Made by a program: the position numbers and the translations under genes
IMG/VR virus record: IMGVR_UViG_3300031576_000002
Location: 1 to 64,000 of that record
Length of the DNA: 64,000 nucleotides
Direction: 5' to 3' (one strand)
The notes under the pieces: model-generated
The model's input: the letters and a program-made list of their open reading frames with translations, nothing else
The model's database searches: none
What the model was told of the DNA's origin: nothing
Shown here: piece after piece, positions 1-64,000 of the stretch
Position numbering within the stretch: position 1 is the first letter of the stretch
Layout: the number at the start of each line of letters is the position of its first letter

Positions 1-340
1 CGGTGGGGCTCACCCGCGCCGCAAATCGAGCGGTGCCCACGATCTCTGCCGTCTTCTGACGGTGCAGCCACACTTCAACGACAGGCGGCGGAGCTTGTGC
101 CGGGTTACCTGTCATGGACAGCCCCAGGCGCACCGCCATCGTGTCGAATACTCCGAGGAAGGTCTCGTAGCACATACGGCAGAAGCGCCCTGCCGTCGCC
201 GTGCCAAAAGGAGCCAGCGTGGGCTGCGGACCTCGCAGGCAACGGCTACACCGCGAGGATGTCTCGTAGGCCCACTCGGCGCCCATTACAACTGGGCTTT
301 GGTGATGGGGAGGACGCAGCGGCGTCCCCGGCACCCGCAT
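1..340 (-). CDS. Hypothetical protein with two CxxC pairs (runs off window edge)
   Basis: Manual translation from ATG at 340: open to the edge, contains CSRC and CRMC; starts 5 nt after the stop of 346-999. Confidence 0.4.
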   Translation of the reverse strand, partial: MRVPGTPLRPPHHQSPVVMGAEWAYETSSRCSRCLRGPQPTLAPFGTATAGRFCRMCYETFLGVFDTMAVRLGLSMTGNPAQAPPPVVEVWLHRQKTAEIVGTARFAARVSPT

Positions 341-345
341 CGGCT

Positions 346-999
346 TCAAGACACCGCCGGAAACAGTTTGAAGACCGACTCTTCCGTGTAGGAGACAGAT
401 CCGTCATGTGCAATGACTTCGGATCGAAATATCCGACCGTCTGCACGAACTACTTGGAATTCGTAATCACCGAAAGGGAAGATCCCGTCGAACGCTTTCC
501 CGTCTTGAGCCACGGGCAGCGCCGACGTAATCACTTCGCCACAACGGTAGATCTGTACCATCGTACCCACACCATTCAAAACGGTTTCCATCTCTCCGTC
601 TTGCAGGCGACCTGTCAGCCGTCCAATGGGCATGGCAACACACAAGTCCGTCTCCTCTCCTACATCGAACCGGACTTCGGTAGTTGCCGCGTACCAGCCT
701 TTCTTCAGAATGTGAATCTGGTAGTTACCCACCGGCGTAAAGCAGGGAACGACCTTGCGCCCCTCTTCCGTAACAGCAAAGTATCCGTCTCGCTGGTACT
801 CGCCCTTCTCGTCCGTCATCACGGTTCCGATCGGGCCAAACATGTCGTGAACGAACGTCATCTCCGCTCGATCAACAGGTCGCAAGAACTGATCCCGCAG
901 CGTACCCCGCAGAGAAAAGAGTTTCAGTTCCGCCGTCTTTGCGATTTCGATTTGCATTTCCGCCCCGTCCTTTATGGGTTCTCGCTCACACGAAACCAC
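346..999 (-). CDS. Hypothetical beta-rich protein, possibly carboxypeptidase-regulatory-like (prealbumin-like) repeats
   Basis: 'LRGTLRDQFLRPV...TDEKGEY...GNYQIHILKKGW' resembles this fold's pattern; a second degenerate repeat follows. Confidence 0.45.
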   Translation of the reverse strand: MVSCEREPIKDGAEMQIEIAKTAELKLFSLRGTLRDQFLRPVDRAEMTFVHDMFGPIGTVMTDEKGEYQRDGYFAVTEEGRKVVPCFTPVGNYQIHILKKGWYAATTEVRFDVGEETDLCVAMPIGRLTGRLQDGEMETVLNGVGTMVQIYRCGEVITSALPVAQDGKAFDGIFPFGDYEFQVVRADGRIFRSEVIAHDGSVSYTEESVFKLFPAVS

Positions 1000-1277
1000 G
1001 CTTTCCTGCGTTCGACTCGATCCCCTGGCACTGCCAGTTCCAGCACACGGTCAGGATTGTCTGCGACGTTCTGCCGTAGAAATCTTGGATCCCGCTTATC
1101 AATACGAATCCGAAAGTAGTTCGTTCCCGGAAACTGGCCCTGGAATGTTGCATGCGTCAGATCAAAGACCTGCGTGCCTAGATCGTCGAGAATCGCTACG
1201 ATCCGCACGGGAGCGCCAATGGGAAGACCCAGCGCTCTTCCGCGCAGTCTCCCACCCGACCAGGTTTCGGAGGCCAT
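972..1277 (-). CDS. Hypothetical protein
   Basis: ORF track; TAATG stop/start coupling with upstream ORF. Confidence 0.5.
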   Translation of the reverse strand: MASETWSGGRLRGRALGLPIGAPVRIVAILDDLGTQVFDLTHATFQGQFPGTNYFRIRIDKRDPRFLRQNVADNPDRVLELAVPGDRVERRKAWFRVSENP

Positions 1278-1906
1278 TATACCTGCACCCGCACTTCAAA
1301 TGTTTGATCTTTAAAGCTCGGAAGTAATCTCTGATTCAAACGCATGTACGTTTCGACCAAGGTTTCCAGACTTCCCGTGACACGGACTGCGTGCGAGACG
1401 TAGGCGTCCTGCAAAGTCTGCGTGGGTATCACGGGGAGGTCTGCTTCATGCCCTGTAACCTCGATCATTCCAATCGGTACGTCTTCATGTCGAAACGTGT
1501 AGGCTCGCTTCGTCTCGGCTTCCGCCCTGCCCTCGAACCGATTCAAGTGCGCGCGCAGTGCGTTCAGCATCACGCCAAGAAACCAGCAGCCGACCAGGCT
1601 CCAGTTCTCTGCCGGGCCGTCCTTCTCCAGCTCCGTCAAGATTTCTTCGGGCGCCAGAAAGTATCCGACTAGAGTTGCGCGCACTCTCACATCCGGCGCC
1701 CCCGTACAAAGGCGCAGAACGTGCAGCCAGCACCAGGGAGTTCCGGTAGAGGGATCCCAGAAAGCGGACTCCAGCCTCGGCGCCCAAGGAAGGCCAGTCC
1801 GCTCCGGAAGGACAATGCCTTCGGGCGGAGGCGGAAGCTCCAGCATCTTTTGTAGCTCTGCGCTCTCAATCATCAGGGATCTAGCCTCGCGTGGCAGTCT
1901 ACACAA
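1277..1906 (-). CDS. Hypothetical protein
   Basis: ORF track; tight packing in minus-strand operon. Confidence 0.55.
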   Translation of the reverse strand: MCRLPREARSLMIESAELQKMLELPPPPEGIVLPERTGLPWAPRLESAFWDPSTGTPWCWLHVLRLCTGAPDVRVRATLVGYFLAPEEILTELEKDGPAENWSLVGCWFLGVMLNALRAHLNRFEGRAEAETKRAYTFRHEDVPIGMIEVTGHEADLPVIPTQTLQDAYVSHAVRVTGSLETLVETYMRLNQRLLPSFKDQTFEVRVQV

Positions 1907-2060
1907 ATCGCGCCCGACAGGCCACAGCAGGTCCGACTCTCAATCTTCTCCGCATGGCTACAGAATTGCCGGATCTTCATCATCTCTGTCTGGTAATGCC
2001 CAAATGCAATCTTGTAGGACAGCGTTCGGCGCTCTGCTGCAAATGCGTCACGCGCCTTCT

Positions 2061-2492
2061 TTACGAATCCTTGGACTTCTTGGCGGCTTGCAGCCATTCG
2101 CGCTCTCGCTCTCGGGCTTCAGCAACGGGTACAAGTGCGATCTTATCCCGTCGAAACGGTTGCCCTTTTACGGATCGGTGCTGCGTCAACCGATAGGGAG
2201 ATCCGAGAGGGCCGGGGTAGCGCAGTCGTGCGACCGCCTCCACTACTGGACCAAAGTCCAGATAGGCTTTCAGTGATTCCTCCAGCCGCCTCTCCGAGAG
2301 GAGCTGCTTCCAGTCCGTCACGAACAGGTGCAGCGAAAATAGAAAAGCCCTCAAAGCCTGGACGCCGTCTTGAGTGCTGTAGGTATCCGTGAACGCAACA
2401 CGCTGCTCGACGCCCGCTTCTCCTGTAAAGCGTACATCCGCCAGGAGAGCGACCTCCGCGTTCGAGCGGTAGTCGGGGCGCACCCACAACAC
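2061..2492 (-). CDS. Hypothetical protein (likely GTG start at 2492)
   Basis: 3' part of track ORF 2061-2615; GTG directly follows the stop of 2494-2724. Confidence 0.45.
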   Translation of the reverse strand: MLWVRPDYRSNAEVALLADVRFTGEAGVEQRVAFTDTYSTQDGVQALRAFLFSLHLFVTDWKQLLSERRLEESLKAYLDFGPVVEAVARLRYPGPLGSPYRLTQHRSVKGQPFRRDKIALVPVAEAREREREWLQAAKKSKDS

Positions 2493-2493
2493 G

Positions 2494-2724
2494 TCATATT
2501 TTTGGGGGGTCAGCAGCAACGCCGGTGCCCTCCAAACGCTGCGCGAGCGCTTCGTAGATTTTCGGATCCGCTCCGGGCAGTTCACCCAGCGCGCGCAAGA
2601 TTCCGGCGTGTGCACGTAGGACGGCCGCTGCGCTTTCCTCCGGCCCCATTCCGTACTCTTGCCTCAGCGCCCAGAAGCTCGCCATCGTCACGGATGCCGC
2701 CTTGTTGATTAGCTCTCGCCTCAT
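2494..2724 (-). CDS. Hypothetical protein (MRRELINK...)
   Basis: ATG at 2724 immediately outside the TnpB cassette target duplication. Confidence 0.5.
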   Translation of the reverse strand: MRRELINKAASVTMASFWALRQEYGMGPEESAAAVLRAHAGILRALGELPGADPKIYEALAQRLEGTGVAADPPKI

Positions 2725-2733
2725 CGCTCCACC

Positions 2734-3959
2734 CATGCGTGACCGCTTAAGCCGCCACCTGAGCAGCACTTAAGCCATCCTCTCGCTTCACAGAGGACCT
2801 TACAAGCGTATCCTCTCCACGAAGGGACAGCAGAGCCCTGTCTAAGACATTCTTAGCAGCGTTGACATCTCTATCAAGAACCAGGTTGCAGTAAGGACAA
2901 CTGTGACTTCTTTCTCTCAAACTCTTCTTCACAGTCATTCCACATCCACTGCACTCTTGGCTGGTTCCTCTGGGATCTACTTTCACCACTATCCTACCAG
3001 CTTCTTCCGCTTTGTAGGACAGCATGTGAAGCAACATCCCCATTCCGACATCCTTGAAGCTACGTCTGAATCCACGGTTGAGCCCTTGACTCATCCCTTT
3101 CAGGTTCAGGTCTTCAACCGCAATCAGATCATAGTTCTGTACCAACTGCTTAGACACTCCGTCAAGAATGTATTTGCGGGTTCTTGTTACTTTCTGCCAA
3201 GCCTTAGCCAATACCTTGACTGCTTTTCTTCTACGGTTAGAGCCTTTCTTTCTTCTGGAAACCGTTCTCTGAGCATGCTTGAGCTTCTTCTCATTCCTGG
3301 CATAAACCCGTTGCCTCTCGATAAGGACTCCATCTGATGTAGCAACCAGAGCTTGCATGCCTAGATCAATGCCTATGACTTTGCCAGTCTTGGGGAGAGG
3401 TTCTGGAAGCGGTAGCTCACAGGATAAGACTGCGTACCAACCGTCAGCCTCTCTTTTGACTGTGACCTCTTTGACCTTAGCGTCTGGTGGAAGCTCTCGA
3501 TAAGGACTCCAACGGAAATGCCCCAGTTTGGATAGGTGAAGTCTCGGCCTATCAAACTTGAATCCAGTGCGGTTGTAGGTAAAGGAGTCGTACCGATCTC
3601 TGCTCTTGAATCTTGGAAAACCTGGCTTCTCTCCGCGCTTGACCCTTCTGAAGAAAGCCTTGTACGCTTTGTCCAGTTTCTGAAGGACTTGCTCAAGAAC
3701 TCTTGAATAGATTGTGTCATAGCCTTCTACCTGCTTGGAAACATGCTTAAGCTCCAGGCACTGATCGTAGTAGCTGAGAGTCCGCTTATGCTGCTTCCAC
3801 CCTAGGATTCGCTGTTCCAAGGCACAGTTGTAGAGGAAGCGGCATTGATCCAAGAGCCTCTGGAGGTTGATCTCCTGGGCTTTGGTCGGTTGAATCCGGA
3901 ACTTGTAGGAACGGCGCATAACTGCGGTATATCATAAATGGCTTAAGACGTCACACATG
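2734..3959 (-). mobile_element. Non-autonomous tnpB cassette with 20-bp terminal inverted repeats and 9-10-bp target-site duplication
   Basis: CATGCGTGACCGCTTAAGCC (2734-2753) vs GGCTTAAGACGTCACACATG (3940-3959): 17/20 complementary; flanks TCGCTCCACC (2724-2733) and CCGCTCCACC (3960-3969); no transposase inside. Confidence 0.8.
2747..3919 (-). CDS. tnpB: RNA-guided endonuclease TnpB (IS200/IS605 OrfB family)
   Basis: N-terminal HTH (YKFRIQPT), RuvC motifs GIDLG / VEDL / DRDVNAAKN, Zn finger CSGC...CPYC. Confidence 0.95.
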   Translation of the reverse strand: MRRSYKFRIQPTKAQEINLQRLLDQCRFLYNCALEQRILGWKQHKRTLSYYDQCLELKHVSKQVEGYDTIYSRVLEQVLQKLDKAYKAFFRRVKRGEKPGFPRFKSRDRYDSFTYNRTGFKFDRPRLHLSKLGHFRWSPYRELPPDAKVKEVTVKREADGWYAVLSCELPLPEPLPKTGKVIGIDLGMQALVATSDGVLIERQRVYARNEKKLKHAQRTVSRRKKGSNRRRKAVKVLAKAWQKVTRTRKYILDGVSKQLVQNYDLIAVEDLNLKGMSQGLNRGFRRSFKDVGMGMLLHMLSYKAEEAGRIVVKVDPRGTSQECSGCGMTVKKSLRERSHSCPYCNLVLDRDVNAAKNVLDRALLSLRGEDTLVRSSVKREDGLSAAQVAA

Positions 3960-4289
3960 CCGCTCCACCGGGAAGCGCCGGTCGATCTCTTCTGTCAACA
4001 GGCGCAGGCAAAGCACTTTCAGATTGTTTACAGCGATCGGAATGTCTCGATCGTGCGTCAGAAGGTAGAGCAGATAGCTCGTCTTAGATCGACGAATCGA
4101 CTCGATGAATTGCAGACCGAACTCTCTTGCTTTCTCGCGAGTCGTGCCCGGCGGGTAGACCGGCTCCGCTGCGAGAACTCGGTCTAGCTCTTGAATCGAG
4201 CGCTCAGACCAGCGCTCCTCTTCCGACTTCTCCGCTTCATTTCCCGTCATTGCTCTTTTCCTCGGGCTGCCGGAGTACATGGTTCGCAA
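3951..4289 (-). CDS. Hypothetical protein; stop codon lies inside the cassette TIR
   Basis: ORF track. Confidence 0.5.
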   Translation of the reverse strand: MRTMYSGSPRKRAMTGNEAEKSEEERWSERSIQELDRVLAAEPVYPPGTTREKAREFGLQFIESIRRSKTSYLLYLLTHDRDIPIAVNNLKVLCLRLLTEEIDRRFPVERHV

Positions 4290-4584
4290 GTCGTAGCAAA
4301 GGAGTCGGATCCCCTTCCAGCTTCAGATAGCGTGTCGCTCGATCCGGCCGTAGCTCCCCCTTCTCGACAGCCTCCAGCCACCCCTCCGGAATAGTCACCG
4401 TCAGCACTGGATCGTGGCTCGGAGGTTTGTCAAAGCGCAGCAATGGCACTTCTGCTAGATCGAGCGCGGCTGTCTCGGACCCGCATCGAAACAGCAAGGT
4501 CGCAGGCGCTGCCGCGACCCAGCCGTACGTCTCCACAAGGTCGCTCCAGAGGCGATTGAAGACGGTACGAAACGCCGCGGTCAC
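4237..4584 (-). CDS. SCP2 (sterol carrier protein-2)-like lipid-binding protein
   Basis: Size about 115 aa; 'LTVTIPEGWL...ELRP..A..YLKLEGDPTPLLRL' resembles the SCP2 C-terminal pattern. Confidence 0.5.
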   Translation of the reverse strand: MTAAFRTVFNRLWSDLVETYGWVAAAPATLLFRCGSETAALDLAEVPLLRFDKPPSHDPVLTVTIPEGWLEAVEKGELRPDRATRYLKLEGDPTPLLRLANHVLRQPEEKSNDGK

Positions 4585-4838
4585 GGGAACAGCGCTAGAG
4601 CCGCGTCCACAGCAACTTTGGCCGCCTGTGCAGCAGTAGTCGCTGTCATAATCTGCGTGAGCACGCCTGTCGGCAGCATCGTGGGCTGGAGGCCCTGAGC
4701 TGCCGTCTGGAGGCGTTGCAGGTCTACAAGCACGCCTGAATCCGCCGTAGAGTCTTGGAGCGCCTCCTGGACTTCCTGGAGGCGCTCCTTGATCTGAAGC
4801 GTAAAGTTGAGACTTTCCTGGCCATCCGTTTCAGCCAT
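4581..4838 (-). CDS. Hypothetical helical protein
   Basis: ORF track; overlapping stop/start with neighbour. Confidence 0.5.
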   Translation of the reverse strand: MAETDGQESLNFTLQIKERLQEVQEALQDSTADSGVLVDLQRLQTAAQGLQPTMLPTGVLTQIMTATTAAQAAKVAVDAALALFP

Positions 4839-4844
4839 GACAGC

Positions 4845-5036
4845 TCACCACTCACACGCCTGCTCAGCCTCTTCGAGCAGGAAGAGGACTTGGGAGCGAT
4901 CGTACTCGGTCGCCAGGATGCGTAGCAGAACCTTCTGCACTTCCTTGATCTGGCCGATGTTTACTTCCTTGAGCTTGCCTTCGGTCTCGGAAATCCGCTT
5001 CGCCAACACGTTCTGGTTGATCTTCGTGAAAGCCAT
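4845..5036 (-). CDS. Small hypothetical protein
   Basis: Strong SD AAGGAGGAG before ATG. Confidence 0.65.
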   Translation of the reverse strand: MAFTKINQNVLAKRISETEGKLKEVNIGQIKEVQKVLLRILATEYDRSQVLFLLEEAEQACEW

Positions 5037-5059
5037 TGGGTGCTCCTCCTTACTCCCTA

Positions 5060-5578
5060 CTATACACCGGCGCGCGAGCGCATCTCAGCAATGGCTTCGT
5101 GCGCCACCTTGATAAAGTCCTCGTCGCCCCGGCCTCGCGTCTCGTACAACGCCTCCGCGTACGCGACCTGCTTCCCAAAGGGTAGATTCGACGCGGCCAG
5201 CGTTGCGACCAGCCGCTTTCGCAACTGCGCCACTCGTGCAGTCGGCTTCACCGTAATCGTGGTACCGGGCTTGGACTGAGGCTCCACCGTAAGCGTACCA
5301 TCCGGGTTGGTCTTCTTGACCGTCCCCTTCTCTTTCGGGCCGGTCGGAGTCGTTGCAATCTCAACCGGCTTGCCCGCCAGTTCATCGGCTCTGCGTTCGT
5401 GTCCGCACATGCACTCATGCTCATCGGCATCGACATGGTGCTTGCACCGATGCTCTCCGGCACGGCAGAAGATGAACTCCGCTGAGGACGAGGTGTAGGG
5501 ATCTACAGCGGGGCAGGCATCTCGCTGCACGAACACGGTCTGCCCCTTGTCAAGAATGCGCGCCTGGATAGTTTGCAC
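5060..5578 (-). CDS. Hypothetical protein with Cys/His-rich segment and SH3-like segment
   Basis: SD GGAGGAA before GTG; CRAGEHRCKHH...HECMCGH. Confidence 0.55.
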   Translation of the reverse strand: MQTIQARILDKGQTVFVQRDACPAVDPYTSSSAEFIFCRAGEHRCKHHVDADEHECMCGHERRADELAGKPVEIATTPTGPKEKGTVKKTNPDGTLTVEPQSKPGTTITVKPTARVAQLRKRLVATLAASNLPFGKQVAYAEALYETRGRGDEDFIKVAHEAIAEMRSRAGV

Positions 5579-5591
5579 GGCTTCCTCCTCC

Positions 5592-6299
5592 TTACAATCC
5601 GGCTTCTGCCAGATCCCGCAGTGAGCGGAAATCGTCGAGCAGGTACGGAAGGTGTTCCTCTACGAGAGCTTCGACTCGATTCACATCCACCACGCCTGCC
5701 CGGATCAATGCTCGCACATCGGACTCGTCTGAATCAAATCCGCGCATCGCATCCAGCTTGAACAAGATCAGATACTCCGGTGAGACGACCCGGACCCCTC
5801 CACCTGGAAACTCCATCCTGGCTGCGTTTGAGATCGCCTCTTGCTGGTACGCTTTCAGCGCAAGCATGACATCAAGGTCCACGCCCGACGGACTCGCGTA
5901 CTTGATGAACTGATCTCCGCCAAGATCAACCAAACCGTCTGTCTCAAACCCAAGGTCGAGAATCCTTCGAGAAGCTTCGGAGTAGTCATCGCCGCGCAAG
6001 ATAACATCAATGTCGTCGGTAGTTCGCTGCTGCACGTAAGCGCGTACCCCGAGGCCTCCGATTACCGCGAACTCCACGCCGTCCAGTGCGCGCACGATAC
6101 GGGCAAAGGTGCTATCGAGCGGCTTGCTCTCCTGCGCTGAAAGGCTGCGAAGCGCGAGCGCTAAGGTGCTCCGCCCCGGACGATTCGCCAGGTTGAAAGC
6201 CAGACTCTCCAGAGTGCGCACCAATTCCTCGTCGTGCCGCATTTCTCGCAGCACAGCAGCAGCCTTTACCAGCCTAGCGCGAAGTCGTTCGCGATCCAT
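5592..6299 (-). CDS. Nucleotidyltransferase (Pol-beta superfamily, AbiEii/MenT/DUF6036-like) with N-terminal helical leader
   Basis: FAVIGG..V..Y...RTTDDID motif; VDLDV; 'VVSPEYLILFKLDA.R..D.SD'. Confidence 0.8.
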   Translation of the reverse strand: MDRERLRARLVKAAAVLREMRHDEELVRTLESLAFNLANRPGRSTLALALRSLSAQESKPLDSTFARIVRALDGVEFAVIGGLGVRAYVQQRTTDDIDVILRGDDYSEASRRILDLGFETDGLVDLGGDQFIKYASPSGVDLDVMLALKAYQQEAISNAARMEFPGGGVRVVSPEYLILFKLDAMRGFDSDESDVRALIRAGVVDVNRVEALVEEHLPYLLDDFRSLRDLAEAGL

Positions 6300-6300
6300 C

Positions 6301-6942
6301 TCAGCCGTTGCTTTCCAGTGCGGCGCACGGCTGCCGTGTCGTCAATCGTGGCGACAAGCAGCAGAGGCCACAGCCCGTACCGACACATTCCCCCCGCCAG
6401 GTATCGATCGGCAACAGCGGGATCTGACCGTCCGCATCTACTAATACAGTTCGCCCTGAGAGTTCGTCAGTCGCCACTTGGTAGCCTTGCTCTTGCACCA
6501 GACTGTCTACCTGACCCTGATCTATATAATACCCGCAGAGCGTACCTACGATCGCGCGCCACCTCCCGTCAGGGGATAGCACGATCGGCCACGCGATCCT
6601 CTGGCCGTCTGACGCGATGAATCCCGCCGGAAACGGCTCTCGGTTCTGCCCTCTGTACCAGGGACCGCAATGGTCCTCGGCCCAGCGCGCTTCGAGATCC
6701 GTGTGGATCGAGCACTTAAATCCGTTGGGATGGAACGCTCGAAGCCAGCGCTCCGTGCGCTCCAACATGTTCGCCTCGGCGGCGGTACGTTCACAGAAGC
6801 AGCGTGCGATCATTTTCTCACCTGGCGCAAAAAAGCCGGAGTCCGCGAGGACTCCGGCTGGAACTACCAGCGCAGCGAGCAACTGGCCGGGCAAAACCAT
6901 CGTACCTTCCGCCGGATCCTGTGTCAATCGCTCTCGGGCCAC
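6301..6942 (-). CDS. Hypothetical protein
   Basis: ORF track, sits between two nucleotidyltransferases. Confidence 0.5.
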   Translation of the reverse strand: MARERLTQDPAEGTMVLPGQLLAALVVPAGVLADSGFFAPGEKMIARCFCERTAAEANMLERTERWLRAFHPNGFKCSIHTDLEARWAEDHCGPWYRGQNREPFPAGFIASDGQRIAWPIVLSPDGRWRAIVGTLCGYYIDQGQVDSLVQEQGYQVATDELSGRTVLVDADGQIPLLPIDTWRGECVGTGCGLCCLSPRLTTRQPCAALESNG

Positions 6943-7607
6943 AAAGGTCTTCCCGCGTATCTCTCTAGCATCGAAATGGCGCGCTGAAGAGCCCCTACCT
7001 GCTGAATCTTCTCTGCGTAGCTCGCAGCCTTCCTGCGTGCGCGTAGGCGCTCTTTCGGGCTATCTGCGGGCACCGTGCTTCCCTGCCGCTGAAACTGCTG
7101 ATACCTCTCTACCAGCTTGTGCCGACTCAATATATCTGCAAGCAGATTCTTGTCGTGAGACTCCTCCAAGAGGAGGATCAGCTTGGCCCGATCCTTGGGG
7201 CGAAAGACTTTCAGGTAGATCGCGATTAGATACTCGATACGGAGTACCTTGGTCGGCACGCCGTAAGACGCGGAGACGGAGTTCTTCAGAGCCTCTTCTG
7301 TCATAGCGTCGTGAACCGGGATGAACTGCACGGGAACTCCAACAACGACTATGTTCCCATCTCGGTCAAAACTAGCAAACCCGAGATCCTGCAAGCGCTG
7401 GTAGATATGCCCGAGAATGTTTATCCCGCTCCCAGACACTTTGCAGTATACGTCCAGGTCGTAAGTCAGGACTGCTTCGGCATAGTAAATGGCTGCCATC
7501 CCGCCCGCAATGGCGTAATCTTGCACCAGCCCTTCCGCCACAAGACGGTTCAGAATCTCAACGGTCTTTTGCACTTTTAACCTCTCGGAAATTCGAGAGC
7601 ATTCCAC
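6924..7607 (-). CDS. Nucleotidyltransferase (same family) with C-terminal helical extension
   Basis: YAIAGGMA..YY.E..LTYDLD motif; 'EYLIAI.L...RPKD..K'. Confidence 0.8.
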   Translation of the reverse strand: MECSRISERLKVQKTVEILNRLVAEGLVQDYAIAGGMAAIYYAEAVLTYDLDVYCKVSGSGINILGHIYQRLQDLGFASFDRDGNIVVVGVPVQFIPVHDAMTEEALKNSVSASYGVPTKVLRIEYLIAIYLKVFRPKDRAKLILLLEESHDKNLLADILSRHKLVERYQQFQRQGSTVPADSPKERLRARRKAASYAEKIQQVGALQRAISMLERYAGRPLWPESD

Positions 7608-7966
7608 ACTTCATCAGGCAAGAATGTACAACGCTTCTTGCAAATCTCTTCCGCCAGCTCAGGCGGAGACACGATTCTCCGAATCGCTTCTTCCCGCAAC
7701 ACGACCCAGCCGCCGGTACGGTACGGGTTAGCCTGATTCCTCGATCGCTTCTCGTCCACCGAAATACAAATCACGCCCTGCGCCATCCACTCCTTGCACT
7801 TCTCGCAAGGCTCGCGGTTGACGCAAGTCCGCCGCGGTGCCTCTTCGTCGCCTTGAATCCGGCCGAAAAGGATGAGGGTTCCCTTGTCCTCGCCACAAAT
7901 GAAGCAAGTTTCGAGCGAGGGGTTAAGTCCATGCTTCGGTGAAACCAGAATGCTGTCCTTGTTCAT
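7577..7966 (-). CDS. Conserved phage Zn-binding hypothetical protein
   Basis: 'KHGLNPS...CFICG...EAPR...EPCEKC' pattern recalled from many phage hypotheticals. Confidence 0.65.
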   Translation of the reverse strand: MNKDSILVSPKHGLNPSLETCFICGEDKGTLILFGRIQGDEEAPRRTCVNREPCEKCKEWMAQGVICISVDEKRSRNQANPYRTGGWVVLREEAIRRIVSPPELAEEICKKRCTFLPDEVWNALEFPRG

Positions 7967-9762
7967 CGCGCATCCTTCCTGCTAACCACAGCACGGGCCA
8001 GCGCGGCCGAAAGCCTGCTCTCCATCTGATAGTGTTCGAGCGTTCCATCAGCGGTGTCGAAGATCAGGTGGGCCAACTCGTGCGCGAGCGAATTCAGGTT
8101 GTGGAGCACGAACTTCCGCAGGGTTACAGCACTCAGAGCCCCACGGGTATTCGCGGGCCACATCGCCGCGCGAGCAAACACGATAGTCCCTGTCTCCCTC
8201 ACCGCAGCCGCCAGCACGGGCACGTTCCGTTTGATCGTCTTCTCCCCCAGACGGGCCGTGAGTACCTTCCGGATCTTCCCCGAAGCGAGCTGGATCTTCC
8301 GGCCGAAGATCGGCTGGCAGACCTCGTCCCACGCAGGCTGGAGCTTGGTCAACGGCCGGGCGTCAATCTTGTCCTCGAACTGCACCACTTGCTCCCACTG
8401 ATTGATATGGGGGCACTTCTCGCGAACGATCCGGGTACGGACGGGATCGCTCACGATGTAGAGCGGGATGTGGTAGTAGCGGCACAGTCCCACCAACCGC
8501 TTGTGCTGCTCGACTGCCCACGCCTGCGTCCAGAACCCCGGCTGGAGGCCCTTCTCGGGCCGCTGGACGGACCGCCCAGGCGTTCCTTCGACGGGGCTAG
8601 CCGCCGGCACTGCCTGCCCCGCAGAAGCCTCCCTGAGCAGGTTCAGCGCGTTCTGGACCACGCCCACGCTCACGGCCCCGGTCGAGCCAGTCTGGCCACT
8701 GTCCGCCTGCCCTTCGCCCGCTCCCGTACTGCGAAACGCTGCCGCAAGCAGCCGGGGATCGACTCCGGCGAGCAGCGTAGCCGTCTGCGCCGCCTCCCGG
8801 ACAATCTTGAGATCGTCCTCGTACTCGATCCGATCGTCCTCGACCGACGCCTCATCGTCCGAACCTTCGAGACACTTCCACTCCAACGCCTCCTCCACCA
8901 CTTTCGGATCGACATAGGGCGCAAGCGCGTAACCCAGCCGTGCCAGATCGTTCTCGGAGAGTGCAGCCACGCAAGCGTTCGCCGCTTGAGTGACCTCCTT
9001 ACGGATCCGCTTGAGCGTGTCCTCCCACTTCTGATTGGGGATCACGTCCTTGCGGTCGGGTGCCCGCAGGGTGATTCCCTTGCTGACTTCGATCACGCCC
9101 CGCAGATGGGGCAGCGCTTCGATGGTGCGGACAATCCGACCACGGTGGAGCAGAACCGGGTGGGTATCCGACTGCTCGACGAAGGTGATAGATCCCGAGA
9201 AGTTCACGCCCGAGACCCGGTACTGCTCAACTTCTTCCGGCCTCACCTTGGGCAGTACGGCCTCGTTCAGCAGGACCTCTACGTTCGGGACGTAGAGCGC
9301 TTCCTTGCGGATTGCCTCCCGGATGGCGTCGGTATCGACGCCGACGGTAAGGCGAATCTCGACCTCGAAGCCCTTCGGCCGGTTCCCGGTTTGGACTTCG
9401 ACGTCCAAGACACCAGTCTCGATCGTGCGGTCCACGTCCCAGGTCGCGCTCCAGCCCTGCGACTGGACGTCGATGCGGGACGCCACCGGCAAGATTGAGA
9501 AGAAGCCCTCGCCAAAAGGGTTCTCGATTGCCGCAGTCTCGGCATCCCAGCCCGAACGGCTGAGGGTGAAGACCTCGGACGGGTCGGAGCATCCGACCCC
9601 GTCATCCTCGACCAACAGGTAGTCGCCTTCGAGCCAGAACGAAATGCGGGACGCCTTGGCCCGCTGGGCGTTCTGGATCAGCTCCGCCACGAAAGTCGTG
9701 GCATGGTAGCCGGCACTCCGCAGCTTGCGAAGGTGCCCGGCGAGATCAATGCCGATTTGCAT
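7963..9762 (-). CDS. GHKL (Hsp90/MutL-like) ATPase with C-terminal HEXXH zincin motif
   Basis: ELIQNA, EDDGVG, FGEGF Bergerat motifs; LAHELAH near C-terminus. Confidence 0.8.
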   Translation of the reverse strand: MQIGIDLAGHLRKLRSAGYHATTFVAELIQNAQRAKASRISFWLEGDYLLVEDDGVGCSDPSEVFTLSRSGWDAETAAIENPFGEGFFSILPVASRIDVQSQGWSATWDVDRTIETGVLDVEVQTGNRPKGFEVEIRLTVGVDTDAIREAIRKEALYVPNVEVLLNEAVLPKVRPEEVEQYRVSGVNFSGSITFVEQSDTHPVLLHRGRIVRTIEALPHLRGVIEVSKGITLRAPDRKDVIPNQKWEDTLKRIRKEVTQAANACVAALSENDLARLGYALAPYVDPKVVEEALEWKCLEGSDDEASVEDDRIEYEDDLKIVREAAQTATLLAGVDPRLLAAAFRSTGAGEGQADSGQTGSTGAVSVGVVQNALNLLREASAGQAVPAASPVEGTPGRSVQRPEKGLQPGFWTQAWAVEQHKRLVGLCRYYHIPLYIVSDPVRTRIVREKCPHINQWEQVVQFEDKIDARPLTKLQPAWDEVCQPIFGRKIQLASGKIRKVLTARLGEKTIKRNVPVLAAAVRETGTIVFARAAMWPANTRGALSAVTLRKFVLHNLNSLAHELAHLIFDTADGTLEHYQMESRLSAALARAVVSRKDAR

Positions 9763-9991
9763 TTAGCCTCCTCTGATTCTGAAAAATTGCCAGCCGATCC
9801 TGCGGCGGCAGACCTTCGTACTTGCGCACGCAAGAGGGACGAGCACACAGGTAGAATCCTGGTCCGTCGCCACCTCCACAAACTTCCCCATCAGTGCAAT
9901 AGCTATCGCCCGTAGGACGGCCGCAGCCGTCGCATCTCGGCCCGTTCCGGTACCGACCGGTACGACTGTTCCGCTCTTCCCAGCGCGCCAT
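9746..9991 (-). CDS. Small Cys-rich (Zn finger) protein
   Basis: CDGCG...C...C...CARPSC; ATG at 9991 just downstream of promoter. Confidence 0.55.
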   Translation of the reverse strand: MARWEERNSRTGRYRNGPRCDGCGRPTGDSYCTDGEVCGGGDGPGFYLCARPSCVRKYEGLPPQDRLAIFQNQRRLNANRH

Positions 9992-9998
9992 GGTTAGT

Positions 9999-10027
9999 AG
10001 TCTAATGAGACTGCATCCAAGTGTCAA
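9999..10027 (-). promoter_or_regulatory. Sigma70-type promoter with overlapping AGTCT-N4-AGACT palindrome
   Basis: TTGACA-17 nt-TAGACT on minus strand; palindrome 9999-10012. Confidence 0.8.
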
Positions 10028-10389
10028 GAGGGCAAACTAAGAATCCTGTCGCAGCCGTCACACCAGATTTCGTACCTACTGCCTGCCCGCGCCTTCCAGC
10101 CCTCTCCTTCCGTCTCCCCGTAGAGCGGCGCAATCGAGCGCAGGCCGCACAGCGTTCTCTGCGGTCGCCGCTCGTTCACGAGATGGCGCGCCCACATGTA
10201 GCCTTCCGCCTGCCGGATCAGGTAGCGCGCCGGCTGCTCGGGCAGGTCCACGACTCCGCACGTCGGGCACGGATACTGCGGGTCGGGCGGAAGGGATCCG
10301 ATAAAGCGAGTGCTACAGGCCAGGCAACGGAATGCCAGGAGTGGCAGGCCGCCTTCTCCAGTAACGCTCAGATCAGTCTCGCCGCGCAT
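10024..10389 (-). CDS. Hypothetical Zn-ribbon protein
   Basis: CLAC, CPTC, CDGC motifs. Confidence 0.55.
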   Translation of the reverse strand: MRGETDLSVTGEGGLPLLAFRCLACSTRFIGSLPPDPQYPCPTCGVVDLPEQPARYLIRQAEGYMWARHLVNERRPQRTLCGLRSIAPLYGETEGEGWKARAGSRYEIWCDGCDRILSLPS

Positions 10390-10400
10390 CTTCTCCCCTC

Positions 10401-10955
10401 CTAGCTACCACGCTGCTGAATAAACGCCCCGACTGCTTTGGCAACTGCAATGCTCTGTCTTGCCTTGAAGCTTACAGAATGCTCCCAAAGTGTGTTGTAC
10501 GCACCATCCCAGAAGGGGCTCAGATCCCGCACGACTTGCAAGTTTGCCCGCAGATAAGCGATCTCCTCCTCAATCTCGGCAATCCTATGCCGAGCGTTGG
10601 CTATTTCTTCTGCGAGGCTTCGCTCGGCCTGGGCGTACTGTGAGAACTTTTTCAGAAAAAAGCAGATCGCCTCAGCCGCCTCTGCCTCCTCGGGGTCCGC
10701 TTCTGCCGCTGCGGCTCGATACTCGGCACAGCGCGCACACAGGTCCCGGTGGAAATCTCCTACACTCTTTCTGTACTCGATTCCAGTCTCCGTTCGCCTC
10801 GCGTAGGCTTGCGTATATTTCCAAGACCTTACCCGTACCCACCCGGTCGAGCACGGTTCGCTCGACGAAGCCCGCCCAGACAGACGGCGGTACCGCACAC
10901 TTGTAGACTCTTCCAATGCTTTGAGCTTCTTATCTGTAATCGTCGTGTTTGCCAT
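10401..10955 (-). CDS. Hypothetical protein with coiled coil
   Basis: SD AGAGGAGAGG before ATG 10955. Confidence 0.55.
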   Translation of the reverse strand: MANTTITDKKLKALEESTSVRYRRLSGRASSSEPCSTGWVRVRSWKYTQAYARRTETGIEYRKSVGDFHRDLCARCAEYRAAAAEADPEEAEAAEAICFFLKKFSQYAQAERSLAEEIANARHRIAEIEEEIAYLRANLQVVRDLSPFWDGAYNTLWEHSVSFKARQSIAVAKAVGAFIQQRGS

Positions 10956-11136
10956 TAACACCCTCTCCTCTTTTTGTGCGCTCCTTCTGCACACGACCGT
11001 AAGCTGCTTCCGCTTGCTCCCGAGTCGTCTCGATCCCTTCTCGCGCCTGCGTAGAAATAATACAGCGGACCATCAGCTCCCGCCACTTCACGGAGTCTGC
11101 CAGAATTTCCTTGATCGAGAGACGTCTCATGCTCAC
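10930..11136 (-). CDS. Small hypothetical protein
   Basis: GTGA overlap with upstream frame. Confidence 0.5.
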   Translation of the reverse strand: MSMRRLSIKEILADSVKWRELMVRCIISTQAREGIETTREQAEAAYGRVQKERTKRGEGVNGKHDDYR

Positions 11137-11366
11137 TGTTTCCCCCCTTGCGCCACCTTCACTTTCAGGCGGCGCTTTGCGTCTTTCAAGGTGGCCCCGT
11201 ACACCACTCCTTTACTCCAAGCGCCAATCCACTTATTCGTACCGCGCAAGATCAGGACCTCTCGCGGCGATCTATGCACTTCCCCCACGAACTCTGTACG
11301 CCAGGTGCCATCCGACAGTCGTCGGTCGTAGGCGTAGTGGTACCGTCCTTCAGAGCAGCGGAACCA

Positions 11367-11840
11367 CTACAAGACAGTAGCATCCTGTTTAACTGCGTAG
11401 CCCTGGGCATTCACGATTCTTCTAGCCCGCACGATCTTCTCCTTTCTAGCGCAAGCGCTCACGCACACTCGCTTGCAACTGCGCACCGGCAAAGCGCGGA
11501 CATAGCGGGAGGTGCCCTGATGGACAAAGTTGGAGTAGTCACCGTTGAGGGCGACAAAGGCCGCCTCCGAGCCGCGCGATTCCGATGTCCAGGCCAGGAT
11601 TAGTTTTGGGGCAACTCTGGCAATCTTCTTGGCCTCCGCAAGCGTCGGAAGGCGCCAGTCAGTGTGACCACCTTCCCTGCAACCCGTGGCATAGTCCACA
11701 GCTTGCTGCCAGGTCAGATAGCGGCTTGCCCTAAGCGCCACCTGCAATGTACCGCCTCCCGTCTTCGCACCTCGCTGCTTCGTAGAGGACGTAGCGGCCT
11801 TCTCCTTCTTCCTGAGCGTATTCAAATCAATCTTTTTCAT
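11367..11840 (-). CDS. DUF1566 (Lcl C-terminal, C-type lectin fold) protein; putative DGR target 1
   Basis: TWQQAVDYA...GGHTDWRLPT..E...WTS...RALPVR motifs. Confidence 0.8.
   Translation of the reverse strand: MKKIDLNTLRKKEKAATSSTKQRGAKTGGGTLQVALRASRYLTWQQAVDYATGCREGGHTDWRLPTLAEAKKIARVAPKLILAWTSESRGSEAAFVALNGDYSNFVHQGTSRYVRALPVRSCKRVCVSACARKEKIVRARRIVNAQGYAVKQDATVL
11481..11591 (-). repeat. Putative DGR variable region VR1 (paralogous to 31776-31886)
   Basis: Identical 23-nt and 19-nt blocks shared with VR2; internal differences at codon positions 1/2 of NNY codons. Confidence 0.75.
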
Positions 11841-11957
11841 CGCTCTCCTCCGTCACTCCCTCGCCGCAGCACGGCGAAGCGGGTTCGAGTTGAATATCGT
11901 TGCCGCAGTAGCCGTGAACCTCGTAGCGTCCAATGCCGCCGTCTATTACTTCTCTTG

Positions 11958-14144
11958 TCAAACCACTGCCTCTAAGGCACAGAAACGAGAATTTCCCAGA
12001 ATGGTCAAGCGCTTCTTGGCTCGCGTCACTGCGATAAAGATCAGGTTCTTCTCCTGCTTGCGTTCCCACTCTTTCTTAGCCTTGGGGTGAGGCAACAGAC
12101 TGGGCTCCAGGATGTACACGCTATCAGCCTCAAGCCCCTTCCCGCGGTGGATACTGCTACAAATCACGCCCACGGCATCGTCCGAAAACACCTGCCCGAT
12201 CTTGTCTTCGAGATCGGCTAGTGTCATCGCACCATCCGACAACGCGATCAGGGTGTCCACCTTGTCGTCCAGAGCGTCGGTCGGGCGATCCAGCGCTTCC
12301 AGCTTGGCCGCCTCGCGCGTGTGATACTCGTTCAGCCGCGTCAAGAAGTCCACGATAGAGGTGCCGCCCAGCTTGCGAATCAGGGCGATCAGGCCAGCGC
12401 CAATATCCCTCCCCATAATCGTCGCCTTCTTACCCTGACGAATGAGGCCGAACGCGACCGAGACCAGGGGGGCATTGCACCGGCAGAGAACCATGTCCCC
12501 TGCTGCCAGCAGGTTCAGGGCCGCCTCAACTTTCGGCTCAATCCGCACCTCCCCTTCGGGAGCCGCCGCGCTGGCCTCGATCTCCGGTACAAACTGCCGG
12601 GCCAGGCGAACCACAGCTTGCGGGCACCGATACGAAATGCTAAGCGGCAGTACCTCTGCCTTCAGCTCGTTGATGAGCCGGTCCACCGCTTCCGCATCCG
12701 CTCCGCGGAACGAGTAGCATGCTTGATTCGCGTCGCCCACCGCAATGATGCGCCCATTCGGAGTCAGACTGCGCTGCAAGAGGCGGATCTGCGCCAAGTT
12801 GAGGTCTTGGCATTCGTCCACAAAGATCGTGTCATACTGCGCCACGGCCAGCTCCAGTGTCACCGGCAGCCATATCTGGTCGTCAAAATCCAGCTTCGTC
12901 GCCGTCTCAAAGTCCTTGCAGCGGTTGAGCACATCGGCCGCGATTACGATTGCCGCGTCTGCATCGCCATTCACGTCCAGTCCGTAGCGATCGATCAAAG
13001 AAATCGCTGCATCCCGCTCACGGAGGTCCGTCAAGGTCGCCTTTGCCAGAGATACCAGACGCTCCACAGAACGGGACAGCTCCTTGATCGCTTCCAAGCG
13101 CAGGTCAAGACCCCGCTCGCTCACAAGGATCTGCTTGATGAAGTCACGAATACGTCCGTTCGCGGTGTACTCGACCCGCTTCCCACCCAACGCCTTGTTG
13201 ACCGCGCCCCACCCCAGACTATTCAACGTCGAGATGTGGGCCGCCGAATCCGGGAGCCGCTTCTTGATCTCATTGGCAATCGACTTGTTAAAGGCGCAGA
13301 ATGCCACCCGTCCCTTCGCCAGCGGGAGAGCGCGCACCACGGTGGAGGTCTTGCCACTGCCGGCGGTGGCACGAATGACGACATTGCCGTGTCCATGCTC
13401 GACCGCTGCGAATACCCGCGCCTGATAGAGGCTCGGAGTGTACCCAGGCTTGCTGTACCGGGCCACCAGCTCCTCGTCCGTCAGAATGACCGGAGCCTCT
13501 TCCACCGGCTTAGCCTCGACCGAGGCCGGCGCGTTGACCTCCTCCTCGCGCACCTTCTCGATCCGGAGGCCGCCCTTGCCGGCCGCCTCGATCGCCTTGG
13601 GGTCGGTGGAGGGCGCCTTCTCGGTTGCGCGGCCCTTGCAGCCCGTGGCCTTCCACGCGGCGCAGGCGCGGAAGGTGCGCTCCGCGCCGGTCGCCTTGTC
13701 CTTGTACGCCTTGACGTAGATCGAGGCGCCACAGGTCGAGCAGGTACCGACCTCGTCCCGGATCCACTCGCGCAGGATGTTGCACTTGTCGCGCAAGCGG
13801 TCGAACAGCGCCGCCTTGGCCTGCGCCTCGTCGAGGCCGGCCGCAGCCGTCCGGTAGACACGGGGCTGCTTCTCGCGGAGGGGGACATCGTGGCGGGCGT
13901 CCACCACCACGATGCGGATGGCGTCCTCGCCGCAGTCGCGGCTAATGCCGGTACGAGCGTCGAGCGAGGAGTAGACCTTGACCTTGGCGGTCAGGATCTG
14001 CCGCTCGTAGACCAGCTCGTCACCCTGCTTGGGCGCGAGCACGAGCTTGGAGAAGGCCGCCTCGAACTCAGCCTTGGAGAAGGCAACGTAGGCCGCAGCC
14101 GGAGCATCCGGGGCGTCCTTCTTGGTAGCGCTCTTCTTCGCCAT
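11958..14144 (-). CDS. SF1 UvrD/PcrA-like helicase with N-terminal extension and Zn ribbon
   Basis: ATAGSGKT, FVDECQD, GDANQACYSFRGA, SYRCP, IHRGKGLE, FIAVTRAKK. Confidence 0.9.
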   Translation of the reverse strand: MAKKSATKKDAPDAPAAAYVAFSKAEFEAAFSKLVLAPKQGDELVYERQILTAKVKVYSSLDARTGISRDCGEDAIRIVVVDARHDVPLREKQPRVYRTAAAGLDEAQAKAALFDRLRDKCNILREWIRDEVGTCSTCGASIYVKAYKDKATGAERTFRACAAWKATGCKGRATEKAPSTDPKAIEAAGKGGLRIEKVREEEVNAPASVEAKPVEEAPVILTDEELVARYSKPGYTPSLYQARVFAAVEHGHGNVVIRATAGSGKTSTVVRALPLAKGRVAFCAFNKSIANEIKKRLPDSAAHISTLNSLGWGAVNKALGGKRVEYTANGRIRDFIKQILVSERGLDLRLEAIKELSRSVERLVSLAKATLTDLRERDAAISLIDRYGLDVNGDADAAIVIAADVLNRCKDFETATKLDFDDQIWLPVTLELAVAQYDTIFVDECQDLNLAQIRLLQRSLTPNGRIIAVGDANQACYSFRGADAEAVDRLINELKAEVLPLSISYRCPQAVVRLARQFVPEIEASAAAPEGEVRIEPKVEAALNLLAAGDMVLCRCNAPLVSVAFGLIRQGKKATIMGRDIGAGLIALIRKLGGTSIVDFLTRLNEYHTREAAKLEALDRPTDALDDKVDTLIALSDGAMTLADLEDKIGQVFSDDAVGVICSSIHRGKGLEADSVYILEPSLLPHPKAKKEWERKQEKNLIFIAVTRAKKRLTILGNSRFCALEAVV

Positions 14145-14167
14145 AATAGATTCTCCTTTCACTTAGT

Positions 14168-14196
14168 AATCTAATAAGACTGCACCCACCTGTCAA
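14168..14196 (-). promoter_or_regulatory. Sigma70-type promoter with degenerate AGTCT-N4-AGACT palindrome
   Basis: TTGACA-17 nt-TAGATT; AATCT-AATA-AGACT at 14168-14181. Confidence 0.75.
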
Positions 14197-14233
14197 GAGG
14201 CCCCCGCACTATTTTTCCGGCCCTGCCAAAATG

Positions 14234-14398
14234 TTAATAAATTCGGCCGACTAGGAAGGCCGCCAGCACAAGTAAGAATCCGGCAGTGATACCTGCTGCG
14301 ATCTGGATTCTACGATTCCGACGGCGACGCTCGACCGCCCGGACTACCGCCTGCTCTTCGGCGGCTAGATAGAACGCTACCCAGACAGGATCCATCAT
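14234..14398 (-). CDS. 54-aa membrane protein (not in ORF track)
   Basis: Manual translation MMDPVWVAFYLAAEEQAVVRAVERRRRNRRIQIAAGITAGFLLVLAAFLVGRIY; ATGA overlap with upstream small ORF. Confidence 0.5.
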   Translation of the reverse strand: MMDPVWVAFYLAAEEQAVVRAVERRRRNRRIQIAAGITAGFLLVLAAFLVGRIY

Positions 14399-14544
14399 CC
14401 GACTTTCCAATCCACTCCCTGCTCTACTGCTCCAAAAAAAATCTCACAGGACAAGCCGCCTGTCCAGGGCCACGCAAAAAACAGAGGAAGCGCTTGTACC
14501 CACTTCACTACTTCCAGTACCCAGTAGTAGTCCCCCATCAGCAT
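14395..14544 (-). CDS. 49-aa hydrophobic protein (not in ORF track)
   Basis: Manual translation MLMGDYYWVLEVVKWVQALPLFFAWPW... Confidence 0.3.
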   Translation of the reverse strand: MLMGDYYWVLEVVKWVQALPLFFAWPWTGGLSCEIFFGAVEQGVDWKVG

Positions 14545-14730
14545 CCCAGGAGACCTTACATGCTCTCGCAGATTTCTGTAAAAATCCTCTTCAAGATTAT
14601 CTGTCTCAGATCATACATAGCAGGCTTCTAAAATCTCAGTACACGATTCCTGCCGGTCCTCTATACGCCAGCCCTTCTCGATACTCTCCAGAAAACTTCT
14701 CTTCGTGGTGGGCTCAAAGCTGCCCATACC

Positions 14731-15054
14731 TCAAATCTCCAGCCGCAAGTAGCGCAGCCACTCCTCAATCACGTAAGCAGTTGCGACCGCGCCGAACCCG
14801 AATGCGATTGGCTCAACTAACGGTTGCAGCGTCCAGCTCCAAGGCATCCACGCCAGCCGAAGCGCGGCGGCAATCCAAAAGCTCAGGCACAGCTTGCACG
14901 ACCAGGGCTTCCGCTCCCAGATGATCGGAAGCTGGCCTAGCAGCCGCACCAACGGCGGCGGCTGATCGGTCGTCTTGGCCGTCAGGAACGGAAGGTACTG
15001 CTCCGTAAAGAGATGCGCTGCGCCGTAAGCCGACAGCAAAAATACAAGTTCCAC
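14731..15054 (-). CDS. Membrane protein, DUF1360-like
   Basis: Hydrophobic segments and CKLCLSFW motif. Confidence 0.6.
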   Translation of the reverse strand: MELVFLLSAYGAAHLFTEQYLPFLTAKTTDQPPPLVRLLGQLPIIWERKPWSCKLCLSFWIAAALRLAWMPWSWTLQPLVEPIAFGFGAVATAYVIEEWLRYLRLEI

Positions 15055-15056
15055 GG

Positions 15057-15704
15057 TTACGCCATCCGTTTGTCTTGCTGCGAGTTGACTTCTGCACCTT
15101 CTGTAAACCGTCGAATTATATTCGCCTCCATCTCAGGACTCCAGTCATGCAATGTCCGATTTCCAACCCCTGCGCCATTCGGCCATTCCAGATGTCCGTG
15201 CGTCAGCTTCACCCGCTCAAAATACTGCGGATCTCTCAACTGCCCGTAGACAGAGCCAATCATTATTGGCCGGAAATCAATCGTCTTCTCTGTCCCGTCG
15301 TCGAACATCATCTGGATCACTCCATGTCGTACAATGCGGTAATCCAGAATTTGATAGAATCTTGGTGCAGCAGCTTTCTTACGCGAACGCTTCTCGTACG
15401 GAGCAATCCTGTTTGGATGCTGTCCTACCGAGAGAAGTTCCCAATTTGCAAGTAGCTCACTCGCATGCTCTCTCGCCCATAACTGCACTTCCTTCTCCGC
15501 CTTGATAGCATCTTCTGTCAGCCTGAACGCCGAGGGAATCTCGTACACTGCGCTGGTTCCGTCTGTAAGCTCTGCGTGAAAGTGCGGTAAATGGTGAGGT
15601 TCATCAAACTCCGCATTCACGTAAACCCGGACATTCTTCCAACGTGATACTTCCGCCATCGCTGCTCGTCTAAGCTGCCGGGTAACTTTCTGGAGCCGTT
15701 TCAA
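15057..15704 (-). CDS. DUF4160 (HicA-like)-DUF2442 fusion protein
   Basis: EPHHLPHFHAE...EVQLWAREHASELLANW, then 'IQMMFDDG..KTIDF...L.DPQYF..VKL..G.LEWPNG'; start TTG 15704 or ATG 15659. Confidence 0.75.
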   Translation of the reverse strand: MKRLQKVTRQLRRAAMAEVSRWKNVRVYVNAEFDEPHHLPHFHAELTDGTSAVYEIPSAFRLTEDAIKAEKEVQLWAREHASELLANWELLSVGQHPNRIAPYEKRSRKKAAAPRFYQILDYRIVRHGVIQMMFDDGTEKTIDFRPIMIGSVYGQLRDPQYFERVKLTHGHLEWPNGAGVGNRTLHDWSPEMEANIIRRFTEGAEVNSQQDKRMA

Positions 15705-16570
15705 GATGCACCCACTCTCCGAAAAAGATTCCAATGCTCCTGCGCAAATCGTTCCCATGTCAGATGTTTGACCAATCGCCCCTCTTCATCACTGTCGCGC
15801 AATCTGTCGAGGTACAATGACTGCACGACCTCTACCAAACTGGTCAACGATCCACGATTGTAATGAATCGCGGGATAGCTCACGGCGTAGCCAATCGGCG
15901 GAATGATCGTCTGCACTCCGCATGCAAGCGCTTCGAGCAGCGGTACGGGACCACCCTCGATGTCGGACGTGCAAAGCAGGTAGTCGAGCCCGGCGTAGAA
16001 CGCAGGCAGTTTCTCGATCTGGAACGGTTCGGCCGAAAGCCCCCAGCCTTCCCCCATGATCCGCAAGACCACATGCTCTCGCACCCAGGGGTCGAACGCA
16101 AAGCGATGAAGAAGGTCGCGTCCCTTGCGCGTATCGAGGTTGTTTGTGGGCATATCATAGGTGCGGCCTACGACTCCAAGCACGAGGCGAGGCTTGTAGA
16201 TTGGGTCAACTCCAAGCTCGATTACGGTGATCTTCTCTTCTGGAATCCCGAAACGAAGAAGATCTTGCTTGGTGTACTCGGACATCGCCACGCAGAAGTC
16301 AACCCGCTTGGCTACGTCAATGAAGATCGGGCCGAGGACTTTCGCGGAGTAGTGACAGAAGAAAGCCCCGGACTTTTTTGCGCGCCCTGGGATCCTATCA
16401 AAATAGCCGTAGTTAATCGAAAATCTGATCTCTGCGTCCAGCCAGTAGTTCTCGTTCCAGCGCACTTCGTCTGGCGCTGCGTCCCGGATAACGCGGGCGC
16501 ACTTCGGCAGAATCCAGTTGCCGGGCTCGGAACAGAGATTAACTTGCATTCTGACCGGCCTTCTTAGCAC
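15701..16570 (-). CDS. Glycosyltransferase, GT-B (GT4-like)
   Basis: DYLLCTSDIEGGPVPLLEALACG motif; TWERFAQEH terminus. Confidence 0.85.
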   Translation of the reverse strand: MLRRPVRMQVNLCSEPGNWILPKCARVIRDAAPDEVRWNENYWLDAEIRFSINYGYFDRIPGRAKKSGAFFCHYSAKVLGPIFIDVAKRVDFCVAMSEYTKQDLLRFGIPEEKITVIELGVDPIYKPRLVLGVVGRTYDMPTNNLDTRKGRDLLHRFAFDPWVREHVVLRIMGEGWGLSAEPFQIEKLPAFYAGLDYLLCTSDIEGGPVPLLEALACGVQTIIPPIGYAVSYPAIHYNRGSLTSLVEVVQSLYLDRLRDSDEEGRLVKHLTWERFAQEHWNLFRRVGAS

Positions 16571-17312
16571 GATAGCGTCTTCCGTACGCCTTCACCCTCT
16601 CCGCAAACGCAGCATCATTTTTTATCCTATTCCGTATTCTCAGGTTTCGGCACGCTTTACATATCCGGCTAGTACGAAACTTGCCTCTATTGAGTAGTAG
16701 ATTGTCTCCATCTAACCTGTGCAATCCTTTTACGCAGACATTCAGACGACTGGATACCTGGCTTGGATGATTACCACGCCTTAAATTCTCTTGAGGAGTG
16801 ACAGGCTCTAAATGCGCAGGATTCACACAAGAGGTGTTTTTACACAGATGGTCCAGGTGCAACTCGGGCGGAATAGGCGTAAGAGCAATATGTTCGTACG
16901 CCCAGCGGTGGGCTCTTACAGAAGTCCCTTTATAGTAGAATACGCCATAACCGTCTAAATCCTTCCCGGTCTTCCACTCAAAGCAGCCGCTCGCAGTTAC
17001 GGTAACGCACCTGTTAAATCTCTCCAACGCCTTCACTTCATAGCGAGAAGCATAAGGTTCCAAATGAAGTGGCCCAACACAGCGCATATTACCGCAGATA
17101 GGTAGCAACCGGGCACTCCAGGGCAAAGGACCAATCATCCGCTTGTAGATCCAGTGAGACGCAGACTCTTGACGAGGCTTGCCGCCAGAAAAAAAGTGTC
17201 TATGACTCGACTGCCATATAAGGCACCAAGAAGAATTATCAGGTTCTACCTTAGCCAAAAATCTACTAAAAGGGTCTCCCCCGCTCCCCGCAGGTCTGCC
17301 TAATTTTTTCAT
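16539..17312 (-). CDS. Free-standing HNH homing endonuclease (two HNH-like repeats)
   Basis: CVGPLHLEP and HLDHLCKNTSCVNPAHLEPVTPQEN; C-terminal CVKGLH...CKAC; visibly lower GC than flanks. Confidence 0.85.
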   Translation of the reverse strand: MKKLGRPAGSGGDPFSRFLAKVEPDNSSWCLIWQSSHRHFFSGGKPRQESASHWIYKRMIGPLPWSARLLPICGNMRCVGPLHLEPYASRYEVKALERFNRCVTVTASGCFEWKTGKDLDGYGVFYYKGTSVRAHRWAYEHIALTPIPPELHLDHLCKNTSCVNPAHLEPVTPQENLRRGNHPSQVSSRLNVCVKGLHRLDGDNLLLNRGKFRTSRICKACRNLRIRNRIKNDAAFAERVKAYGRRYRAKKAGQNAS

Positions 17313-18094
17313 CTCTTTCCTGCCTCTCGTGCAGCTACCAACTTTTCTATCAACTCCCCGTGCCGCAGCTTGATCCACATCGAATTCTCATAGTAAAAAC
17401 TGTGCGTAGGCTTCCCATAACTACGACTACGCCAGTGCCAAATAGGATGTTCTCGCTGACAGACCACTCGCCAGCCCCGCTCTTGAACTTGCAGACACGC
17501 CTCACAGTCTTCCCAAGAATGCGGAAAAAATAGTTGGAAGCCGCCAATCTCCTCCCACAGACTACGAGGCATGAATAACCCACACCCAGTCACGCCCTCC
17601 ACATAAGCGCTCACCTGATACTCCGGCCGGTCATCCTCGAACTCGGCGATATGGTGCCAGCTTCCATCTGCCCGGTACTCCGTACCCACATGGCCCAACT
17701 TGCCCGTATCGGGAAACAGATGCTTCACCCCTATTATACCGGCGCGCTCAAAACGACTGAAGCAAGCTAGGGTTGCGCCTAGCCACTCAGGGTCTCGAAA
17801 CTCCAGATCCGTGTTCATGTGCGCGACGTAGGGCGTCGTCGCCATTGCGAACACACGATTGACTAGAACCGCGGACATTCCCGTTCTAGCAAAGCGCTCG
17901 TACTCGATCGGATAACTGACCTTCTTGCGAACGGCCTCGACCAGATCGTAGATAGGCTCGGTCGAGCCATCATCCACGATGACAGCGACAAAGTCGCGAT
18001 ACGTCGTCTGGTCGAGCGTTTCCAGCGCCACGCGCAGGAGCGCCGCCTGATTGTAAGTCGGGAAGACTAGAGTGACTGCGGCGGAGTAAACCAT
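17309..18094 (-). CDS. Glycosyltransferase family 2
   Basis: FPTYN, IVDDGS, MNTD, EIGGF, ED motifs. Confidence 0.9.
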   Translation of the reverse strand: MVYSAAVTLVFPTYNQAALLRVALETLDQTTYRDFVAVIVDDGSTEPIYDLVEAVRKKVSYPIEYERFARTGMSAVLVNRVFAMATTPYVAHMNTDLEFRDPEWLGATLACFSRFERAGIIGVKHLFPDTGKLGHVGTEYRADGSWHHIAEFEDDRPEYQVSAYVEGVTGCGLFMPRSLWEEIGGFQLFFPHSWEDCEACLQVQERGWRVVCQREHPIWHWRSRSYGKPTHSFYYENSMWIKLRHGELIEKLVAAREAGKR

Positions 18095-19206
18095 GTCTTG
18101 TGCGCCAGCTCGTCGTACATTTTTGAGAGGGCTTCTGCGGCTCGCGCCCAATCAAAGTTATCTTGCACGTACTTCTGCGACTCGTCAGTCAGTGGCGCTT
18201 CGACCGCATTCGAGATCGCGTCTGCGATCGAGGAGATCGAACTGGGCTCGCAGAGGAATGCACCTGGAAATTCCTCGAAGTAGGTCTGACTCGTCAGCAC
18301 AATCTTACAGCCCGCCAGCGCGGCTTCCAGGGCTACGTTAGGCATCGGGTCGAACGTAGACGCCAGCACCAGAATCCGGCTCTGCCTGTACAGGTCCGCC
18401 AGCTTCGCCCGGCTCAGGTTGCCGGCGTAGTTGAAGCGGTACTTTCGGCACTGCGACCAGTAGGCGGCATCCAGCACTGGACCCGCTAGAGTAGGAACGA
18501 TGCCATGACGTTCGCAGGCTTGCAGCACCAGCTCCTGATTCTTCCGGGGACTGATGCTGCCCGCGATCAGTACCTCGACGGGCCTGTCAGCGTCCAAGTC
18601 GCCCTGGAAGCTGGAATCGACGCCTTTCGTGAGGATTCGGAACTGCACTGCGCCGTCCAGCCCCGGGTACTCCGCCGTCAGAACTTGCCGCTCTCGGGCG
18701 GAGTAGACGAGAAGCGCGGTGGCTCTTTCCAGTACCGCCCTGACTTTGGAAGGCTCTGGGATTCGATGGATGAAGCGGGGGAAGTAGATTGGGGTGACGA
18801 GATAAGGGCGATCTCTCCGCCAGATTTCTACCGCCGCGCTCAGCGTCCAGGGCCATGCTGCATTGTAGAGATGGTAGATCGGAAACGTCGCCGCGCTACT
18901 AACCTCGGAAGCACACGGCGCTTGGATTCCTATTTTGTCGAGCGCGGTGCGGAACCCGTCCATCTCGACAAAGTCGCCGCCATCCCACGAGGATCGGTCT
19001 CGATTGACGAAGAGAACTTGGGCACCCGTTACCGTTTTGGCTGCAAGGTCTTTCCGCGAGAAGGGTTCCAACAGCATGCGGGAGCGGGAACGTGAAAACG
19101 CATGCGCAGCCCCACGTCGCGCCTCCTCCATGCGAAGCGCATGGATCTGGGCTCTACGAGTAGGAGGGGGTGCGAACGGCAGCTTGCCAACAGTGCGCGC
19201 CATCAC
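18067..19206 (-). CDS. Glycosyltransferase, GT4-like (true start probably near 19077-19131)
   Basis: GGD..EM, GSISPRKNQ, STFDPMPNVALEAALAG, FDWARAA. Confidence 0.85.
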   Translation of the reverse strand: MMARTVGKLPFAPPPTRRAQIHALRMEEARRGAAHAFSRSRSRMLLEPFSRKDLAAKTVTGAQVLFVNRDRSSWDGGDFVEMDGFRTALDKIGIQAPCASEVSSAATFPIYHLYNAAWPWTLSAAVEIWRRDRPYLVTPIYFPRFIHRIPEPSKVRAVLERATALLVYSARERQVLTAEYPGLDGAVQFRILTKGVDSSFQGDLDADRPVEVLIAGSISPRKNQELVLQACERHGIVPTLAGPVLDAAYWSQCRKYRFNYAGNLSRAKLADLYRQSRILVLASTFDPMPNVALEAALAGCKIVLTSQTYFEEFPGAFLCEPSSISSIADAISNAVEAPLTDESQKYVQDNFDWARAAEALSKMYDELAHKTWFTPPQSL

Positions 19207-19262
19207 TGCCCGCGCTCGGCAAGTTCTCTAGGGGGCACTGCTGCGATAACAACCATAGCAGT

Positions 19263-20423
19263 TCAGCCTCCCTTTTCCGCTAACTCATTAAGTCTGCCTA
19301 CAGGCGTAGGCAGCCCGCCAATAAGGGCATAGACACGTAATGCAGCACTGAACGCGGCCCCAGTGTAGACACCCCTGTGAATTGTTACACCTTTGCGGCC
19401 CATCATTTCAGCCAATGCCGCGATACCGTACTCAACATCCTGGGCTTTCACCTTGGAAAGAACATCTGCGGAGCCCACTGCCAGAGCAGCGCCCAGCTTG
19501 GCCTTCGAGAGATCGAAGCCCTCAGCCAGCATGCCACGCTCCATGTTTTTTCGGATCGCTTCCGACAACTTGGTCGCGGAAGGATCCTTCACGTCCATGG
19601 CGCCAAACATGACCGTACCGCTACCAAGCACAGTACCCAGGTCACGGCGATCGAACGCCATGTCCGCAGGCGTAGCTGCCAAAACCGTGAACGCTTGCAG
19701 CATCGACAGCACGGCCAGATTCGGCTTCTCCCACTTCATCGTCAAAGAAAGGTTCGGCCAAATCTTCGGTATCCGGTTGTTGTCCACGACAATGAGCGGC
19801 GTCAGCTCGCCGCGATCGACCTTATCGAAGAGTGTCGTCAGAACCCTGTGCGCGTTGCGGCAAACGCCGGGCTGCTCCGTCGTCTGTGGAATCGTCACGA
19901 TTGCGCCGATTCTCGGATAAGCCGGATCAGGCCGCTCCAAGGTCTCGGTGTAGCGCTTGACCGTGTCGAAGATGTTCTGCCGGCCTTCCTTTTCAATCAT
20001 CGCGCCAGAGCCACTGCCGCCACCAGAACCGCTCGCGCAGAGTACGACCTCCACGTTTGCGCCGAGGCTGGTATGCAGCAGGTCGAAGATCGCGTCGCGC
20101 GCTTCATGGATCAAGTCGAGGCCAACATCGGGATTCTTTCCTGCGCCTCCGGTGTCTCCCGCAAGCAGCTTGCGCTCTGCGGGAAGAGCCTTGAGCTGTT
20201 CGAGGTCGCCGGGCGCGGTATTGATCGCGCAGACACGTCGCCAGCCAAGTCGCCAAGCGGTCTCCGCTAGACGGCCGCCTGCCTGGCCGATTCCTACGAA
20301 TCCAATTCGCACCGCGGACTGGAACGTATCCTCGTGCGGATCGACAACGGTTTCGATCTCCGGCAGCTCGAAACTCGCCAGCGCGTCAAGTCCCGTCTTT
20401 GGCTCAGTCATCCCGTCCCCCAT
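19263..20423 (-). CDS. Tubulin/FtsZ-superfamily GTPase (PhuZ/TubZ/CetZ-like)
   Basis: GIGQAGG, INT, GAGKN, GSGGGSGSG signature, VDNN, D..D. Confidence 0.9.
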   Translation of the reverse strand: MGDGMTEPKTGLDALASFELPEIETVVDPHEDTFQSAVRIGFVGIGQAGGRLAETAWRLGWRRVCAINTAPGDLEQLKALPAERKLLAGDTGGAGKNPDVGLDLIHEARDAIFDLLHTSLGANVEVVLCASGSGGGSGSGAMIEKEGRQNIFDTVKRYTETLERPDPAYPRIGAIVTIPQTTEQPGVCRNAHRVLTTLFDKVDRGELTPLIVVDNNRIPKIWPNLSLTMKWEKPNLAVLSMLQAFTVLAATPADMAFDRRDLGTVLGSGTVMFGAMDVKDPSATKLSEAIRKNMERGMLAEGFDLSKAKLGAALAVGSADVLSKVKAQDVEYGIAALAEMMGRKGVTIHRGVYTGAAFSAALRVYALIGGLPTPVGRLNELAEKGG

Positions 20424-20424
20424 T

Positions 20425-21108
20425 TCAGGCTTCCGCGCCTTCTTCCATTTTGCGGTACGTGTAGTAGTAATCGCGCAGCTCTCTCCCTGAAAGATTTTTA
20501 ACCTTTTGTACTATCTCCGTCTTAGCCCGTTCAGGGTGCTGCTGCACAACCATACGAGTCAGGTGTTCCCGCAAGTTCTCTTCCTCGGAAGGCCCCCAGG
20601 TACGAGGCCATGCCCCGTACCTACGAAGATAGCGTACGAGAGCAGATCCCTTCAACAGGTAGGTAGGATGTTCTACACCTTCAGAGAAGTAATCTCCAGG
20701 CTCTGCCTGGGGGTACTCTTCCCGCTGATGTTCATAGCGTTCTGTCCCCTCTTCCGCATACTGCCAGCCTGGCACATCAGCTTCTCCGCCCTCCCCCGAC
20801 ATAACCGCCAACAACCCGTAAGCTCGAATCTGAGAATCGGTCACGGCATGCAGATCAGTCCCTAGACCATTCGCAATGCACGAGACCATCGCTGTCAGGG
20901 ATCTATCGACATCTCTCTTCTCGGCCGCAAAAACAAGTTCCGGCAGTTCTATTCCTGCCTCCTCGTACTCCTCGTAGGCGCCGCTTGCGTTCGGCCCTAC
21001 GCCGGGCAAAAGGCCAAACGCGCGAATGCTTTCCTCATGAAACGTACAAGTACCGTGCACCAAAGTCTTAGACGCCAAAAGACTTAGGGCACGCTGAATA
21101 GATTGCAA
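20425..21108 (-). CDS. Putative ADP-ribosyltransferase-fold protein
   Basis: LVHGT...SI...GLLP followed by LVFAA, typical of the H-x-T ART clade; downstream Y and E positions not verified. Confidence 0.45.
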   Translation of the reverse strand: MQSIQRALSLLASKTLVHGTCTFHEESIRAFGLLPGVGPNASGAYEEYEEAGIELPELVFAAEKRDVDRSLTAMVSCIANGLGTDLHAVTDSQIRAYGLLAVMSGEGGEADVPGWQYAEEGTERYEHQREEYPQAEPGDYFSEGVEHPTYLLKGSALVRYLRRYGAWPRTWGPSEEENLREHLTRMVVQQHPERAKTEIVQKVKNLSGRELRDYYYTYRKMEEGAEA

Positions 21109-21111
21109 GTC

Positions 21112-24100
21112 TTACTCCTCGCGACCACCCAGCAAGTCCTTCGACCCTATCGAGCCTTCCTCGGTTCCATGCAGCGACTTCTCAAGCTGTGCCTCGGCAT
21201 CTGCAAGAGCCGCCGCCTCTTCCGTAGCATCGGCGTCCGTGAGCACACCTTCAAGTGTCAGCACTTTCCGAATCGTAGCAATTTCCTCGTCGGTTCGCCC
21301 AAGGCTGACCAGCTCGGCGTCAATGTCGTCCCACTGCATCGACAGAATCTCGCCGCCCTCTGGAGCGCTTTTGAGCTGCGCCTTCTTCCCGAATTTCTTC
21401 CACTCAGGATGAGAGGTATCTCCCTCACGCAGGAGTTCCACAAGAGGTTCCACGTCTTCGTAGTGAACGCCGCAGAACTTGCCTTCTTTATCCCAGATCC
21501 TTGAAGAGATGTGATCGGACGCAACTGGAAAGCGGTAGGGATCGTGACCGTTGCCGCTCGACTTCTTGGAAGTCTTACGACTGGCCGTAGGCATTGGCGG
21601 AGCCCCCGGCAAGCCCTTCGGCCCTTCCTCGCCTTCCGCGAAGAGGTCGGGGTGCTTGTCCATGATCTCTTTCTTGTACTCCTTCTCCTCGACGATCTGG
21701 CGGCGTTCTGCGTCCAGATCGAGTCCTGCTCCGGTTGCCATCGTGCGTTCCGAAATGATTCCACGTTCCATGAGGTCCCGCCAGGTAGAGAGCAGCGCAT
21801 TGTCCTGCGTCGGCTCCAAGCGCTTGCGCCACCAAATGCGGGGAACGATGAGCTGGCTTTCCTTCTTCTGAATGCGAACGCGATGACTGAGTTCCGCCGG
21901 TGTTCGCCGGTAGAACTCGTTCATTTTCGCTATTGCGACGAAGATTTTGGGATTGATCCAGCGCCGCTCGAACATACGGCGGAAGGTTTGGAGGCGCTCA
22001 ACCATAGTCTGTAGACCTGCGACAGCACTGGCGTAGCTGGCCTCACCGAGGAGGAAAGATTTTGAAATGCCGAGACCTAAGAATTTAACGCGCTCGATGA
22101 AGTCCCATTCGCGACTGGCTGAGTTGTGGGATGAGATAAAATTCGCCAAATACAGGTGATTGCCGTCCGTTTCAAGATTATAGACATTCCCTTTGTAAGG
22201 TCTGGAAGACACATCCTTGACAGAATACTGTACCCAGTCCCCTACAACTTGATTCCCAGCACTTCTCTTAAAAGTCCCTGTATACTTTTTACCATTCAAG
22301 AGTCCGTAAAGTTTTCTAGCGCTCGCCTGCGTAAGCGTAATTGTGTGACGCTTAGGAGCGTTTACATGATTATTTCTACGATGGTACGCCTCTTCCCGGA
22401 TGCCTAAGCTAGGAGCGAACCCCGTAATCTGTAGCAGTCTTACCAACTGTGAAGCTAGCCAAGGCGAAGTAGTAGAGGCCATAAGAGAAAGACTTTCCCA
22501 CTTCATTACGTATTTGCGCGTCCAGCCATCTCCAAGAAAATAGCCTTTCAAAAGTTCAAGCTGGAGGTCTTCCTCCCAGCAAAAAATACTTCTATGCAGC
22601 CACTTCTCTTGTGAGTATTTATCGGCGTATTTAATCAAAAGCTCTGTCATCTTACGAGCGGGCTCTTTCGGGTAGCAGCCCCGGACGTGAACTCCGTTAC
22701 CATAGGCTTTGTAAACTGCGGGCTTTACTCCAAACTCTTTCCGCATAATGTCCATAATGTCTTTTATGATTGTCGTGTCGCTCTTATCCAGGGCAATAGA
22801 AATCCCAGCATCACGGTTCCTATTGACGGATACCGCACATCCATCTGCAAGATAGTATCCGATCAGACGAGCTACATCGGGCGATACAGGTCTAGTCTTT
22901 TTCCCTTTTATATGTCTCGGCGCGACGAGCAGGTCGCCCGCGCGGATTTCAGACGCGGGCGCCTCAGTCGGTACCGCACACGAAGAATATCGAAATTTTG
23001 AAAAAAATTTACCGCAATAGCCATTATGCTTTCTAGGCTTTGCCTTCTTACAAGGCTCCCCATTTTTATAGCAGGGCGGCCTTTTAATGACGAGCAGCCT
23101 GTGTTCAGCGGTCACGCAAACAGGCTCCGGCAAACCTTGTACGCACAGTGTTACCATAGTACCCTTGTATTTTAAGGGTTTCACATTCAACGCCTTTACC
23201 GGCGTACCAGAGCCTCCTTGTAGAATCGTATCAGGCTCCACAAATTCTATAGGGCACTGTGTTCCGTCCTCCAGCGTGATAAGCGTTCCAGCCGGATGAC
23301 ACAAAAGGCGATCACTTACACCAACAAGCTCCACACTCAATCCGTAATTATAAACGATTGCCGCGAATGGATCCGTCTCGGCAATCGCCAACATGTTAAG
23401 AAACGACTCTTCGTCGGACTTAGACGGTAAAAATCCCGTAGCGGGGTCTCCGAGTTTGAAGATTCTAAGAGGGGCGGCATTACGCTGCGCGACTGCCAGA
23501 TAGGCATTGATTAGGAAATCGCTGACCATCTGAATCTGGTATAGCCTTGACAACATGCTCGTGCCCAGATGGGTATACGGTGAAATCTTTCGAGCAATAT
23601 ATGTGGCATTCAAAGGATCCAGAGGTATTGGAATTCCTGCAATCGCGTAATGAATGATCTTGGGCGGCAATTTTGCCCTCGCCCTCACAAGCCTCGGATC
23701 TTGACTGGTCGCCAATGCTCGCAATTCTGGAGTCGGCTTCAAGTCAATAACAGGCTCGAAACCGGGTACTGGTACAGGAGTTACTGCAAGGTAGTCAGGA
23801 TTGTAAACCAGCAGGTTAGACCAATAATTCTTACGAGTGTCATAGATAAGATGAGGCACAACTTTTCCAGTAATCAGATACTCTCTTGCCAATTCCGGAA
23901 GCCAGCTTAAAAGATTGAGATCCGACATCATACTCTCATAAATCTCTTTGACTCGCGGATCATCTTCGAGCCCGAGAAGATCAAATTCCGAGAACGGAAG
24001 CTCGCTCCAGACGTCCAAGGCCGCCCCCACCGCAGGATCGCTGCGGTACATGTGCCGCCAAATTGCATTGGCCTGCACTTCACTACGGGGGTAGTAGAAC

Positions 24101-24423
24101 TTGTCTGGCGTCGAGTAGCGTGGATCGTAATAGATCGGCGTACTGATCTGCGCCGTAGACCTTCCCCCCGCGACCGTGCCCGACGTAAAGCCTGCATTCG
24201 TCGCAGACGCAGAACTCCCAAATCCTCCGAACGGGTCGGACTGCTGCGCGGTTCGGTGGAACCCGCGCCGGGTGTAGACCGCACCTGTTGCTCTAGGCTC
24301 GGAGGAGAATCCGCCTCGTGCCGACGTCTCATTGAAGAGACGCGACATGAAGTCACCTGACGCTTGATCGCGGTATTTTTTACCGTCGTTCGCCATTGTA
24401 TTTAACCGCCCCACATCCCACAC
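21112..24423 (-). CDS. Phage portal protein interrupted by an intein
   Basis: 'DPAVGAALDVWSELPFS', 'GTSM', 'RNAAPLRIFKLGD', 'LGLGISKSFLLGEASYASA' large-phage portal pattern; lies in the head/packaging region with TerL. Confidence 0.8.
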   Translation of the reverse strand: MWDVGRLNTMANDGKKYRDQASGDFMSRLFNETSARGGFSSEPRATGAVYTRRGFHRTAQQSDPFGGFGSSASATNAGFTSGTVAGGRSTAQISTPIYYDPRYSTPDKFYYPRSEVQANAIWRHMYRSDPAVGAALDVWSELPFSEFDLLGLEDDPRVKEIYESMMSDLNLLSWLPELAREYLITGKVVPHLIYDTRKNYWSNLLVYNPDYLAVTPVPVPGFEPVIDLKPTPELRALATSQDPRLVRARAKLPPKIIHYAIAGIPIPLDPLNATYIARKISPYTHLGTSMLSRLYQIQMVSDFLINAYLAVAQRNAAPLRIFKLGDPATGFLPSKSDEESFLNMLAIAETDPFAAIVYNYGLSVELVGVSDRLLCHPAGTLITLEDGTQCPIEFVEPDTILQGGSGTPVKALNVKPLKYKGTMVTLCVQGLPEPVCVTAEHRLLVIKRPPCYKNGEPCKKAKPRKHNGYCGKFFSKFRYSSCAVPTEAPASEIRAGDLLVAPRHIKGKKTRPVSPDVARLIGYYLADGCAVSVNRNRDAGISIALDKSDTTIIKDIMDIMRKEFGVKPAVYKAYGNGVHVRGCYPKEPARKMTELLIKYADKYSQEKWLHRSIFCWEEDLQLELLKGYFLGDGWTRKYVMKWESLSLMASTTSPWLASQLVRLLQITGFAPSLGIREEAYHRRNNHVNAPKRHTITLTQASARKLYGLLNGKKYTGTFKRSAGNQVVGDWVQYSVKDVSSRPYKGNVYNLETDGNHLYLANFISSHNSASREWDFIERVKFLGLGISKSFLLGEASYASAVAGLQTMVERLQTFRRMFERRWINPKIFVAIAKMNEFYRRTPAELSHRVRIQKKESQLIVPRIWWRKRLEPTQDNALLSTWRDLMERGIISERTMATGAGLDLDAERRQIVEEKEYKKEIMDKHPDLFAEGEEGPKGLPGAPPMPTASRKTSKKSSGNGHDPYRFPVASDHISSRIWDKEGKFCGVHYEDVEPLVELLREGDTSHPEWKKFGKKAQLKSAPEGGEILSMQWDDIDAELVSLGRTDEEIATIRKVLTLEGVLTDADATEEAAALADAEAQLEKSLHGTEEGSIGSKDLLGGREE
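22123..23301 (-). mobile_element. Intein with LAGLIDADG homing endonuclease (393 aa)
   Basis: Starts CHPAGTLI, ends VYNLET..NHLYLANFISSHN/S; LIGYYLADG and LLKGYFLGDG; lower GC. Confidence 0.92.
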
Positions 24424-24821
24424 TACCTAAAAATAGCCCAATCCTTAGACTCCTCAGCATCCGGAAAGTAAGCGATCCAGGCAGGTACAGGTATTCTCAG
24501 CAGGTACCCCACTTGTAGGCGATGATTGCCTTCAATCCCGTGAGGTCCGATAACAACAGGGCGCCGGAAGCCTACTTTTCTCACACTTTTCAGAAGACCT
24601 TCTAGTCTTTTCAGAGGCTCCGCTTGAAAAAAATCTCTCACCATATCTCCAGCCACGAACGGGTCTACCTGATCGCGCCGCCACACGATTATATCTTCTT
24701 CACTTACATCCAAAGTCGCTAATGCTTCATCTCTCACATTCGCTGGGAGTTCGGAAGTCTTCAAGTCAGCAGAGCTTCTCAGTGTACTTGCCACTTTTAG
24801 CAGACTATTCATTAGATTCAC
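24423..24821 (-). CDS. ParB/Srx-like domain protein
   Basis: LKSVRKVGFRRPVVI...IEGNHRL...IPVP. Confidence 0.75.
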   Translation of the reverse strand: MNLMNSLLKVASTLRSSADLKTSELPANVRDEALATLDVSEEDIIVWRRDQVDPFVAGDMVRDFFQAEPLKRLEGLLKSVRKVGFRRPVVIGPHGIEGNHRLQVGYLLRIPVPAWIAYFPDAEESKDWAIFR

Positions 24822-25129
24822 CGGAGAGCTTCAATCGCTGTCTTCAGTTTACCGAGCGAAGTCTCAATCTCATTCAAATTGGGCTGCATCAGTCGAATAG
24901 CCTGCACGATTTCACTTTCCATCCGGTCCAGCACTTCAGCCGGCGGGGCTCCGGGTGGCTTCTCCCTCCGCATTCGTTGCGTCTTTTCGAGTGCTTCCTT
25001 GAGCGCTCCTAGCGCTCTGGACACAGCAGTCGTCAAGCCGCTTGCTGTGGGCGAGGAGGAATACTGCAATCCACTGGATAGCAAATCGGGCGGAAGGAGT
25101 GATCCAGGTCTCAAGCTGTTGTCCGTCAC
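24818..25129 (-). CDS. Hypothetical helical protein (true start uncertain; overlaps next ORF)
   Basis: ORF track; ATGA-type coupling at 24818-24821. Confidence 0.4.
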   Translation of the reverse strand: MTDNSLRPGSLLPPDLLSSGLQYSSSPTASGLTTAVSRALGALKEALEKTQRMRREKPPGAPPAEVLDRMESEIVQAIRLMQPNLNEIETSLGKLKTAIEALR

Positions 25130-25556
25130 GGTTCATCCTCAGCATGCACCTATCGGACTTCTTCTCAAAGTACAGCGTAAGGTCAGCGTCAAGAAATCGT
25201 GTAACGGCCCCTTGCCCGCCAAAAGCTTCTGGAAGCGGTACCGGCTTTGGCCTCGGCACGAACACGGGTCGGAGCATCTTGTTCCATACCAGCGCGATCT
25301 TGAAGAGTCTATCACGGCAGCCGGGATACGTGCGATCTTTCGTGTTGTAGAGCGCACTCGGCCCGAACTGCGGTATGGCTCCGTCAAGGATCGAGAGCAA
25401 GATCGCGGGACGGTACCGCCGCATCCTGAGAAGCCGCTGGATCTTTTTCGGGAGGGTGCGTACCGGCGTATCCGATACAGGTAGCCCGTCCCTGCGCTGA
25501 ATGTGAATCCGGGAACGGGAGTAGTTCAGCGCGTGATCGTGATAGATCAGTTGCAC
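24936..25556 (-). CDS. Hypothetical protein
   Basis: ORF track. Confidence 0.45.
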   Translation of the reverse strand: MQLIYHDHALNYSRSRIHIQRRDGLPVSDTPVRTLPKKIQRLLRMRRYRPAILLSILDGAIPQFGPSALYNTKDRTYPGCRDRLFKIALVWNKMLRPVFVPRPKPVPLPEAFGGQGAVTRFLDADLTLYFEKKSDRCMLRMNRDGQQLETWITPSARFAIQWIAVFLLAHSKRLDDCCVQSARSAQGSTRKDATNAEGEATRSPAG

Positions 25557-25558
25557 TT

Positions 25559-26284
25559 TTACGTGTCGCCGTACTTGTCAGGTTCAGTCTCTAGCTTCTT
25601 GCAAGCTTCTTGGAGGAGCTGGAGAAACTTTTCAGTCAGCGCAGATCCATCTGGGTGTAGACTGATTACATGCAAGATATGCTTTTGCTCAGGCCCTTCT
25701 TCCATGACTTTCGGATTTCTGAGAATCGTTTTCCATACATCAACGTCATCCTGCGGCTCCCCTCTCAGCATCTTTGTAAGAATGGCAAAAGCTAGCGAAG
25801 GGCCTACTACCTGGACGCCGTGTGAAGTCGCTGGAATAGTTTCGCCTTCGTTCAGTGCGATCTCTAACGCCTCGGGTTTGTGCGTCACAAACTGGATCTT
25901 GACGCCACTTTCCCCATGCTTGAGTGTAATCCGATTCGGACGGAACGTACCCCCTGCTTCACGAATCTCGACTTCCCGAAATCTGTAACGGCTTGCGGCA
26001 TCTATTACTTTCGGCAAGGAGTGCGCGAAGATCATAAAATCGAGGTTTTCGGTCGCACGCACGTAGCCGTGAATTCCTAGCGCGGTCGCTCCGATCAGTA
26101 CGTAGGACACGCCCAGGTCGTCCAACATCCTGACTGCGTCACGCAGGGTAGCCCCAAAGTCGCCTGTACCCGCAGCACCTCGGTAGAGCAGCGCATCCCG
26201 CGCAAAACCTGTGCTCCACGCAAGCGTCCGATCCAAAGAGGGACGCCCATCAAGAAGGGCTGCGACTTCTTGCAGGGCCTGCAT
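25559..26284 (-). CDS. Nucleotidyltransferase-fold protein (same family as 5592), first catalytic Asp replaced by Asn
   Basis: YVLIGATAL.IHGY.RATENLD. Confidence 0.75.
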   Translation of the reverse strand: MQALQEVAALLDGRPSLDRTLAWSTGFARDALLYRGAAGTGDFGATLRDAVRMLDDLGVSYVLIGATALGIHGYVRATENLDFMIFAHSLPKVIDAASRYRFREVEIREAGGTFRPNRITLKHGESGVKIQFVTHKPEALEIALNEGETIPATSHGVQVVGPSLAFAILTKMLRGEPQDDVDVWKTILRNPKVMEEGPEQKHILHVISLHPDGSALTEKFLQLLQEACKKLETEPDKYGDT

Positions 26285-26290
26285 AGGAGG

Positions 26291-27094
26291 TCAGAGCTCG
26301 AAGCCTTGCGCCAGGATCTCACGGGTGGCTGCAAGGATCCGGTGGAAGCCTTTGATCTGCCGCCCAACGTCTTTTCGCTCGGAATCAGACGCGGCGGATA
26401 GCGACCAGCGGAATCCGGTCAGTCCGTTCTCGACTAGGCTGGCGATCTTCTGCGCCTCTTCCGCAACTTTCGCAGCGGCAACGATCAGGTCCTCGTCCTT
26501 CTCCGGCGCCTCGTCTCCAAGCACAAGCGAGATTTCCGACAGCGCCTCGACTGCTTCCGTATCTTCTGCCTGAGCCTGCGCCGTGCGCCGGACCCAGTCC
26601 AGATTGATCGGCGAGTTGAGATTGTGGAACGCCCTTCCCACGGCTTCATCTGCCTGAGTGTGCGTCAGGCCGTACTCGTGCTGGAGGCTGAGAGCGGTCT
26701 CGCCGATAGGACCGAGCGTGGTCATACGCTCGCCTTCCTCCGCCCGGGTATCGACCAGGGTGAAAATCTTGTAGGTCGAGTCGTAGTAGAGAAGCTGGCC
26801 GTACTGCTCGGGACTCGGCTCTCCCTGCGCCTTTTTGTGCAGAGAAGCTCCGACATCTACGGACTTCTTTTCAGGCTTCATGAACTCTTTGACGCACTCC
26901 CACCCGCACAACTCGGCGCCCATGGTCGGATTGTAGACCCAGCCTGGTTGCTTACCCGGACCAGGTGCCTTGTAACCGCATTGCTCGCAAGTCGTACCTG
27001 GACTAACGCTCTGTTCCCGCCAACCGCCAGGCTGGTGCTGAGCTTCCTTCGTGCTTTCAGTGGCTGACGGCAACATGGCTGGCCTCCTCGTCAA
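26291..27094 (-). CDS. Hypothetical protein (head region) with CEQC...CGWEC
   Basis: ORF track. Confidence 0.6.
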   Translation of the reverse strand: MTRRPAMLPSATESTKEAQHQPGGWREQSVSPGTTCEQCGYKAPGPGKQPGWVYNPTMGAELCGWECVKEFMKPEKKSVDVGASLHKKAQGEPSPEQYGQLLYYDSTYKIFTLVDTRAEEGERMTTLGPIGETALSLQHEYGLTHTQADEAVGRAFHNLNSPINLDWVRRTAQAQAEDTEAVEALSEISLVLGDEAPEKDEDLIVAAAKVAEEAQKIASLVENGLTGFRWSLSAASDSERKDVGRQIKGFHRILAATREILAQGFEL

Positions 27095-27269
27095 TCAATC
27101 GCAGCGCAGCTTTCACTTTCCCAAGATCCATCTCGAACGTCGTGTCCCCGATCTTGAACCATACAGGAGCAAAGTGCTCGGGAATGTTCGAGGGCGGACG
27201 AATGATTTCAACTTCGACCTGCCTCGCTTCTTTCGACTCTGGCTCGAAGTATTTTGCACGAACTCTCAT
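27057..27269 (-). CDS. Small hypothetical protein
   Basis: TAATG coupling with upstream ORF. Confidence 0.55.
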   Translation of the reverse strand: MRVRAKYFEPESKEARQVEVEIIRPPSNIPEHFAPVWFKIGDTTFEMDLGKVKAALRLIDEEASHVAVSH

Positions 27270-28792
27270 TAGACCTCCACCGCTGGCGTCTCGAACAGCT
27301 TGATGAGTTCCGCCATCTTCTTCTGGACGGCGTTCACGGTGGGATCAAGCCCTTCAAGGCGCCCCACGGCTTCGGCTAGATCCGACATGGGATCCCTGAA
27401 GAGTCGCTTGAGCTTGCCCACAACGTTGCCGATCTCCTCGATCAAGCGGCTGATGGGATTACTAGCCTGTGCCAGTCGGCGCATTGCAGGTCGCTGCATC
27501 TCCAACGACGGCGCGGGAGCTTCCTCGGGCACTCCCTGCTCCTGCTCACGTCGCTGGGTCTGCTTGACTTCCTTCGCGAGTCCGGGCGACCAGGGAAAGA
27601 TCGCCAGCAGCCGGTACAGGATGCGGCGCACGGGGCTGACAATCTTCTCCCGAACACGGTCCACCGCTGCCTCAATCTTGGCGTACTCACGGCTTTGCTC
27701 GCCGTAGATGTCCTTGAGTTCGTCGAGCACGGCCGCCAGCGTCTCCAGCCGGATCACGTCTTCGTCGGAGACATCGACCCGTTTCCCTTTCTTCATTGCA
27801 ATGATCCACTGTTCGTACTTGAAGTTCAGCTTCTCCGCAAGCTGAGAAGTACGGAAAATCTTGGTACTGTGCGCCGCCAGATGCGTTCCACCTGCCTCGG
27901 AAAAGTTGCTCGCGGATTCGGCCAGAGGAAGGAGATCGCTCAGCGCAGCATCCAACTTGGCGCCCAGCTCTTGCAGCTCCCGCTGGATCTCCTCGTGCTT
28001 CCGCCAGGTCTGCGACTTGTGCATCGCTTCCTGCGCCTTCTTCACGAGTTCCTTGCTCTCGGCCGCGAGCCCTTCCATGGAAGCCTTGACCTTGAGCGCA
28101 TTGTCGGTAAGCTTGGCGAGCTTCTTGTTGATCTGCTCCAGCTCAGTGAACTCCCGCTGAATGTCGATCTCGGGCGTCTTCTTCTTGAGACTGAGGTACT
28201 TATCCTCTTCCTCCTCTTCCACCGGCTGCGCCTGACACAAAATCGCGGCTACCCGTTCGATACGGGCCAGGGCTCGCGTCAGCAGCGTGAACTTGGGATC
28301 CAGGGACGCTGTCTTGATCCTCCCCTGCGTCCCGATCTCCCACTCGACCCAGACTGTAGAATCGGGACCTGGTGCGATCACTTCTCCGACGACACGCTTG
28401 CCTGCGGCCTCGGATCTCACGAGATCGCCTACCTCGAAATCGCGCGCGGTAGAGAGGCTGGCAACGTGCTCCCGCATGCCTTCCATGGCGGCTTTGACAG
28501 CGAAGGGGCGGTAGATCGTAGAAAGATCCTCGTGAATATCTTCGAGCGATCTTCCCAGCATCCACAACGCCACAGCGCGACTCTGGGCGTCTTCCTCTTT
28601 CTTCTTGGGCTGCGCAAGTCTTACTTCTGCGGCCTTGACCATAAGCCGCTCGCCCGTCGAGATAGAGGTCACGTATGCGACATCACCCGTGCGTCCTTCG
28701 TAGGTACCGATGTCGTCGCGCAACTCGACAGTCGCGCCAATGGGAATGTTACTCATCGAGAAGATCCTCCGCGCCGATATGCGTACCGACAT
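27269..28792 (-). CDS. Hypothetical protein with SH3-like and coiled-coil segments (probable virion protein)
   Basis: ORF track; strongly biased codon usage. Confidence 0.6.
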   Translation of the reverse strand: MSVRISARRIFSMSNIPIGATVELRDDIGTYEGRTGDVAYVTSISTGERLMVKAAEVRLAQPKKKEEDAQSRAVALWMLGRSLEDIHEDLSTIYRPFAVKAAMEGMREHVASLSTARDFEVGDLVRSEAAGKRVVGEVIAPGPDSTVWVEWEIGTQGRIKTASLDPKFTLLTRALARIERVAAILCQAQPVEEEEEDKYLSLKKKTPEIDIQREFTELEQINKKLAKLTDNALKVKASMEGLAAESKELVKKAQEAMHKSQTWRKHEEIQRELQELGAKLDAALSDLLPLAESASNFSEAGGTHLAAHSTKIFRTSQLAEKLNFKYEQWIIAMKKGKRVDVSDEDVIRLETLAAVLDELKDIYGEQSREYAKIEAAVDRVREKIVSPVRRILYRLLAIFPWSPGLAKEVKQTQRREQEQGVPEEAPAPSLEMQRPAMRRLAQASNPISRLIEEIGNVVGKLKRLFRDPMSDLAEAVGRLEGLDPTVNAVQKKMAELIKLFETPAVEV

Positions 28793-29531
28793 GTTCCCAG
28801 GCCCACAAATCCTCGGAAGGAATCTGGTGGGTCTCTTGCGTTCTCAGGTCGAGACTACAAACGCTGTCTTCCGTTGCTGCGATCACCTTGACCAGCGTGC
28901 GACCGTCCATACTGCGCAGCATGTCCCCTGCCGCAACAGACGCAGACATCGGGCGGGGATCGAACTCTTCTCCGAGGTCTTGGTAGTTCTGGCCCTCTTC
29001 CCACTGCGTTCGGAGTGGCTGCTCATCAAGCAGCAAGCTCGTCACTTCCGCACTTTTGCAGTGGGGGCAAGACAGATCCACGCTCTCGGTCGCTTGCATG
29101 CCAAAAAGAGTACCACACGCCGAGCAGCGAAAGCGAGAAGCGGCTGCCTCTTCCACCAGGTAGATCTTGTCCTGACTCTCTGCCACCTTCCGGTAGAGGC
29201 CCTTGGGAAGATCGCTACCCGTTGCACGCTGGTAGCGGATTCTTGCTTCGGGGTAGGACCAGCCATCTTCGACAAGGGCTTGCAAGATCACGGGATCGCC
29301 CGCAAGCATTTCACGGCCTCGGTGCTTGTTCATTTGTTCGCCTCTCCCTCGCGGATTCCAGGGACTCACAGGTGTCACGCCAAGGGTGGTGTCGCTGCGG
29401 TAGTCTACACCCTCTTCCCGGTAACGGTCGGCAGACCAACTGTAGTCCCGCGTCGTAGCGCCGGGATCCAGCCGGTCCCAGTCTCGCACACCCGTCGGCT
29501 GCTCCTTCTTCTTGATCCGTCGTCGGGGCAT
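28749..29531 (-). CDS. Hypothetical Zn-ribbon protein
   Basis: CSACG...CPHCKS. Confidence 0.6.
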   Translation of the reverse strand: MPRRRIKKKEQPTGVRDWDRLDPGATTRDYSWSADRYREEGVDYRSDTTLGVTPVSPWNPRGRGEQMNKHRGREMLAGDPVILQALVEDGWSYPEARIRYQRATGSDLPKGLYRKVAESQDKIYLVEEAAASRFRCSACGTLFGMQATESVDLSCPHCKSAEVTSLLLDEQPLRTQWEEGQNYQDLGEEFDPRPMSASVAAGDMLRSMDGRTLVKVIAATEDSVCSLDLRTQETHQIPSEDLWAWEHVGTHIGAEDLLDE

Positions 29532-30463
29532 CAGTCCTCGTCCTCTTCTTCGATGGTATCGCGCAGATCATCGACATTTTCATCCGTGATTTCTACGTCT
29601 TTGAACTCAGAGTACAAACGCTTGAGAAGCGTCACGTACTGCCAGCGTTCCAGCAGCTTGGACACGATATTGGCCGGAGCCAGGTTAGCACTTTCACCAG
29701 GTCCTACCGGACAATCTTCGCCCGGACACTTGTCCAAGTAGGTCGAAAAGACTTCGGCACGTTCCCTGTCGAACGTATCGTAGCTCGCAAGCACGGTCTC
29801 TACGTCATCATCCAGTTCCTGTATCTTACCGTCGATCCGTCGCATGACCGCAGCGCGCACGTCAAGAGGTACTTTGCGCAATGCTGCACGCAAAAAGTCG
29901 AGGTCGCGCAAATCGCGCTCGGTCTCGCCCAGTTCCAGATCGAGCTTTCGCGCCCAGCTCACGGCACGCGCGTAGACGTCCTCCTCAAGCTGCTCAGGAT
30001 CTTCAATGAGCGGGGCTGGGTCGTAGTCGAACCAAACTTCTTTCATCACGTCGTAGACGTTATCGAGAACGCCAATCCGCTTCGGCCATTCTTCTCGGGT
30101 CGCAATGAAAAAGTTCACAGGATGCTCGGCCACTTGGTAGCGGCCATTCAAGTCAGGCAGGATTTTTTTGATCTCGTCTCGCCTTCCTTCGTCTACGTCC
30201 AGGACAACGCCGATGTCGAGATCCGCCGCCGGTGCCCAGTTCTTTGACGTGATCGAGCCGGAAAGGAACACGCCTTCAAGAGCGTCTTCACTGAGCCCCG
30301 ACTCATCTAGTAGGTCGGACAGTCCATCACCGATTGCCTGGCGGGTCTCCTCACGGAGTCGAGGCGGATCCTCGGAAAGATCCCAGACAGTCTCGTCGAG
30401 CTGATCCAGTGGATAATCCAGCGGACCTGCCAGCAGAGCAATGGCGTTTTGAAGAAAGCTCAT
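29531..30463 (-). CDS. Nucleotidyltransferase (Pol-beta fold, GS...DxD)
   Basis: FLSGSIT..NW...ADLDI...HPVNFF; followed by helical domain. Confidence 0.8.
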   Translation of the reverse strand: MSFLQNAIALLAGPLDYPLDQLDETVWDLSEDPPRLREETRQAIGDGLSDLLDESGLSEDALEGVFLSGSITSKNWAPAADLDIGVVLDVDEGRRDEIKKILPDLNGRYQVAEHPVNFFIATREEWPKRIGVLDNVYDVMKEVWFDYDPAPLIEDPEQLEEDVYARAVSWARKLDLELGETERDLRDLDFLRAALRKVPLDVRAAVMRRIDGKIQELDDDVETVLASYDTFDRERAEVFSTYLDKCPGEDCPVGPGESANLAPANIVSKLLERWQYVTLLKRLYSEFKDVEITDENVDDLRDTIEEEDED

Positions 30464-31005
30464 GCACGCTCTCGTAGGCTGATCTCGATTCGCACGGCTC
30501 TCGATTCAGGCGTGACTCTTACTTCGACCCTGGAGGTATCAAGCGCTGCATCAAGCACTAACCGGGCTCTCCACCGTCTTGCCTCTCGATCATCGTCCCG
30601 CATCTGAAAGGTTTCATCTGGCTTCGGTATTCTACGTTTCCGCTTTCGTAGCCCCAGATCCAGTTCAGTCTGCTCGGTCGTACTTCGCGGACGTTCTGCA
30701 CGGTACAGGATTTCTTCTGCCAGTGGAGAAGCAGCTTTCAAAAAAGTCTGCCGTATGTACGGAAGCTGTCTCTCTGTCCACGCTGCGGATTCTACAGGTT
30801 TGCCTGAAGGGATGATGACTACGATACGGGCTCGGTCTCGTGGATGAAGTGTACCTTTCGGGTTCAGAAACTCTTTTGCCGCGTGTGCTACGGCAGCGCC
30901 TACTAACTGAAGATTTCTGAATTCTACTTTCGACAGTCCTTTATCATCCAGCGGAAGTTCCTGCTGACCCTTCAAGATACAGACCACGCGCCGAAGATGG
31001 ATCAT
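30460..31005 (-). CDS. Hypothetical protein
   Basis: ORF track; ATGA coupling. Confidence 0.5.
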   Translation of the reverse strand: MIHLRRVVCILKGQQELPLDDKGLSKVEFRNLQLVGAAVAHAAKEFLNPKGTLHPRDRARIVVIIPSGKPVESAAWTERQLPYIRQTFLKAASPLAEEILYRAERPRSTTEQTELDLGLRKRKRRIPKPDETFQMRDDDREARRWRARLVLDAALDTSRVEVRVTPESRAVRIEISLRERA

Positions 31006-32807
31006 CGTTCGCGCCGAAAGACGCGGTGAAACTCGCCCGGCGGCTGTTGGTGGAGCTGCACTTGATCGGCTTCATCCACGCCGTAGGGTGGCAGGCGACC
31101 CTGGTTCCAGCGGCGAATCTTGGGGCGTGCTTTGAGGCTCGGCATGATCGGGCCTAGACCACGGGCACGGTCCATGCGCTCCATCTCTTCCAGGTCGCCT
31201 ACCGTTAGAAAGCGACGCCGCTTGTGCGGAACGATCAGCGTTTGGTCCCGGTCTCTTTTCGCATACCCCCCACCCATGCCGGGGTAGTGATAGAGTTCGG
31301 GATCGACGTATTCGTCCGGCTCCAGAGATGTCCAGCGCGGTTGGTACTCCGCCGCCTCGTGAACAGTAACGCGATCCCCGACACCAATACGGCTTGTCCG
31401 GCAGAATCCGCCCGCAGTCTCCAGCACTCCCCCCACACTCGCACAATGGTAGAGGTCATGATCGCCTGGCTGGACGTTGTGGACGATGCGAGCTACCTGG
31501 TAGCCACTACCGGCGTGACGCAGGAACACCATGTCAATCGGGAACGGGACCGTGGACATGTGAAAGGTAACGGACGCGGGAACGTGGTAGGGAAAGAGCA
31601 TGGCTTGGTCACGCTCCAAGCTAGAGTGCTTTGAAAGTCCAATACGCTTTTCGCTATCGGAATCGGCAACGTGTGCCCGGAGCTGGACTTTCCCTAGCCT
31701 TAAAATTACTTCTCGCATTGCGGTTCCCCTTTTCTCCTTCTTACCCTCTAGCCCATCTTCACCGAACTTGCGAAGGCGCACCGGCAAAGCGCGGGAGAAG
31801 TGGGAGTAGCCCTGGGCGCCGAAGTTGGAGTTGCCATTGAAGAGGTAGACGTAAGCCGCCTCCGAGCCGCGCGATTCGGAGGTCCAAATCCATACGGGCT
31901 CTTTGTACAAGCCCGTCTCGTAAATCCTCTTCGCCTCTTCTGCCGTAGGAAGTCTCCAATCTGTGAATCCTCCCTCTCGATAGTTTCTGGCGTAGGTTGT
32001 GGCATCCTTCCAGTTGATGTCTTTTCCGTTGTGACCTTCGGCAACTTGAAGATTACCCAGCGGCTTGAGCCGCTTCTCTAGCTCTTCTGGATGACTGAAA
32101 AGCCACGCCTTTTCAAATTCTTCCGCCTTTACCTTTCCTAGCCCGATCTCATCCAAGATTGGAGCTATTTCTTTCGACACTCTCAGGTTTATTCTTTTAC
32201 CATCTACATCTTTCAACTGCCCACTTTCAGGATGAGCTAAGACGTAAGGCTCGCCACCCTTGAAAATCATATACAACGGTCCCTGCTCACTGTACTCCTT
32301 TGCTCTCTCTGGGTATCTAACACACCATCCTTGTGCGTCGTAGTCCTCGCATATACGCATGATTGCGGCTGGAGTCGTGGTCTTAACTACGGCGTAGGCT
32401 CCATCATCGTATATCTTCTGCTGTCCTTCCTTCTCCTCAATCTGCTTCTTATGTTCTTTGGACTCCTGACCTTTTGACTCTCGAATAACTTGGGCTAGAT
32501 CAGAAAAGGAACGGTACTGATTGATGTCTTTTGGACTTGTGAATCTCGGACTACTCTTTAGCTTGTCAAAGGTTATGAGAATGTCGTGAATCTTCTCAGA
32601 GTCCTCTGGAATTATAATGTCTTGCTTTTTGAGAAGTCGTAGGATCCACCCCAGATACTTCTTCTCGGTAGTAGGATCGGCTTCGGCAGCATCTCGTATC
32701 TTGGCTTCCTCGAACTGAGGAAACAGTTGGAGAAGCTTGGAAAGCCTTTCCTCCAAGCCTCCTCCCAGCAGCCAAACCGCAGAATGGAGCGTACCTGCCC
32801 TATTCAC
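31002..32807 (-). CDS. Multidomain protein: DPT..KY..W/KDINQY/WC phage domain + DUF1566 C-type lectin (putative DGR target 2) + DUF192
   Basis: INWKDATTYA...GGFTDWRLPT...WTSES...RALPVR; then 'VADS..EKRIGLS...MLFPY....FHM..VPFPIDMVFL...VLETAGG' (DUF192). Confidence 0.8.
   Translation of the reverse strand: MNRAGTLHSAVWLLGGGLEERLSKLLQLFPQFEEAKIRDAAEADPTTEKKYLGWILRLLKKQDIIIPEDSEKIHDILITFDKLKSSPRFTSPKDINQYRSFSDLAQVIRESKGQESKEHKKQIEEKEGQQKIYDDGAYAVVKTTTPAAIMRICEDYDAQGWCVRYPERAKEYSEQGPLYMIFKGGEPYVLAHPESGQLKDVDGKRINLRVSKEIAPILDEIGLGKVKAEEFEKAWLFSHPEELEKRLKPLGNLQVAEGHNGKDINWKDATTYARNYREGGFTDWRLPTAEEAKRIYETGLYKEPVWIWTSESRGSEAAYVYLFNGNSNFGAQGYSHFSRALPVRLRKFGEDGLEGKKEKRGTAMREVILRLGKVQLRAHVADSDSEKRIGLSKHSSLERDQAMLFPYHVPASVTFHMSTVPFPIDMVFLRHAGSGYQVARIVHNVQPGDHDLYHCASVGGVLETAGGFCRTSRIGVGDRVTVHEAAEYQPRWTSLEPDEYVDPELYHYPGMGGGYAKRDRDQTLIVPHKRRRFLTVGDLEEMERMDRARGLGPIMPSLKARPKIRRWNQGRLPPYGVDEADQVQLHQQPPGEFHRVFRRER
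31776..31886 (-). repeat. Putative DGR variable region VR2
   Basis: Same length as VR1 (37 codons), no indels, identical flanking blocks. Confidence 0.75.
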
Positions 32808-33133
32808 AGGATCACCGCGTTCTTGCCGTCAAAGTTTTCCCACGCGCAACCTATCGTGCTACACGACCACTTGATCGTATACCCCTCAATCCAGACTCGG
32901 AGAGTCTTCAGACAGTTGGGACAAAGAGGCTCCGGCCACTGGCCTTTTCTGTGCAACTCGTGCTGCGTATTGATAAGGACTTCATTCAAGAGTTGTAGGA
33001 TCGTAGTCACCAGGACAATGTTACCCGGATCCTTCCGAGCAAGGTCGAACAGGTTCGATAGCAGCGCAAGCGTATGGTCAAAGTTCAGCGCTCGCGGCTG
33101 CTGAATTCTCTCTTCCACGCCTACGACATTCAT
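32804..33133 (-). CDS. Hypothetical Zn-ribbon protein
   Basis: CPNC...CSTIGC. Confidence 0.55.
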   Translation of the reverse strand: MNVVGVEERIQQPRALNFDHTLALLSNLFDLARKDPGNIVLVTTILQLLNEVLINTQHELHRKGQWPEPLCPNCLKTLRVWIEGYTIKWSCSTIGCAWENFDGKNAVIL

Positions 33134-33354
33134 TCGAGTCCTCGTGGAATCTCGCCCATCGCAAGGTAGTAAGCCTGCTCGATCTTGCCCTGAGCCGCTG
33201 GATTGGGATTTGGGGAACGCTGAAGTTTGCGAATGAGTTCCGTGTAGCGCGCTCGAAGCTCGTCTTTCGAGGCGCCCGGAGGAAGTCCTAGCAGCTTGTG
33301 AGCATCTGCCAGCTCCATCGCTAGCAGAGCAATGATTGCTTGGAGCCTATGCAC
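33130..33354 (-). CDS. Truncated J-domain (DnaJ-like) protein lacking HPD
   Basis: AHKLLGLPPGASKDELRARYTELIRKL...IEQAY; HPD replaced by QRSPN. Confidence 0.6.
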   Translation of the reverse strand: MHRLQAIIALLAMELADAHKLLGLPPGASKDELRARYTELIRKLQRSPNPNPAAQGKIEQAYYLAMGEIPRGLE

Positions 33355-33364
33355 AAGCGCCTCC

Positions 33365-34045
33365 TCAAACTTCTACAATCAGGCTACTAACGTGGTGAGA
33401 CGGATAGCTATCCCCGGCAGGACCGGCAAGTCTGGCCCACGCCGCCATCGTGTAGCACGCATGCACGCTGTACACGCCCTGCGCGACACCATTCGCCGTC
33501 AAATACTTCTCGCTGGCTGGCGCTGGACGGTTCCAGCTTCCAATAACCAGTCGCGCTTTTTCACAGTTCATTCCTGACTTTTTAACTCTTACTGCAAACT
33601 TCACAAAGTCATCTGCGAGCAAATTACGAAAACCTTGCCACGCTACTTCTTGGCTCGACTTGGAATAGACTACGACACCTCTAGGTAGTGGATACACATA
33701 CTTTCGCGTATCATGTGGATAACGTGGATCACGCGGTAGGTCACGATACAAGTAGAAATACTCTCCGTCTGGAATTGGAACTACTTCTACCCTATCCCGA
33801 TAGCCTAGAATCTCCCGAGGCAGGGTTCCAACCGCGAGCGTAAAATCTACACAATCGGCACAACTCGTGTATGGAGAAGGGTGTCGCATCCAGCAGGGCT
33901 CTGCCGACACACCTACATAGGCCACCCCCCCCCGAGATAGCGGCCTAGCTGTTGGAGGTGCCTCTGCGAACACTTCCACGGAGGGTAGCGCAAGAACAGT
34001 CACGCCTGCCAGAACGCTCTTCCCGAAAGTACGGCGATCTATCAT
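33365..34045 (-). CDS. Hypothetical protein with twin-arginine (Tat)-like signal peptide
   Basis: DRRTFGK + hydrophobic stretch + VFA/E cleavage-like site. Confidence 0.55.
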   Translation of the reverse strand: MIDRRTFGKSVLAGVTVLALPSVEVFAEAPPTARPLSRGGVAYVGVSAEPCWMRHPSPYTSCADCVDFTLAVGTLPREILGYRDRVEVVPIPDGEYFYLYRDLPRDPRYPHDTRKYVYPLPRGVVVYSKSSQEVAWQGFRNLLADDFVKFAVRVKKSGMNCEKARLVIGSWNRPAPASEKYLTANGVAQGVYSVHACYTMAAWARLAGPAGDSYPSHHVSSLIVEV

Positions 34046-34662
34046 TCAGCCCTCCAACCCGTCGCATCTTCGACTGGCGCGAGCGAGTAGCGATTGACAC
34101 GCACGCCCTCGATCATGTGCTGAATCCCGACCAGGTCGCGGTCCACTTCAACGACCTTTCCTCGGCAGCGCAATCTCTCATTGACCACGGTCTGCCCGAT
34201 CCGAAACTCTTGCCGGGCAAGCAGACTCTTGACCTCCTGCGAGACTTCTTCCTGATACTTGGTCCCAGGCTTTGTCTTGGGCTTGCGATTCTGCTTCTCC
34301 GCCCACACTGCTAGGTGCTCCCGTACTTCAGGCTCAACGCCATCGGTCAGGATGTCAAAGGCTTCCCGATCAATCCCACCTTCTCGCTCGTCCAAGAGTT
34401 CGAGAAGCTGGCGGCGCCTCATGTAGTCGCGCAGCGCTCGCCCCTTCACGGAGCCTTCTGCCAGCAACGGTTCTGGATAGCGCACTTTAACTCCTTGGGC
34501 CGCAAGACCCAGCGCAAAAGTCTGCTTCTCTTCTTCGCCCAGCTTGGATGCGAGCACTTCGTAGAGCCCGGACTCCAACTCTTTCCGATCGTTCGTAGCC
34601 GCAAGCGCATGCTCCAGCGCTTCGTCAATAGTAAGCGAAAGAACTTTGTCGAGGGCATCCAT
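34042..34662 (-). CDS. Hypothetical protein
   Basis: ORF track. Confidence 0.55.
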   Translation of the reverse strand: MDALDKVLSLTIDEALEHALAATNDRKELESGLYEVLASKLGEEEKQTFALGLAAQGVKVRYPEPLLAEGSVKGRALRDYMRRRQLLELLDEREGGIDREAFDILTDGVEPEVREHLAVWAEKQNRKPKTKPGTKYQEEVSQEVKSLLARQEFRIGQTVVNERLRCRGKVVEVDRDLVGIQHMIEGVRVNRYSLAPVEDATGWRAE

Positions 34663-34664
34663 GT

Positions 34665-36680
34665 CTACAGACTCCTTCGGAATCGAATGACGCCGCCAAA
34701 CTTCTCCCTGGCTGGAAGTTGAGCGTACCGGGAAATGTGGACGCCTGCGTTAGCGACGATTTCGTTCCTACGGCGCCGCATGTCCTTGGCGTCCTCGAAA
34801 ATGTCTTGCGTCGCTAAACGGTGGACGCCGACAAAGCAGATTGCAAGGTCGCTGCTCCCGCCCCGGGGATGGTCCACCCGCTTCTCATTGGCACGCTCTA
34901 GCTGCCTCAGCTCGTAGTACGCCTTCGTCGCCGGTGCGTCTCGAAGCGCGGGGTCGTACTGAGGGCGTTCAGGCGCGGGCAGCTCGATCCGTCTTCCAAT
35001 TGCGTCGGCCGCAAAACGGTCGTAGTCATCTACATTGATGTTGTGCTCGTCTACTTTCAAGCCCGCTGCACGTAGCTGCTGGATCAAATAGACCGAGTTC
35101 CAGTGGTCGTAAGTTATTTGCGCAATGTTAATGTGCTTGCGCAGGTCCTGGAGAAACTTGAGCGTAGACGGAAAATGAACTTCCCTTACAGGCGCTACTA
35201 CACCGCGCGGTGGACGCAACGGGCGAAACTCAATGCACGCATCGTAGACCACGTGGTAGTGGGGAAGTTTCCCTTCTAGGTGCCCAATCACGATTCCGAA
35301 ACTGTCCGACCTATAACCAGGGTCGCAGTGGATCCAGCGCGGAATCACGCGATCCGTCCTGCACTTGTCAAGTACCATCCGAACATACGGATGATCGGCC
35401 TCCTCAAAAAATTCTTCCCTGCAAGTCAGCAGCGGTTTCCGCATTGTCGTGATTGCTTCCACAGCCCCTTCTGGAAGAAGGCGGGGACGAATCCCAAGTG
35501 GCTTCGCCATGAAGTCCCGCTCGGCACCTACAGGATCCGCTTCAAGAGCGGCGGCAAAGTCCTCCTGCGTAAACTCCGGATTCATCTCTGGCGTCGTGTA
35601 GTGACGGAAGAAAATTTTGAGACCTGGAAATTGACGGGCGTTACGCCCCAGGCGCATGATCTTATCTTCGTCGTGAATCGGCGAGGAGATCGAAAACATC
35701 ATCGGCTTACAGGGGGGAAGGACTCCGCGGCGCAGTAAGAACTTGTAACGCCCTTGCAACGTCTTGAGAGAGTGCGAAAGCACTCGGTAAACTTCGTCCG
35801 CACTGATCTTGGAGTCGCCCAGGCCGAAGCGGGCTAGCTCGTCAAGGTAGCAAGCAAGTCGGGTACTTCCCGCTAGCCCAGAAGAGTTGCTATTCCGGCT
35901 CACGCAGACAAATCCTTTTTCTATAAAGTCGATACGACTCTCGGCTTCATCGTCGAACAGGGCCTTACCTGTCTCCATTTCCCTTCGACGCAAGTCTGAA
36001 AGGTAGATTTGAAACCATGGACTACCGTAAAGAAATTGCTTGAAGTTGGCCCAAATCGTGTCTTTCGTCTGTAGTGCGGTACTCGCTACAAATGCAATCT
36101 CGATTGGAGGCCCTGACATCAAACCAAAGGCTTTTCGTACTGTAGAAGGAAGCCCTAGTAGACGGTGGACAAGATAAGATCCATCCCTGCCTGCGTAAAA
36201 GCTCTTACCCGCACGCATACCCGAGATAAGTACAAACTCCTCGTAGTCCGTTAAACGCTCCGCTCGTAGACAGTCCAAGCGGGTAATCCCGCACTCTAGG
36301 CATACGTCATTCTTGAAAATGATCTGCTTTGAAAAATCCTGCTGGTCTAACGGAATACGACGAATAGCTTCTACATCCTGGCAGTAGGGACACAGTAATT
36401 CGTAAAAATCGCGGAAAATTTCGTGGCTTCTCGGGTAGAGCGCTGGACCCGCGCTCAACTCTTCTCCCGTGTACAAAAACCCGGGAGTCTCGATCCAGTC
36501 GATGACGTTGGTAGCCTGCCTGGCAGCAGGCGACGCCGTGGGCGCGGTATTGGCATTGCTCGGATCGAGCCGAGCAATCTCGTCTAGGATCGGACTTGTC
36601 CGCCGCTCTAGCGAGTCAGACTTGCCCGTCTGCTGGCTTTTCGTCCTGCGGCGCGATTTTGACGGGCCACCGAGGCTCAA
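34665..36680 (-). CDS. terL: Terminase large subunit
   Basis: Walker A GMRAGKS, Walker B CYLDE, nuclease IHCDPG, C-terminal DHPRGGSSD. Confidence 0.9.
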   Translation of the reverse strand: MSLGGPSKSRRRTKSQQTGKSDSLERRTSPILDEIARLDPSNANTAPTASPAARQATNVIDWIETPGFLYTGEELSAGPALYPRSHEIFRDFYELLCPYCQDVEAIRRIPLDQQDFSKQIIFKNDVCLECGITRLDCLRAERLTDYEEFVLISGMRAGKSFYAGRDGSYLVHRLLGLPSTVRKAFGLMSGPPIEIAFVASTALQTKDTIWANFKQFLYGSPWFQIYLSDLRRREMETGKALFDDEAESRIDFIEKGFVCVSRNSNSSGLAGSTRLACYLDELARFGLGDSKISADEVYRVLSHSLKTLQGRYKFLLRRGVLPPCKPMMFSISSPIHDEDKIMRLGRNARQFPGLKIFFRHYTTPEMNPEFTQEDFAAALEADPVGAERDFMAKPLGIRPRLLPEGAVEAITTMRKPLLTCREEFFEEADHPYVRMVLDKCRTDRVIPRWIHCDPGYRSDSFGIVIGHLEGKLPHYHVVYDACIEFRPLRPPRGVVAPVREVHFPSTLKFLQDLRKHINIAQITYDHWNSVYLIQQLRAAGLKVDEHNINVDDYDRFAADAIGRRIELPAPERPQYDPALRDAPATKAYYELRQLERANEKRVDHPRGGSSDLAICFVGVHRLATQDIFEDAKDMRRRRNEIVANAGVHISRYAQLPAREKFGGVIRFRRSL

Positions 36681-37068
36681 AGGAATTTCCTTCCTGAAGG
36701 GTCGTCAGTCGGTCCAGCTCGAACATCCGCGTCGCCTGCTTGTTCCGGCAGAAGGCATACAGGACGAGCTTACCACCCATCTCGCGCAATTCGTAGGGCT
36801 CGATCATGCGCGTGGACTCGTTCCCGCCTCGGTCCCGGTACTTGACTCGCAACGTCTTGCGGTTGACCGCTGCCGCCCGGATTGCGTCCAGGGTGACTTC
36901 CATCGAAGAAAGGCCCATCTCAGGACTGTCTCCTTCCAAGGGCTGATTGATGAAGAGTTGGGGGCGGAAAGGACTTACCGCCTTGGGCTTTGGAGCACGC
37001 TTCCCTTTGGGAGGGGACGGCTTAAACCCGGCTGGAACTGATCCTTGTGGAAGCCGATGGTACGCCAC
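36616..37068 (-). CDS. Stand-alone WYL-domain protein
   Basis: AAVNRKTLRVKYRD..G..S.R.IEPY.L......LYAFC..KQA.RMF.LDR. Confidence 0.85.
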   Translation of the reverse strand: MAYHRLPQGSVPAGFKPSPPKGKRAPKPKAVSPFRPQLFINQPLEGDSPEMGLSSMEVTLDAIRAAAVNRKTLRVKYRDRGGNESTRMIEPYELREMGGKLVLYAFCRNKQATRMFELDRLTTLQEGNSFEPRWPVKIAPQDEKPADGQV

Positions 37069-37070
37069 AC

Positions 37071-37847
37071 CTATGCGGCCTTCATTTTCGAGCCGAGGAT
37101 GCGATCGACCTCGATGTTGAGCGCGGTCAGATCGTCCGTATCCAGCCCGCTTGCAAGCGCGGCCAGGAACTTCACCTTGATCTTCGTCCGCAGGTTGGGC
37201 ATCCGTACCAGCACTTTGACGAGCGCCAGCATCTCTTCCTCGTCAAAGCCTTCGATCACATGTGAGACGAAGTCAACGCCCAGAATGCCTTGGCCTAGGC
37301 GAGAGGCCAGTAGATCAAGGAAACGGGCTATCTCTTCATTGCTGCGCGCTACCAGCGCCTCCACCATCTCGACTGCGACATCTCTGCCTGACGCCTTGCC
37401 CTCCCCGAAAGTGGGCTTCTCTTCCTCTTCAGGAGAGGCGCTGGACTCTTTCTTCGTGCCGTACTTCTCCAAGAACTGTGGCTTGGACAGCTTCTTCGCG
37501 TCGCTGAGGATGCGATCTTTGTTCTTGGGGTTGATGACCTTCCTGGCCTGATAGATCAACTCAGGGTTGACACCGTCGAGTTCTTCCTGGATCGCGCCGG
37601 ACTTAGTGACTGCGTGCCGCCACGCCTGCATCAGCTTCGTACAACGCGCGGGATCCATCCCCTCCCGCAACAGCCACTCTTTCAGGGTAGCGGCCCCCTC
37701 GATACAAAAGAGTTGCTCCTCTGCCGCCTTCCAGAGCCACTTGCCCAGCTTGAAGCCGTTCATGCCGATCTCGGCGTGAATAGCTCGGATCTCGTTCAGT
37801 ATCTTTTCAGCGTAGTCCTTCTTGACCGGCTTGTCGCTTGCGCTCAT
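37071..37847 (-). CDS. Hypothetical helical, probably DNA-binding protein
   Basis: 'LGKWLWKA.EEQLF...LKEWL' pattern reminiscent of DUF3102-like phage proteins. Confidence 0.5.
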   Translation of the reverse strand: MSASDKPVKKDYAEKILNEIRAIHAEIGMNGFKLGKWLWKAAEEQLFCIEGAATLKEWLLREGMDPARCTKLMQAWRHAVTKSGAIQEELDGVNPELIYQARKVINPKNKDRILSDAKKLSKPQFLEKYGTKKESSASPEEEEKPTFGEGKASGRDVAVEMVEALVARSNEEIARFLDLLASRLGQGILGVDFVSHVIEGFDEEEMLALVKVLVRMPNLRTKIKVKFLAALASGLDTDDLTALNIEVDRILGSKMKAA

Positions 37848-37890
37848 GTCGCTCCCCGTCCTCGTTGTTAAACCCGTCCCTGCCCATACT

Positions 37891-39127
37891 ACTGGCTTTG
37901 CCTCAGAGTTCAGTAGGAGTTTAGCCGTGCTAAACCGCTACCCTTTCCTGAGTTGCAGCTTCCTCTCTACAAGCAAGATCCGCGTATGGTTGAAAGCCAG
38001 CAACCCTACCAAGATCACGAATGTTCTTGGCAGCGATGGTATCCGCAGGACCAGCATATCCGCAGCGGATACACTTGAACCAACCCCTTTCAGGACGGTT
38101 CTTCTTGTCAATACAGCCGCATTCAGTACAAGTTCTGGAAGTGTTCCTGGGATCGACCAAGACCACAGGAACTCCACATCTTCTTCCCTTGTACTGAATG
38201 AAGCTCCTCAACTGGTAGAAGCTCCAAGAGTGATGTTGACGCCGCTGAGCCTTTCTCACAGTTACTCTCTCCGTGATTCCAGTAAGGTCTTCCAAAGCAA
38301 CGGCACGGAGAGTGTCCTTGGCTTTCGTCACCACCTTCTTAGAGGTGCAGTGATTCACGTCTCTACCAAATCTGGACTCTTTACTTCTCCTCTTTCTGAG
38401 GAGCCTTTTTGCTGACTTGGTCCCTTTGGCTTGCAATTTTGCTCTTAGCTTGGAATGCCGATGTCTAAGCCCATTCACACGATCACCGGAGTAGGTGTCT
38501 CCGTCGGAATCGGCAAGGATATTCTTGACACCAAGATCGCAACCAAGAACATCTTGAGTCTGGATGAGAGGGGCCTCTGGAATGTCAAGAACTTGGTGGA
38601 TGTAGAAACGACCATCTCTGAATACCAAAGTTCCGTCTAGCTTACTGGAAAGATCGACTTGGAAAGGATTATGGAATCGGTAACGGCTTCCGTAGATGAG
38701 AATGGTTCCATCCCTCTTGCAGCTATGCCTGTGAACTGGAATCGCAGAATGTGGGCGGAACTTGACCTGTTTAAGGGCTCTCGGTCTGAAACTCTTGCCG
38801 TGCTTTTTCTTGAGCCTTTGGTTGGTAGACCTGAGCTTGGTTCTGGCTGTCTTGTAAGCAAAGGCAACTCTACGAGCTACTCTTTGTGCCTGGACTCCGG
38901 TAAGGTCGAAAAGTTCCTTGATCTCTCTATAGACCAAGTTGTTGAGAACAACCCACTGAAAAGTCTTTTCTTGGAGCGCAACCGCAGAGACATAGTTACA
39001 GGCTTGGTTGAAGACTTCCACCCTGGAGAGGAGTCCAGAAGTATCTGAAAGCGGGATCTGGAAGGTCAGGTGCATGGCACTAGATTAAACTACCTCAAAT
39101 TTTGAGGCAAGCCCTCATGTACTATAC
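37891..39127 (-). mobile_element. Solo tnpB element (IS200/IS605-related, no tnpA) with hairpin-bearing ends; boundaries approximate
   Basis: Hairpins CCTCAAAATTTGAGG upstream and GTTTAGC-ACG-GCTAAAC downstream; end segments recur at 61537-61578. Confidence 0.6.
37930..39075 (-). CDS. tnpB: RNA-guided endonuclease TnpB (second, divergent clade)
   Basis: GCDLG, LEDL, WSFYQL..FIQYK, TSRTCTECG...CIRCG...ADTIAAKNI. Confidence 0.93.
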   Translation of the reverse strand: MHLTFQIPLSDTSGLLSRVEVFNQACNYVSAVALQEKTFQWVVLNNLVYREIKELFDLTGVQAQRVARRVAFAYKTARTKLRSTNQRLKKKHGKSFRPRALKQVKFRPHSAIPVHRHSCKRDGTILIYGSRYRFHNPFQVDLSSKLDGTLVFRDGRFYIHQVLDIPEAPLIQTQDVLGCDLGVKNILADSDGDTYSGDRVNGLRHRHSKLRAKLQAKGTKSAKRLLRKRRSKESRFGRDVNHCTSKKVVTKAKDTLRAVALEDLTGITERVTVRKAQRRQHHSWSFYQLRSFIQYKGRRCGVPVVLVDPRNTSRTCTECGCIDKKNRPERGWFKCIRCGYAGPADTIAAKNIRDLGRVAGFQPYADLACREEAATQERVAV

Positions 39128-39137
39128 AACAGCAAAA

Positions 39138-39509
39138 TCAGGTTGCCGCGCCCTGGTTCAAGTGGAAGACGGCAGCACAGCGGAAAACGCTAGTAGAGCC
39201 ACTATCATTGGTGATCCGCGCGGCTACCCGGAACCCATTGGGGTGCAGCTTCGGCACGTTGGTATTCGCGGGAAAGACCCCCGGCACCTCGAACACTTTG
39301 ACATTCGGCGGGGGCGTCACCACTGTCGTCGAGATCACTTGATCGGCGTACAGGATCTCCACGGTAAAAGCAAGTCCTCCCATGGAGTGAATCGTGAAGG
39401 TAACGCCGTAGAACTCGGTGTCGCAAAGGACGGGTACTACATCGCTCTCAGCGGGTCCAAGCGTCAGCGTCTTGGGAATCGTGTTGGTCGTGGCACCGGC
39501 AAATGGCAT
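39138..39509 (-). CDS. Hypothetical beta-rich protein (probably structural)
   Basis: ORF track; SD GAGGAGG. Confidence 0.55.
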   Translation of the reverse strand: MPFAGATTNTIPKTLTLGPAESDVVPVLCDTEFYGVTFTIHSMGGLAFTVEILYADQVISTTVVTPPPNVKVFEVPGVFPANTNVPKLHPNGFRVAARITNDSGSTSVFRCAAVFHLNQGAAT

Positions 39510-39519
39510 AGCAACCTCC

Positions 39520-40338
39520 TCAACGGAAAAATTGCGAGTACACCGCGGCCAAGTGCTTGCAAAGCACTGAGCGGCCCTTCAGTTTGTAGCGAGTCCGTCT
39601 CCGCCTGCTGGGGTCCATAGGAGCATAGGTTCGCTGCGGCGCTGGTACTTGCTCCTTGTCGGCGGGCATGACCTTCATCTGCTGCGCTTTCCACCAAGCG
39701 CCCGAATACAAGAAATCAGGGCACCCGCAAAAAATTCTTACATCTGCCTGATGCAACTCCGGCGACGCCTTGGCGCGCACCTCGTCAAAGTCAATCGGAC
39801 GGGGGGTAGGCTTGGGTCTGCGCGGAGGTTTCGGTGGAGCCTTCTTGGGCGCAGGCTTGGGCGCTGTAGGCGCAGGAGCAGGCTTCGCAGGCGTCGGCTT
39901 GGACGGCGCTGGTTTTGGAGTCGGTGTCTTAGGCTTGAGCACTGGAGTAACAGGCTTGGACACACTCGGAACATCTGGAATCTTAGGAATCGTCTGCGAC
40001 ATCTTGAAGCGCTTGAGAAGATCTTCTTTCCGCTTAAGCTCATCGGGAGTCGTAGGCGCTGTAGGCTGCGCCTCTTCCATCTCAGACGGCTCCGGTCGCG
40101 GCCCTTGCAAGACAATCTTCTTCAGCGCGGGCCAGCTCACAATCTCGACAACTTGCTGCCAGGCGCCATGCTGGGAACCTGGACAAGTCGTATTCAGAAC
40201 TAGAACACCATCCTTGTCGTCAAAATCAATTAGATTGGCAAAGCACCCGCTCGATCTTCTTCGACGGCCTTCCGCTTGATCGTAGAGGCGGCGAAACGTC
40301 GCCGCTTCAATATGAAATTCAGAAGCTGTCAGTTCCAC
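39520..40338 (-). CDS. SWIM-type Zn finger protein with Pro/Lys-rich linker
   Basis: FCGCPDF...CKHL; KPAP repeats. Confidence 0.65.
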   Translation of the reverse strand: MELTASEFHIEAATFRRLYDQAEGRRRRSSGCFANLIDFDDKDGVLVLNTTCPGSQHGAWQQVVEIVSWPALKKIVLQGPRPEPSEMEEAQPTAPTTPDELKRKEDLLKRFKMSQTIPKIPDVPSVSKPVTPVLKPKTPTPKPAPSKPTPAKPAPAPTAPKPAPKKAPPKPPRRPKPTPRPIDFDEVRAKASPELHQADVRIFCGCPDFLYSGAWWKAQQMKVMPADKEQVPAPQRTYAPMDPSRRRRTRYKLKGRSVLCKHLAAVYSQFFR

Positions 40339-40341
40339 GGA

Positions 40342-41097
40342 TCACCAATTCGAAAGGAGAATCTGAATGCGTTCCTGAAACTGCTTGGCGCAAGCGTCAA
40401 ACCGCTGGTGGAAGTCCTTGCCGTGCTCTCTTACGAGTTCCACTGCGGCACTGCGTTCCTTCTCACCTGGAAGTTCCTGCTTGAGCGCCATGACCAGTTC
40501 TCGGATCGTCGTCGTGTAGAGCGCTGCCACCTCGCCCGTGTACGACTGAAAGATACCGTCAAGAAAAAGGTCCACCATCACCTTCGGATTCGCAATCTTG
40601 TGGATCGACTGCGCAAGATGATCGAGACGATCTACGGCAAGTAGGAAGGGCTCGACCTCGCCCTTCCGAAAGGGGGCGGGTTGCTTCTGCCGCTCGGCAA
40701 GATCTCGCGCGAGCCGCTCAAGGAGAGACCGAACCCCCTGCAAGCCTACATCCAGCTCTTGCGTCAATCCTGCGATCTTAGAATGGGTAAAGTAGCGTTC
40801 CGCGTTCTCGAACACTTCCTCGCTCGCGCTCGGCGTATGGTTGCGCTGAACACTCTGGAGCGCGTAGGCAACCCGTTGCTCTTCCGGTGCGTGACGGGAA
40901 AAGTGAATCGAAAAGTTACGGGGCGAGAATGGGCGAATGTCCAGGCCGCGAGTAGCGATAATTTCGTTGAGTGCGTTGCAGATGTCAAAGAGACTCGCTT
41001 CATCCTCAAAGCGCATACGTCCGGCAAGAGCTTTCAGCTCTTCCGGTAGATTACAGATTTTGCAGCGAGGCTCGTGCCGCAGACTTTGGTCAGACAC
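40342..41097 (-). CDS. Hypothetical protein, candidate terminase small subunit/DNA-binding
   Basis: CKIC...HTH-like...HFSRH N-terminus then helical region; near TerL. Confidence 0.4.
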   Translation of the reverse strand: MSDQSLRHEPRCKICNLPEELKALAGRMRFEDEASLFDICNALNEIIATRGLDIRPFSPRNFSIHFSRHAPEEQRVAYALQSVQRNHTPSASEEVFENAERYFTHSKIAGLTQELDVGLQGVRSLLERLARDLAERQKQPAPFRKGEVEPFLLAVDRLDHLAQSIHKIANPKVMVDLFLDGIFQSYTGEVAALYTTTIRELVMALKQELPGEKERSAAVELVREHGKDFHQRFDACAKQFQERIQILLSNW

Positions 41098-41117
41098 GGG
41101 GCGCTCCCCCGGCGCCC

Positions 41118-42329
41118 TCAGTAAAGGCGAGAACCGCCGTAAGCGGGCTCTCCGGGCAACATCAACGGAACCTTGCGCGTAGAGTCGTAAGGACCGCGGA
41201 CGTTGGTGTCCTGAAAGTTCATCATCGAGGGAATGCCATAGGGGCGGTAGTTGCGTGGCCTGGAAGCCAGCCGGTAGGAACCCGTGATCTTCGCTACCGT
41301 GTCACGATCGAGCGCGTGAACCTTTCCAGCCGACAGAAAGTACACAGGCTCCTGCACTTTCCCGTTCTCGACCGGCACGGGCACGATCCACTCCAGCACG
41401 GGACCAAGCTGAGTCGGAACTCGCACCTGCACACGGGCCTGAGCGCGCTTCACAGTTCCGTCCGCTGCGTGCTCGACCTTGGAGAAGCCGATGAACCGCA
41501 GCTTGGGCTGGTACACGAAATCAGCCCGTTGAAGTGCCGCATCAGCCGCCTGCATCACTCGTGAGCCAAGCTGGTGCATCGACACCTGGCTCTCGGTCAC
41601 GGAGTCGCGCTGCTGACTCTTCAAGCTGAAATTGAGCTTCTTGGTCGCCTCGACCAGCTTGGCCTTCTTGTTCTCCGGCTTGGCCTGGGCTGTCTTCATC
41701 AACTCGCCCGCAGGCTTCTCGCTGACTTCCCAGTGCGACCACGCCACCAAGAAGTTCTTGGAGTCAGGGAAATAGTCCACAATCTGCCCTGCCCTGCCCG
41801 TCTGACGATCGATCACCTTGTCCATCAGGTTGAAAGCCGCCGCGCCAAACTTGCGAAGCTTCCCGAGCAGTGCCTTCCGAACAGCCAGCGTCTGCTCGCC
41901 TGCCAGAATCTTACGCAGCTCGCCGCGTTCCGCAAGCTGGCGCAGGTGGTCAAACGTAGCAGCCGCCTTGTGAAGACCCTGCATCTTGGCGCGCGCCTGG
42001 AATTGCTCCAGGTCCCGCAGCGTGATCTGGCCTACCGGGTCGAGTTCCTGGCGGTTCCTGGCGGCCACCAGGAACCCGCGCAGCTCGGGCTGAGTCGGCA
42101 CCGCGTACTCCAGCAGCGCCCGGAGCATGGCTGTGCTCAGAACCTCGGGACTGGTAGATGCCTTCTTGGCTCGTCGCGCGTTCCTGGGGTCCAAAACCCT
42201 GCGATAGGGATTGGTTTTGGCCGATGCCTGCGCCTGCTGCCGCGCACGGAACTCGGGCGCAAACTGCTCGAAGTAGCCTCCCAGCGGGGAGGACTCGCGA
42301 AAAGACCGGCTCAGCACAGGCGTGTTCAC
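41118..42329 (-). CDS. Hypothetical protein (probable head/virion protein)
   Basis: ORF track; strongly biased codon usage. Confidence 0.6.
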   Translation of the reverse strand: MNTPVLSRSFRESSPLGGYFEQFAPEFRARQQAQASAKTNPYRRVLDPRNARRAKKASTSPEVLSTAMLRALLEYAVPTQPELRGFLVAARNRQELDPVGQITLRDLEQFQARAKMQGLHKAAATFDHLRQLAERGELRKILAGEQTLAVRKALLGKLRKFGAAAFNLMDKVIDRQTGRAGQIVDYFPDSKNFLVAWSHWEVSEKPAGELMKTAQAKPENKKAKLVEATKKLNFSLKSQQRDSVTESQVSMHQLGSRVMQAADAALQRADFVYQPKLRFIGFSKVEHAADGTVKRAQARVQVRVPTQLGPVLEWIVPVPVENGKVQEPVYFLSAGKVHALDRDTVAKITGSYRLASRPRNYRPYGIPSMMNFQDTNVRGPYDSTRKVPLMLPGEPAYGGSRLY

Positions 42330-42339
42330 GGGATCCCCC

Positions 42340-43182
42340 TTACTCCGCGCGCTTTCGGCCCTGCTCTTCCTTCACCAGAGCTTCCGCATAAGCGCGATCA
42401 CCGAACGCCTGCGTGTAGTAGTCCACGAGGTAGCTCTCTTCCTTCTCCTGAGAGTAGCCGCGCGGCTCCTCCGACTGATCGGGTGGGAACCCGGGATCCT
42501 TGCCGGGATGAACCGGAATCACCTGCGCGGTACGGAACACGAAACGGTGTCCGTCCAGGTCCACGATCGGGTTGCCGCGCCGGTCATAGCTCACCAGATG
42601 ACCGGTCCCCTCGGGAGTCCGTACCTTGGCGCCCACTTTCAGCCTGGCGGCCTCCTTGGGGCGGCTGTCCACGACCTCGACAGAGATCGGCTCGACACTC
42701 TCGGTCTCCTTGCGAACCAGCGCGTAGGCCCCGCTATCGTCCTTTTCCAGAGCCCAGATGCGATGGTCGTCGCCACCGGACTTGCGGAAGAGGCCCGTAC
42801 CGATGCGGACAAAACCAGGCGGAACGCTCGTCGAACTGCGCAGCGGAATCCGCTCTTCCTTGGTCTGGATCCCGACGCGAAGGCAGTTGTTCGCCGTACG
42901 TTCGATGTTGGCCCACACGATCTCCTTGGAGGGAAGCTCGTGTGCCAGGAACGCCGTCAAGTGGGCCGCAGGCGGAACGTCCAGCTCCGGCACAAACTTG
43001 ATGTCCACGTACTCCCCGCCGTCGTAGCGGTAGGGGGCGCTTCCGATCTTGAGATCGGTACGGTGGCCGCGCTTACGCATTCCAGCGGCCAAGCCGGCAA
43101 AGAAATTGTCGGCACCCACCGAGTAGCGATTCGCGGGATTCCCGAACTCCCGACTCAGATTGCGCGCTCGCATCGAAAACAT
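42340..43182 (-). CDS. Hypothetical protein (probable head/virion protein)
   Basis: ORF track; strongly biased codon usage. Confidence 0.6.
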   Translation of the reverse strand: MFSMRARNLSREFGNPANRYSVGADNFFAGLAAGMRKRGHRTDLKIGSAPYRYDGGEYVDIKFVPELDVPPAAHLTAFLAHELPSKEIVWANIERTANNCLRVGIQTKEERIPLRSSTSVPPGFVRIGTGLFRKSGGDDHRIWALEKDDSGAYALVRKETESVEPISVEVVDSRPKEAARLKVGAKVRTPEGTGHLVSYDRRGNPIVDLDGHRFVFRTAQVIPVHPGKDPGFPPDQSEEPRGYSQEKEESYLVDYYTQAFGDRAYAEALVKEEQGRKRAE

Positions 43183-43285
43183 GTTTACCCCTCCCCCATG
43201 CGCTTCCGCAGAACCCCTCGAAGACCCTTAATCCAGATTAACATCTCAAGGTCGAGTGTCAGTGTTGCTACCACGTCCAGGCTCT

Positions 43286-43747
43286 TCATGAGGCCGTTGA
43301 CGACTGTGCGAACGTAGGACTGCTGCCAGACGCTTGCTTCGCACGCAAAGCCCTCTTGCGGCCCGTCGTACTCAGGTAGCGTTTCTTTCTTTGCCCCGCT
43401 GAGTGCTCCTGCATGAACGTCGAAAGATCCGTCTTGAAGTATCGCTTTATCATCGTATACAGGTACGGAATCGAAACTCCCAGCGCTGCGCACTGCGCTT
43501 GCAGTGTCCCGAACTGTTGAGAGGTCTCGACCAGAATGTCTTTGATGTCGCGTCGAACCCGTCCGCTGAATTTCCATTCGATCCACACTACTTTCGGCGG
43601 CTTCCAACGGTAGCACTCAAAACTGCACCAGAGCATGCCCTTCTTGACCCGACTGGGAAACAGATGCTTCGTGACAGGTCCCCCGCATGCAATGCAGGTA
43701 TATCTCCCTTTCGGGGTTGAAGCTCTCGTTGGCGCAGCTTGGTCCAC
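43286..43747 (-). CDS. Zn finger + HTH putative regulator
   Basis: CIACG...WCSFEC; AALGVSIPYLYTMIKR. Confidence 0.6.
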   Translation of the reverse strand: MDQAAPTRASTPKGRYTCIACGGPVTKHLFPSRVKKGMLWCSFECYRWKPPKVVWIEWKFSGRVRRDIKDILVETSQQFGTLQAQCAALGVSIPYLYTMIKRYFKTDLSTFMQEHSAGQRKKRYLSTTGRKRALRAKQASGSSPTFAQSSTAS

Positions 43748-43817
43748 AGCCTCAAGGGTACGTGCCTAGTCCAACGCTACCTAAAGTGCTATTGCAACCG
43801 CAACGCCCACAGTCCCG

Positions 43818-44174
43818 TCAAAGCGGCGTTTTTCTGGCTGCACGACCTTCCACCCCAAAGTTGTCGGGATTCCTTAGAACATGGGTGCGGTACTTCGCCA
43901 TCGCATTCATCAGGTCGCGTTCTATCGTCGCCAGCGGGTACCCCAGCAGAGAAGCGATCTCGGCAGGGCTATGGTCGCGGTCGGGATCATTCCAGTCACA
44001 GTGCGTCGGAAGCTTTCGGTTGAAATGGTCACATCTTGAAAAAGTGCAGTCTCGGTCGCCTACTCCGACCCTCCAGCGCCAGCATGGAAACCGTCGCGTC
44101 AGGTCTTCCTTGCTCACCGAGAGAAGCCAGGCTCGACAGGAGCCCCGGGTAAGTCTATGAAAAACCGCGTCCAA
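43818..44174 (-). CDS. Sigma region-4-like HTH protein with Cys cluster
   Basis: HSPAEIASLLGYPLATIERDLMNAMAK. Confidence 0.6.
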   Translation of the reverse strand: MDAVFHRLTRGSCRAWLLSVSKEDLTRRFPCWRWRVGVGDRDCTFSRCDHFNRKLPTHCDWNDPDRDHSPAEIASLLGYPLATIERDLMNAMAKYRTHVLRNPDNFGVEGRAARKTPL

Positions 44175-44410
44175 CAGCCTGCACGCGCAGCAGCCTTACT
44201 CCACAGAACGCGAATCGCTGCCAAAGTAGATCCGCCTTGTCCGATCACACGGCCGTAGTCCTTTTGATCCACCATGATCTCCAGGACCAGCGTGTGACCG
44301 CCTGCAATCTTGACCACGCTCACTTTTTCTGGAGCCTCGACAATGAGGCGAATACACGCCTCCAAGGTGAGGCGTAGCGATTCAGCAGGGTCGAAAGTAA
44401 CGGAATCCAT
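44114..44410 (-). CDS. khpA: KH-domain RNA-binding protein (KhpA-like)
   Basis: LIVEAPEKVSV...LEIMVDQKDYGRVIGQGG.TL.AIR. Confidence 0.8.
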   Translation of the reverse strand: MDSVTFDPAESLRLTLEACIRLIVEAPEKVSVVKIAGGHTLVLEIMVDQKDYGRVIGQGGSTLAAIRVLWSKAAARAGCWTRFFIDLPGAPVEPGFSR

Positions 44411-46473
44411 CAGGCAGCGGCGCGGCTCTGCCCGATAATGTCGCCCACCTCGACGGGATCTGTCAAGAGCTTCGTGATCCCGCCCTCCTTTCGCGCGATC
44501 CAGACCTGGTCGAACACGTCGAGCGGAATGGACTCTGGATCCGCATTGGTGGTCACGATCACAGTCTTGGACTCGTCTCGAATCGTTCGCAGCACTTCGA
44601 GGATCTGGGCGTGTCCCAGCGTATCTACATCGCGCAGGATTTCGTCGAACCCTACAAAGTTGAAAGACTTGGAAACTGTCTCGGCCAGTCTCCAGAGAGC
44701 AAAGAGCACCGCCACGGTCACTCGCTTGCGCTCCCCGCCCGACCACGCTGCGATAGGAAGCGCTCCCTTCACGGGATCTTCTACGGTCAGGTCGAGAACT
44801 TCCCCCTTGCCTTTGGTTTTGAAGCTGAAGGCGGCAGATACCTTGCCCTCGGTCAGAATCGCCAAGTAACGCGCTACTTCGGCGTTCAACGTGTCCAAAA
44901 GGGCTCGAATCTTGGCCGCACGAATCTGCGGAAATACATCTTTCTCCGCAACCCTGAAAACGTCCAGACGCGCCTGCGCCTCTTCCTGCTCTTTCTTCAG
45001 CGTCTCCAGTTGCGCCTGCGCCTGTGCATGGCGTTCCTCGATTTCGCCAATATGCTTCATCTTCTCCGTCAGGCGCCCTACTTCTGCCTCTGCCTGCCGC
45101 AGTACATCCTCTGCGATGGCAAGATCATTCTCTATTTTTCGACGACTTGTCTCCAGCTTCTTTAGATCCTCTTCCCCTACATCTTGCTCGACAGGATCGA
45201 TCTCTTCATCTTCTCCTCCCGGCCTGTACCCCGCAATCTCGTGCGTGAGCCGTTGATACTCCGCTATACGTTTCTTGATCTTCTCGGCCTTTTGCTGCTT
45301 GGTCTCGTACTTGACCAACTTCTCCGCAAGAGCTTCCTTTTGGCTTTCAAGACTCGTAACCAGCTCTTCCCTATCGTGCTCGTCTAGCGGGCGCAAGCAG
45401 GTAGGACACTTCGCACCCTCAACCGCCTGTAGGACTTCGACGCCTTCTGTGAGTTCCCCAAGCTTGCTCTCGGTCGTAGCGACCCGATTGCAAATCTGCC
45501 GGTAGCGATCCTCGAACGCTTGGGAATCCGTTAGATGATCGCCCAGCTTCCCTTCCAACTCTTCAAGTTGTGCCTGCTTCTTCGTGACTTCATCTCGGAC
45601 CCGCTGCTGCCGTTCGACCTGCCGCATCCGTTCATTCTTGCGGGCTAGTTCCTCTCTCCCTCTCGTAATACGGGTGTCCAAGCTCTTCCTTCGATTCTGC
45701 AAATCTGCGACTTGCACATCGACACGGTCTAGCTTCTCGCGCTCTGTCCGAAGCTGCATGACGATCAAGTCCGCATCGTCGAGCGCTTCCGCGCTTTCCA
45801 GAAGTGTCTCCGCCGTTTCGATCTGCCCTGCGATTCGTTCGACCGCCATCTCAGCCGAGCGGATATAGCCTCTAGCCGTCTCTTGACAGTCCCGCCAAAG
45901 ATCGAATCCAAACAGCTTCGAGAAAAATCCTTGTCGGGCCAGGTTGGTGCCAAATACGAACTCGTGAAGATCGTCCTGACCGATCAGGACAGCGCCGCGG
46001 AACACGTCGTAGGACACTCCAAGCAACTTCTCAATCTGCGACCCGACTGGACCCTTCTGCGTCAGATCCGCCCATTCATCGGCGCCGTCAAAAAGCCGGT
46101 AGGAGTTCTGATGAACGGGATGTCCCCTTGTGAGACGAACCCGGTAGGGGTGCCCTGCAACTTCAAAGTCGAGTTCGATCTTCGCGCCCTGCTCCTGCTG
46201 AACGGTATTGATGATCGCATCGTGCCCGATACCTCGGGACGTTTTCTCGTAGAGGGCGTAGCTAATCATATCTAGCAAACTGGATTTTCCTGATCCGTTA
46301 CTTCCCCCGAGATCATGATTTTGGCCTAGAAGTAGAACCAAACCCTGTCCGTCAAGATCCACTTCTACGGACCCCAGAGATAAAAAGTTCTCGGCACGAG
46401 CTTTCAAGAGCTTAATCACAGGTACTCCGTCCACTCGATGAGAGCGCGAATTTCCGCACGGGGGCACGGCCAA
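44410..46473 (-). CDS. sbcC: SbcC/Rad50/gp46-like SMC ATPase
   Basis: NFLS, GSNGSGKS, Zn hook CPTC, WSGGE signature, FDE. Confidence 0.92.
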   Translation of the reverse strand: MAVPPCGNSRSHRVDGVPVIKLLKARAENFLSLGSVEVDLDGQGLVLLLGQNHDLGGSNGSGKSSLLDMISYALYEKTSRGIGHDAIINTVQQEQGAKIELDFEVAGHPYRVRLTRGHPVHQNSYRLFDGADEWADLTQKGPVGSQIEKLLGVSYDVFRGAVLIGQDDLHEFVFGTNLARQGFFSKLFGFDLWRDCQETARGYIRSAEMAVERIAGQIETAETLLESAEALDDADLIVMQLRTEREKLDRVDVQVADLQNRRKSLDTRITRGREELARKNERMRQVERQQRVRDEVTKKQAQLEELEGKLGDHLTDSQAFEDRYRQICNRVATTESKLGELTEGVEVLQAVEGAKCPTCLRPLDEHDREELVTSLESQKEALAEKLVKYETKQQKAEKIKKRIAEYQRLTHEIAGYRPGGEDEEIDPVEQDVGEEDLKKLETSRRKIENDLAIAEDVLRQAEAEVGRLTEKMKHIGEIEERHAQAQAQLETLKKEQEEAQARLDVFRVAEKDVFPQIRAAKIRALLDTLNAEVARYLAILTEGKVSAAFSFKTKGKGEVLDLTVEDPVKGALPIAAWSGGERKRVTVAVLFALWRLAETVSKSFNFVGFDEILRDVDTLGHAQILEVLRTIRDESKTVIVTTNADPESIPLDVFDQVWIARKEGGITKLLTDPVEVGDIIGQSRAAA

Positions 46474-46700
46474 GTCTTTCGGCCGCCTTCATCCCGGTAG
46501 TGACGCCCATCGCTAAGGATTTTTGCAGGAAAATCAGGATCGTCGCAGTCGGTGCAAGATACAGCTTGCGCTGCTTCCTCTAACGCATTGACACGACTGA
46601 TCTCCACCGCATCTTCCACGACTTCGTTAATGTGATCGCACTCTGCGCAATGGGGAGTTCGGCGCGGATAGCATCCATTGCAGGTTAACTCTAAAGCCAC
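46416..46700 (-). CDS. Small Cys-rich protein
   Basis: CNGC, CAEC, CTDC. Confidence 0.5.
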   Translation of the reverse strand: MALELTCNGCYPRRTPHCAECDHINEVVEDAVEISRVNALEEAAQAVSCTDCDDPDFPAKILSDGRHYRDEGGRKTWPCPRAEIRALIEWTEYL

Positions 46701-46990
46701 GGATTCATCACCGCCCGCAAAAGCCCTTCACTCTTCATCATTTCCAAAAGCGGCAAGGCTCTACATGAATCCGCGCCGTGAATGGCTCCACTAAATGGAT
46801 TTTTTCCCCGGCAGTCCCGGCATACCACCCAGCAGGCATCTTCCAGCGCCACCTGTCGCGCAGCTCCCGACTCCGCGTACCGGGCGTCGATGCTACTAGG
46901 CTTGAGCGCTTCTGCCCGCCAACACGGCTCGATTGTGTTCGAGTGGGTGTCCCTGCAAATCGGACACTCGTCATACTCAGAAAGGCTCAT
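46691..46990 (-). CDS. Small Cys-rich protein
   Basis: CPIC, CRDC. Confidence 0.5.
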   Translation of the reverse strand: MSLSEYDECPICRDTHSNTIEPCWRAEALKPSSIDARYAESGAARQVALEDACWVVCRDCRGKNPFSGAIHGADSCRALPLLEMMKSEGLLRAVMNPWL

Positions 46991-48093
46991 ATTGCCCTAG
47001 CTGTCTCTCGTATCAGCGCCAAACACTGCTCCTTCAAGTCGTCCACCGGCACCGACCAATCCTTGCGCGAGGCGAGAAACGCGATCAACTCTTCTTCCGG
47101 AGACTTGCCTAGCTGCGACAGCACCGCCCCTTGGATCTCTACTTTGCCAGGCTGTGAGCTTTCTACGAATCGCTTCTCAACCAGCAGCGTAACTTCCCGC
47201 TTGGCCGCGCTGGCCCGCAAGGCAGGAATATCCAGAGCCCGCAGTTCCGCCGGAGTGTCGCTGACCGTCAGCTTGAGGATAGTTCGCGGTACACAAGTTT
47301 GTACCGCACCCTTGACTTCGTCCGCTTGAACCGTCGCCGCCGCAAGACGGTACGGCTTCTCCAACAAGATCGGCCTTGTCTTCACGCCTTGCGACATGAT
47401 CGTAACTAAGATCCCGCCGCTATCCTCGTAGGCTTCCCCAAAGTCCTTCTGCACGAGACTGCCGGAGTAGTAAGCAGGAGTCTCGCACTTGATCCGCTGG
47501 CGCTTGTGAATGTCACCGGCCGCGACATAGTCCACGTCCAGCTTGTCGAGAATCCTTGGATCGAGTCCTTTGTCTGCGGGCATGCCTCTGTACGCAGCAC
47601 CTTGGAAGGTCTCGTGCAGCATGAGAATGATGGGCTTCTCGATCTTCTCCGGGTGAAAACCTGGCCAGTTTCGCGGCTGAAATCGCTCAGGTCCACCGTA
47701 GGGCGGGATCACAACCAGAACGAACGTCTCGAACTCCTCGACCGCTAGCGTATCGAAGACACGAAGGTGGTGGAACCTGCCCTCTACAATCTGGAGCGTC
47801 TTGAGGGTGTGGTAGCCATTCAGCTCCCGGTTCAGGTAGTCGTGGTTCCCCGGCATGACAAGCACTGGAATTTCCAACTTGTCTACTCGATCGAACCAGG
47901 CAAGCAGCGCGTCCTTCTCCTGCTGGTGCGGATGAGGGTGCTCGAAGATGTCGCCCGCTAGCAGGATCGCCTCGACGGTTTCCCGTCTCGCAACCTCGAC
48001 GATCTCATCGAGCGCGAGCATCTGCCGTTCGAGGCTTCCTGGCAGCTTGCGCTGCGCCCCGATCTGCAAATCAGCAATATGCACAAACCTCAT
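46987..48093 (-). CDS. sbcD: SbcD/Mre11/gp47-like metallophosphoesterase nuclease
   Basis: HIADLQ, AGDIF, PGNHD, AGDIH, YSGS..Q.DFGE. Confidence 0.92.
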   Translation of the reverse strand: MRFVHIADLQIGAQRKLPGSLERQMLALDEIVEVARRETVEAILLAGDIFEHPHPHQQEKDALLAWFDRVDKLEIPVLVMPGNHDYLNRELNGYHTLKTLQIVEGRFHHLRVFDTLAVEEFETFVLVVIPPYGGPERFQPRNWPGFHPEKIEKPIILMLHETFQGAAYRGMPADKGLDPRILDKLDVDYVAAGDIHKRQRIKCETPAYYSGSLVQKDFGEAYEDSGGILVTIMSQGVKTRPILLEKPYRLAAATVQADEVKGAVQTCVPRTILKLTVSDTPAELRALDIPALRASAAKREVTLLVEKRFVESSQPGKVEIQGAVLSQLGKSPEEELIAFLASRKDWSVPVDDLKEQCLALIRETARAI

Positions 48094-48095
48094 AG

Positions 48096-48329
48096 CTACG
48101 CGACTCCAATTCTCAACAGCTCGCGAAATACGGGAGACACAAACTCCTCCCCCATCGTCTCGGGTTCAAGCCAAGACTCTCCTTTACGGCACGCAGCGAT
48201 TCTGTTCAAGACCGCGCGAATCTCTTTCGCCTGGGTAGGCTCTCCTAGCAATTCCAACTGCTTCGCCAAGTCCTCTATGTACTCGGCTGCCTGATCCCAA
48301 GTCTGAAGCTGAAAGTCCCGACCTGCCAT
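48096..48329 (-). CDS. Hypothetical protein
   Basis: ORF track. Confidence 0.5.
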   Translation of the reverse strand: MAGRDFQLQTWDQAAEYIEDLAKQLELLGEPTQAKEIRAVLNRIAACRKGESWLEPETMGEEFVSPVFRELLRIGVA

Positions 48330-48340
48330 AAGGTTCCAAG

Positions 48341-48362
48341 CGGGGCCGGAAGACCGGCCCCG
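48341..48362. other. Perfect 9-bp GC hairpin after the SSB-like gene (mRNA stabiliser or weak terminator)
   Basis: CGGGGCCGG-AAGA-CCGGCCCCG; no clear U-tract on the minus strand. Confidence 0.5.
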
Positions 48363-48377
48363 TTTGCCTCTGTACGC

Positions 48378-49007
48378 TCAGTCGTCGTCCAGTTCGACCG
48401 AATCCATATCGGAGAATTCCTCGTCGTCGTCATCCGCGGACTTCGCGGCTTTCTTCTTGGGCGCAGGCTCGTCTTCCTCCACCTTGCGCTTGGGAGGCTC
48501 GTCCTCCTCCACCCGCCTCTTCTTGACCGCGGGTTCCCTGTAGTCCACCGGCGCAGCTCGCTTCTTGGGGGCCGCCTCTTCCACCTTGCGCTTGGGGGCG
48601 GGCTCGCCGTCCTCGACCGGGCTCTTCTTCTTCTTGATCCGCCAAAGCTTGTCCACATTCGCCCAAGAGTTCCCCTTCGTGTCTTCGGTCACTTCCACAT
48701 TGATTCGCACGCGCGTTCCGATGTAGGCACGCAGATCGTCGTCGTCCAGCCCTTGGCCAAAGTCGATGTCCACGCTCAGCGCGTCCATGACCGCATCGAG
48801 CTTGCCCTTTCCCGTACCGGAGAACTTCGTGTTTGTAATCATGGACACGACGCAGCCATCGTACTCGCCGCCATCCTTGATCTCGAACATCCACCGGATG
48901 CTGGGGCCAAACTTCGGCTTCTCGACTTCCTTGATGTCCTTGAGCACGGCTTCGTACACGTCCGGCTCTGGAATCTTGATCTCTTCCTTGACCACTCTGA
49001 GTGCCAT
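48378..49007 (-). CDS. Probable single-stranded DNA-binding protein (OB-fold, acidic tail)
   Basis: YEAVLKDI...FGPSIRW.FEI...GTRVRINV...NSWANV; ends DSVELDDD; neighbours RecA and SbcCD. Confidence 0.65.
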   Translation of the reverse strand: MALRVVKEEIKIPEPDVYEAVLKDIKEVEKPKFGPSIRWMFEIKDGGEYDGCVVSMITNTKFSGTGKGKLDAVMDALSVDIDFGQGLDDDDLRAYIGTRVRINVEVTEDTKGNSWANVDKLWRIKKKKSPVEDGEPAPKRKVEEAAPKKRAAPVDYREPAVKKRRVEEDEPPKRKVEEDEPAPKKKAAKSADDDDEEFSDMDSVELDDD

Positions 49008-49054
49008 TTTGCTGCCTCCCCTTTTATCGACTCACGGTCGATTTGAGTTCTTAG

Positions 49055-49666
49055 CTACGCTCGCATCGAGCGCTTGATGTGAATTCCGCCGGTCTCGCCT
49101 CGCGAAATTTCTCCCAGGTCTGCCTGCATCTGAACCACGGTGATTTGACGGCTCACCGACTGAAACGCCTGGTCTAGGTTGTCCAGAATGAGCCCGACCT
49201 GCCGGTCGTACAAAGTTGCATGTGCAACTCCTTGCCGAACAAGGCGGCGCAATTTCCTGAGCGTACCTGGAACCAGTTGGTTCGCCGCCGCCAGCCTGAG
49301 TGTCTGGTTGGACTGGCTGTGAACCTCGGGACGGTTGAGCATTGCCATGTTGACGTGGTGCTCGACTTCCTCCCCTACATCAGACTCCAAGCTCTTCCAG
49401 AGATGGTGGGCCGCGACCGCCTCCGTCTTCGCTACCACGGTACGATCACGGTAGGATTGGATCCGCTCGATCTGATGACTCACTTCAGAGAGCGGAAGCG
49501 ACGACGGATCTTTCGACAGGTTCACGGTGTAGCCACGCAACTCTTGCATCGTCGCTATGTAGTCGGGCTGCGCCTGCACAAGCTTCTCGTACTTCCTGGC
49601 GAGCTTCTTCGCCTGGGCTACGCGCTCTTGACTTGGAACGCTTTCGTCACGATTCTCTGAATCCAT
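49055..49666 (-). CDS. Hypothetical helical protein (possible recombination mediator)
   Basis: ORF track; lies between RecA and SSB. Confidence 0.5.
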   Translation of the reverse strand: MDSENRDESVPSQERVAQAKKLARKYEKLVQAQPDYIATMQELRGYTVNLSKDPSSLPLSEVSHQIERIQSYRDRTVVAKTEAVAAHHLWKSLESDVGEEVEHHVNMAMLNRPEVHSQSNQTLRLAAANQLVPGTLRKLRRLVRQGVAHATLYDRQVGLILDNLDQAFQSVSRQITVVQMQADLGEISRGETGGIHIKRSMRA

Positions 49667-49854
49667 GGATCTCGCTTCCCAGACGCACGTATGTCTTCGT
49701 CGATCAGATTTTCGATCTGCCTGTGCAGGTCCGCGCTGACTTGTTCAAGGTCTTCACCATCAGCGACAGTCGTTGTGATACTGGTGGAGAATTCGACGGA
49801 CTGGTAGTCAGCCGACACTCTCTTGACTACGCCCTTGCTCAGCTTCAACGGCAT
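49618..49854 (-). CDS. Small hypothetical protein
   Basis: 'SADYQSVEFSTSIT' pattern; ORF track. Confidence 0.5.
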   Translation of the reverse strand: MPLKLSKGVVKRVSADYQSVEFSTSITTTVADGEDLEQVSADLHRQIENLIDEDIRASGKRDPWIQRIVTKAFQVKSA

Positions 49855-51688
49855 GGGGTTTCTCGCGCAGGGCTCGCCGGACCTCTTTCAAAAACTCGGG
49901 ATCTTCGCTGAGCGCCTGCTTTAGCTTTTCGCGACCGATGTAGCTTCTCCCCAGCAGCGTGAGTTTTCTACGGTCGCCTTCTACTATACCGCGTGAGATT
50001 GCGGCGCGAAGAACGCCGGAAACCACGTCGATTCCAGTTTTGTAATTGAGGATGACCTCGGCCTCTCCGCCTGGAGGGGCAAACTTGTTTTTCACTACTT
50101 TGATCTTGACCGTGTGCGCGTCTGGAATTTTATCTCCGCCGGCACGACTTACCCGCACGCTGAGCGCCTTCCAGTGTTTCAGCGCTCTCCCGCCGGGCTG
50201 ATCTTCGGGACTGCCCCACATGACATTCACTTTGCTACGGAGCTGGTTGATGAATACCAACACGGTACTCGTCTTGTTAAGACGGGGAGCGATCTTCGCA
50301 AGTCCGTGCTGGACAAGGCGTGCTTGCAGGCCGGGAATCTCTTTGTCCTCGACATCTCCCGCAACGACCCGGGCAGGCGTCACGACTGCGATCGAGTCCA
50401 CCACGATCACGGCGTAGCGATCCTGGTCGATCAGCGCGTAGAGCAGATCGAAGAAGCGTTCGCCACTGGGAACGCCGTCTGAATTCTCGGGAAGGCCCTT
50501 GACCCGCACCAACCGCTTGCGCTGAATTCCAAGCGTCCGCATCCAAGTAGGAGGAGTTGCCTGCTCCAGATCGCAGTAGACACACGGTTTCTTCAAGTCC
50601 TTTTGAATAGAGCCAATCATGTGAAGCATGAGCGCCGACTTCCCTGAATTGTGAACAACGAAACCATTTGCTACATAATTGTTGAACGGGCTTGCCACCC
50701 TCAAGTCGTATGTTCGGCATTTGCCCGCTTTACGAATGACAGAAATGTGATCCTCTACTGCCACAAAACGTAGATTGTTGTGCCGTTCAAGTGCATGCTC
50801 CCTTCCATGCGCGCTGGGCGACATTACAACAAGATTTTCTAATGCGTCATTTTTACAGTCTTCGTCTAGGTGGTGTACGTGCTCTGCTTGAGATAAGAAC
50901 TTTAACCCTTCAAGCCGCCCGTCGTTAAGAAGCCGAACATACTCCTTAAACGATAGTCCGTTCAAAGCAGCTTCCACGACAGCCCTGGAACGCCTTAGCC
51001 TGCGGTAGGTGTAGCATTTGCCCGCTGTGCCAGGCACTCTCTTAGTAGGGGCGTTGGGATGGAACTTCACAAAAATGTCAATTCGACTAATAGCTGGAGT
51101 ACGCTCGCGCACACGGTACGGAGTACGATTGTGGATATAAACTGAGTCACCTACTACCAAATCGGCCAAAGCTGTATAGCACTCACCTGTCCAGAATTTG
51201 TGCTCAGGTGTAGCTTTTAGACGGTACCCCTTAAACGTCTCAACTTCTAGGCATTGCCGCACACCCGTCGAGATTACATCCACAACTCTATTTTGAAAAA
51301 TACGCCCCTCTTCGTTCACGCAAGAAGTAAAAAAGTATGAATCGACTATAGCAGAGCGCTTATACATCCCTAGTCCTGACATCGGAATCCCGTGAAAACG
51401 GTTGTACAGCCGCTCAACCGTCCCCCCTTTGCAGCTTTGACGCCGCCCTTCTGGGGTTCGCGTGCCATAGCGTATAAAAGTGCTAGCCTCCACGCAGGAT
51501 TCCGGACCCCAGGCTTCCACAATCTTGCCTTGGGGAAGGCCCCCAATTCCAGTAGCTACATCAAAATCCTCGATGCCAGTCGAGTAGACGCGGGTGTACT
51601 GATCGTCTGCCTCAAATCCTCGTCCGATGCAGGGACCGAATTTGGCCACCAGTCCGTCTAACTCGTTCTTTTTCTTTTCTTCTTTCAT
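49808..51688 (-). CDS. recA: RecA-like recombinase with an intein in the P-loop
   Basis: GIGGLPQGKIVE.WGPES/SGKS, VVDS, QARL, FINQLR, PGGRALK, KNKFAPP. Confidence 0.95.
   Translation of the reverse strand: MKEEKKKNELDGLVAKFGPCIGRGFEADDQYTRVYSTGIEDFDVATGIGGLPQGKIVEAWGPESCVEASTFIRYGTRTPEGRRQSCKGGTVERLYNRFHGIPMSGLGMYKRSAIVDSYFFTSCVNEEGRIFQNRVVDVISTGVRQCLEVETFKGYRLKATPEHKFWTGECYTALADLVVGDSVYIHNRTPYRVRERTPAISRIDIFVKFHPNAPTKRVPGTAGKCYTYRRLRRSRAVVEAALNGLSFKEYVRLLNDGRLEGLKFLSQAEHVHHLDEDCKNDALENLVVMSPSAHGREHALERHNNLRFVAVEDHISVIRKAGKCRTYDLRVASPFNNYVANGFVVHNSGKSALMLHMIGSIQKDLKKPCVYCDLEQATPPTWMRTLGIQRKRLVRVKGLPENSDGVPSGERFFDLLYALIDQDRYAVIVVDSIAVVTPARVVAGDVEDKEIPGLQARLVQHGLAKIAPRLNKTSTVLVFINQLRSKVNVMWGSPEDQPGGRALKHWKALSVRVSRAGGDKIPDAHTVKIKVVKNKFAPPGGEAEVILNYKTGIDVVSGVLRAAISRGIVEGDRRKLTLLGRSYIGREKLKQALSEDPEFLKEVRRALREKPHAVEAEQGRSQESVG
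50648..51496 (-). mobile_element. Intein with HNH endonuclease (283 aa)
   Basis: Starts CVEASTFI, ends TYDL.V...NNYVANGFVVHN/S; internal HVHHLDEDCKNDALENL. Confidence 0.92.
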
Positions 51689-54450
51689 GCAGCCTCCACA
51701 AGCTTAGGAAATAGATCGGCGTGAGCTTCGAAAAACTTCTCCGGCTTCATCATCTCGCTCAGGCTGAACCCTACTTCCATCTCAACCGGCATGGAAATAT
51801 CGAACGTCGGGTGCAGCATTCCGCGTACCTTGCTGCAAACCTTCATCGCTTTCGGTAGATCCTGGACTGCGACTTCGGAGAGGATCGCGTCGTGAATGTG
51901 CAGGCAGATCCTCGCATCAAGTTTCGTCTTTTTGTATGCCCTGAGCAGGTTCACCGCACGAGTTGTGTTCTCATCGTGACAGGCACCCTGAATGGGGGAG
52001 TTGGAGGCTTCTCGATCTTGCTTCGTCACCCAGTCTACTTTCCGGCCTCGAATGCCCCGAATGACGCGGATACGTCCGTGAAGGGAGCGAACGAACCCGG
52101 TCGTCCTCGCAAAAGCACGGACGTTCGCTACGAACTGGTGCGCCTGCCGGTAACGACCCCAGAAGGCTTCCTGGATCTTCTTCGCCACTTCCAGTGGGAT
52201 CCCTACCTGCATGGCTAGAGTTTCTGGCCCCCCGCCATAGATCGTCTCGAACACGCCGGTCTTGGCTTTCTCCCGTAGATCGCCGCCTGTCTCTTTGTCT
52301 TTCTGGATTTCCTCTTCTGTCTTCTCAAATGCAACCGAGGCAACGTAGCGGTGAACATCGAACCCGGTGCGAATGTCTTCCTTCATTATCTCGTCATTGG
52401 CGTAGATTGCCAGCAGCCGAAACTCGGCTTGCGCGTAGTCCTCTTTGATGAAGGCATAGCCCGGCCTAGCCCTGAATATCGATTTGATCTCTTTGGCCCT
52501 TGGGCCACGATTGGGAATGTTCTGGAGATTGATGGGACGCTTCGAGGACCATCTTCCCGTCTCCGTGCCGATGACGAAGTATTCGGCGCGTAGCATTCCA
52601 TCCTTGCCGATATTTTTGAGAACGCTATTTTTGAGATACGAGATGTAAGAGAGGAGCTGGCGAGTACGCGACAGCTCGTTCACAACGGGATGATCGTATT
52701 TTTCCAAGACCTTCTTGCCGGTCGCTCGCGACCCTTTCTTCGTCATGTGTAGAACAGGAAGCTCCAGAATATCGAACAGCAGCGTGTGCATGTGCTTGGT
52801 GGAGCGGCAGTTGAACGTGACAGGCCGCAGCGGCTTTCGTGGCTGAAAGGGTTTCTTTCCCTGCGCCTCGCGCTGAGCCTCGGTCTTCGCGTCGCGCCTT
52901 TCCGTCTCGATCGTGCCAACTCTGCGAATTTCTTCTAGCTCGAAGAGCTTCGAATTTACCTGCGTGACTTCTTTCTGGTACTGGTCGATCAGATCGAGAA
53001 CTCGGTCTTTGTCGATGTAGACCCCGCCCTCCATCATGTGATCGGCGAGTTGAAGGACGGGCGCCATGATCTGAAAATAGAACTCTTCCAGGCCGAGACC
53101 TACGGGGCTGGGAACTCTGATGTCAAAGTTGCGGATCCGTCCGAGCAGGCTATCGACGACTCGCCACTCCGCGTCCGCATCGGCTGCGGCGTAGCGGTAC
53201 AGGGTTTCTTCGGGCAGCAGCGCATAGCTACTTCCTCGGATCAGCTTGGACTTTGCGCGATCGAGCGGCTCTTCGTAGTTTCCAAGCTCGGTCCAGTGGA
53301 AGCTGAGTTCCTTGAGGCCGTGCCCTCCCTCTTGGTCGATCAAGTGAGAGAGAACCATGCCGTCGATATGAAAGCCCTTGACTCTGATGCCGAGGTCGTG
53401 GCGAAGGATGCGGCAATCGAACAGGCGGGCATTGTGCCCGATCTTCTTGATCGTGGGGTCTTCCAGGAGTCTCTTGAGGGTGCCGTGCAAAACTGCTTCT
53501 TGCGCAGGAGTCCAAAACGGCTGCAAGGCTTGCCCAGGAGTCGCAACCTGGTGCCGCCAGGGAATCGTCGCGGCTTTGCCTTTGGCCCAGCAAAAGCTGA
53601 TGCAGAGAATCTTATCTTCGCGTGCAACGGGATAGCCACGCCGCAAGGCCGTATCTGGCGGCGAGGTTTCCAAGTCGAACGAGATCGTGTCGCAGCCTTC
53701 CAGGAGTTCGAGGAGATTCTTTGCGGCTTTGAATGTGTCCGCGATGCGATAGTCCGGTAGAGCACTGGGGACTTCGATGCCGGCGTAGCTTGCCATCATC
53801 CGAATCGCGTTCGTAAAGCTGATGGGATCCAGCCATTCCAGCGGATCCTGCTTCTCTCGCCTCAGGTAGGCAGCGGGGTGATATGCCGGAATCAGGTAGG
53901 GGCCTCCTCCCTGCCATTGGCGTTTTCGATCGGAAAGGAACACGTCTCCGACTACGTCCTGCATCACGACCTGCTTTTTGAATCCGAACATCCGCAGCAC
54001 TTCACGAGTTGCAGTTCCGCCGAGAAGGCCAATCACACGAGGACGGTAGCGAGCAATATCTTTCCAGAGGTAGTCGAGGCAGGGCTCGTAGATTGCTCGG
54101 TTAGGTACACGGTTGAGGGGAAGCTTGCAGCGAATCGTGTTGGCAACCCAGACCTGCTTGGCTAGACCGAGCTGGTCGAGGTGCTGATTCAGGAACTGTC
54201 CGGCTGGACCTACGAACGGGGTATCGAGCGCTACTTCGTAGTCGCCGGGAGCTTCTCCCACGAGCATGATGGGGTTGCGAGGATCGCCACGGTTTCCCAC
54301 GAGAGTACGGCGGACGACTTTTGGCTCTCCTCCATCCTCGGCACACTTTACGAGCGAGGTCTCCCACAGGGAGCACTTCGTACAGCGGACCTTCTCACCC
54401 GGCACAGCTTGAGCGAGAAGATCTTCGAGAAAGCCAACTTGGTCGTTCAC
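51685..54450 (-). CDS. polA: Family A DNA polymerase with N-terminal family-4 uracil-DNA glycosylase domain and 3'-5' exonuclease
   Basis: CTKC...GEAPG..E...PFVG.AG...RC...HP; FDLET, GHN..FD, YAAADA; QNIP, DYAQAEFR, KT..F..IYG, IHD. Confidence 0.95.
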   Translation of the reverse strand: MNDQVGFLEDLLAQAVPGEKVRCTKCSLWETSLVKCAEDGGEPKVVRRTLVGNRGDPRNPIMLVGEAPGDYEVALDTPFVGPAGQFLNQHLDQLGLAKQVWVANTIRCKLPLNRVPNRAIYEPCLDYLWKDIARYRPRVIGLLGGTATREVLRMFGFKKQVVMQDVVGDVFLSDRKRQWQGGGPYLIPAYHPAAYLRREKQDPLEWLDPISFTNAIRMMASYAGIEVPSALPDYRIADTFKAAKNLLELLEGCDTISFDLETSPPDTALRRGYPVAREDKILCISFCWAKGKAATIPWRHQVATPGQALQPFWTPAQEAVLHGTLKRLLEDPTIKKIGHNARLFDCRILRHDLGIRVKGFHIDGMVLSHLIDQEGGHGLKELSFHWTELGNYEEPLDRAKSKLIRGSSYALLPEETLYRYAAADADAEWRVVDSLLGRIRNFDIRVPSPVGLGLEEFYFQIMAPVLQLADHMMEGGVYIDKDRVLDLIDQYQKEVTQVNSKLFELEEIRRVGTIETERRDAKTEAQREAQGKKPFQPRKPLRPVTFNCRSTKHMHTLLFDILELPVLHMTKKGSRATGKKVLEKYDHPVVNELSRTRQLLSYISYLKNSVLKNIGKDGMLRAEYFVIGTETGRWSSKRPINLQNIPNRGPRAKEIKSIFRARPGYAFIKEDYAQAEFRLLAIYANDEIMKEDIRTGFDVHRYVASVAFEKTEEEIQKDKETGGDLREKAKTGVFETIYGGGPETLAMQVGIPLEVAKKIQEAFWGRYRQAHQFVANVRAFARTTGFVRSLHGRIRVIRGIRGRKVDWVTKQDREASNSPIQGACHDENTTRAVNLLRAYKKTKLDARICLHIHDAILSEVAVQDLPKAMKVCSKVRGMLHPTFDISMPVEMEVGFSLSEMMKPEKFFEAHADLFPKLVEAA

Positions 54451-54953
54451 GAGTCTTGATCGTCGCTTTTTTCGGCAGGAGCTACATGGAACATGTCGCC
54501 CTTCTCTACAATACCCCGAGTCCGGACGAGGTGTGAGAGAGCCAGCTTGAGACGGACATTCAGGATCTTGTGAGCAGACTCAGGAAGCTTCGCTCCAAAG
54601 ACTCCGAACAGGTCGGAGAAGCTCCGCGGCTTGCTTGAGATGGATTCGAGCACTGAAGTGCGGAACACCTCTGGATCTGAAAGATCATCTTTTGCGACTA
54701 CCGGCCTATCAACCTTTTCCGAAGGAGTCGAAACGACCTTGGACGTCTTGACTGGCTTAGGTAGTGAAGCCGCAGTCTCGTCCTTGATGAGAGGAATCAG
54801 AGGGTAGGTACCTGGCACGAGAACTTCGTTCTCCGTGTGTAGATTCAAGACGGCTGTCTTAGAACCTTCCTGTCGAAGCACCTTCAACTCTTTCCCATAC
54901 TTTGAGAGGTAGTAGCTACCTACCTGAGCATTTTTTGCAAGCACCTCCGCCAT
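54447..54953 (-). CDS. Hypothetical protein with C-terminal winged-helix-like region
   Basis: SD GGAGG before ATG 54953. Confidence 0.55.
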   Translation of the reverse strand: MAEVLAKNAQVGSYYLSKYGKELKVLRQEGSKTAVLNLHTENEVLVPGTYPLIPLIKDETAASLPKPVKTSKVVSTPSEKVDRPVVAKDDLSDPEVFRTSVLESISSKPRSFSDLFGVFGAKLPESAHKILNVRLKLALSHLVRTRGIVEKGDMFHVAPAEKSDDQDS

Positions 54954-54986
54954 GTCCGATCCTCCAATAGCCAGGGTTATCTGACC

Positions 54987-55028
54987 TAGTTGTGGTACCA
55001 CAACTAGCTAGCATTATACTACCTATCT
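54987..55028 (-). promoter_or_regulatory. 42-bp promoter+palindrome element, copy 1
   Basis: Minus strand AGATAGGTAGTATAAT then palindrome; 36/42 identical to 61621-61662. Confidence 0.8.
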
Positions 55029-55045
55029 AACGGTTTTCTCATTGC

Positions 55046-55059
55046 AGTCTTATAAGACT
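55046..55059. promoter_or_regulatory. AGTCT-TATA-AGACT operator-like palindrome
   Basis: Perfect match to the motif at 9999, 56324 and 56383. Confidence 0.6.
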
Positions 55060-55400
55060 TCCGATATTTTCTTTGTACCTACCACTTTTCTTACACATCT
55101 CTGTAAGATCAAAAGCATTTAAGCTTATGGACACTGGTCAAGTGTCCCTCTTGGAGATCCTATTACGTGCCGTACAAGAAGGCAAGAGTAAGGCGGACTC
55201 GAAAAGAAGCTCGCAAAAAGAATCACCATCAACCAGGTCGAGTAAAGGGGGATCATTAAAGGGCCGAGCATATCTTAGCTCTAGCCGGAGATACTATGAC
55301 CTACTTGTTACGTAGTGGCGCGACGTTTAGATGGACGACTTTACGTGCCCCACTTGTTGACTCGACTTTTATTGTACCACGGAAGATCGACCACACACTT

Positions 55401-55562
55401 AAAGCTGCGTTGAAAAAAGGGCCAGAATCGGCAAGTTTTTGCATTAACAGACGTTTTTCAACTTAAACTCCCGTTGGAAAAACAGCCTGTTTCTGCGTAG
55501 GTCCACGTAAAACTGCCGTTGGATTCGTGAACTGTCGTTGCAGATTTGATAAACTGGCGTTG
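55401..55562. repeat. Iteron-like 12-bp direct repeats (plus strand, consensus near AAACTGnCGTTG)
   Basis: 55401 AAAGCTGCGTTG, 55465 AAACTCCCGTTG, 55510 AAACTGCCGTTG, 55529 GAACTGTCGTTG, 55551 AAACTGGCGTTG. Confidence 0.55.
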
Positions 55563-55620
55563 GAATTCTATCAAGCCTTGTTGGACGAGCAAGCGCTCGC
55601 AAAGGCTCGACGAGATGCCC

Positions 55621-55654
55621 AAAAAAGAAGGGAGCCGCCTTTCAGTGGCTCCCT
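55621..55654 (-). terminator. Rho-independent terminator after the sigma factor gene
   Basis: Minus strand GGGAGCC-actgaaaggc-GGCTCCC followed by TTCTTTTTT. Confidence 0.8.
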
Positions 55655-55678
55655 AAAACTACTAATACAGATTGATAT

Positions 55679-56290
55679 TTACTGGCTGACCGAAGCGCGC
55701 ATCTTTGCGAATACCCGCTCCTCGAACCTCTGGCACGTCTCACTGTGGATTCCCAGGCGGCGGGCGATACGAAGGGTCGTACCATCCTCCTCGACCCACG
55801 CCTCCACAAAACTACGCTCGGTCGGTGTGAGCACTGCCAGCGCGTGCTGGACAAGCTCCCGCCGTTCTGCGCCTGCGAAGGCGGTAGCGGGCGTGCTCAG
55901 GTGCAGCGAGTGATGCTCGGGAGCAGGTCCAAAGTCGTGCGGGATTTCCCGCCCTGCGCCCCTTTTGAAAGACTTGTACCGGTTGCTCAGAATGTTCTTG
56001 GTCTTGAGCTTGAGCGCGGTGGCAGGCTCGAAGCCGTACGGTTGCGCGCCCTTCTTCTGGAACATCGCCCAGAGGCCCAGCAGGCACTCCTGGGAGAGAT
56101 CCTCCCAGTCTTCAGGACGACCGCTGCCGTGAGAGGACTTCCACGAAGCGGTCTTGGTGTACTTCTCGAAGCTCTTGAAGAGAGCTTCTGCCGCTACCTT
56201 CTTGACTCGTATACGACCCTTCTTCTTGATCGACGGAACGAACGCCTGCGCTGCGAGTGCCGAGATCCTCTCGGCGTGAGCTGCTGCCAT
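55679..56290 (-). CDS. RNA polymerase sigma factor (sigma70/ECF-like)
   Basis: Region 2 'WEDLSQECLLGLW'; region 4 'LTPTER...LRIARRLGIHSETC'. Confidence 0.8.
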   Translation of the reverse strand: MAAAHAERISALAAQAFVPSIKKKGRIRVKKVAAEALFKSFEKYTKTASWKSSHGSGRPEDWEDLSQECLLGLWAMFQKKGAQPYGFEPATALKLKTKNILSNRYKSFKRGAGREIPHDFGPAPEHHSLHLSTPATAFAGAERRELVQHALAVLTPTERSFVEAWVEEDGTTLRIARRLGIHSETCQRFEERVFAKMRASVSQ

Positions 56291-56318
56291 GCGATTCCCC
56301 TTTCAGCGGAAGGCCCGC

Positions 56319-56411
56319 ATAGTAGTCTTATCAGACTTGCTTGTCAAGCCCCTGGCTCGACGAGCTGTTCGCCTTGGGGTACAGTCTAATGAGACTGTAG
56401 TAGTCTGTCAA
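56319..56411 (-). promoter_or_regulatory. Tandem sigma70 promoters, each with an AGTCT-N4-AGACT palindrome
   Basis: TTGACA-17-TACTAT (56319-56347, palindrome 56324-56337) and TTGACA-17-TAGACT (56383-56411, palindrome 56383-56396). Confidence 0.8.
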
Positions 56412-56427
56412 GTACTGAGCGCTGCGC

Positions 56428-56895
56428 CTACAGCCGCTCCAGCTCGCGCAGAAGCGCCTTCCGCCCCTGCTCCAGCAGCGCTACCGTCCGGTACGACGGA
56501 GCTGGAAGGCTAAGCCAGCGCTGGTCTAGACGGTCCCAGAGACGGTCTCTTTCCTGCACGGATAACGTCGATTTCCCGACCAGGAGGCTCAGGCGCTTCC
56601 AGAGGGCATCACAGTCCTTCCGGAGCGCCTGAGCCCGTAAGTAGGCCGCAGAACGCTCTATATCGAGGTCGGATACGGTATCCTCACCACCTTCAAGAAT
56701 GTCGATCAGGCGGGCTCTAGGACCGCCCCGCTGGCAGGAGAAGCAGTGCCACAGGCCCTCATCAGGCCGGAAGCTGAAGCTGGGATGCTCGTCCTTGTGG
56801 AAGGGGCAGCGGCCAAGCAGGTGGCCGTCCGACAGGTGGGAGACAACCTCGATCCCCAGCCGGGCCAGGAAGGCTTCTGCGCGCTCAGGATCCAT
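56428..56895 (-). CDS. Stand-alone CHC2 primase zinc-binding domain protein
   Basis: CPFHKDEHPSF...WHCFSC..GG; no TOPRIM domain. Confidence 0.85.
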   Translation of the reverse strand: MDPERAEAFLARLGIEVVSHLSDGHLLGRCPFHKDEHPSFSFRPDEGLWHCFSCQRGGPRARLIDILEGGEDTVSDLDIERSAAYLRAQALRKDCDALWKRLSLLVGKSTLSVQERDRLWDRLDQRWLSLPAPSYRTVALLEQGRKALLRELERL

Positions 56896-58267
56896 GCTGC
56901 GACTTCTTCCCCTTCATTTTTATCTTCCAGTCGCCGACGTAGCTCCAAGCTGGAGCAAAGCAGACGTAGCTGAACACGAACCTGCGACCGAAGCGATCCT
57001 TCTCGATAATCATTTTGAGCTTGCTATGCAGCGCGTCTTCCTTGGACTGGCGAAGGTGGACGATGGTCTCGCAGTGGGGGGCGATGTAATGGCTGAGCCC
57101 GATCGAGTCTACGGTCTCGGCCGTATCCCCCTTCTTCTTATTTGCCTCTCTTGATTCCTGGACAGCGGTAATGGCAGGGATAGCGGTTCGTCGCGTGAAG
57201 TTGTGAAGCTCCTGAAAGAGTAGATCGTACTTCTCACTGCGGCCGTCCCTGAACTTTCGCACCGGCATCATGATCCCGGCGTAGTCGATCACGACCACGT
57301 CTGGAAACGCCCCCGTTCTCGTGCGGAAGATTTCGACTTCGCGGTAGAGGTCGGTTACCGTCGCCTGATCTGGTAGATCGACCATGTAGAAGGGCGGCTT
57401 GATCTTCTTCTGAGCTTTGAGTAACGCCTTGTACTTGTCCCTTTCCGCGTCGGAGAGCTTTGCATTCCGAATCAGGGCGGAATCGAGCATGCCTGCGCGG
57501 GCATCGTAGCAGTGCTTGAGTTCCGTGTGCGACATCTCCAGGCTCAGGTAGAGGACGGACTTGCCTTGCTGCGCGACATTGTACGCAATCGAGATCATCG
57601 TCCGGCTCTTTCCACCGGACGTACCTGAGTAGAGGCAGGTGAGGGATCCCGGAGCGATCCCGCCCGTGGACTGATCGAGAAACTCGATCCCGAACGGGAT
57701 GGCCCGAACTACGGCCTCGCCACGTGCTTTGGCGTTGTACTCGCGCCAGCGTTCGGACACATCGTCAGAGACAAACCCACGCCACTGAACATTGTCCTGC
57801 GCGCCACCTTCTTGCAGGAGGCGGGCTAGGATGTCGGAACGGAGCTTCTTGTAGTCTCTTCCGCTGCCAAGACCTTCCTGGATGGAGCGCCCAACGGTAA
57901 GAAGCTGCCGTCCTTCCCAGAGATCCGCCAAGCGATTGCGGTAGAAGTCGATATTGGCGGTGTCATGTTCGACTTTGGAGATCCGGCTATAGGCTGTGAG
58001 GAGCTTCGCTTTCTTATCCGCGTCGCGGGCGTGCTGATCGAGAAAGGTGTAGAATACTTCGGGCGCGGGATAGCCTTGATGCGCTTTCCGAAAAGCTCGA
58101 AAAGCTGCCAGCAAATCTTTGTGGCTAGTCCTTGTGAAAAGCTCGGGAGGTATGGATTCTACTTGCGGACCAGTCTCACGACTTATCAGGCAGGCAAGGA
58201 GGGCCGCTTCGGCCTCGACGTCGGCCAGGATGAGGAGAGGCTCCTCTTTTTTGACCTTCAGCGCCAT
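56885..58267 (-). CDS. dnaB: DnaB-like replicative helicase
   Basis: SGTSGGKS, YLSLEM, VVIDY, TAVQ, SIGLSH, KDRFG. Confidence 0.9.
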   Translation of the reverse strand: MALKVKKEEPLLILADVEAEAALLACLISRETGPQVESIPPELFTRTSHKDLLAAFRAFRKAHQGYPAPEVFYTFLDQHARDADKKAKLLTAYSRISKVEHDTANIDFYRNRLADLWEGRQLLTVGRSIQEGLGSGRDYKKLRSDILARLLQEGGAQDNVQWRGFVSDDVSERWREYNAKARGEAVVRAIPFGIEFLDQSTGGIAPGSLTCLYSGTSGGKSRTMISIAYNVAQQGKSVLYLSLEMSHTELKHCYDARAGMLDSALIRNAKLSDAERDKYKALLKAQKKIKPPFYMVDLPDQATVTDLYREVEIFRTRTGAFPDVVVIDYAGIMMPVRKFRDGRSEKYDLLFQELHNFTRRTAIPAITAVQESREANKKKGDTAETVDSIGLSHYIAPHCETIVHLRQSKEDALHSKLKMIIEKDRFGRRFVFSYVCFAPAWSYVGDWKIKMKGKKSQHGS

Positions 58268-59007
58268 CGCTCGTGCTCGCGGAAACTCTCGCCTTCCAAG
58301 GTGACGGGTACGAGGCTCCGGAGCCGATCGACGATATGGTCAGGGAATAGATCGCTGAGTGTCTGCACTCCTCTCGACTTTTCAGCGGGGGGGACTTCAA
58401 TGGGGCAGTTCGCGGTCGCGATCAAGGCACAGTCGTTGTCGTAGACCTCAGACATCAACTCCTGAATCGCCTCGTTCCGCATCTTGCCGGGAACGCTCTC
58501 GTCCATGAGCACCGCAACCTTGTCGATCTCTTCCAGAGCTAGCAGCCGGGAGCGCAGGATCCGCTCAACCCGATTGCGCTTCGCCATGTCGCGGAGCGAT
58601 TCGATCCGCAGGTTCACTAGGGCGGAGAGACGGATCACGTAGGCGCTGTAGTTCCGCTCGCAGGCTTCTCGAATCAGGAGCGCCGTGATGGCACTTTTGG
58701 CGACTCCTGGAGGCCCTTGGATGTAGAGGCCGCCTCCGGTGCGGATTCTCTGATCGAGCGTATCAACGAAGTCCTCGACCTTTGCAAGCTGCTTCTGATT
58801 GACGGCGCGGAACTCCCCGTGGAGGCTCTTCCAACCAAAGCCGCGGTAGCGCCGTTTGACATTGGCGCGGTCTAGTCGGTACTCCAGCACCGCCTTGGCC
58901 GCGCAGCTACACGACCTGAACTCTCCCGACTCTGGATCCAGAGTCACACCCATGCCGGAGCAGACCCGGCAGGGAATAGGAGATCTAGCGGGCTTACCCG
59001 TTTGCAC
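58258..59007 (-). CDS. DnaC/IstB-like AAA+ helicase loader
   Basis: CRVC...CSC Zn site, GPPGVAKS, LALEEID, ATAN, DRL. Confidence 0.85.
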   Translation of the reverse strand: MQTGKPARSPIPCRVCSGMGVTLDPESGEFRSCSCAAKAVLEYRLDRANVKRRYRGFGWKSLHGEFRAVNQKQLAKVEDFVDTLDQRIRTGGGLYIQGPPGVAKSAITALLIREACERNYSAYVIRLSALVNLRIESLRDMAKRNRVERILRSRLLALEEIDKVAVLMDESVPGKMRNEAIQELMSEVYDNDCALIATANCPIEVPPAEKSRGVQTLSDLFPDHIVDRLRSLVPVTLEGESFREHERWR

Positions 59008-59030
59008 TGCGACTCTCGACTAGGGCGCGC

Positions 59031-59597
59031 TTAGTGGATCGGATGCGCAGCTTCATCCCTACGACGTACAATACCCCAGTCGATCGCAGCTTTTCGGGTG
59101 GGCGCCATCGACTTCGAGGGCATCCGGGTCGTGAGCTGGAACATCTTCTCACTTGTGATGTGCCCAAGCATGGGAACGAATCGAGCGCTGTAAAAACGCT
59201 CGAAGCAGGCGTCCACGAACTCCTTGTACTCAATGGGAGACCAGCGGTGCTGGTCTTGAAAGCATGCGATCCGCGCCGTAAGCGCCGGAACCTCTCGCCT
59301 GGAGACGGAAAGTGGACGGTTGTAGCAGCGGTAATACCGTTGGGTGAAATAGTGTAAAATGTCTTTCGACGTCCAAGCTGCGTATTCCTTTTCCGTCAGT
59401 TTTTTCGGTTCTTTCGCGCTCTTGAGGTTTTGGTTCTCTTCGAGTGCGGCTGCGTACCTATCCCGCAGGATTTGCAGTTTCTTGCACAGCTTTGCGTTCT
59501 TCCGCTGTAGCTCCCGGTAGGACTGTAAGACGTCGAGTTCGACGGGATCTCTTCGTGGGTCTGAGACGTTCTGCCGGCCCGATTTGCCCGCTGCCAT
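59031..59597 (-). CDS. Hypothetical protein, possible replication initiator/loader partner
   Basis: Immediately upstream of the DnaC-like gene; overlaps the SF2 helicase end. Confidence 0.4.
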   Translation of the reverse strand: MAAGKSGRQNVSDPRRDPVELDVLQSYRELQRKNAKLCKKLQILRDRYAAALEENQNLKSAKEPKKLTEKEYAAWTSKDILHYFTQRYYRCYNRPLSVSRREVPALTARIACFQDQHRWSPIEYKEFVDACFERFYSARFVPMLGHITSEKMFQLTTRMPSKSMAPTRKAAIDWGIVRRRDEAAHPIH

Positions 59598-61029
59598 AGA
59601 TCCTCCGACGGAATACGCGGAACGGAGGTTGCTCGCTGCGTAAAAACTTGACCGTCCGTTCTGCGTGATTTTTTAGGTGGACTACATCTGGCTGAAAAAA
59701 GACGGCGGTTGCCCGCTTCTTTCCCTCCGACACGGTCATCGACCGCAAACGCTGGAAGGCTTTGATCGCGGACTTCTTGACATCTGCTACGACAATCGCG
59801 TCGAGGGTGGGGAGATCCACGGCTTCGTCGATCAGCGTGGAGATGAGACAGACCCCGTCTTGCTCTTCGATGTGCCGCAAGCCGGCACGACGTTCGCCTG
59901 GAGAACTCTTGCCCGACACGAATAGGCTGCGCGGGATGGCGCGTTCGAGCTGCTGACCGTGTGGAACGTGTCCGACGATAACAGCGACTGTCTTCCCGCG
60001 GCGGCGTAGGTATTCTACGATGTGTGCAACAGTTCTGTGGTAGCGGTCGTTGTCCACCAGCGCGGTCTTGTAGACCTGCTGGTAGCCGCCCCGAGTATCA
60101 AGGTCTTCGGCAGGAAGCTGGAACACGGTCACGTCCAGAGGGAGTATGATACCCCGCTCGACCGCCTCCTCGTAGCTCATGTGGTAGAGGATCGGCCCCG
60201 TGACTGCTTCAATGCCGATGTCGGAAGCGTCTTCTCTCCACGGCGTTGCCGTGAGTCCGACCACATAAGCAGCTTTGTGGAACTCCTGCGCAAGTAGCTG
60301 AGCAATGTCGCTGCTGGTATGGTGCGCTTCGTCCCAAACTACAACTTTGGAGTCCCGGCAGATTCTTTGTACGGGCGCGTGCCTTAGAAGGGGCAGAATT
60401 CTTTCCTTCTTCATTCCTTTGGGGCAGTCCTTCCTCTTGACCTTCAGCCCGAATGCGGAGGCAAGAGACTGGAATGTAACAACTAGAATATCACCATCTA
60501 GGTCTGCCTTGCCGTCCGCGATGACGCCTACCTTGGCCCCTGGCAGCAATTTTCGGAATTTATTCGCAGCTTGGTGTGCAACCTCCGCCTGCCAGACAAT
60601 GTATAGAAATGGGCTCAGCGAAGTTCTACGAAACAGCTCTACTGCGAGAATAGTTTTTCCGCTCCTTGGAGGAGCCGATACAATTCCTCGCCGGTATCGC
60701 TGAACCTGCTCCAGAACATCGGGCTGAAAAGAGCGCAGGGGAAAGGCAGGACAGAACTCTTCTTCGGGGTACTCCGGCCGCAGGTCTTCGACGATCCGGT
60801 AGGGCTCCTCGATAGAGTCGAGGTACTGACATGCGCGCGGCAAGAGCCCGGTAAGGAACCTACCACCTTTGTGCAAAAAGCTCTTTCTGCCGTCCCATCC
60901 GTGGGCGTAGGCCCTCGTAAAAACGTAGCCCGGAATGGAGTAGCTCAGCGCGAACCGAAGCTCTTCGGTGAGCTTTTCACTGAGCCCGGCGACACGGGTA
61001 GTAGCGGAATCAACGTAGATCTGAAGCAT
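59458..61029 (-). CDS. SF2 helicase (UvsW/XPB/Res-like)
   Basis: PPRSGKT, DEAHH, GLTATP.R.D, DEAVDLP, FQRLR. Confidence 0.9.
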   Translation of the reverse strand: MLQIYVDSATTRVAGLSEKLTEELRFALSYSIPGYVFTRAYAHGWDGRKSFLHKGGRFLTGLLPRACQYLDSIEEPYRIVEDLRPEYPEEEFCPAFPLRSFQPDVLEQVQRYRRGIVSAPPRSGKTILAVELFRRTSLSPFLYIVWQAEVAHQAANKFRKLLPGAKVGVIADGKADLDGDILVVTFQSLASAFGLKVKRKDCPKGMKKERILPLLRHAPVQRICRDSKVVVWDEAHHTSSDIAQLLAQEFHKAAYVVGLTATPWREDASDIGIEAVTGPILYHMSYEEAVERGIILPLDVTVFQLPAEDLDTRGGYQQVYKTALVDNDRYHRTVAHIVEYLRRRGKTVAVIVGHVPHGQQLERAIPRSLFVSGKSSPGERRAGLRHIEEQDGVCLISTLIDEAVDLPTLDAIVVADVKKSAIKAFQRLRSMTVSEGKKRATAVFFQPDVVHLKNHAERTVKFLRSEQPPFRVFRRRIYGSGQIGPAERLRPTKRSRRTRRLTVLPGATAEERKAVQETANPAG

Positions 61030-61034
61030 GGGGG

Positions 61035-61535
61035 CTAGCCAGCAAAATTCAGGCGTATCTGTTCGGGCTTGACAGCGGCTAGAAAATCATCTAGCCGCAC
61101 AACTGCGACACGGGGCTTGCGGAGAATGAGGGTTGTTCCGCTGCGTCCTGATTTCCAGCCCAGAAGAATAAGATCGCTACGGCGCAGCATGACGAAGCTA
61201 CAGGTGAAGTTTCCCTTGAAGATGAGGAGCCCCAGAGAAGCCGGCGTCTTCTCCCGCTGCAACTGCTCCCAGAAGCGGAACAGCTTCGGCCCTCGGGTAT
61301 CGGATTCCAGAAGCAGCTTCCACGACCACGCCTTCGTGTTCTTACATTCCACGGTGATTGGGAAGGGGGCCGCTTCCGGTTTCACAACTCCTATGTCGCC
61401 GTGGCCGGTGTTGGAGAAGCGGGCGTGGCTGCCAGAGCCGCTAGTACGCCAGAGCGCATGGCGGTCTCCACACCACCATCCGCCTAGAAGGCGTGCGATT
61501 TCGCGCTCATACTGAGAGCCCTTGGCACTCGACAT
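61035..61535 (-). CDS. Holliday junction resolvase (Hjc-like PD-(D/E)xK)
   Basis: KGSQYEREIA...RTSGSG...GDI...VECKN. Confidence 0.85.
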   Translation of the reverse strand: MSSAKGSQYEREIARLLGGWWCGDRHALWRTSGSGSHARFSNTGHGDIGVVKPEAAPFPITVECKNTKAWSWKLLLESDTRGPKLFRFWEQLQREKTPASLGLLIFKGNFTCSFVMLRRSDLILLGWKSGRSGTTLILRKPRVAVVRLDDFLAAVKPEQIRLNFAG

Positions 61536-61536
61536 G

Positions 61537-61578
61537 ACTGGCTTTGCCTCAGAGAGTCTCGAATTTTGAGGCAAGCCC
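61537..61578 (-). mobile_element. 42-bp hairpin mini-element made of the two ends of the second tnpB element
   Basis: 61537-61554 identical to 37891-37908; 61558-61578 20/21 identical to 39094-39114. Confidence 0.65.
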
Positions 61579-61620
61579 GACTATACGATACCGCTTGAGA
61601 TTAGGTAAGCTCAGCCTACC

Positions 61621-61662
61621 GAGTTGTGGCAGAACAACTAGGTAGGATTATACTACCTATCT
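61621..61662 (-). promoter_or_regulatory. 42-bp promoter+palindrome element, copy 2
   Basis: 36/42 identical to 54987-55028. Confidence 0.8.
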
Positions 61663-62757
61663 GGCAGCCGCCATCGGAACCCGGGTGCCGGGATGGCTGA
61701 GCGGCATGGACACCTGGCTCTTGGAAAGTGTGAAATAGCGCTTGGTCTCTTTCGGAGACCGTGCACACACTTCCTCGATTGCGGTTTTCCACAGTTTGTA
61801 GTTTTCGTGAATGTTATACTTTTGGACGACCTCTTCCCGCGCATTCGCGACAAGCTGCTCAGCAAAGGCAGGATCTCCAAGCAGCCTGCGAATCTGCGAA
61901 AGCCACTCTGAATCGTCCGCAATCAAGAGTCCAGTTCTCTCGTGCTCGATGGCTGCCGTGTAGGGTCCGACGGCAGAAGCGATCGTGGGCGTTCCCACCA
62001 AGCTCATCTCAAAAATCTTGATATTCGACTTTGACTGATTAAAGACATGGTCTGCCAAAGGAGCTAGGCCGATGTCAAAATCGCAAAGGGCTAGGGTCGT
62101 GTAATAGTCCACCCACTGAACCCAGTGAACCTGGTAGGCGCCTTTGAAGTCGGGAAACTGGAAGAGCTTGATCGCGGCCTCTCCCGAGTCTCGAAGCGTT
62201 TCTAGCGCGGGCTGTACTCGCGCAAAATCCATCTTGTGCGTACCGCTGCCTGTCCATCCTACGACAGGCTTGCGGTTGTTGCGAGGTCGCTGGGGAATCT
62301 GGTCGGGATCGAACGAGTTGGGTAGTACATAGACATGCTTGTTGTGCTGACCGTACACCTTGGCTAGATGCTCGGTCGATACGAAGATCGCGTCGCACTC
62401 TTCCAGGAAGTAGGTAAAGTTCTGCCGAATGTCGGGGTGAGTGAAAAGTTCGTGGCTTGGATTCCACTCCGGCAAACTGAAGAAGTCATCATCCGCTTCG
62501 TAGATCACGCGCGTCTTGGCGTTCTTGCGCCCAGTCAGGGCGTTGGCGAAGCTGCGGCCGTCTACCTGCCTTTGGAGGATGATGGCGCGACTTGCTTCGA
62601 TGTCCTCGGGCTTCATCTGGTACGTGATCTTGATTCGATACTGGTCGGGATGATGGGTTGCGATTGCGTTAAGGGGGAAGAAAAGCCGGTAGCCGTAGCA
62701 AGCTCCAAAATCGGCCTGATACGCCGTGATCCGAATGGGCTTAGCTTTTGTGTTCAT
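61657..62757 (-). CDS. Glycosyltransferase, GT-B (phage type)
   Basis: GACYGYRL..P, IILQRQ, YEADDD, GWTGS.TH..D, DIGLAPL..H.FNQSKSNIK.FE. Confidence 0.85.
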   Translation of the reverse strand: MNTKAKPIRITAYQADFGACYGYRLFFPLNAIATHHPDQYRIKITYQMKPEDIEASRAIILQRQVDGRSFANALTGRKNAKTRVIYEADDDFFSLPEWNPSHELFTHPDIRQNFTYFLEECDAIFVSTEHLAKVYGQHNKHVYVLPNSFDPDQIPQRPRNNRKPVVGWTGSGTHKMDFARVQPALETLRDSGEAAIKLFQFPDFKGAYQVHWVQWVDYYTTLALCDFDIGLAPLADHVFNQSKSNIKIFEMSLVGTPTIASAVGPYTAAIEHERTGLLIADDSEWLSQIRRLLGDPAFAEQLVANAREEVVQKYNIHENYKLWKTAIEEVCARSPKETKRYFTLSKSQVSMPLSHPGTRVPMAAAR

Positions 62758-63143
62758 GTAGGCCCAGGCTTTCCGACTAGCAGGGGGATCGGCTCTTCGG
62801 GAAGGATGGGCAGCTCTTCCGGGAATAGAATGGGTGTAAGAACACGAATCTGTTCGACAGTTGTGATGACTTTTTTGCTAAAAAGAATGTCAACAAGAGT
62901 ACGGAACGCCCCTAGCAGACCAGCATCAGCATCTTCGAGGGCAGAGATTCGCCCTTCATGGTCAAGTAGAGTAGGATCGACGTAGGTCGATCGCCACTCT
63001 TCTAGTATAGCGACCCGTGTCTGAAGGTCAGCGACATCGGCTTGGAGTGCAGTAATCGCGTTCTCGGCCGTAGTCATGCGATCTCCAAGATCGTTGATCT
63101 GATCTTGAAGATCGTCGCAAGTAGTCTGGTCGCAAGCAGCCAT
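62754..63143 (-). CDS. Coiled-coil protein (fibritin/fibre-like)
   Basis: Heptads DLQDQINDL...ITALQADVADLQTRVAILE...RISALE. Confidence 0.55.
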   Translation of the reverse strand: MAACDQTTCDDLQDQINDLGDRMTTAENAITALQADVADLQTRVAILEEWRSTYVDPTLLDHEGRISALEDADAGLLGAFRTLVDILFSKKVITTVEQIRVLTPILFPEELPILPEEPIPLLVGKPGPT

Positions 63144-63149
63144 AGACTT

Positions 63150-63983
63150 TTACTTCAGCAGGTTGAGCACTTCCTGTAGCATGTCCGCCGTCTCCATCGG
63201 AGACCGCTCTTCGTCGCAGCTTTGCGCCAGTTCGTTCAAGCGCTGCTCTGTCTTGGACTTGTCCCGGTGGAACTCCCGGGGGTAGACAAAGATGAGAACG
63301 GATTCTCCAGGAGAAGGAACCTGAGTTTGTGTCACTGTATACTCCCCAAAAACTTCCCCAAACGGGCCAAAACTTATAATAATTGGTATTGTAGCTACTA
63401 TCGTAGTTCCTGATTCTGTGTTTGTGAGGAACGTAGATAGCGGACGATCTGCAACAGTTGGGTCGCCAGGAGCCGTTCCCGCCATGAACTTGTTCTGGCT
63501 GATGGTAAAGCCGTTCAAACTCTCCGATTCAATGACAAAAAAGTAGTAAAGGTGGTGGGTATCAATGAAAAATGGAAGGCGCTGCGATCTCATGAACTCT
63601 ACTACATTTGAGACCGGATGCCCGATCGAGCCTCCCCCGTTAATTATAATCTCGTTAGAGAGGTGCGCGAGAAGTTCATCGGGTAGCAGAACCTCGGGAT
63701 TCGTCCTCAAGTCGATCGGTGTCACAGCCTGGTATGGATAGGTCTTGCTGTCTGGTGCTTCCGGATCTCGGGTAAAAGGCCGCAAGACCCGAAGCTCTTG
63801 CAGGTACAGAAGCAGTTCTCGATTAGGCACAAGAAGAAGCCAGACTGGAAAATCTTCTTCTAGTACCTCATTCTGAATACGCGGAATATCAGTCAGAGGC
63901 ACGGCTTCTGGAAAGCGCCGCTCAAAGATCGCGGTACGCTCTTTCCTGCCGTCAGGAATTGGCTTTTCAGGGTCATACCACAA
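63150..63983 (-). CDS. Hypothetical protein
   Basis: ORF track. Confidence 0.55.
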   Translation of the reverse strand: MWYDPEKPIPDGRKERTAIFERRFPEAVPLTDIPRIQNEVLEEDFPVWLLLVPNRELLLYLQELRVLRPFTRDPEAPDSKTYPYQAVTPIDLRTNPEVLLPDELLAHLSNEIIINGGGSIGHPVSNVVEFMRSQRLPFFIDTHHLYYFFVIESESLNGFTISQNKFMAGTAPGDPTVADRPLSTFLTNTESGTTIVATIPIIISFGPFGEVFGEYTVTQTQVPSPGESVLIFVYPREFHRDKSKTEQRLNELAQSCDEERSPMETADMLQEVLNLLK

Positions 63984-64000
63984 ATAGCGCCCCTGTTGAT

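What the first reader, a model, noticed from the sequence alone, without database searches (positions are those of the whole stretch)
54987..61662. A 42-bp promoter-plus-palindrome element heads both replication operons
54987-55028 and 61621-61662 are 36/42 identical with no gaps: minus-strand AGATAGGTAGTATAAT (-10 like, no consensus -35) followed by AGTTGT-N6-ACAACT. Copy 1 is a perfect 22-bp palindrome. One copy precedes the polymerase/RecA/SbcCD operon, the other the resolvase/SF2/DnaC/DnaB operon. Inference: a middle promoter for the phage sigma factor or an activator, with an operator or 5' RNA hairpin co-regulating DNA metabolism.
Basis: partly seen in the sequence, partly recalled or inferred. 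Interest (0 to 1): 0.65.

Follow-up and report, generated by a model that had tools for sequence, protein, structure and literature searches.

The report
Five-copy palindromic element at replication promoters
The two 42-bp repeats are real, but they are parts of a 62-bp triple-palindrome element found five times in this uncultured 205-kb phage; in the two window copies it wraps around a promoter -10 box at the head of each DNA-replication operon, most likely as a binding site for a regulator.

Summary
In detail: 55028-54987 and 61662-61621 (minus strand) are 36/42 identical, and copy 1 holds a perfect 22-bp palindrome.

The window is the first 64 kb of a 205,227-bp phage contig from a cave metagenome. 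The core AGTTGT-N6-ACAACT occurs five times in that contig, against 0 in 40 composition-matched simulations. Each core sits in a ~62-bp two-fold-symmetric element whose arms are themselves small palindromes.

Only the two window copies carry GTATAAT in the upstream arm; the other arms read GGTTAC-like there. Leaderless genes elsewhere in the genome imply that transcription starts 7 nt after the -10. That puts the start on the first base of the core in both window copies.

Two distant syntenic relatives keep a TATAAT at the same two operon heads but lack the palindrome. So the promoter is conserved and the palindrome is specific to this lineage.

Three of the five copies head DNA-metabolism operons, including both halves of a split primase.

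Best reading (about 0.4): the element is an operator cluster for a sequence-specific dimeric regulator that overlaps a promoter lacking a -35. Rivals are an RNA hairpin, a selfish or recombinational repeat, and a sigma-specific promoter. There are no RNA data, so no transcription start has been shown.

The parts
54966..55027 (-). Element copy 1, full 62-bp two-fold-symmetric unit (upstream arm, core, downstream arm)
   Evidence: Half-site matrix scores of 40.7 and 38.6 bits for the two arms; arm-by-arm alignment
55013..55019 (-). GTATAAT -10 box, lying in the centre of the upstream arm's own small palindrome
   Evidence: A weak -35-like ATGAGA lies 18 nt upstream. Match to the phage -35 block is 4.4 bits, background probability about 0.02
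54986..55007 (.). Core palindrome, perfect over 22 bp. The predicted transcription start at 55006 is its first T
   Evidence: Start inferred from GTATAGT-N6-ATG leaderless genes
61600..61661 (-). Element copy 2, full 62-bp unit. The TAG stop of the upstream glycosyltransferase gene lies in its outer GATAGG block
61647..61653 (-). GTATAAT -10 box of copy 2, with no -35 of either kind
61621..61640 (.). Core of copy 2 (AGTTGT-N6-ACAACT at 61622-61639); predicted transcription start at 61640
61580..61586 (-). Second -10-like box (GTATAGT), 13 nt downstream of the end of element copy 2 (61600), followed by a hairpin-forming leader that recurs at 39090-39128
54447..54953 (-). First gene after copy 1: 168-aa protein of unknown function, possible winged-helix C-terminus. 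PolA (51685-54450), RecA with intein (49808-51688) and SbcD/SbcC-like genes (46987-48093, 44410-46473) follow
56428..61535 (-). Operon after copy 2: PDDEXK/RusA-like nuclease, SF2 helicase, DnaC-like ATPase, DnaB-like helicase, primase zinc-ribbon protein
55679..56290 (-). Divergent ECF-type sigma-like gene between the two operons. Two TTGACA-N17 host-type promoters precede it (56383-56411, 56319-56347) and an intrinsic terminator follows it (55621-55654)

Best explanation
The repeat is the upstream two-thirds of a 62-bp cis-element made of three adjacent palindromes. The invariant central one reads TAGTTGTG-N4-CACAACTA. It is flanked on each side by an arm of the form TAGGyAGG-N5-CCTrCCTA, with GATAGG and CCTATC at the outer edges.

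I take the element to act on double-stranded DNA as an operator cluster for a sequence-specific dimeric regulator. Candidates encoded by the phage are an 80-aa Cro/CI-type HTH protein, a MarR-like winged-helix protein next to it, and the 168-aa first product of the polymerase operon. A host protein is also possible.

In the two window copies a -10 box with no -35 (GTATAAT) sits in the centre of the upstream arm. The core then covers about +1 to +20. A bound protein would therefore cover the -10 box, the start site and the early transcribed region. That would switch both replication operons together.

In the three copies without a -10, the same complex would gate read-through from the upstream genes. 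One of these copies heads the operon with the other half of the split primase.

Shown: the anatomy, the copy number, the positions relative to genes, and conservation of the -10 in relatives. Inferred: the start site, protein binding, the direction of regulation, and which RNA polymerase holoenzyme uses the promoter.
For: - Five exact cores in 205 kb, against 0 in 40 composition-matched simulations, and no further copies at one mismatch.
- AGTTGT is identical in all 10 half-sites and the spacing is fixed, while the central 4-6 nt vary. This is the pattern of a dimer site on DNA. Protein-bound RNA hairpins usually conserve the loop instead.
- The two arms of one copy are no more alike (13.6/22) than arms of different copies (13.7/22). 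The long hairpin shows no covariation (115 to 371 of 500 shuffles reach the observed values). So each arm keeps to a consensus rather than to its partner.
- No half-element stands alone anywhere in the genome.
- Three genes have GTATAGT-N6-ATG, which sets the start 7 nt after the -10. That is the first base of the core in both window copies.
- A TATAAT is kept at both orthologous operon heads in relatives L006 and L035.
- The copies head the PolA/RecA/SbcCD operon, the helicase and primase-zinc-ribbon operon, and the kinase and primase-Toprim operon. The flanking genes are not paralogous, so this is not a segmental duplication.
- DNA-binding candidates exist in the genome.
- Precedent: SPBRE repeats in phage SPbeta were predicted in silico and later shown to be the sites of the MrpR repressor (PMC10516654).
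Against: - No binding protein is identified and no RNA or binding data exist. Only DNA runs from a cave metagenome hold the sequence.
- The two relatives keep the -10 but not the palindrome, so the element is not needed for the promoter as such.
- Three copies have no recognisable promoter, so a roadblock role has to be assumed for them.
- The triple-palindrome layout is not explained by a single dimer. Centre-to-centre distance is about 18.5 bp, and arm and core half-sites differ.
- All copies lie on the sense strand of transcribed gaps. The three-hairpin fold pairs 84.5% of cells, with 3 pairs changed on both sides and slightly more G-U pairs on the sense strand. An RNA role therefore remains open.
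Confidence: 0.4

Rival explanations
1. The element works at the RNA level. Transcripts started at the internal -10 begin exactly with the core hairpin, a 5'-terminal stem-loop that would protect the replication mRNAs from 5'-end-dependent decay. Read-through transcripts from upstream genes carry both arms. They could fold into a hairpin of up to 29 bp that host RNase III cuts, or that binds a phage RNA-binding factor.
For: - The predicted start coincides with the first base of the core in both window copies.
- All five copies lie in sense-strand gaps between co-directional genes. In three of them the upstream stop codon sits in the outer block.
- Copies 3 and 5 fold far better than shuffled sequence: -34.8 and -45.8 kcal/mol, z -5.1 and -7.1.
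- The three-hairpin fold pairs 84.5% of cells, with 3 pairs changed on both sides.
- G-U pairs number 7 on the sense strand against 3 on the antisense strand.
Against: - Stem sequence is invariant while loops vary, the reverse of most protein-bound RNA hairpins.
- Copies 1 and 4 do not fold better than shuffles over their full length (z -1.1 and +0.4).
- The long hairpin shows no covariation.
- No U-tract follows, so it is not an intrinsic terminator.
- No Rfam family matches and the phage encodes no RNase III.
- Relatives show no significant structure at the same place.
Confidence: 0.25
2. The element is a selfish or recombinational repeat: a small palindromic interspersed element comparable to REP or MITE elements, or to the PeSL cassettes of T4-type phages. 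It has spread to gene junctions. Its association with promoters is secondary, and it may mediate module shuffling.
For: - It is lineage-specific: absent from the two syntenic relatives and from IMG/VR, GTDB genomes and JGI metagenomes apart from its own contig.
- Five dispersed copies sit tightly in gaps, with terminal inverted blocks GATAGG and CCTATC.
- Copies 1 and 2 bracket a 6.6-kb module and have the most similar upstream arms, 20/22, as gene conversion would give.
- PeSLs show that promoter-plus-stem-loop cassettes can drive recombination in large phages (PMC2839356, PMC4122927).
Against: - No target-site duplication is visible at any copy.
- No Y1/RAYT transposase or integrase was found in the 85%-complete genome.
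- The core is perfectly conserved while the arms drift, which points to selection on the core.
- Three of the five copies sit before DNA-metabolism operons, including both halves of a split primase. This is unlike PeSLs, which flank orphan genes.
Confidence: 0.15
3. The conserved 16-mer plus the palindrome is itself a middle promoter read by the phage sigma-like protein or an activator, and the palindrome is only an accessory.
For: - -10 boxes with no -35 are conserved at both operon heads in three related phages, each of which has the sigma-like gene next to or between these operons.
- The sigma-like gene has host-type promoters and its own terminator, as an early gene would.
- phiEco32 gp36 is a precedent for a phage sigma that reads a single -10-region motif (PMC12276001).
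Against: - The blocks upstream of the -10 (GATAGG) recur in copies that have no -10. They lie at about -21 to -16, which is not an activator or -35 position.
- The other, more numerous class (GTGyGkAAww-N14-GTATAGT, 11 fixed-spacing copies plus one offset by 1-2 nt) is at least as good a candidate for the sigma-dependent set. Copy 2 does not match its -35 block.
- The sigma assignment is itself weak: all hits are below curated cut-offs and the AlphaFold model has pLDDT 51.
Confidence: 0.1
4. The element is a replication-related DNA structure. It would extrude as a cruciform or three hairpins and serve as a priming or helicase-loading signal next to the replication genes.
For: - The sequence can form one long hairpin or three short ones.
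- Copy 1 lies beside a 650-nt non-coding gap with four iteron-like repeats.
- Three copies sit next to replication genes.
Against: - Five dispersed copies, two of them before unrelated small genes or a methyltransferase.
- GC skew shows no switch at any copy.
- Nothing ties the sequence to a known priming signal.
Confidence: 0.05

Closest known systems
SPBRE repeats of Bacillus phage SPbeta, bound by the master repressor MrpR (PMC10516654)
   Same: A short conserved element repeated in intergenic promoter regions across a large phage genome. It was first seen only in silico and later shown to be the recognition site of one phage regulator that controls many operons.
   Different: SPBRE is a 15-bp motif in a temperate phage. 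Here the unit is a 62-bp triple palindrome with only five copies, no integrase or lysogeny genes were found, and binding is not shown.
PeSL (promoter-early stem-loop) cassettes of T4-type phages (PMC2839356, PMC4122927)
   Same: Composite promoter-plus-stem-loop motifs repeated at gene junctions of large phage genomes.
   Different: PeSLs have a full sigma-70 consensus promoter with an AT-rich upstream region and a G/C-rich terminator stem-loop. They flank orphan genes in hyperplastic regions. Here the -10 lies inside the palindromic element, the core follows the -10, there is no U-tract, three copies lack a promoter, and the genes served are core replication genes.
lac-type operator overlapping the start site, and the dispersed C1 operators of phage P1 (from my own knowledge, not checked here)
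   Same: A dyad operator covering about +1 to +21 of a promoter. In P1, many scattered operators place replication functions under one repressor.
   Different: P1 operators are asymmetric 17-mers. The present site has three adjoining dyads, and its protein is unknown.
T4 middle promoters (MotA box plus sigma-70 -10) and phiEco32 gp36 promoters (PMC12276001)
   Same: Phage promoters that keep a -10-region motif, lack a host -35, and serve replication or middle genes.
   Different: There the specificity element lies at -30 or at the -10 itself. Here the conserved blocks flank and follow the -10 and are palindromic.
T7 RNase III processing sites and 5'-terminal stabiliser hairpins (from my own knowledge, not checked here)
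   Same: Related hairpins between genes of long phage transcripts; a hairpin at the very 5' end of the message.
   Different: Those are defined by structure, not by invariant stem sequence. Two of the five copies here fold no better than shuffled sequence.

Membership tests
Sigma-70-type promoter | -10 hexamer close to TATAAT | tested here: met
   Perfect TATAAT at 55013-55018 and 61647-61652. The other three copies have GTTAT, CTAAG or ATTAC at this position.
Sigma-70-type promoter | -35 hexamer close to TTGACA, 16-18 nt upstream | tested here: not met
   Copy 1 has ATGAGA (4/6) at 18 nt; copy 2 has nothing. True TTGACA-N17 promoters exist elsewhere in the genome.
Sigma-70-type promoter | Mapped transcription start | not testable with these tools
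   No RNA run holds the sequence. The start is inferred from leaderless genes.
This genome's GTGyGkAAww-N14-GTATAGT promoter class | GTATArT -10 box | tested here: met
   Both copies read GTATAAT.
This genome's GTGyGkAAww-N14-GTATAGT promoter class | Upstream block at fixed spacing | tested here: inconclusive
   Copy 1 scores 4.4 bits with a 1-nt shift (background probability about 0.02). Copy 2 scores -7 or below. The 11 training members score 1.5 to 13.3 bits.
Dyad operator of a dimeric DNA-binding regulator | Inverted half-sites with conserved sequence and fixed spacing, variable centre | tested here: met
   AGTTGT in 10 of 10 half-sites, always N6 apart, centres differ.
Dyad operator of a dimeric DNA-binding regulator | Overlap with promoter or start site | tested here: inconclusive
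   True for 2 of 5 copies, and only on an inferred start.
Dyad operator of a dimeric DNA-binding regulator | Cognate binding protein | not testable with these tools
   Only candidates are available: HTH_3 protein, MarR-like protein, 168-aa protein.
PeSL cassette | Consensus sigma-70 promoter with AT-rich upstream region beside a G/C-rich terminator stem-loop | tested here: not met
   No -35. The palindrome follows the -10, is not G/C-rich and has no U-tract.
PeSL cassette | Flanks orphan genes in variable regions | tested here: not met
   It heads conserved replication genes, which are syntenic in relatives.
Intrinsic terminator | G/C-rich stem followed by a U-tract | tested here: not met
   No T-run follows any copy. 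A real terminator lies at 55621-55654.
RNase III substrate | About 20 bp or more of near-continuous double-stranded RNA | tested here: inconclusive
   Pairs out of 29 in the long fold: 26 (copy 5), 25 (copy 3), 22 (copy 2), 21 (copy 1), 18 (copy 4). Cleavage cannot be tested here.
Lambda nut/boxB-type antitermination site | Conserved loop, plus a boxA-like single-stranded motif | tested here: not met
   The loops differ between the copies, except that copies 1 and 3 share the same centre (GGTACC), and no shared flanking motif lies outside the element.
REP or MITE-like mobile palindrome | Terminal inverted repeats | tested here: met
   GATAGG and CCTATC outer blocks.
REP or MITE-like mobile palindrome | Target-site duplication and a cognate transposase | tested here: not met
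   No flanking duplication. No Y1_Tnp or integrase match in the 85%-complete genome.

The most novel reading that the evidence does not exclude
The triple palindrome is a conformational sensor of where a transcript began. RNA that reads through from the upstream genes contains both arms. It folds into one long hairpin that is cut or blocks progress. RNA started at the -10 hidden in the upstream arm begins exactly at the core. It can form only short hairpins, which give it a protected 5' end. One 62-bp unit would then act as insulator, promoter and mRNA stabiliser for the replication operons.
Probability: 0.1. Interest if true: 0.75.

Novelty: new variant of a known kind. Interest (0 to 1): 0.5.

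Why it matters
Regulatory circuits of uncultured jumbo phages are almost unknown. Here sequence alone yields three things that can be tested:
- a small regulon of five sites that ties together the polymerase, helicase and split-primase operons;
- a precise predicted transcription start;
- a short list of candidate regulators.

If binding is shown, this would be a second case, after SPBRE and MrpR, of a dispersed phage operator recognised first in silico. It would also be the first with a triple-dyad layout that wraps the -10 box. It further shows that a repeat judged from one window can be the visible part of a larger, genome-wide family.

Tried and rejected
**Searches for the element elsewhere**
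- The core with its CC/GG flanks was searched in IMG/VR, GTDB genomes and JGI metagenomes. Only the phage's own contig and chance hairpins without the arms were found.

**Searches for relatives**
- No nucleotide match among cultured phages. The best PolA match there is 27% identical.
- IMG/VR scans with PolA and with an SF2 helicase profile gave nothing closer than 29%.
- Word searches found only L006 (PolA 41%) and L035/L036 (SF2 47-48%). The sigma-like protein has no relatives at all by that search.

**Ideas tested and dropped**
- Segmental duplication of the glycosyltransferase-to-replication junction: the two glycosyltransferases are unrelated.
- An ECF-type promoter reading GATAGG-N16-AGTTGT: dropped because no half-element occurs alone.
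- A T7-like promoter in the outer arm: the resemblance falls in variable positions. The single-subunit RNA polymerase search found nothing, but its controls were silent too, so it is uninformative.
- ParB centromere, integrase site, RAYT target, phage RNase III: none of these proteins was found.
- Origin of replication from GC skew: no clear switch.
- CTAG avoidance: only mild, 0.78 of expectation.

**Steps that gave nothing usable**
- Rfam: no family in the window.
- AlphaFold model of the sigma-like protein: pLDDT 51, too poor for a fold search, which was therefore not run.
- Read laying was not run. The only runs are DNA runs kept as contigs, which cannot show RNA ends, and the 6,000-letter limit cannot span both copies to look for a joined form.
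- The large representative-protein search and complex prediction were not used. Neither could show DNA binding.

Full report

Yes. On the minus strand, 55028-54987 and 61662-61621 are 36/42 identical without gaps. Both begin with the same 16 nt, ending in TATAAT, and continue into AGTTGT-N6-ACAACT. Copy 1 has a perfect 22-bp palindrome at 54986-55007. The 16-mer occurs nowhere else in the window with up to 3 mismatches (0.09 expected). It also occurs nowhere else in the whole contig.

- After copy 1: a 168-aa unknown protein, family-A DNA polymerase with an N-terminal UDG-like domain, RecA interrupted by an intein, then Mre11/SbcD-like and Rad50/SbcC-like genes.
- After copy 2: a PDDEXK/RusA-like nuclease, an SF2 helicase, a DnaC/IstB-like ATPase, a DnaB-like helicase and a primase zinc-ribbon protein.

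**2.

The window is the first 64 kb of a 205,227-bp virus contig, 85% complete by CheckV. It comes from a cave metagenome.

The core AGTTGT-N6-ACAACT occurs five times in that contig: at 54988, 61622, 126308, 156857 and 201308. Forty composition-matched simulations gave none, and allowing one mismatch adds no further copy.

Around every core the sequence stays two-fold symmetric for about 62 bp. From the outside inward each half reads GATAGG, a 4-5 nt variable stretch, GTTAy, then sCTACC and TAGTTGTG. A matrix built from the 10 half-elements finds only those 10 in the genome. No half stands alone.

Each arm is also a small palindrome in its own right, TAGGyAGG-N5-CCTrCCTA. The unit is therefore three adjoining dyads. 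It can be drawn as one hairpin of up to 29 pairs or as three short hairpins.

The TATAAT of the two window copies lies in the centre of the upstream arm's dyad. The other eight arms read GGTTAC-like there. One is the element's outer block and arm stem, shared by the family. The other is a -10 box, special to these two copies.

**3. Position relative to genes**

All five copies lie in short gaps between minus-strand genes.
- At copies 2, 3 and 5 the stop codon of the upstream gene lies in or overlaps the outer GATAGG block.
- At copy 4 both arms are largely coding and degenerate, yet the core is intact.

Downstream genes:
- Copy 3: a polynucleotide-kinase-like P-loop protein, followed by the Toprim catalytic half of a DnaG-type primase.
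- Copy 4: small unknown proteins.
- Copy 5: a SAM-dependent methyltransferase.

Three of the five copies therefore head DNA-metabolism operons. The two halves of a split primase (zinc ribbon at 56428-56895, Toprim at 124772-125512) each lie in an operon headed by a copy.

The glycosyltransferases upstream of copies 2 and 3 are unrelated, so the copies are not remnants of a segmental duplication.

**4. Is there a promoter?**

Three lines of evidence bear on this.

*A terminator makes a new promoter necessary.* The sigma-like gene (55679-56290) has two TTGACA-N17 host-type promoters in front of it. A clear intrinsic terminator follows it at 55621-55654. The polymerase operon therefore needs a promoter somewhere in the next 650 nt, and copy 1 is the nearest candidate.

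*The -10 belongs to a wider family.* GTATArT occurs 32 times in the genome, 26 of them on the coding strand and many just before a ribosome-binding site and start codon. Eleven copies carry a shared upstream block at fixed spacing, GTGyGkAAww-N14-GTATAGT, and a twelfth (189719) carries it offset by 1-2 nt. Three genes have GTATAGT-N6-ATG, which implies leaderless messages. One of them is the 80-aa HTH gene. This fixes the start 7 nt after the -10. Applied to copies 1 and 2, the start falls on the first base of the core, at 55006 and 61640. Against the upstream block, copy 1 scores marginally (4.4 bits, background probability about 0.02) and copy 2 does not match. Copy 2 is followed by a second GTATAGT at 61580-61586 with a hairpin-forming leader that recurs at 39090-39128.

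*Relatives keep the -10.* The phage is an orphan, and its best PolA relative is 41% identical. Two syntenic metagenomic contigs were found.
- L006 has the order sigma-like gene, terminator, gap, homologue of the 168-aa protein, PolA, RecA. Its only TATAAT on either strand lies in that gap.
- L035 has the order glycosyltransferase, RusA-like nuclease, SF2, DnaC-like, DnaB, zinc ribbon. One of its two coding-strand TATAATs overlaps the glycosyltransferase stop, 47 nt before the nuclease gene.

Neither relative has the 62-bp palindrome or any significant structure in its place. The -10 at both operon heads is therefore conserved, and the palindrome is specific to this lineage.

**5. DNA site or RNA structure?**

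For a DNA site:
- The half-site AGTTGT is invariant in 10 of 10 cases and the spacing is fixed, while the centre varies.
- The two arms of one copy are no more alike than arms of different copies: 13.6 against 13.7 identities out of 22.
- The long hairpin shows no covariation beyond shuffles.
- Copies 1 and 4 fold no better than shuffled sequence.

For RNA:
- Every copy is on the sense strand of a transcribed gap.
- The predicted start gives a hairpin with no 5' overhang.
- The three-hairpin fold pairs 84.5% of cells, with three pairs changed on both sides (19 to 46 of 500 shuffles reach these values).
- G-U pairs are slightly commoner on the sense strand, 7 against 3.
- Copies 3 and 5 fold very strongly.

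With five sequences neither case is decisive. I weight the invariant stems and variable loops most heavily, and I prefer the DNA operator.

The upstream arms resemble each other more (15.7/22) than the downstream arms do (12.8/22). So the element has a polarity that matches the direction of transcription.

**6. Who might bind?**

The genome encodes these candidates:
- an 80-aa Cro/CI-type protein (HTH_3 at 39 bits, above the cut-off; weak similarity to RstR);
- next to it, a MarR/SarA-like winged-helix protein;
- the 168-aa first product of the polymerase operon, whose Atlas model gives weak winged-helix leads (TM 0.48).

The sigma-like protein matches the sigma70-ECF superfamily model over nearly its whole length (E 2.8e-7). 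It also matches a PHROG sigma family (E 1.8e-5), and weakly matches region 2 and region 4 models. All of these are below curated cut-offs. Its AlphaFold model is poor (pLDDT 51) and its best solved-structure match is ECF SigK at E 0.31. I call it a probable but very divergent sigma.

No integrase, ParB, RAYT transposase or RNase III was found.

**7. Comparison with known systems**

- The nearest functional analogue is the SPBRE repeat of SPbeta. It was predicted in silico in intergenic regions, and ChAP-seq and gel shifts later showed it to be the site of the master repressor MrpR (PMC10516654).
- PeSL cassettes of T4-type phages share the idea of a promoter plus stem-loop repeated at junctions. 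They differ in anatomy and in the genes they serve (PMC2839356, PMC4122927).
- phiEco32 gp36 shows that a phage sigma can read a single motif around -11.5 (PMC12276001).

The present element fails the defining tests for a PeSL, an intrinsic terminator, a nut site and a MITE. It meets the formal tests for a dyad operator, except for the one that matters most: a binding protein.

**8. Verdict**

The 42-bp unit as a sigma-specific promoter does not hold.

Best explanation: an operator cluster that overlaps a conserved promoter lacking a -35. Confidence is about 0.4. The element is a new variant of a known kind, and interest is moderate.

No alternative genetic code was used.

Noticed in passing
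window 55400-55565 (within the non-coding gap 55029-55678): Four iteron-like 16-nt direct repeats (TAAAsTnnCGTTGrAw on the plus strand), spaced 64, 45 and 41 nt apart. They lie in a 650-nt gene-free stretch of lower G+C between the sigma-like gene's terminator and element copy 1. This could be an origin of replication or a regulator array. GC skew gives no clear support.
   Followed up: partly
genome 122427, 145031, 159159, 160004, 162846, 183756, 184566, 187627, 189719, 193780, 196317, 197111 (minus strand, outside the window): A phage promoter class, GTGyGkAAww-N14-GTATAGT, with 11 fixed-spacing copies plus one (189719) offset by 1-2 nt. It is distinct from seven TTGACA-N16/17-TAnnnT host-type promoters (six on the minus strand with N17, one on the plus strand at 139385 with N16). 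Three GTATAGT-N6-ATG cases imply leaderless messages. Which class the sigma-like protein reads is unknown.
   Followed up: partly
window 39090-39128 and 61555-61586, minus strand: A second two-copy repeat: GTATAGT followed within a few nt by GGGCTTGCCTCAAAATTyGAG, which forms a short leader hairpin. One copy lies just downstream of element copy 2.
   Followed up: partly
window 56428-56895 and genome 124772-125512: The DnaG-type primase is split into a zinc-ribbon gene and a Toprim/catalytic gene 68 kb apart. Each lies in an operon headed by a copy of the element.
   Followed up: partly
window 49808-51688 and 51685-54450: RecA is interrupted by an intein with a weak HNH signal. The family-A DNA polymerase carries an N-terminal uracil-DNA-glycosylase-like domain.
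   Followed up: no
window 47714-47794, minus strand: ARAGORN calls a tRNA-Arg(TCG) inside the region that Pfam matches as the metallophosphoesterase domain of the SbcD-like ORF. It is probably a false positive, or else an unusual overlap.
   Followed up: no
window 61626-61654 and 55014-55019, plus strand: Because the upstream arm is nearly palindromic, its mirror image reads TATACT on the plus strand. At copy 2 the scan pairs this with GTGGCA 17 nt upstream. It could be an antisense promoter pointing into the upstream gene.
   Followed up: no
L006 2326-2391: In the distant relative, the conserved TATAAT is bracketed by a perfect 11-nt inverted repeat at about -35 to -25 and +21 to +31. An 11-bp palindrome lies at about +3 to +13. 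The sequence differs, but the theme of dyads around the same promoter is comparable.
   Followed up: partly
genome 120490-121182 (L029 1033-1725), minus strand: Tandem regulator genes: an 80-aa Cro/CI-type HTH protein, apparently leaderless from a GTATAGT box, and a 139-aa MarR/SarA-like winged-helix protein. They lie 5 kb downstream of element copy 3.
   Followed up: partly
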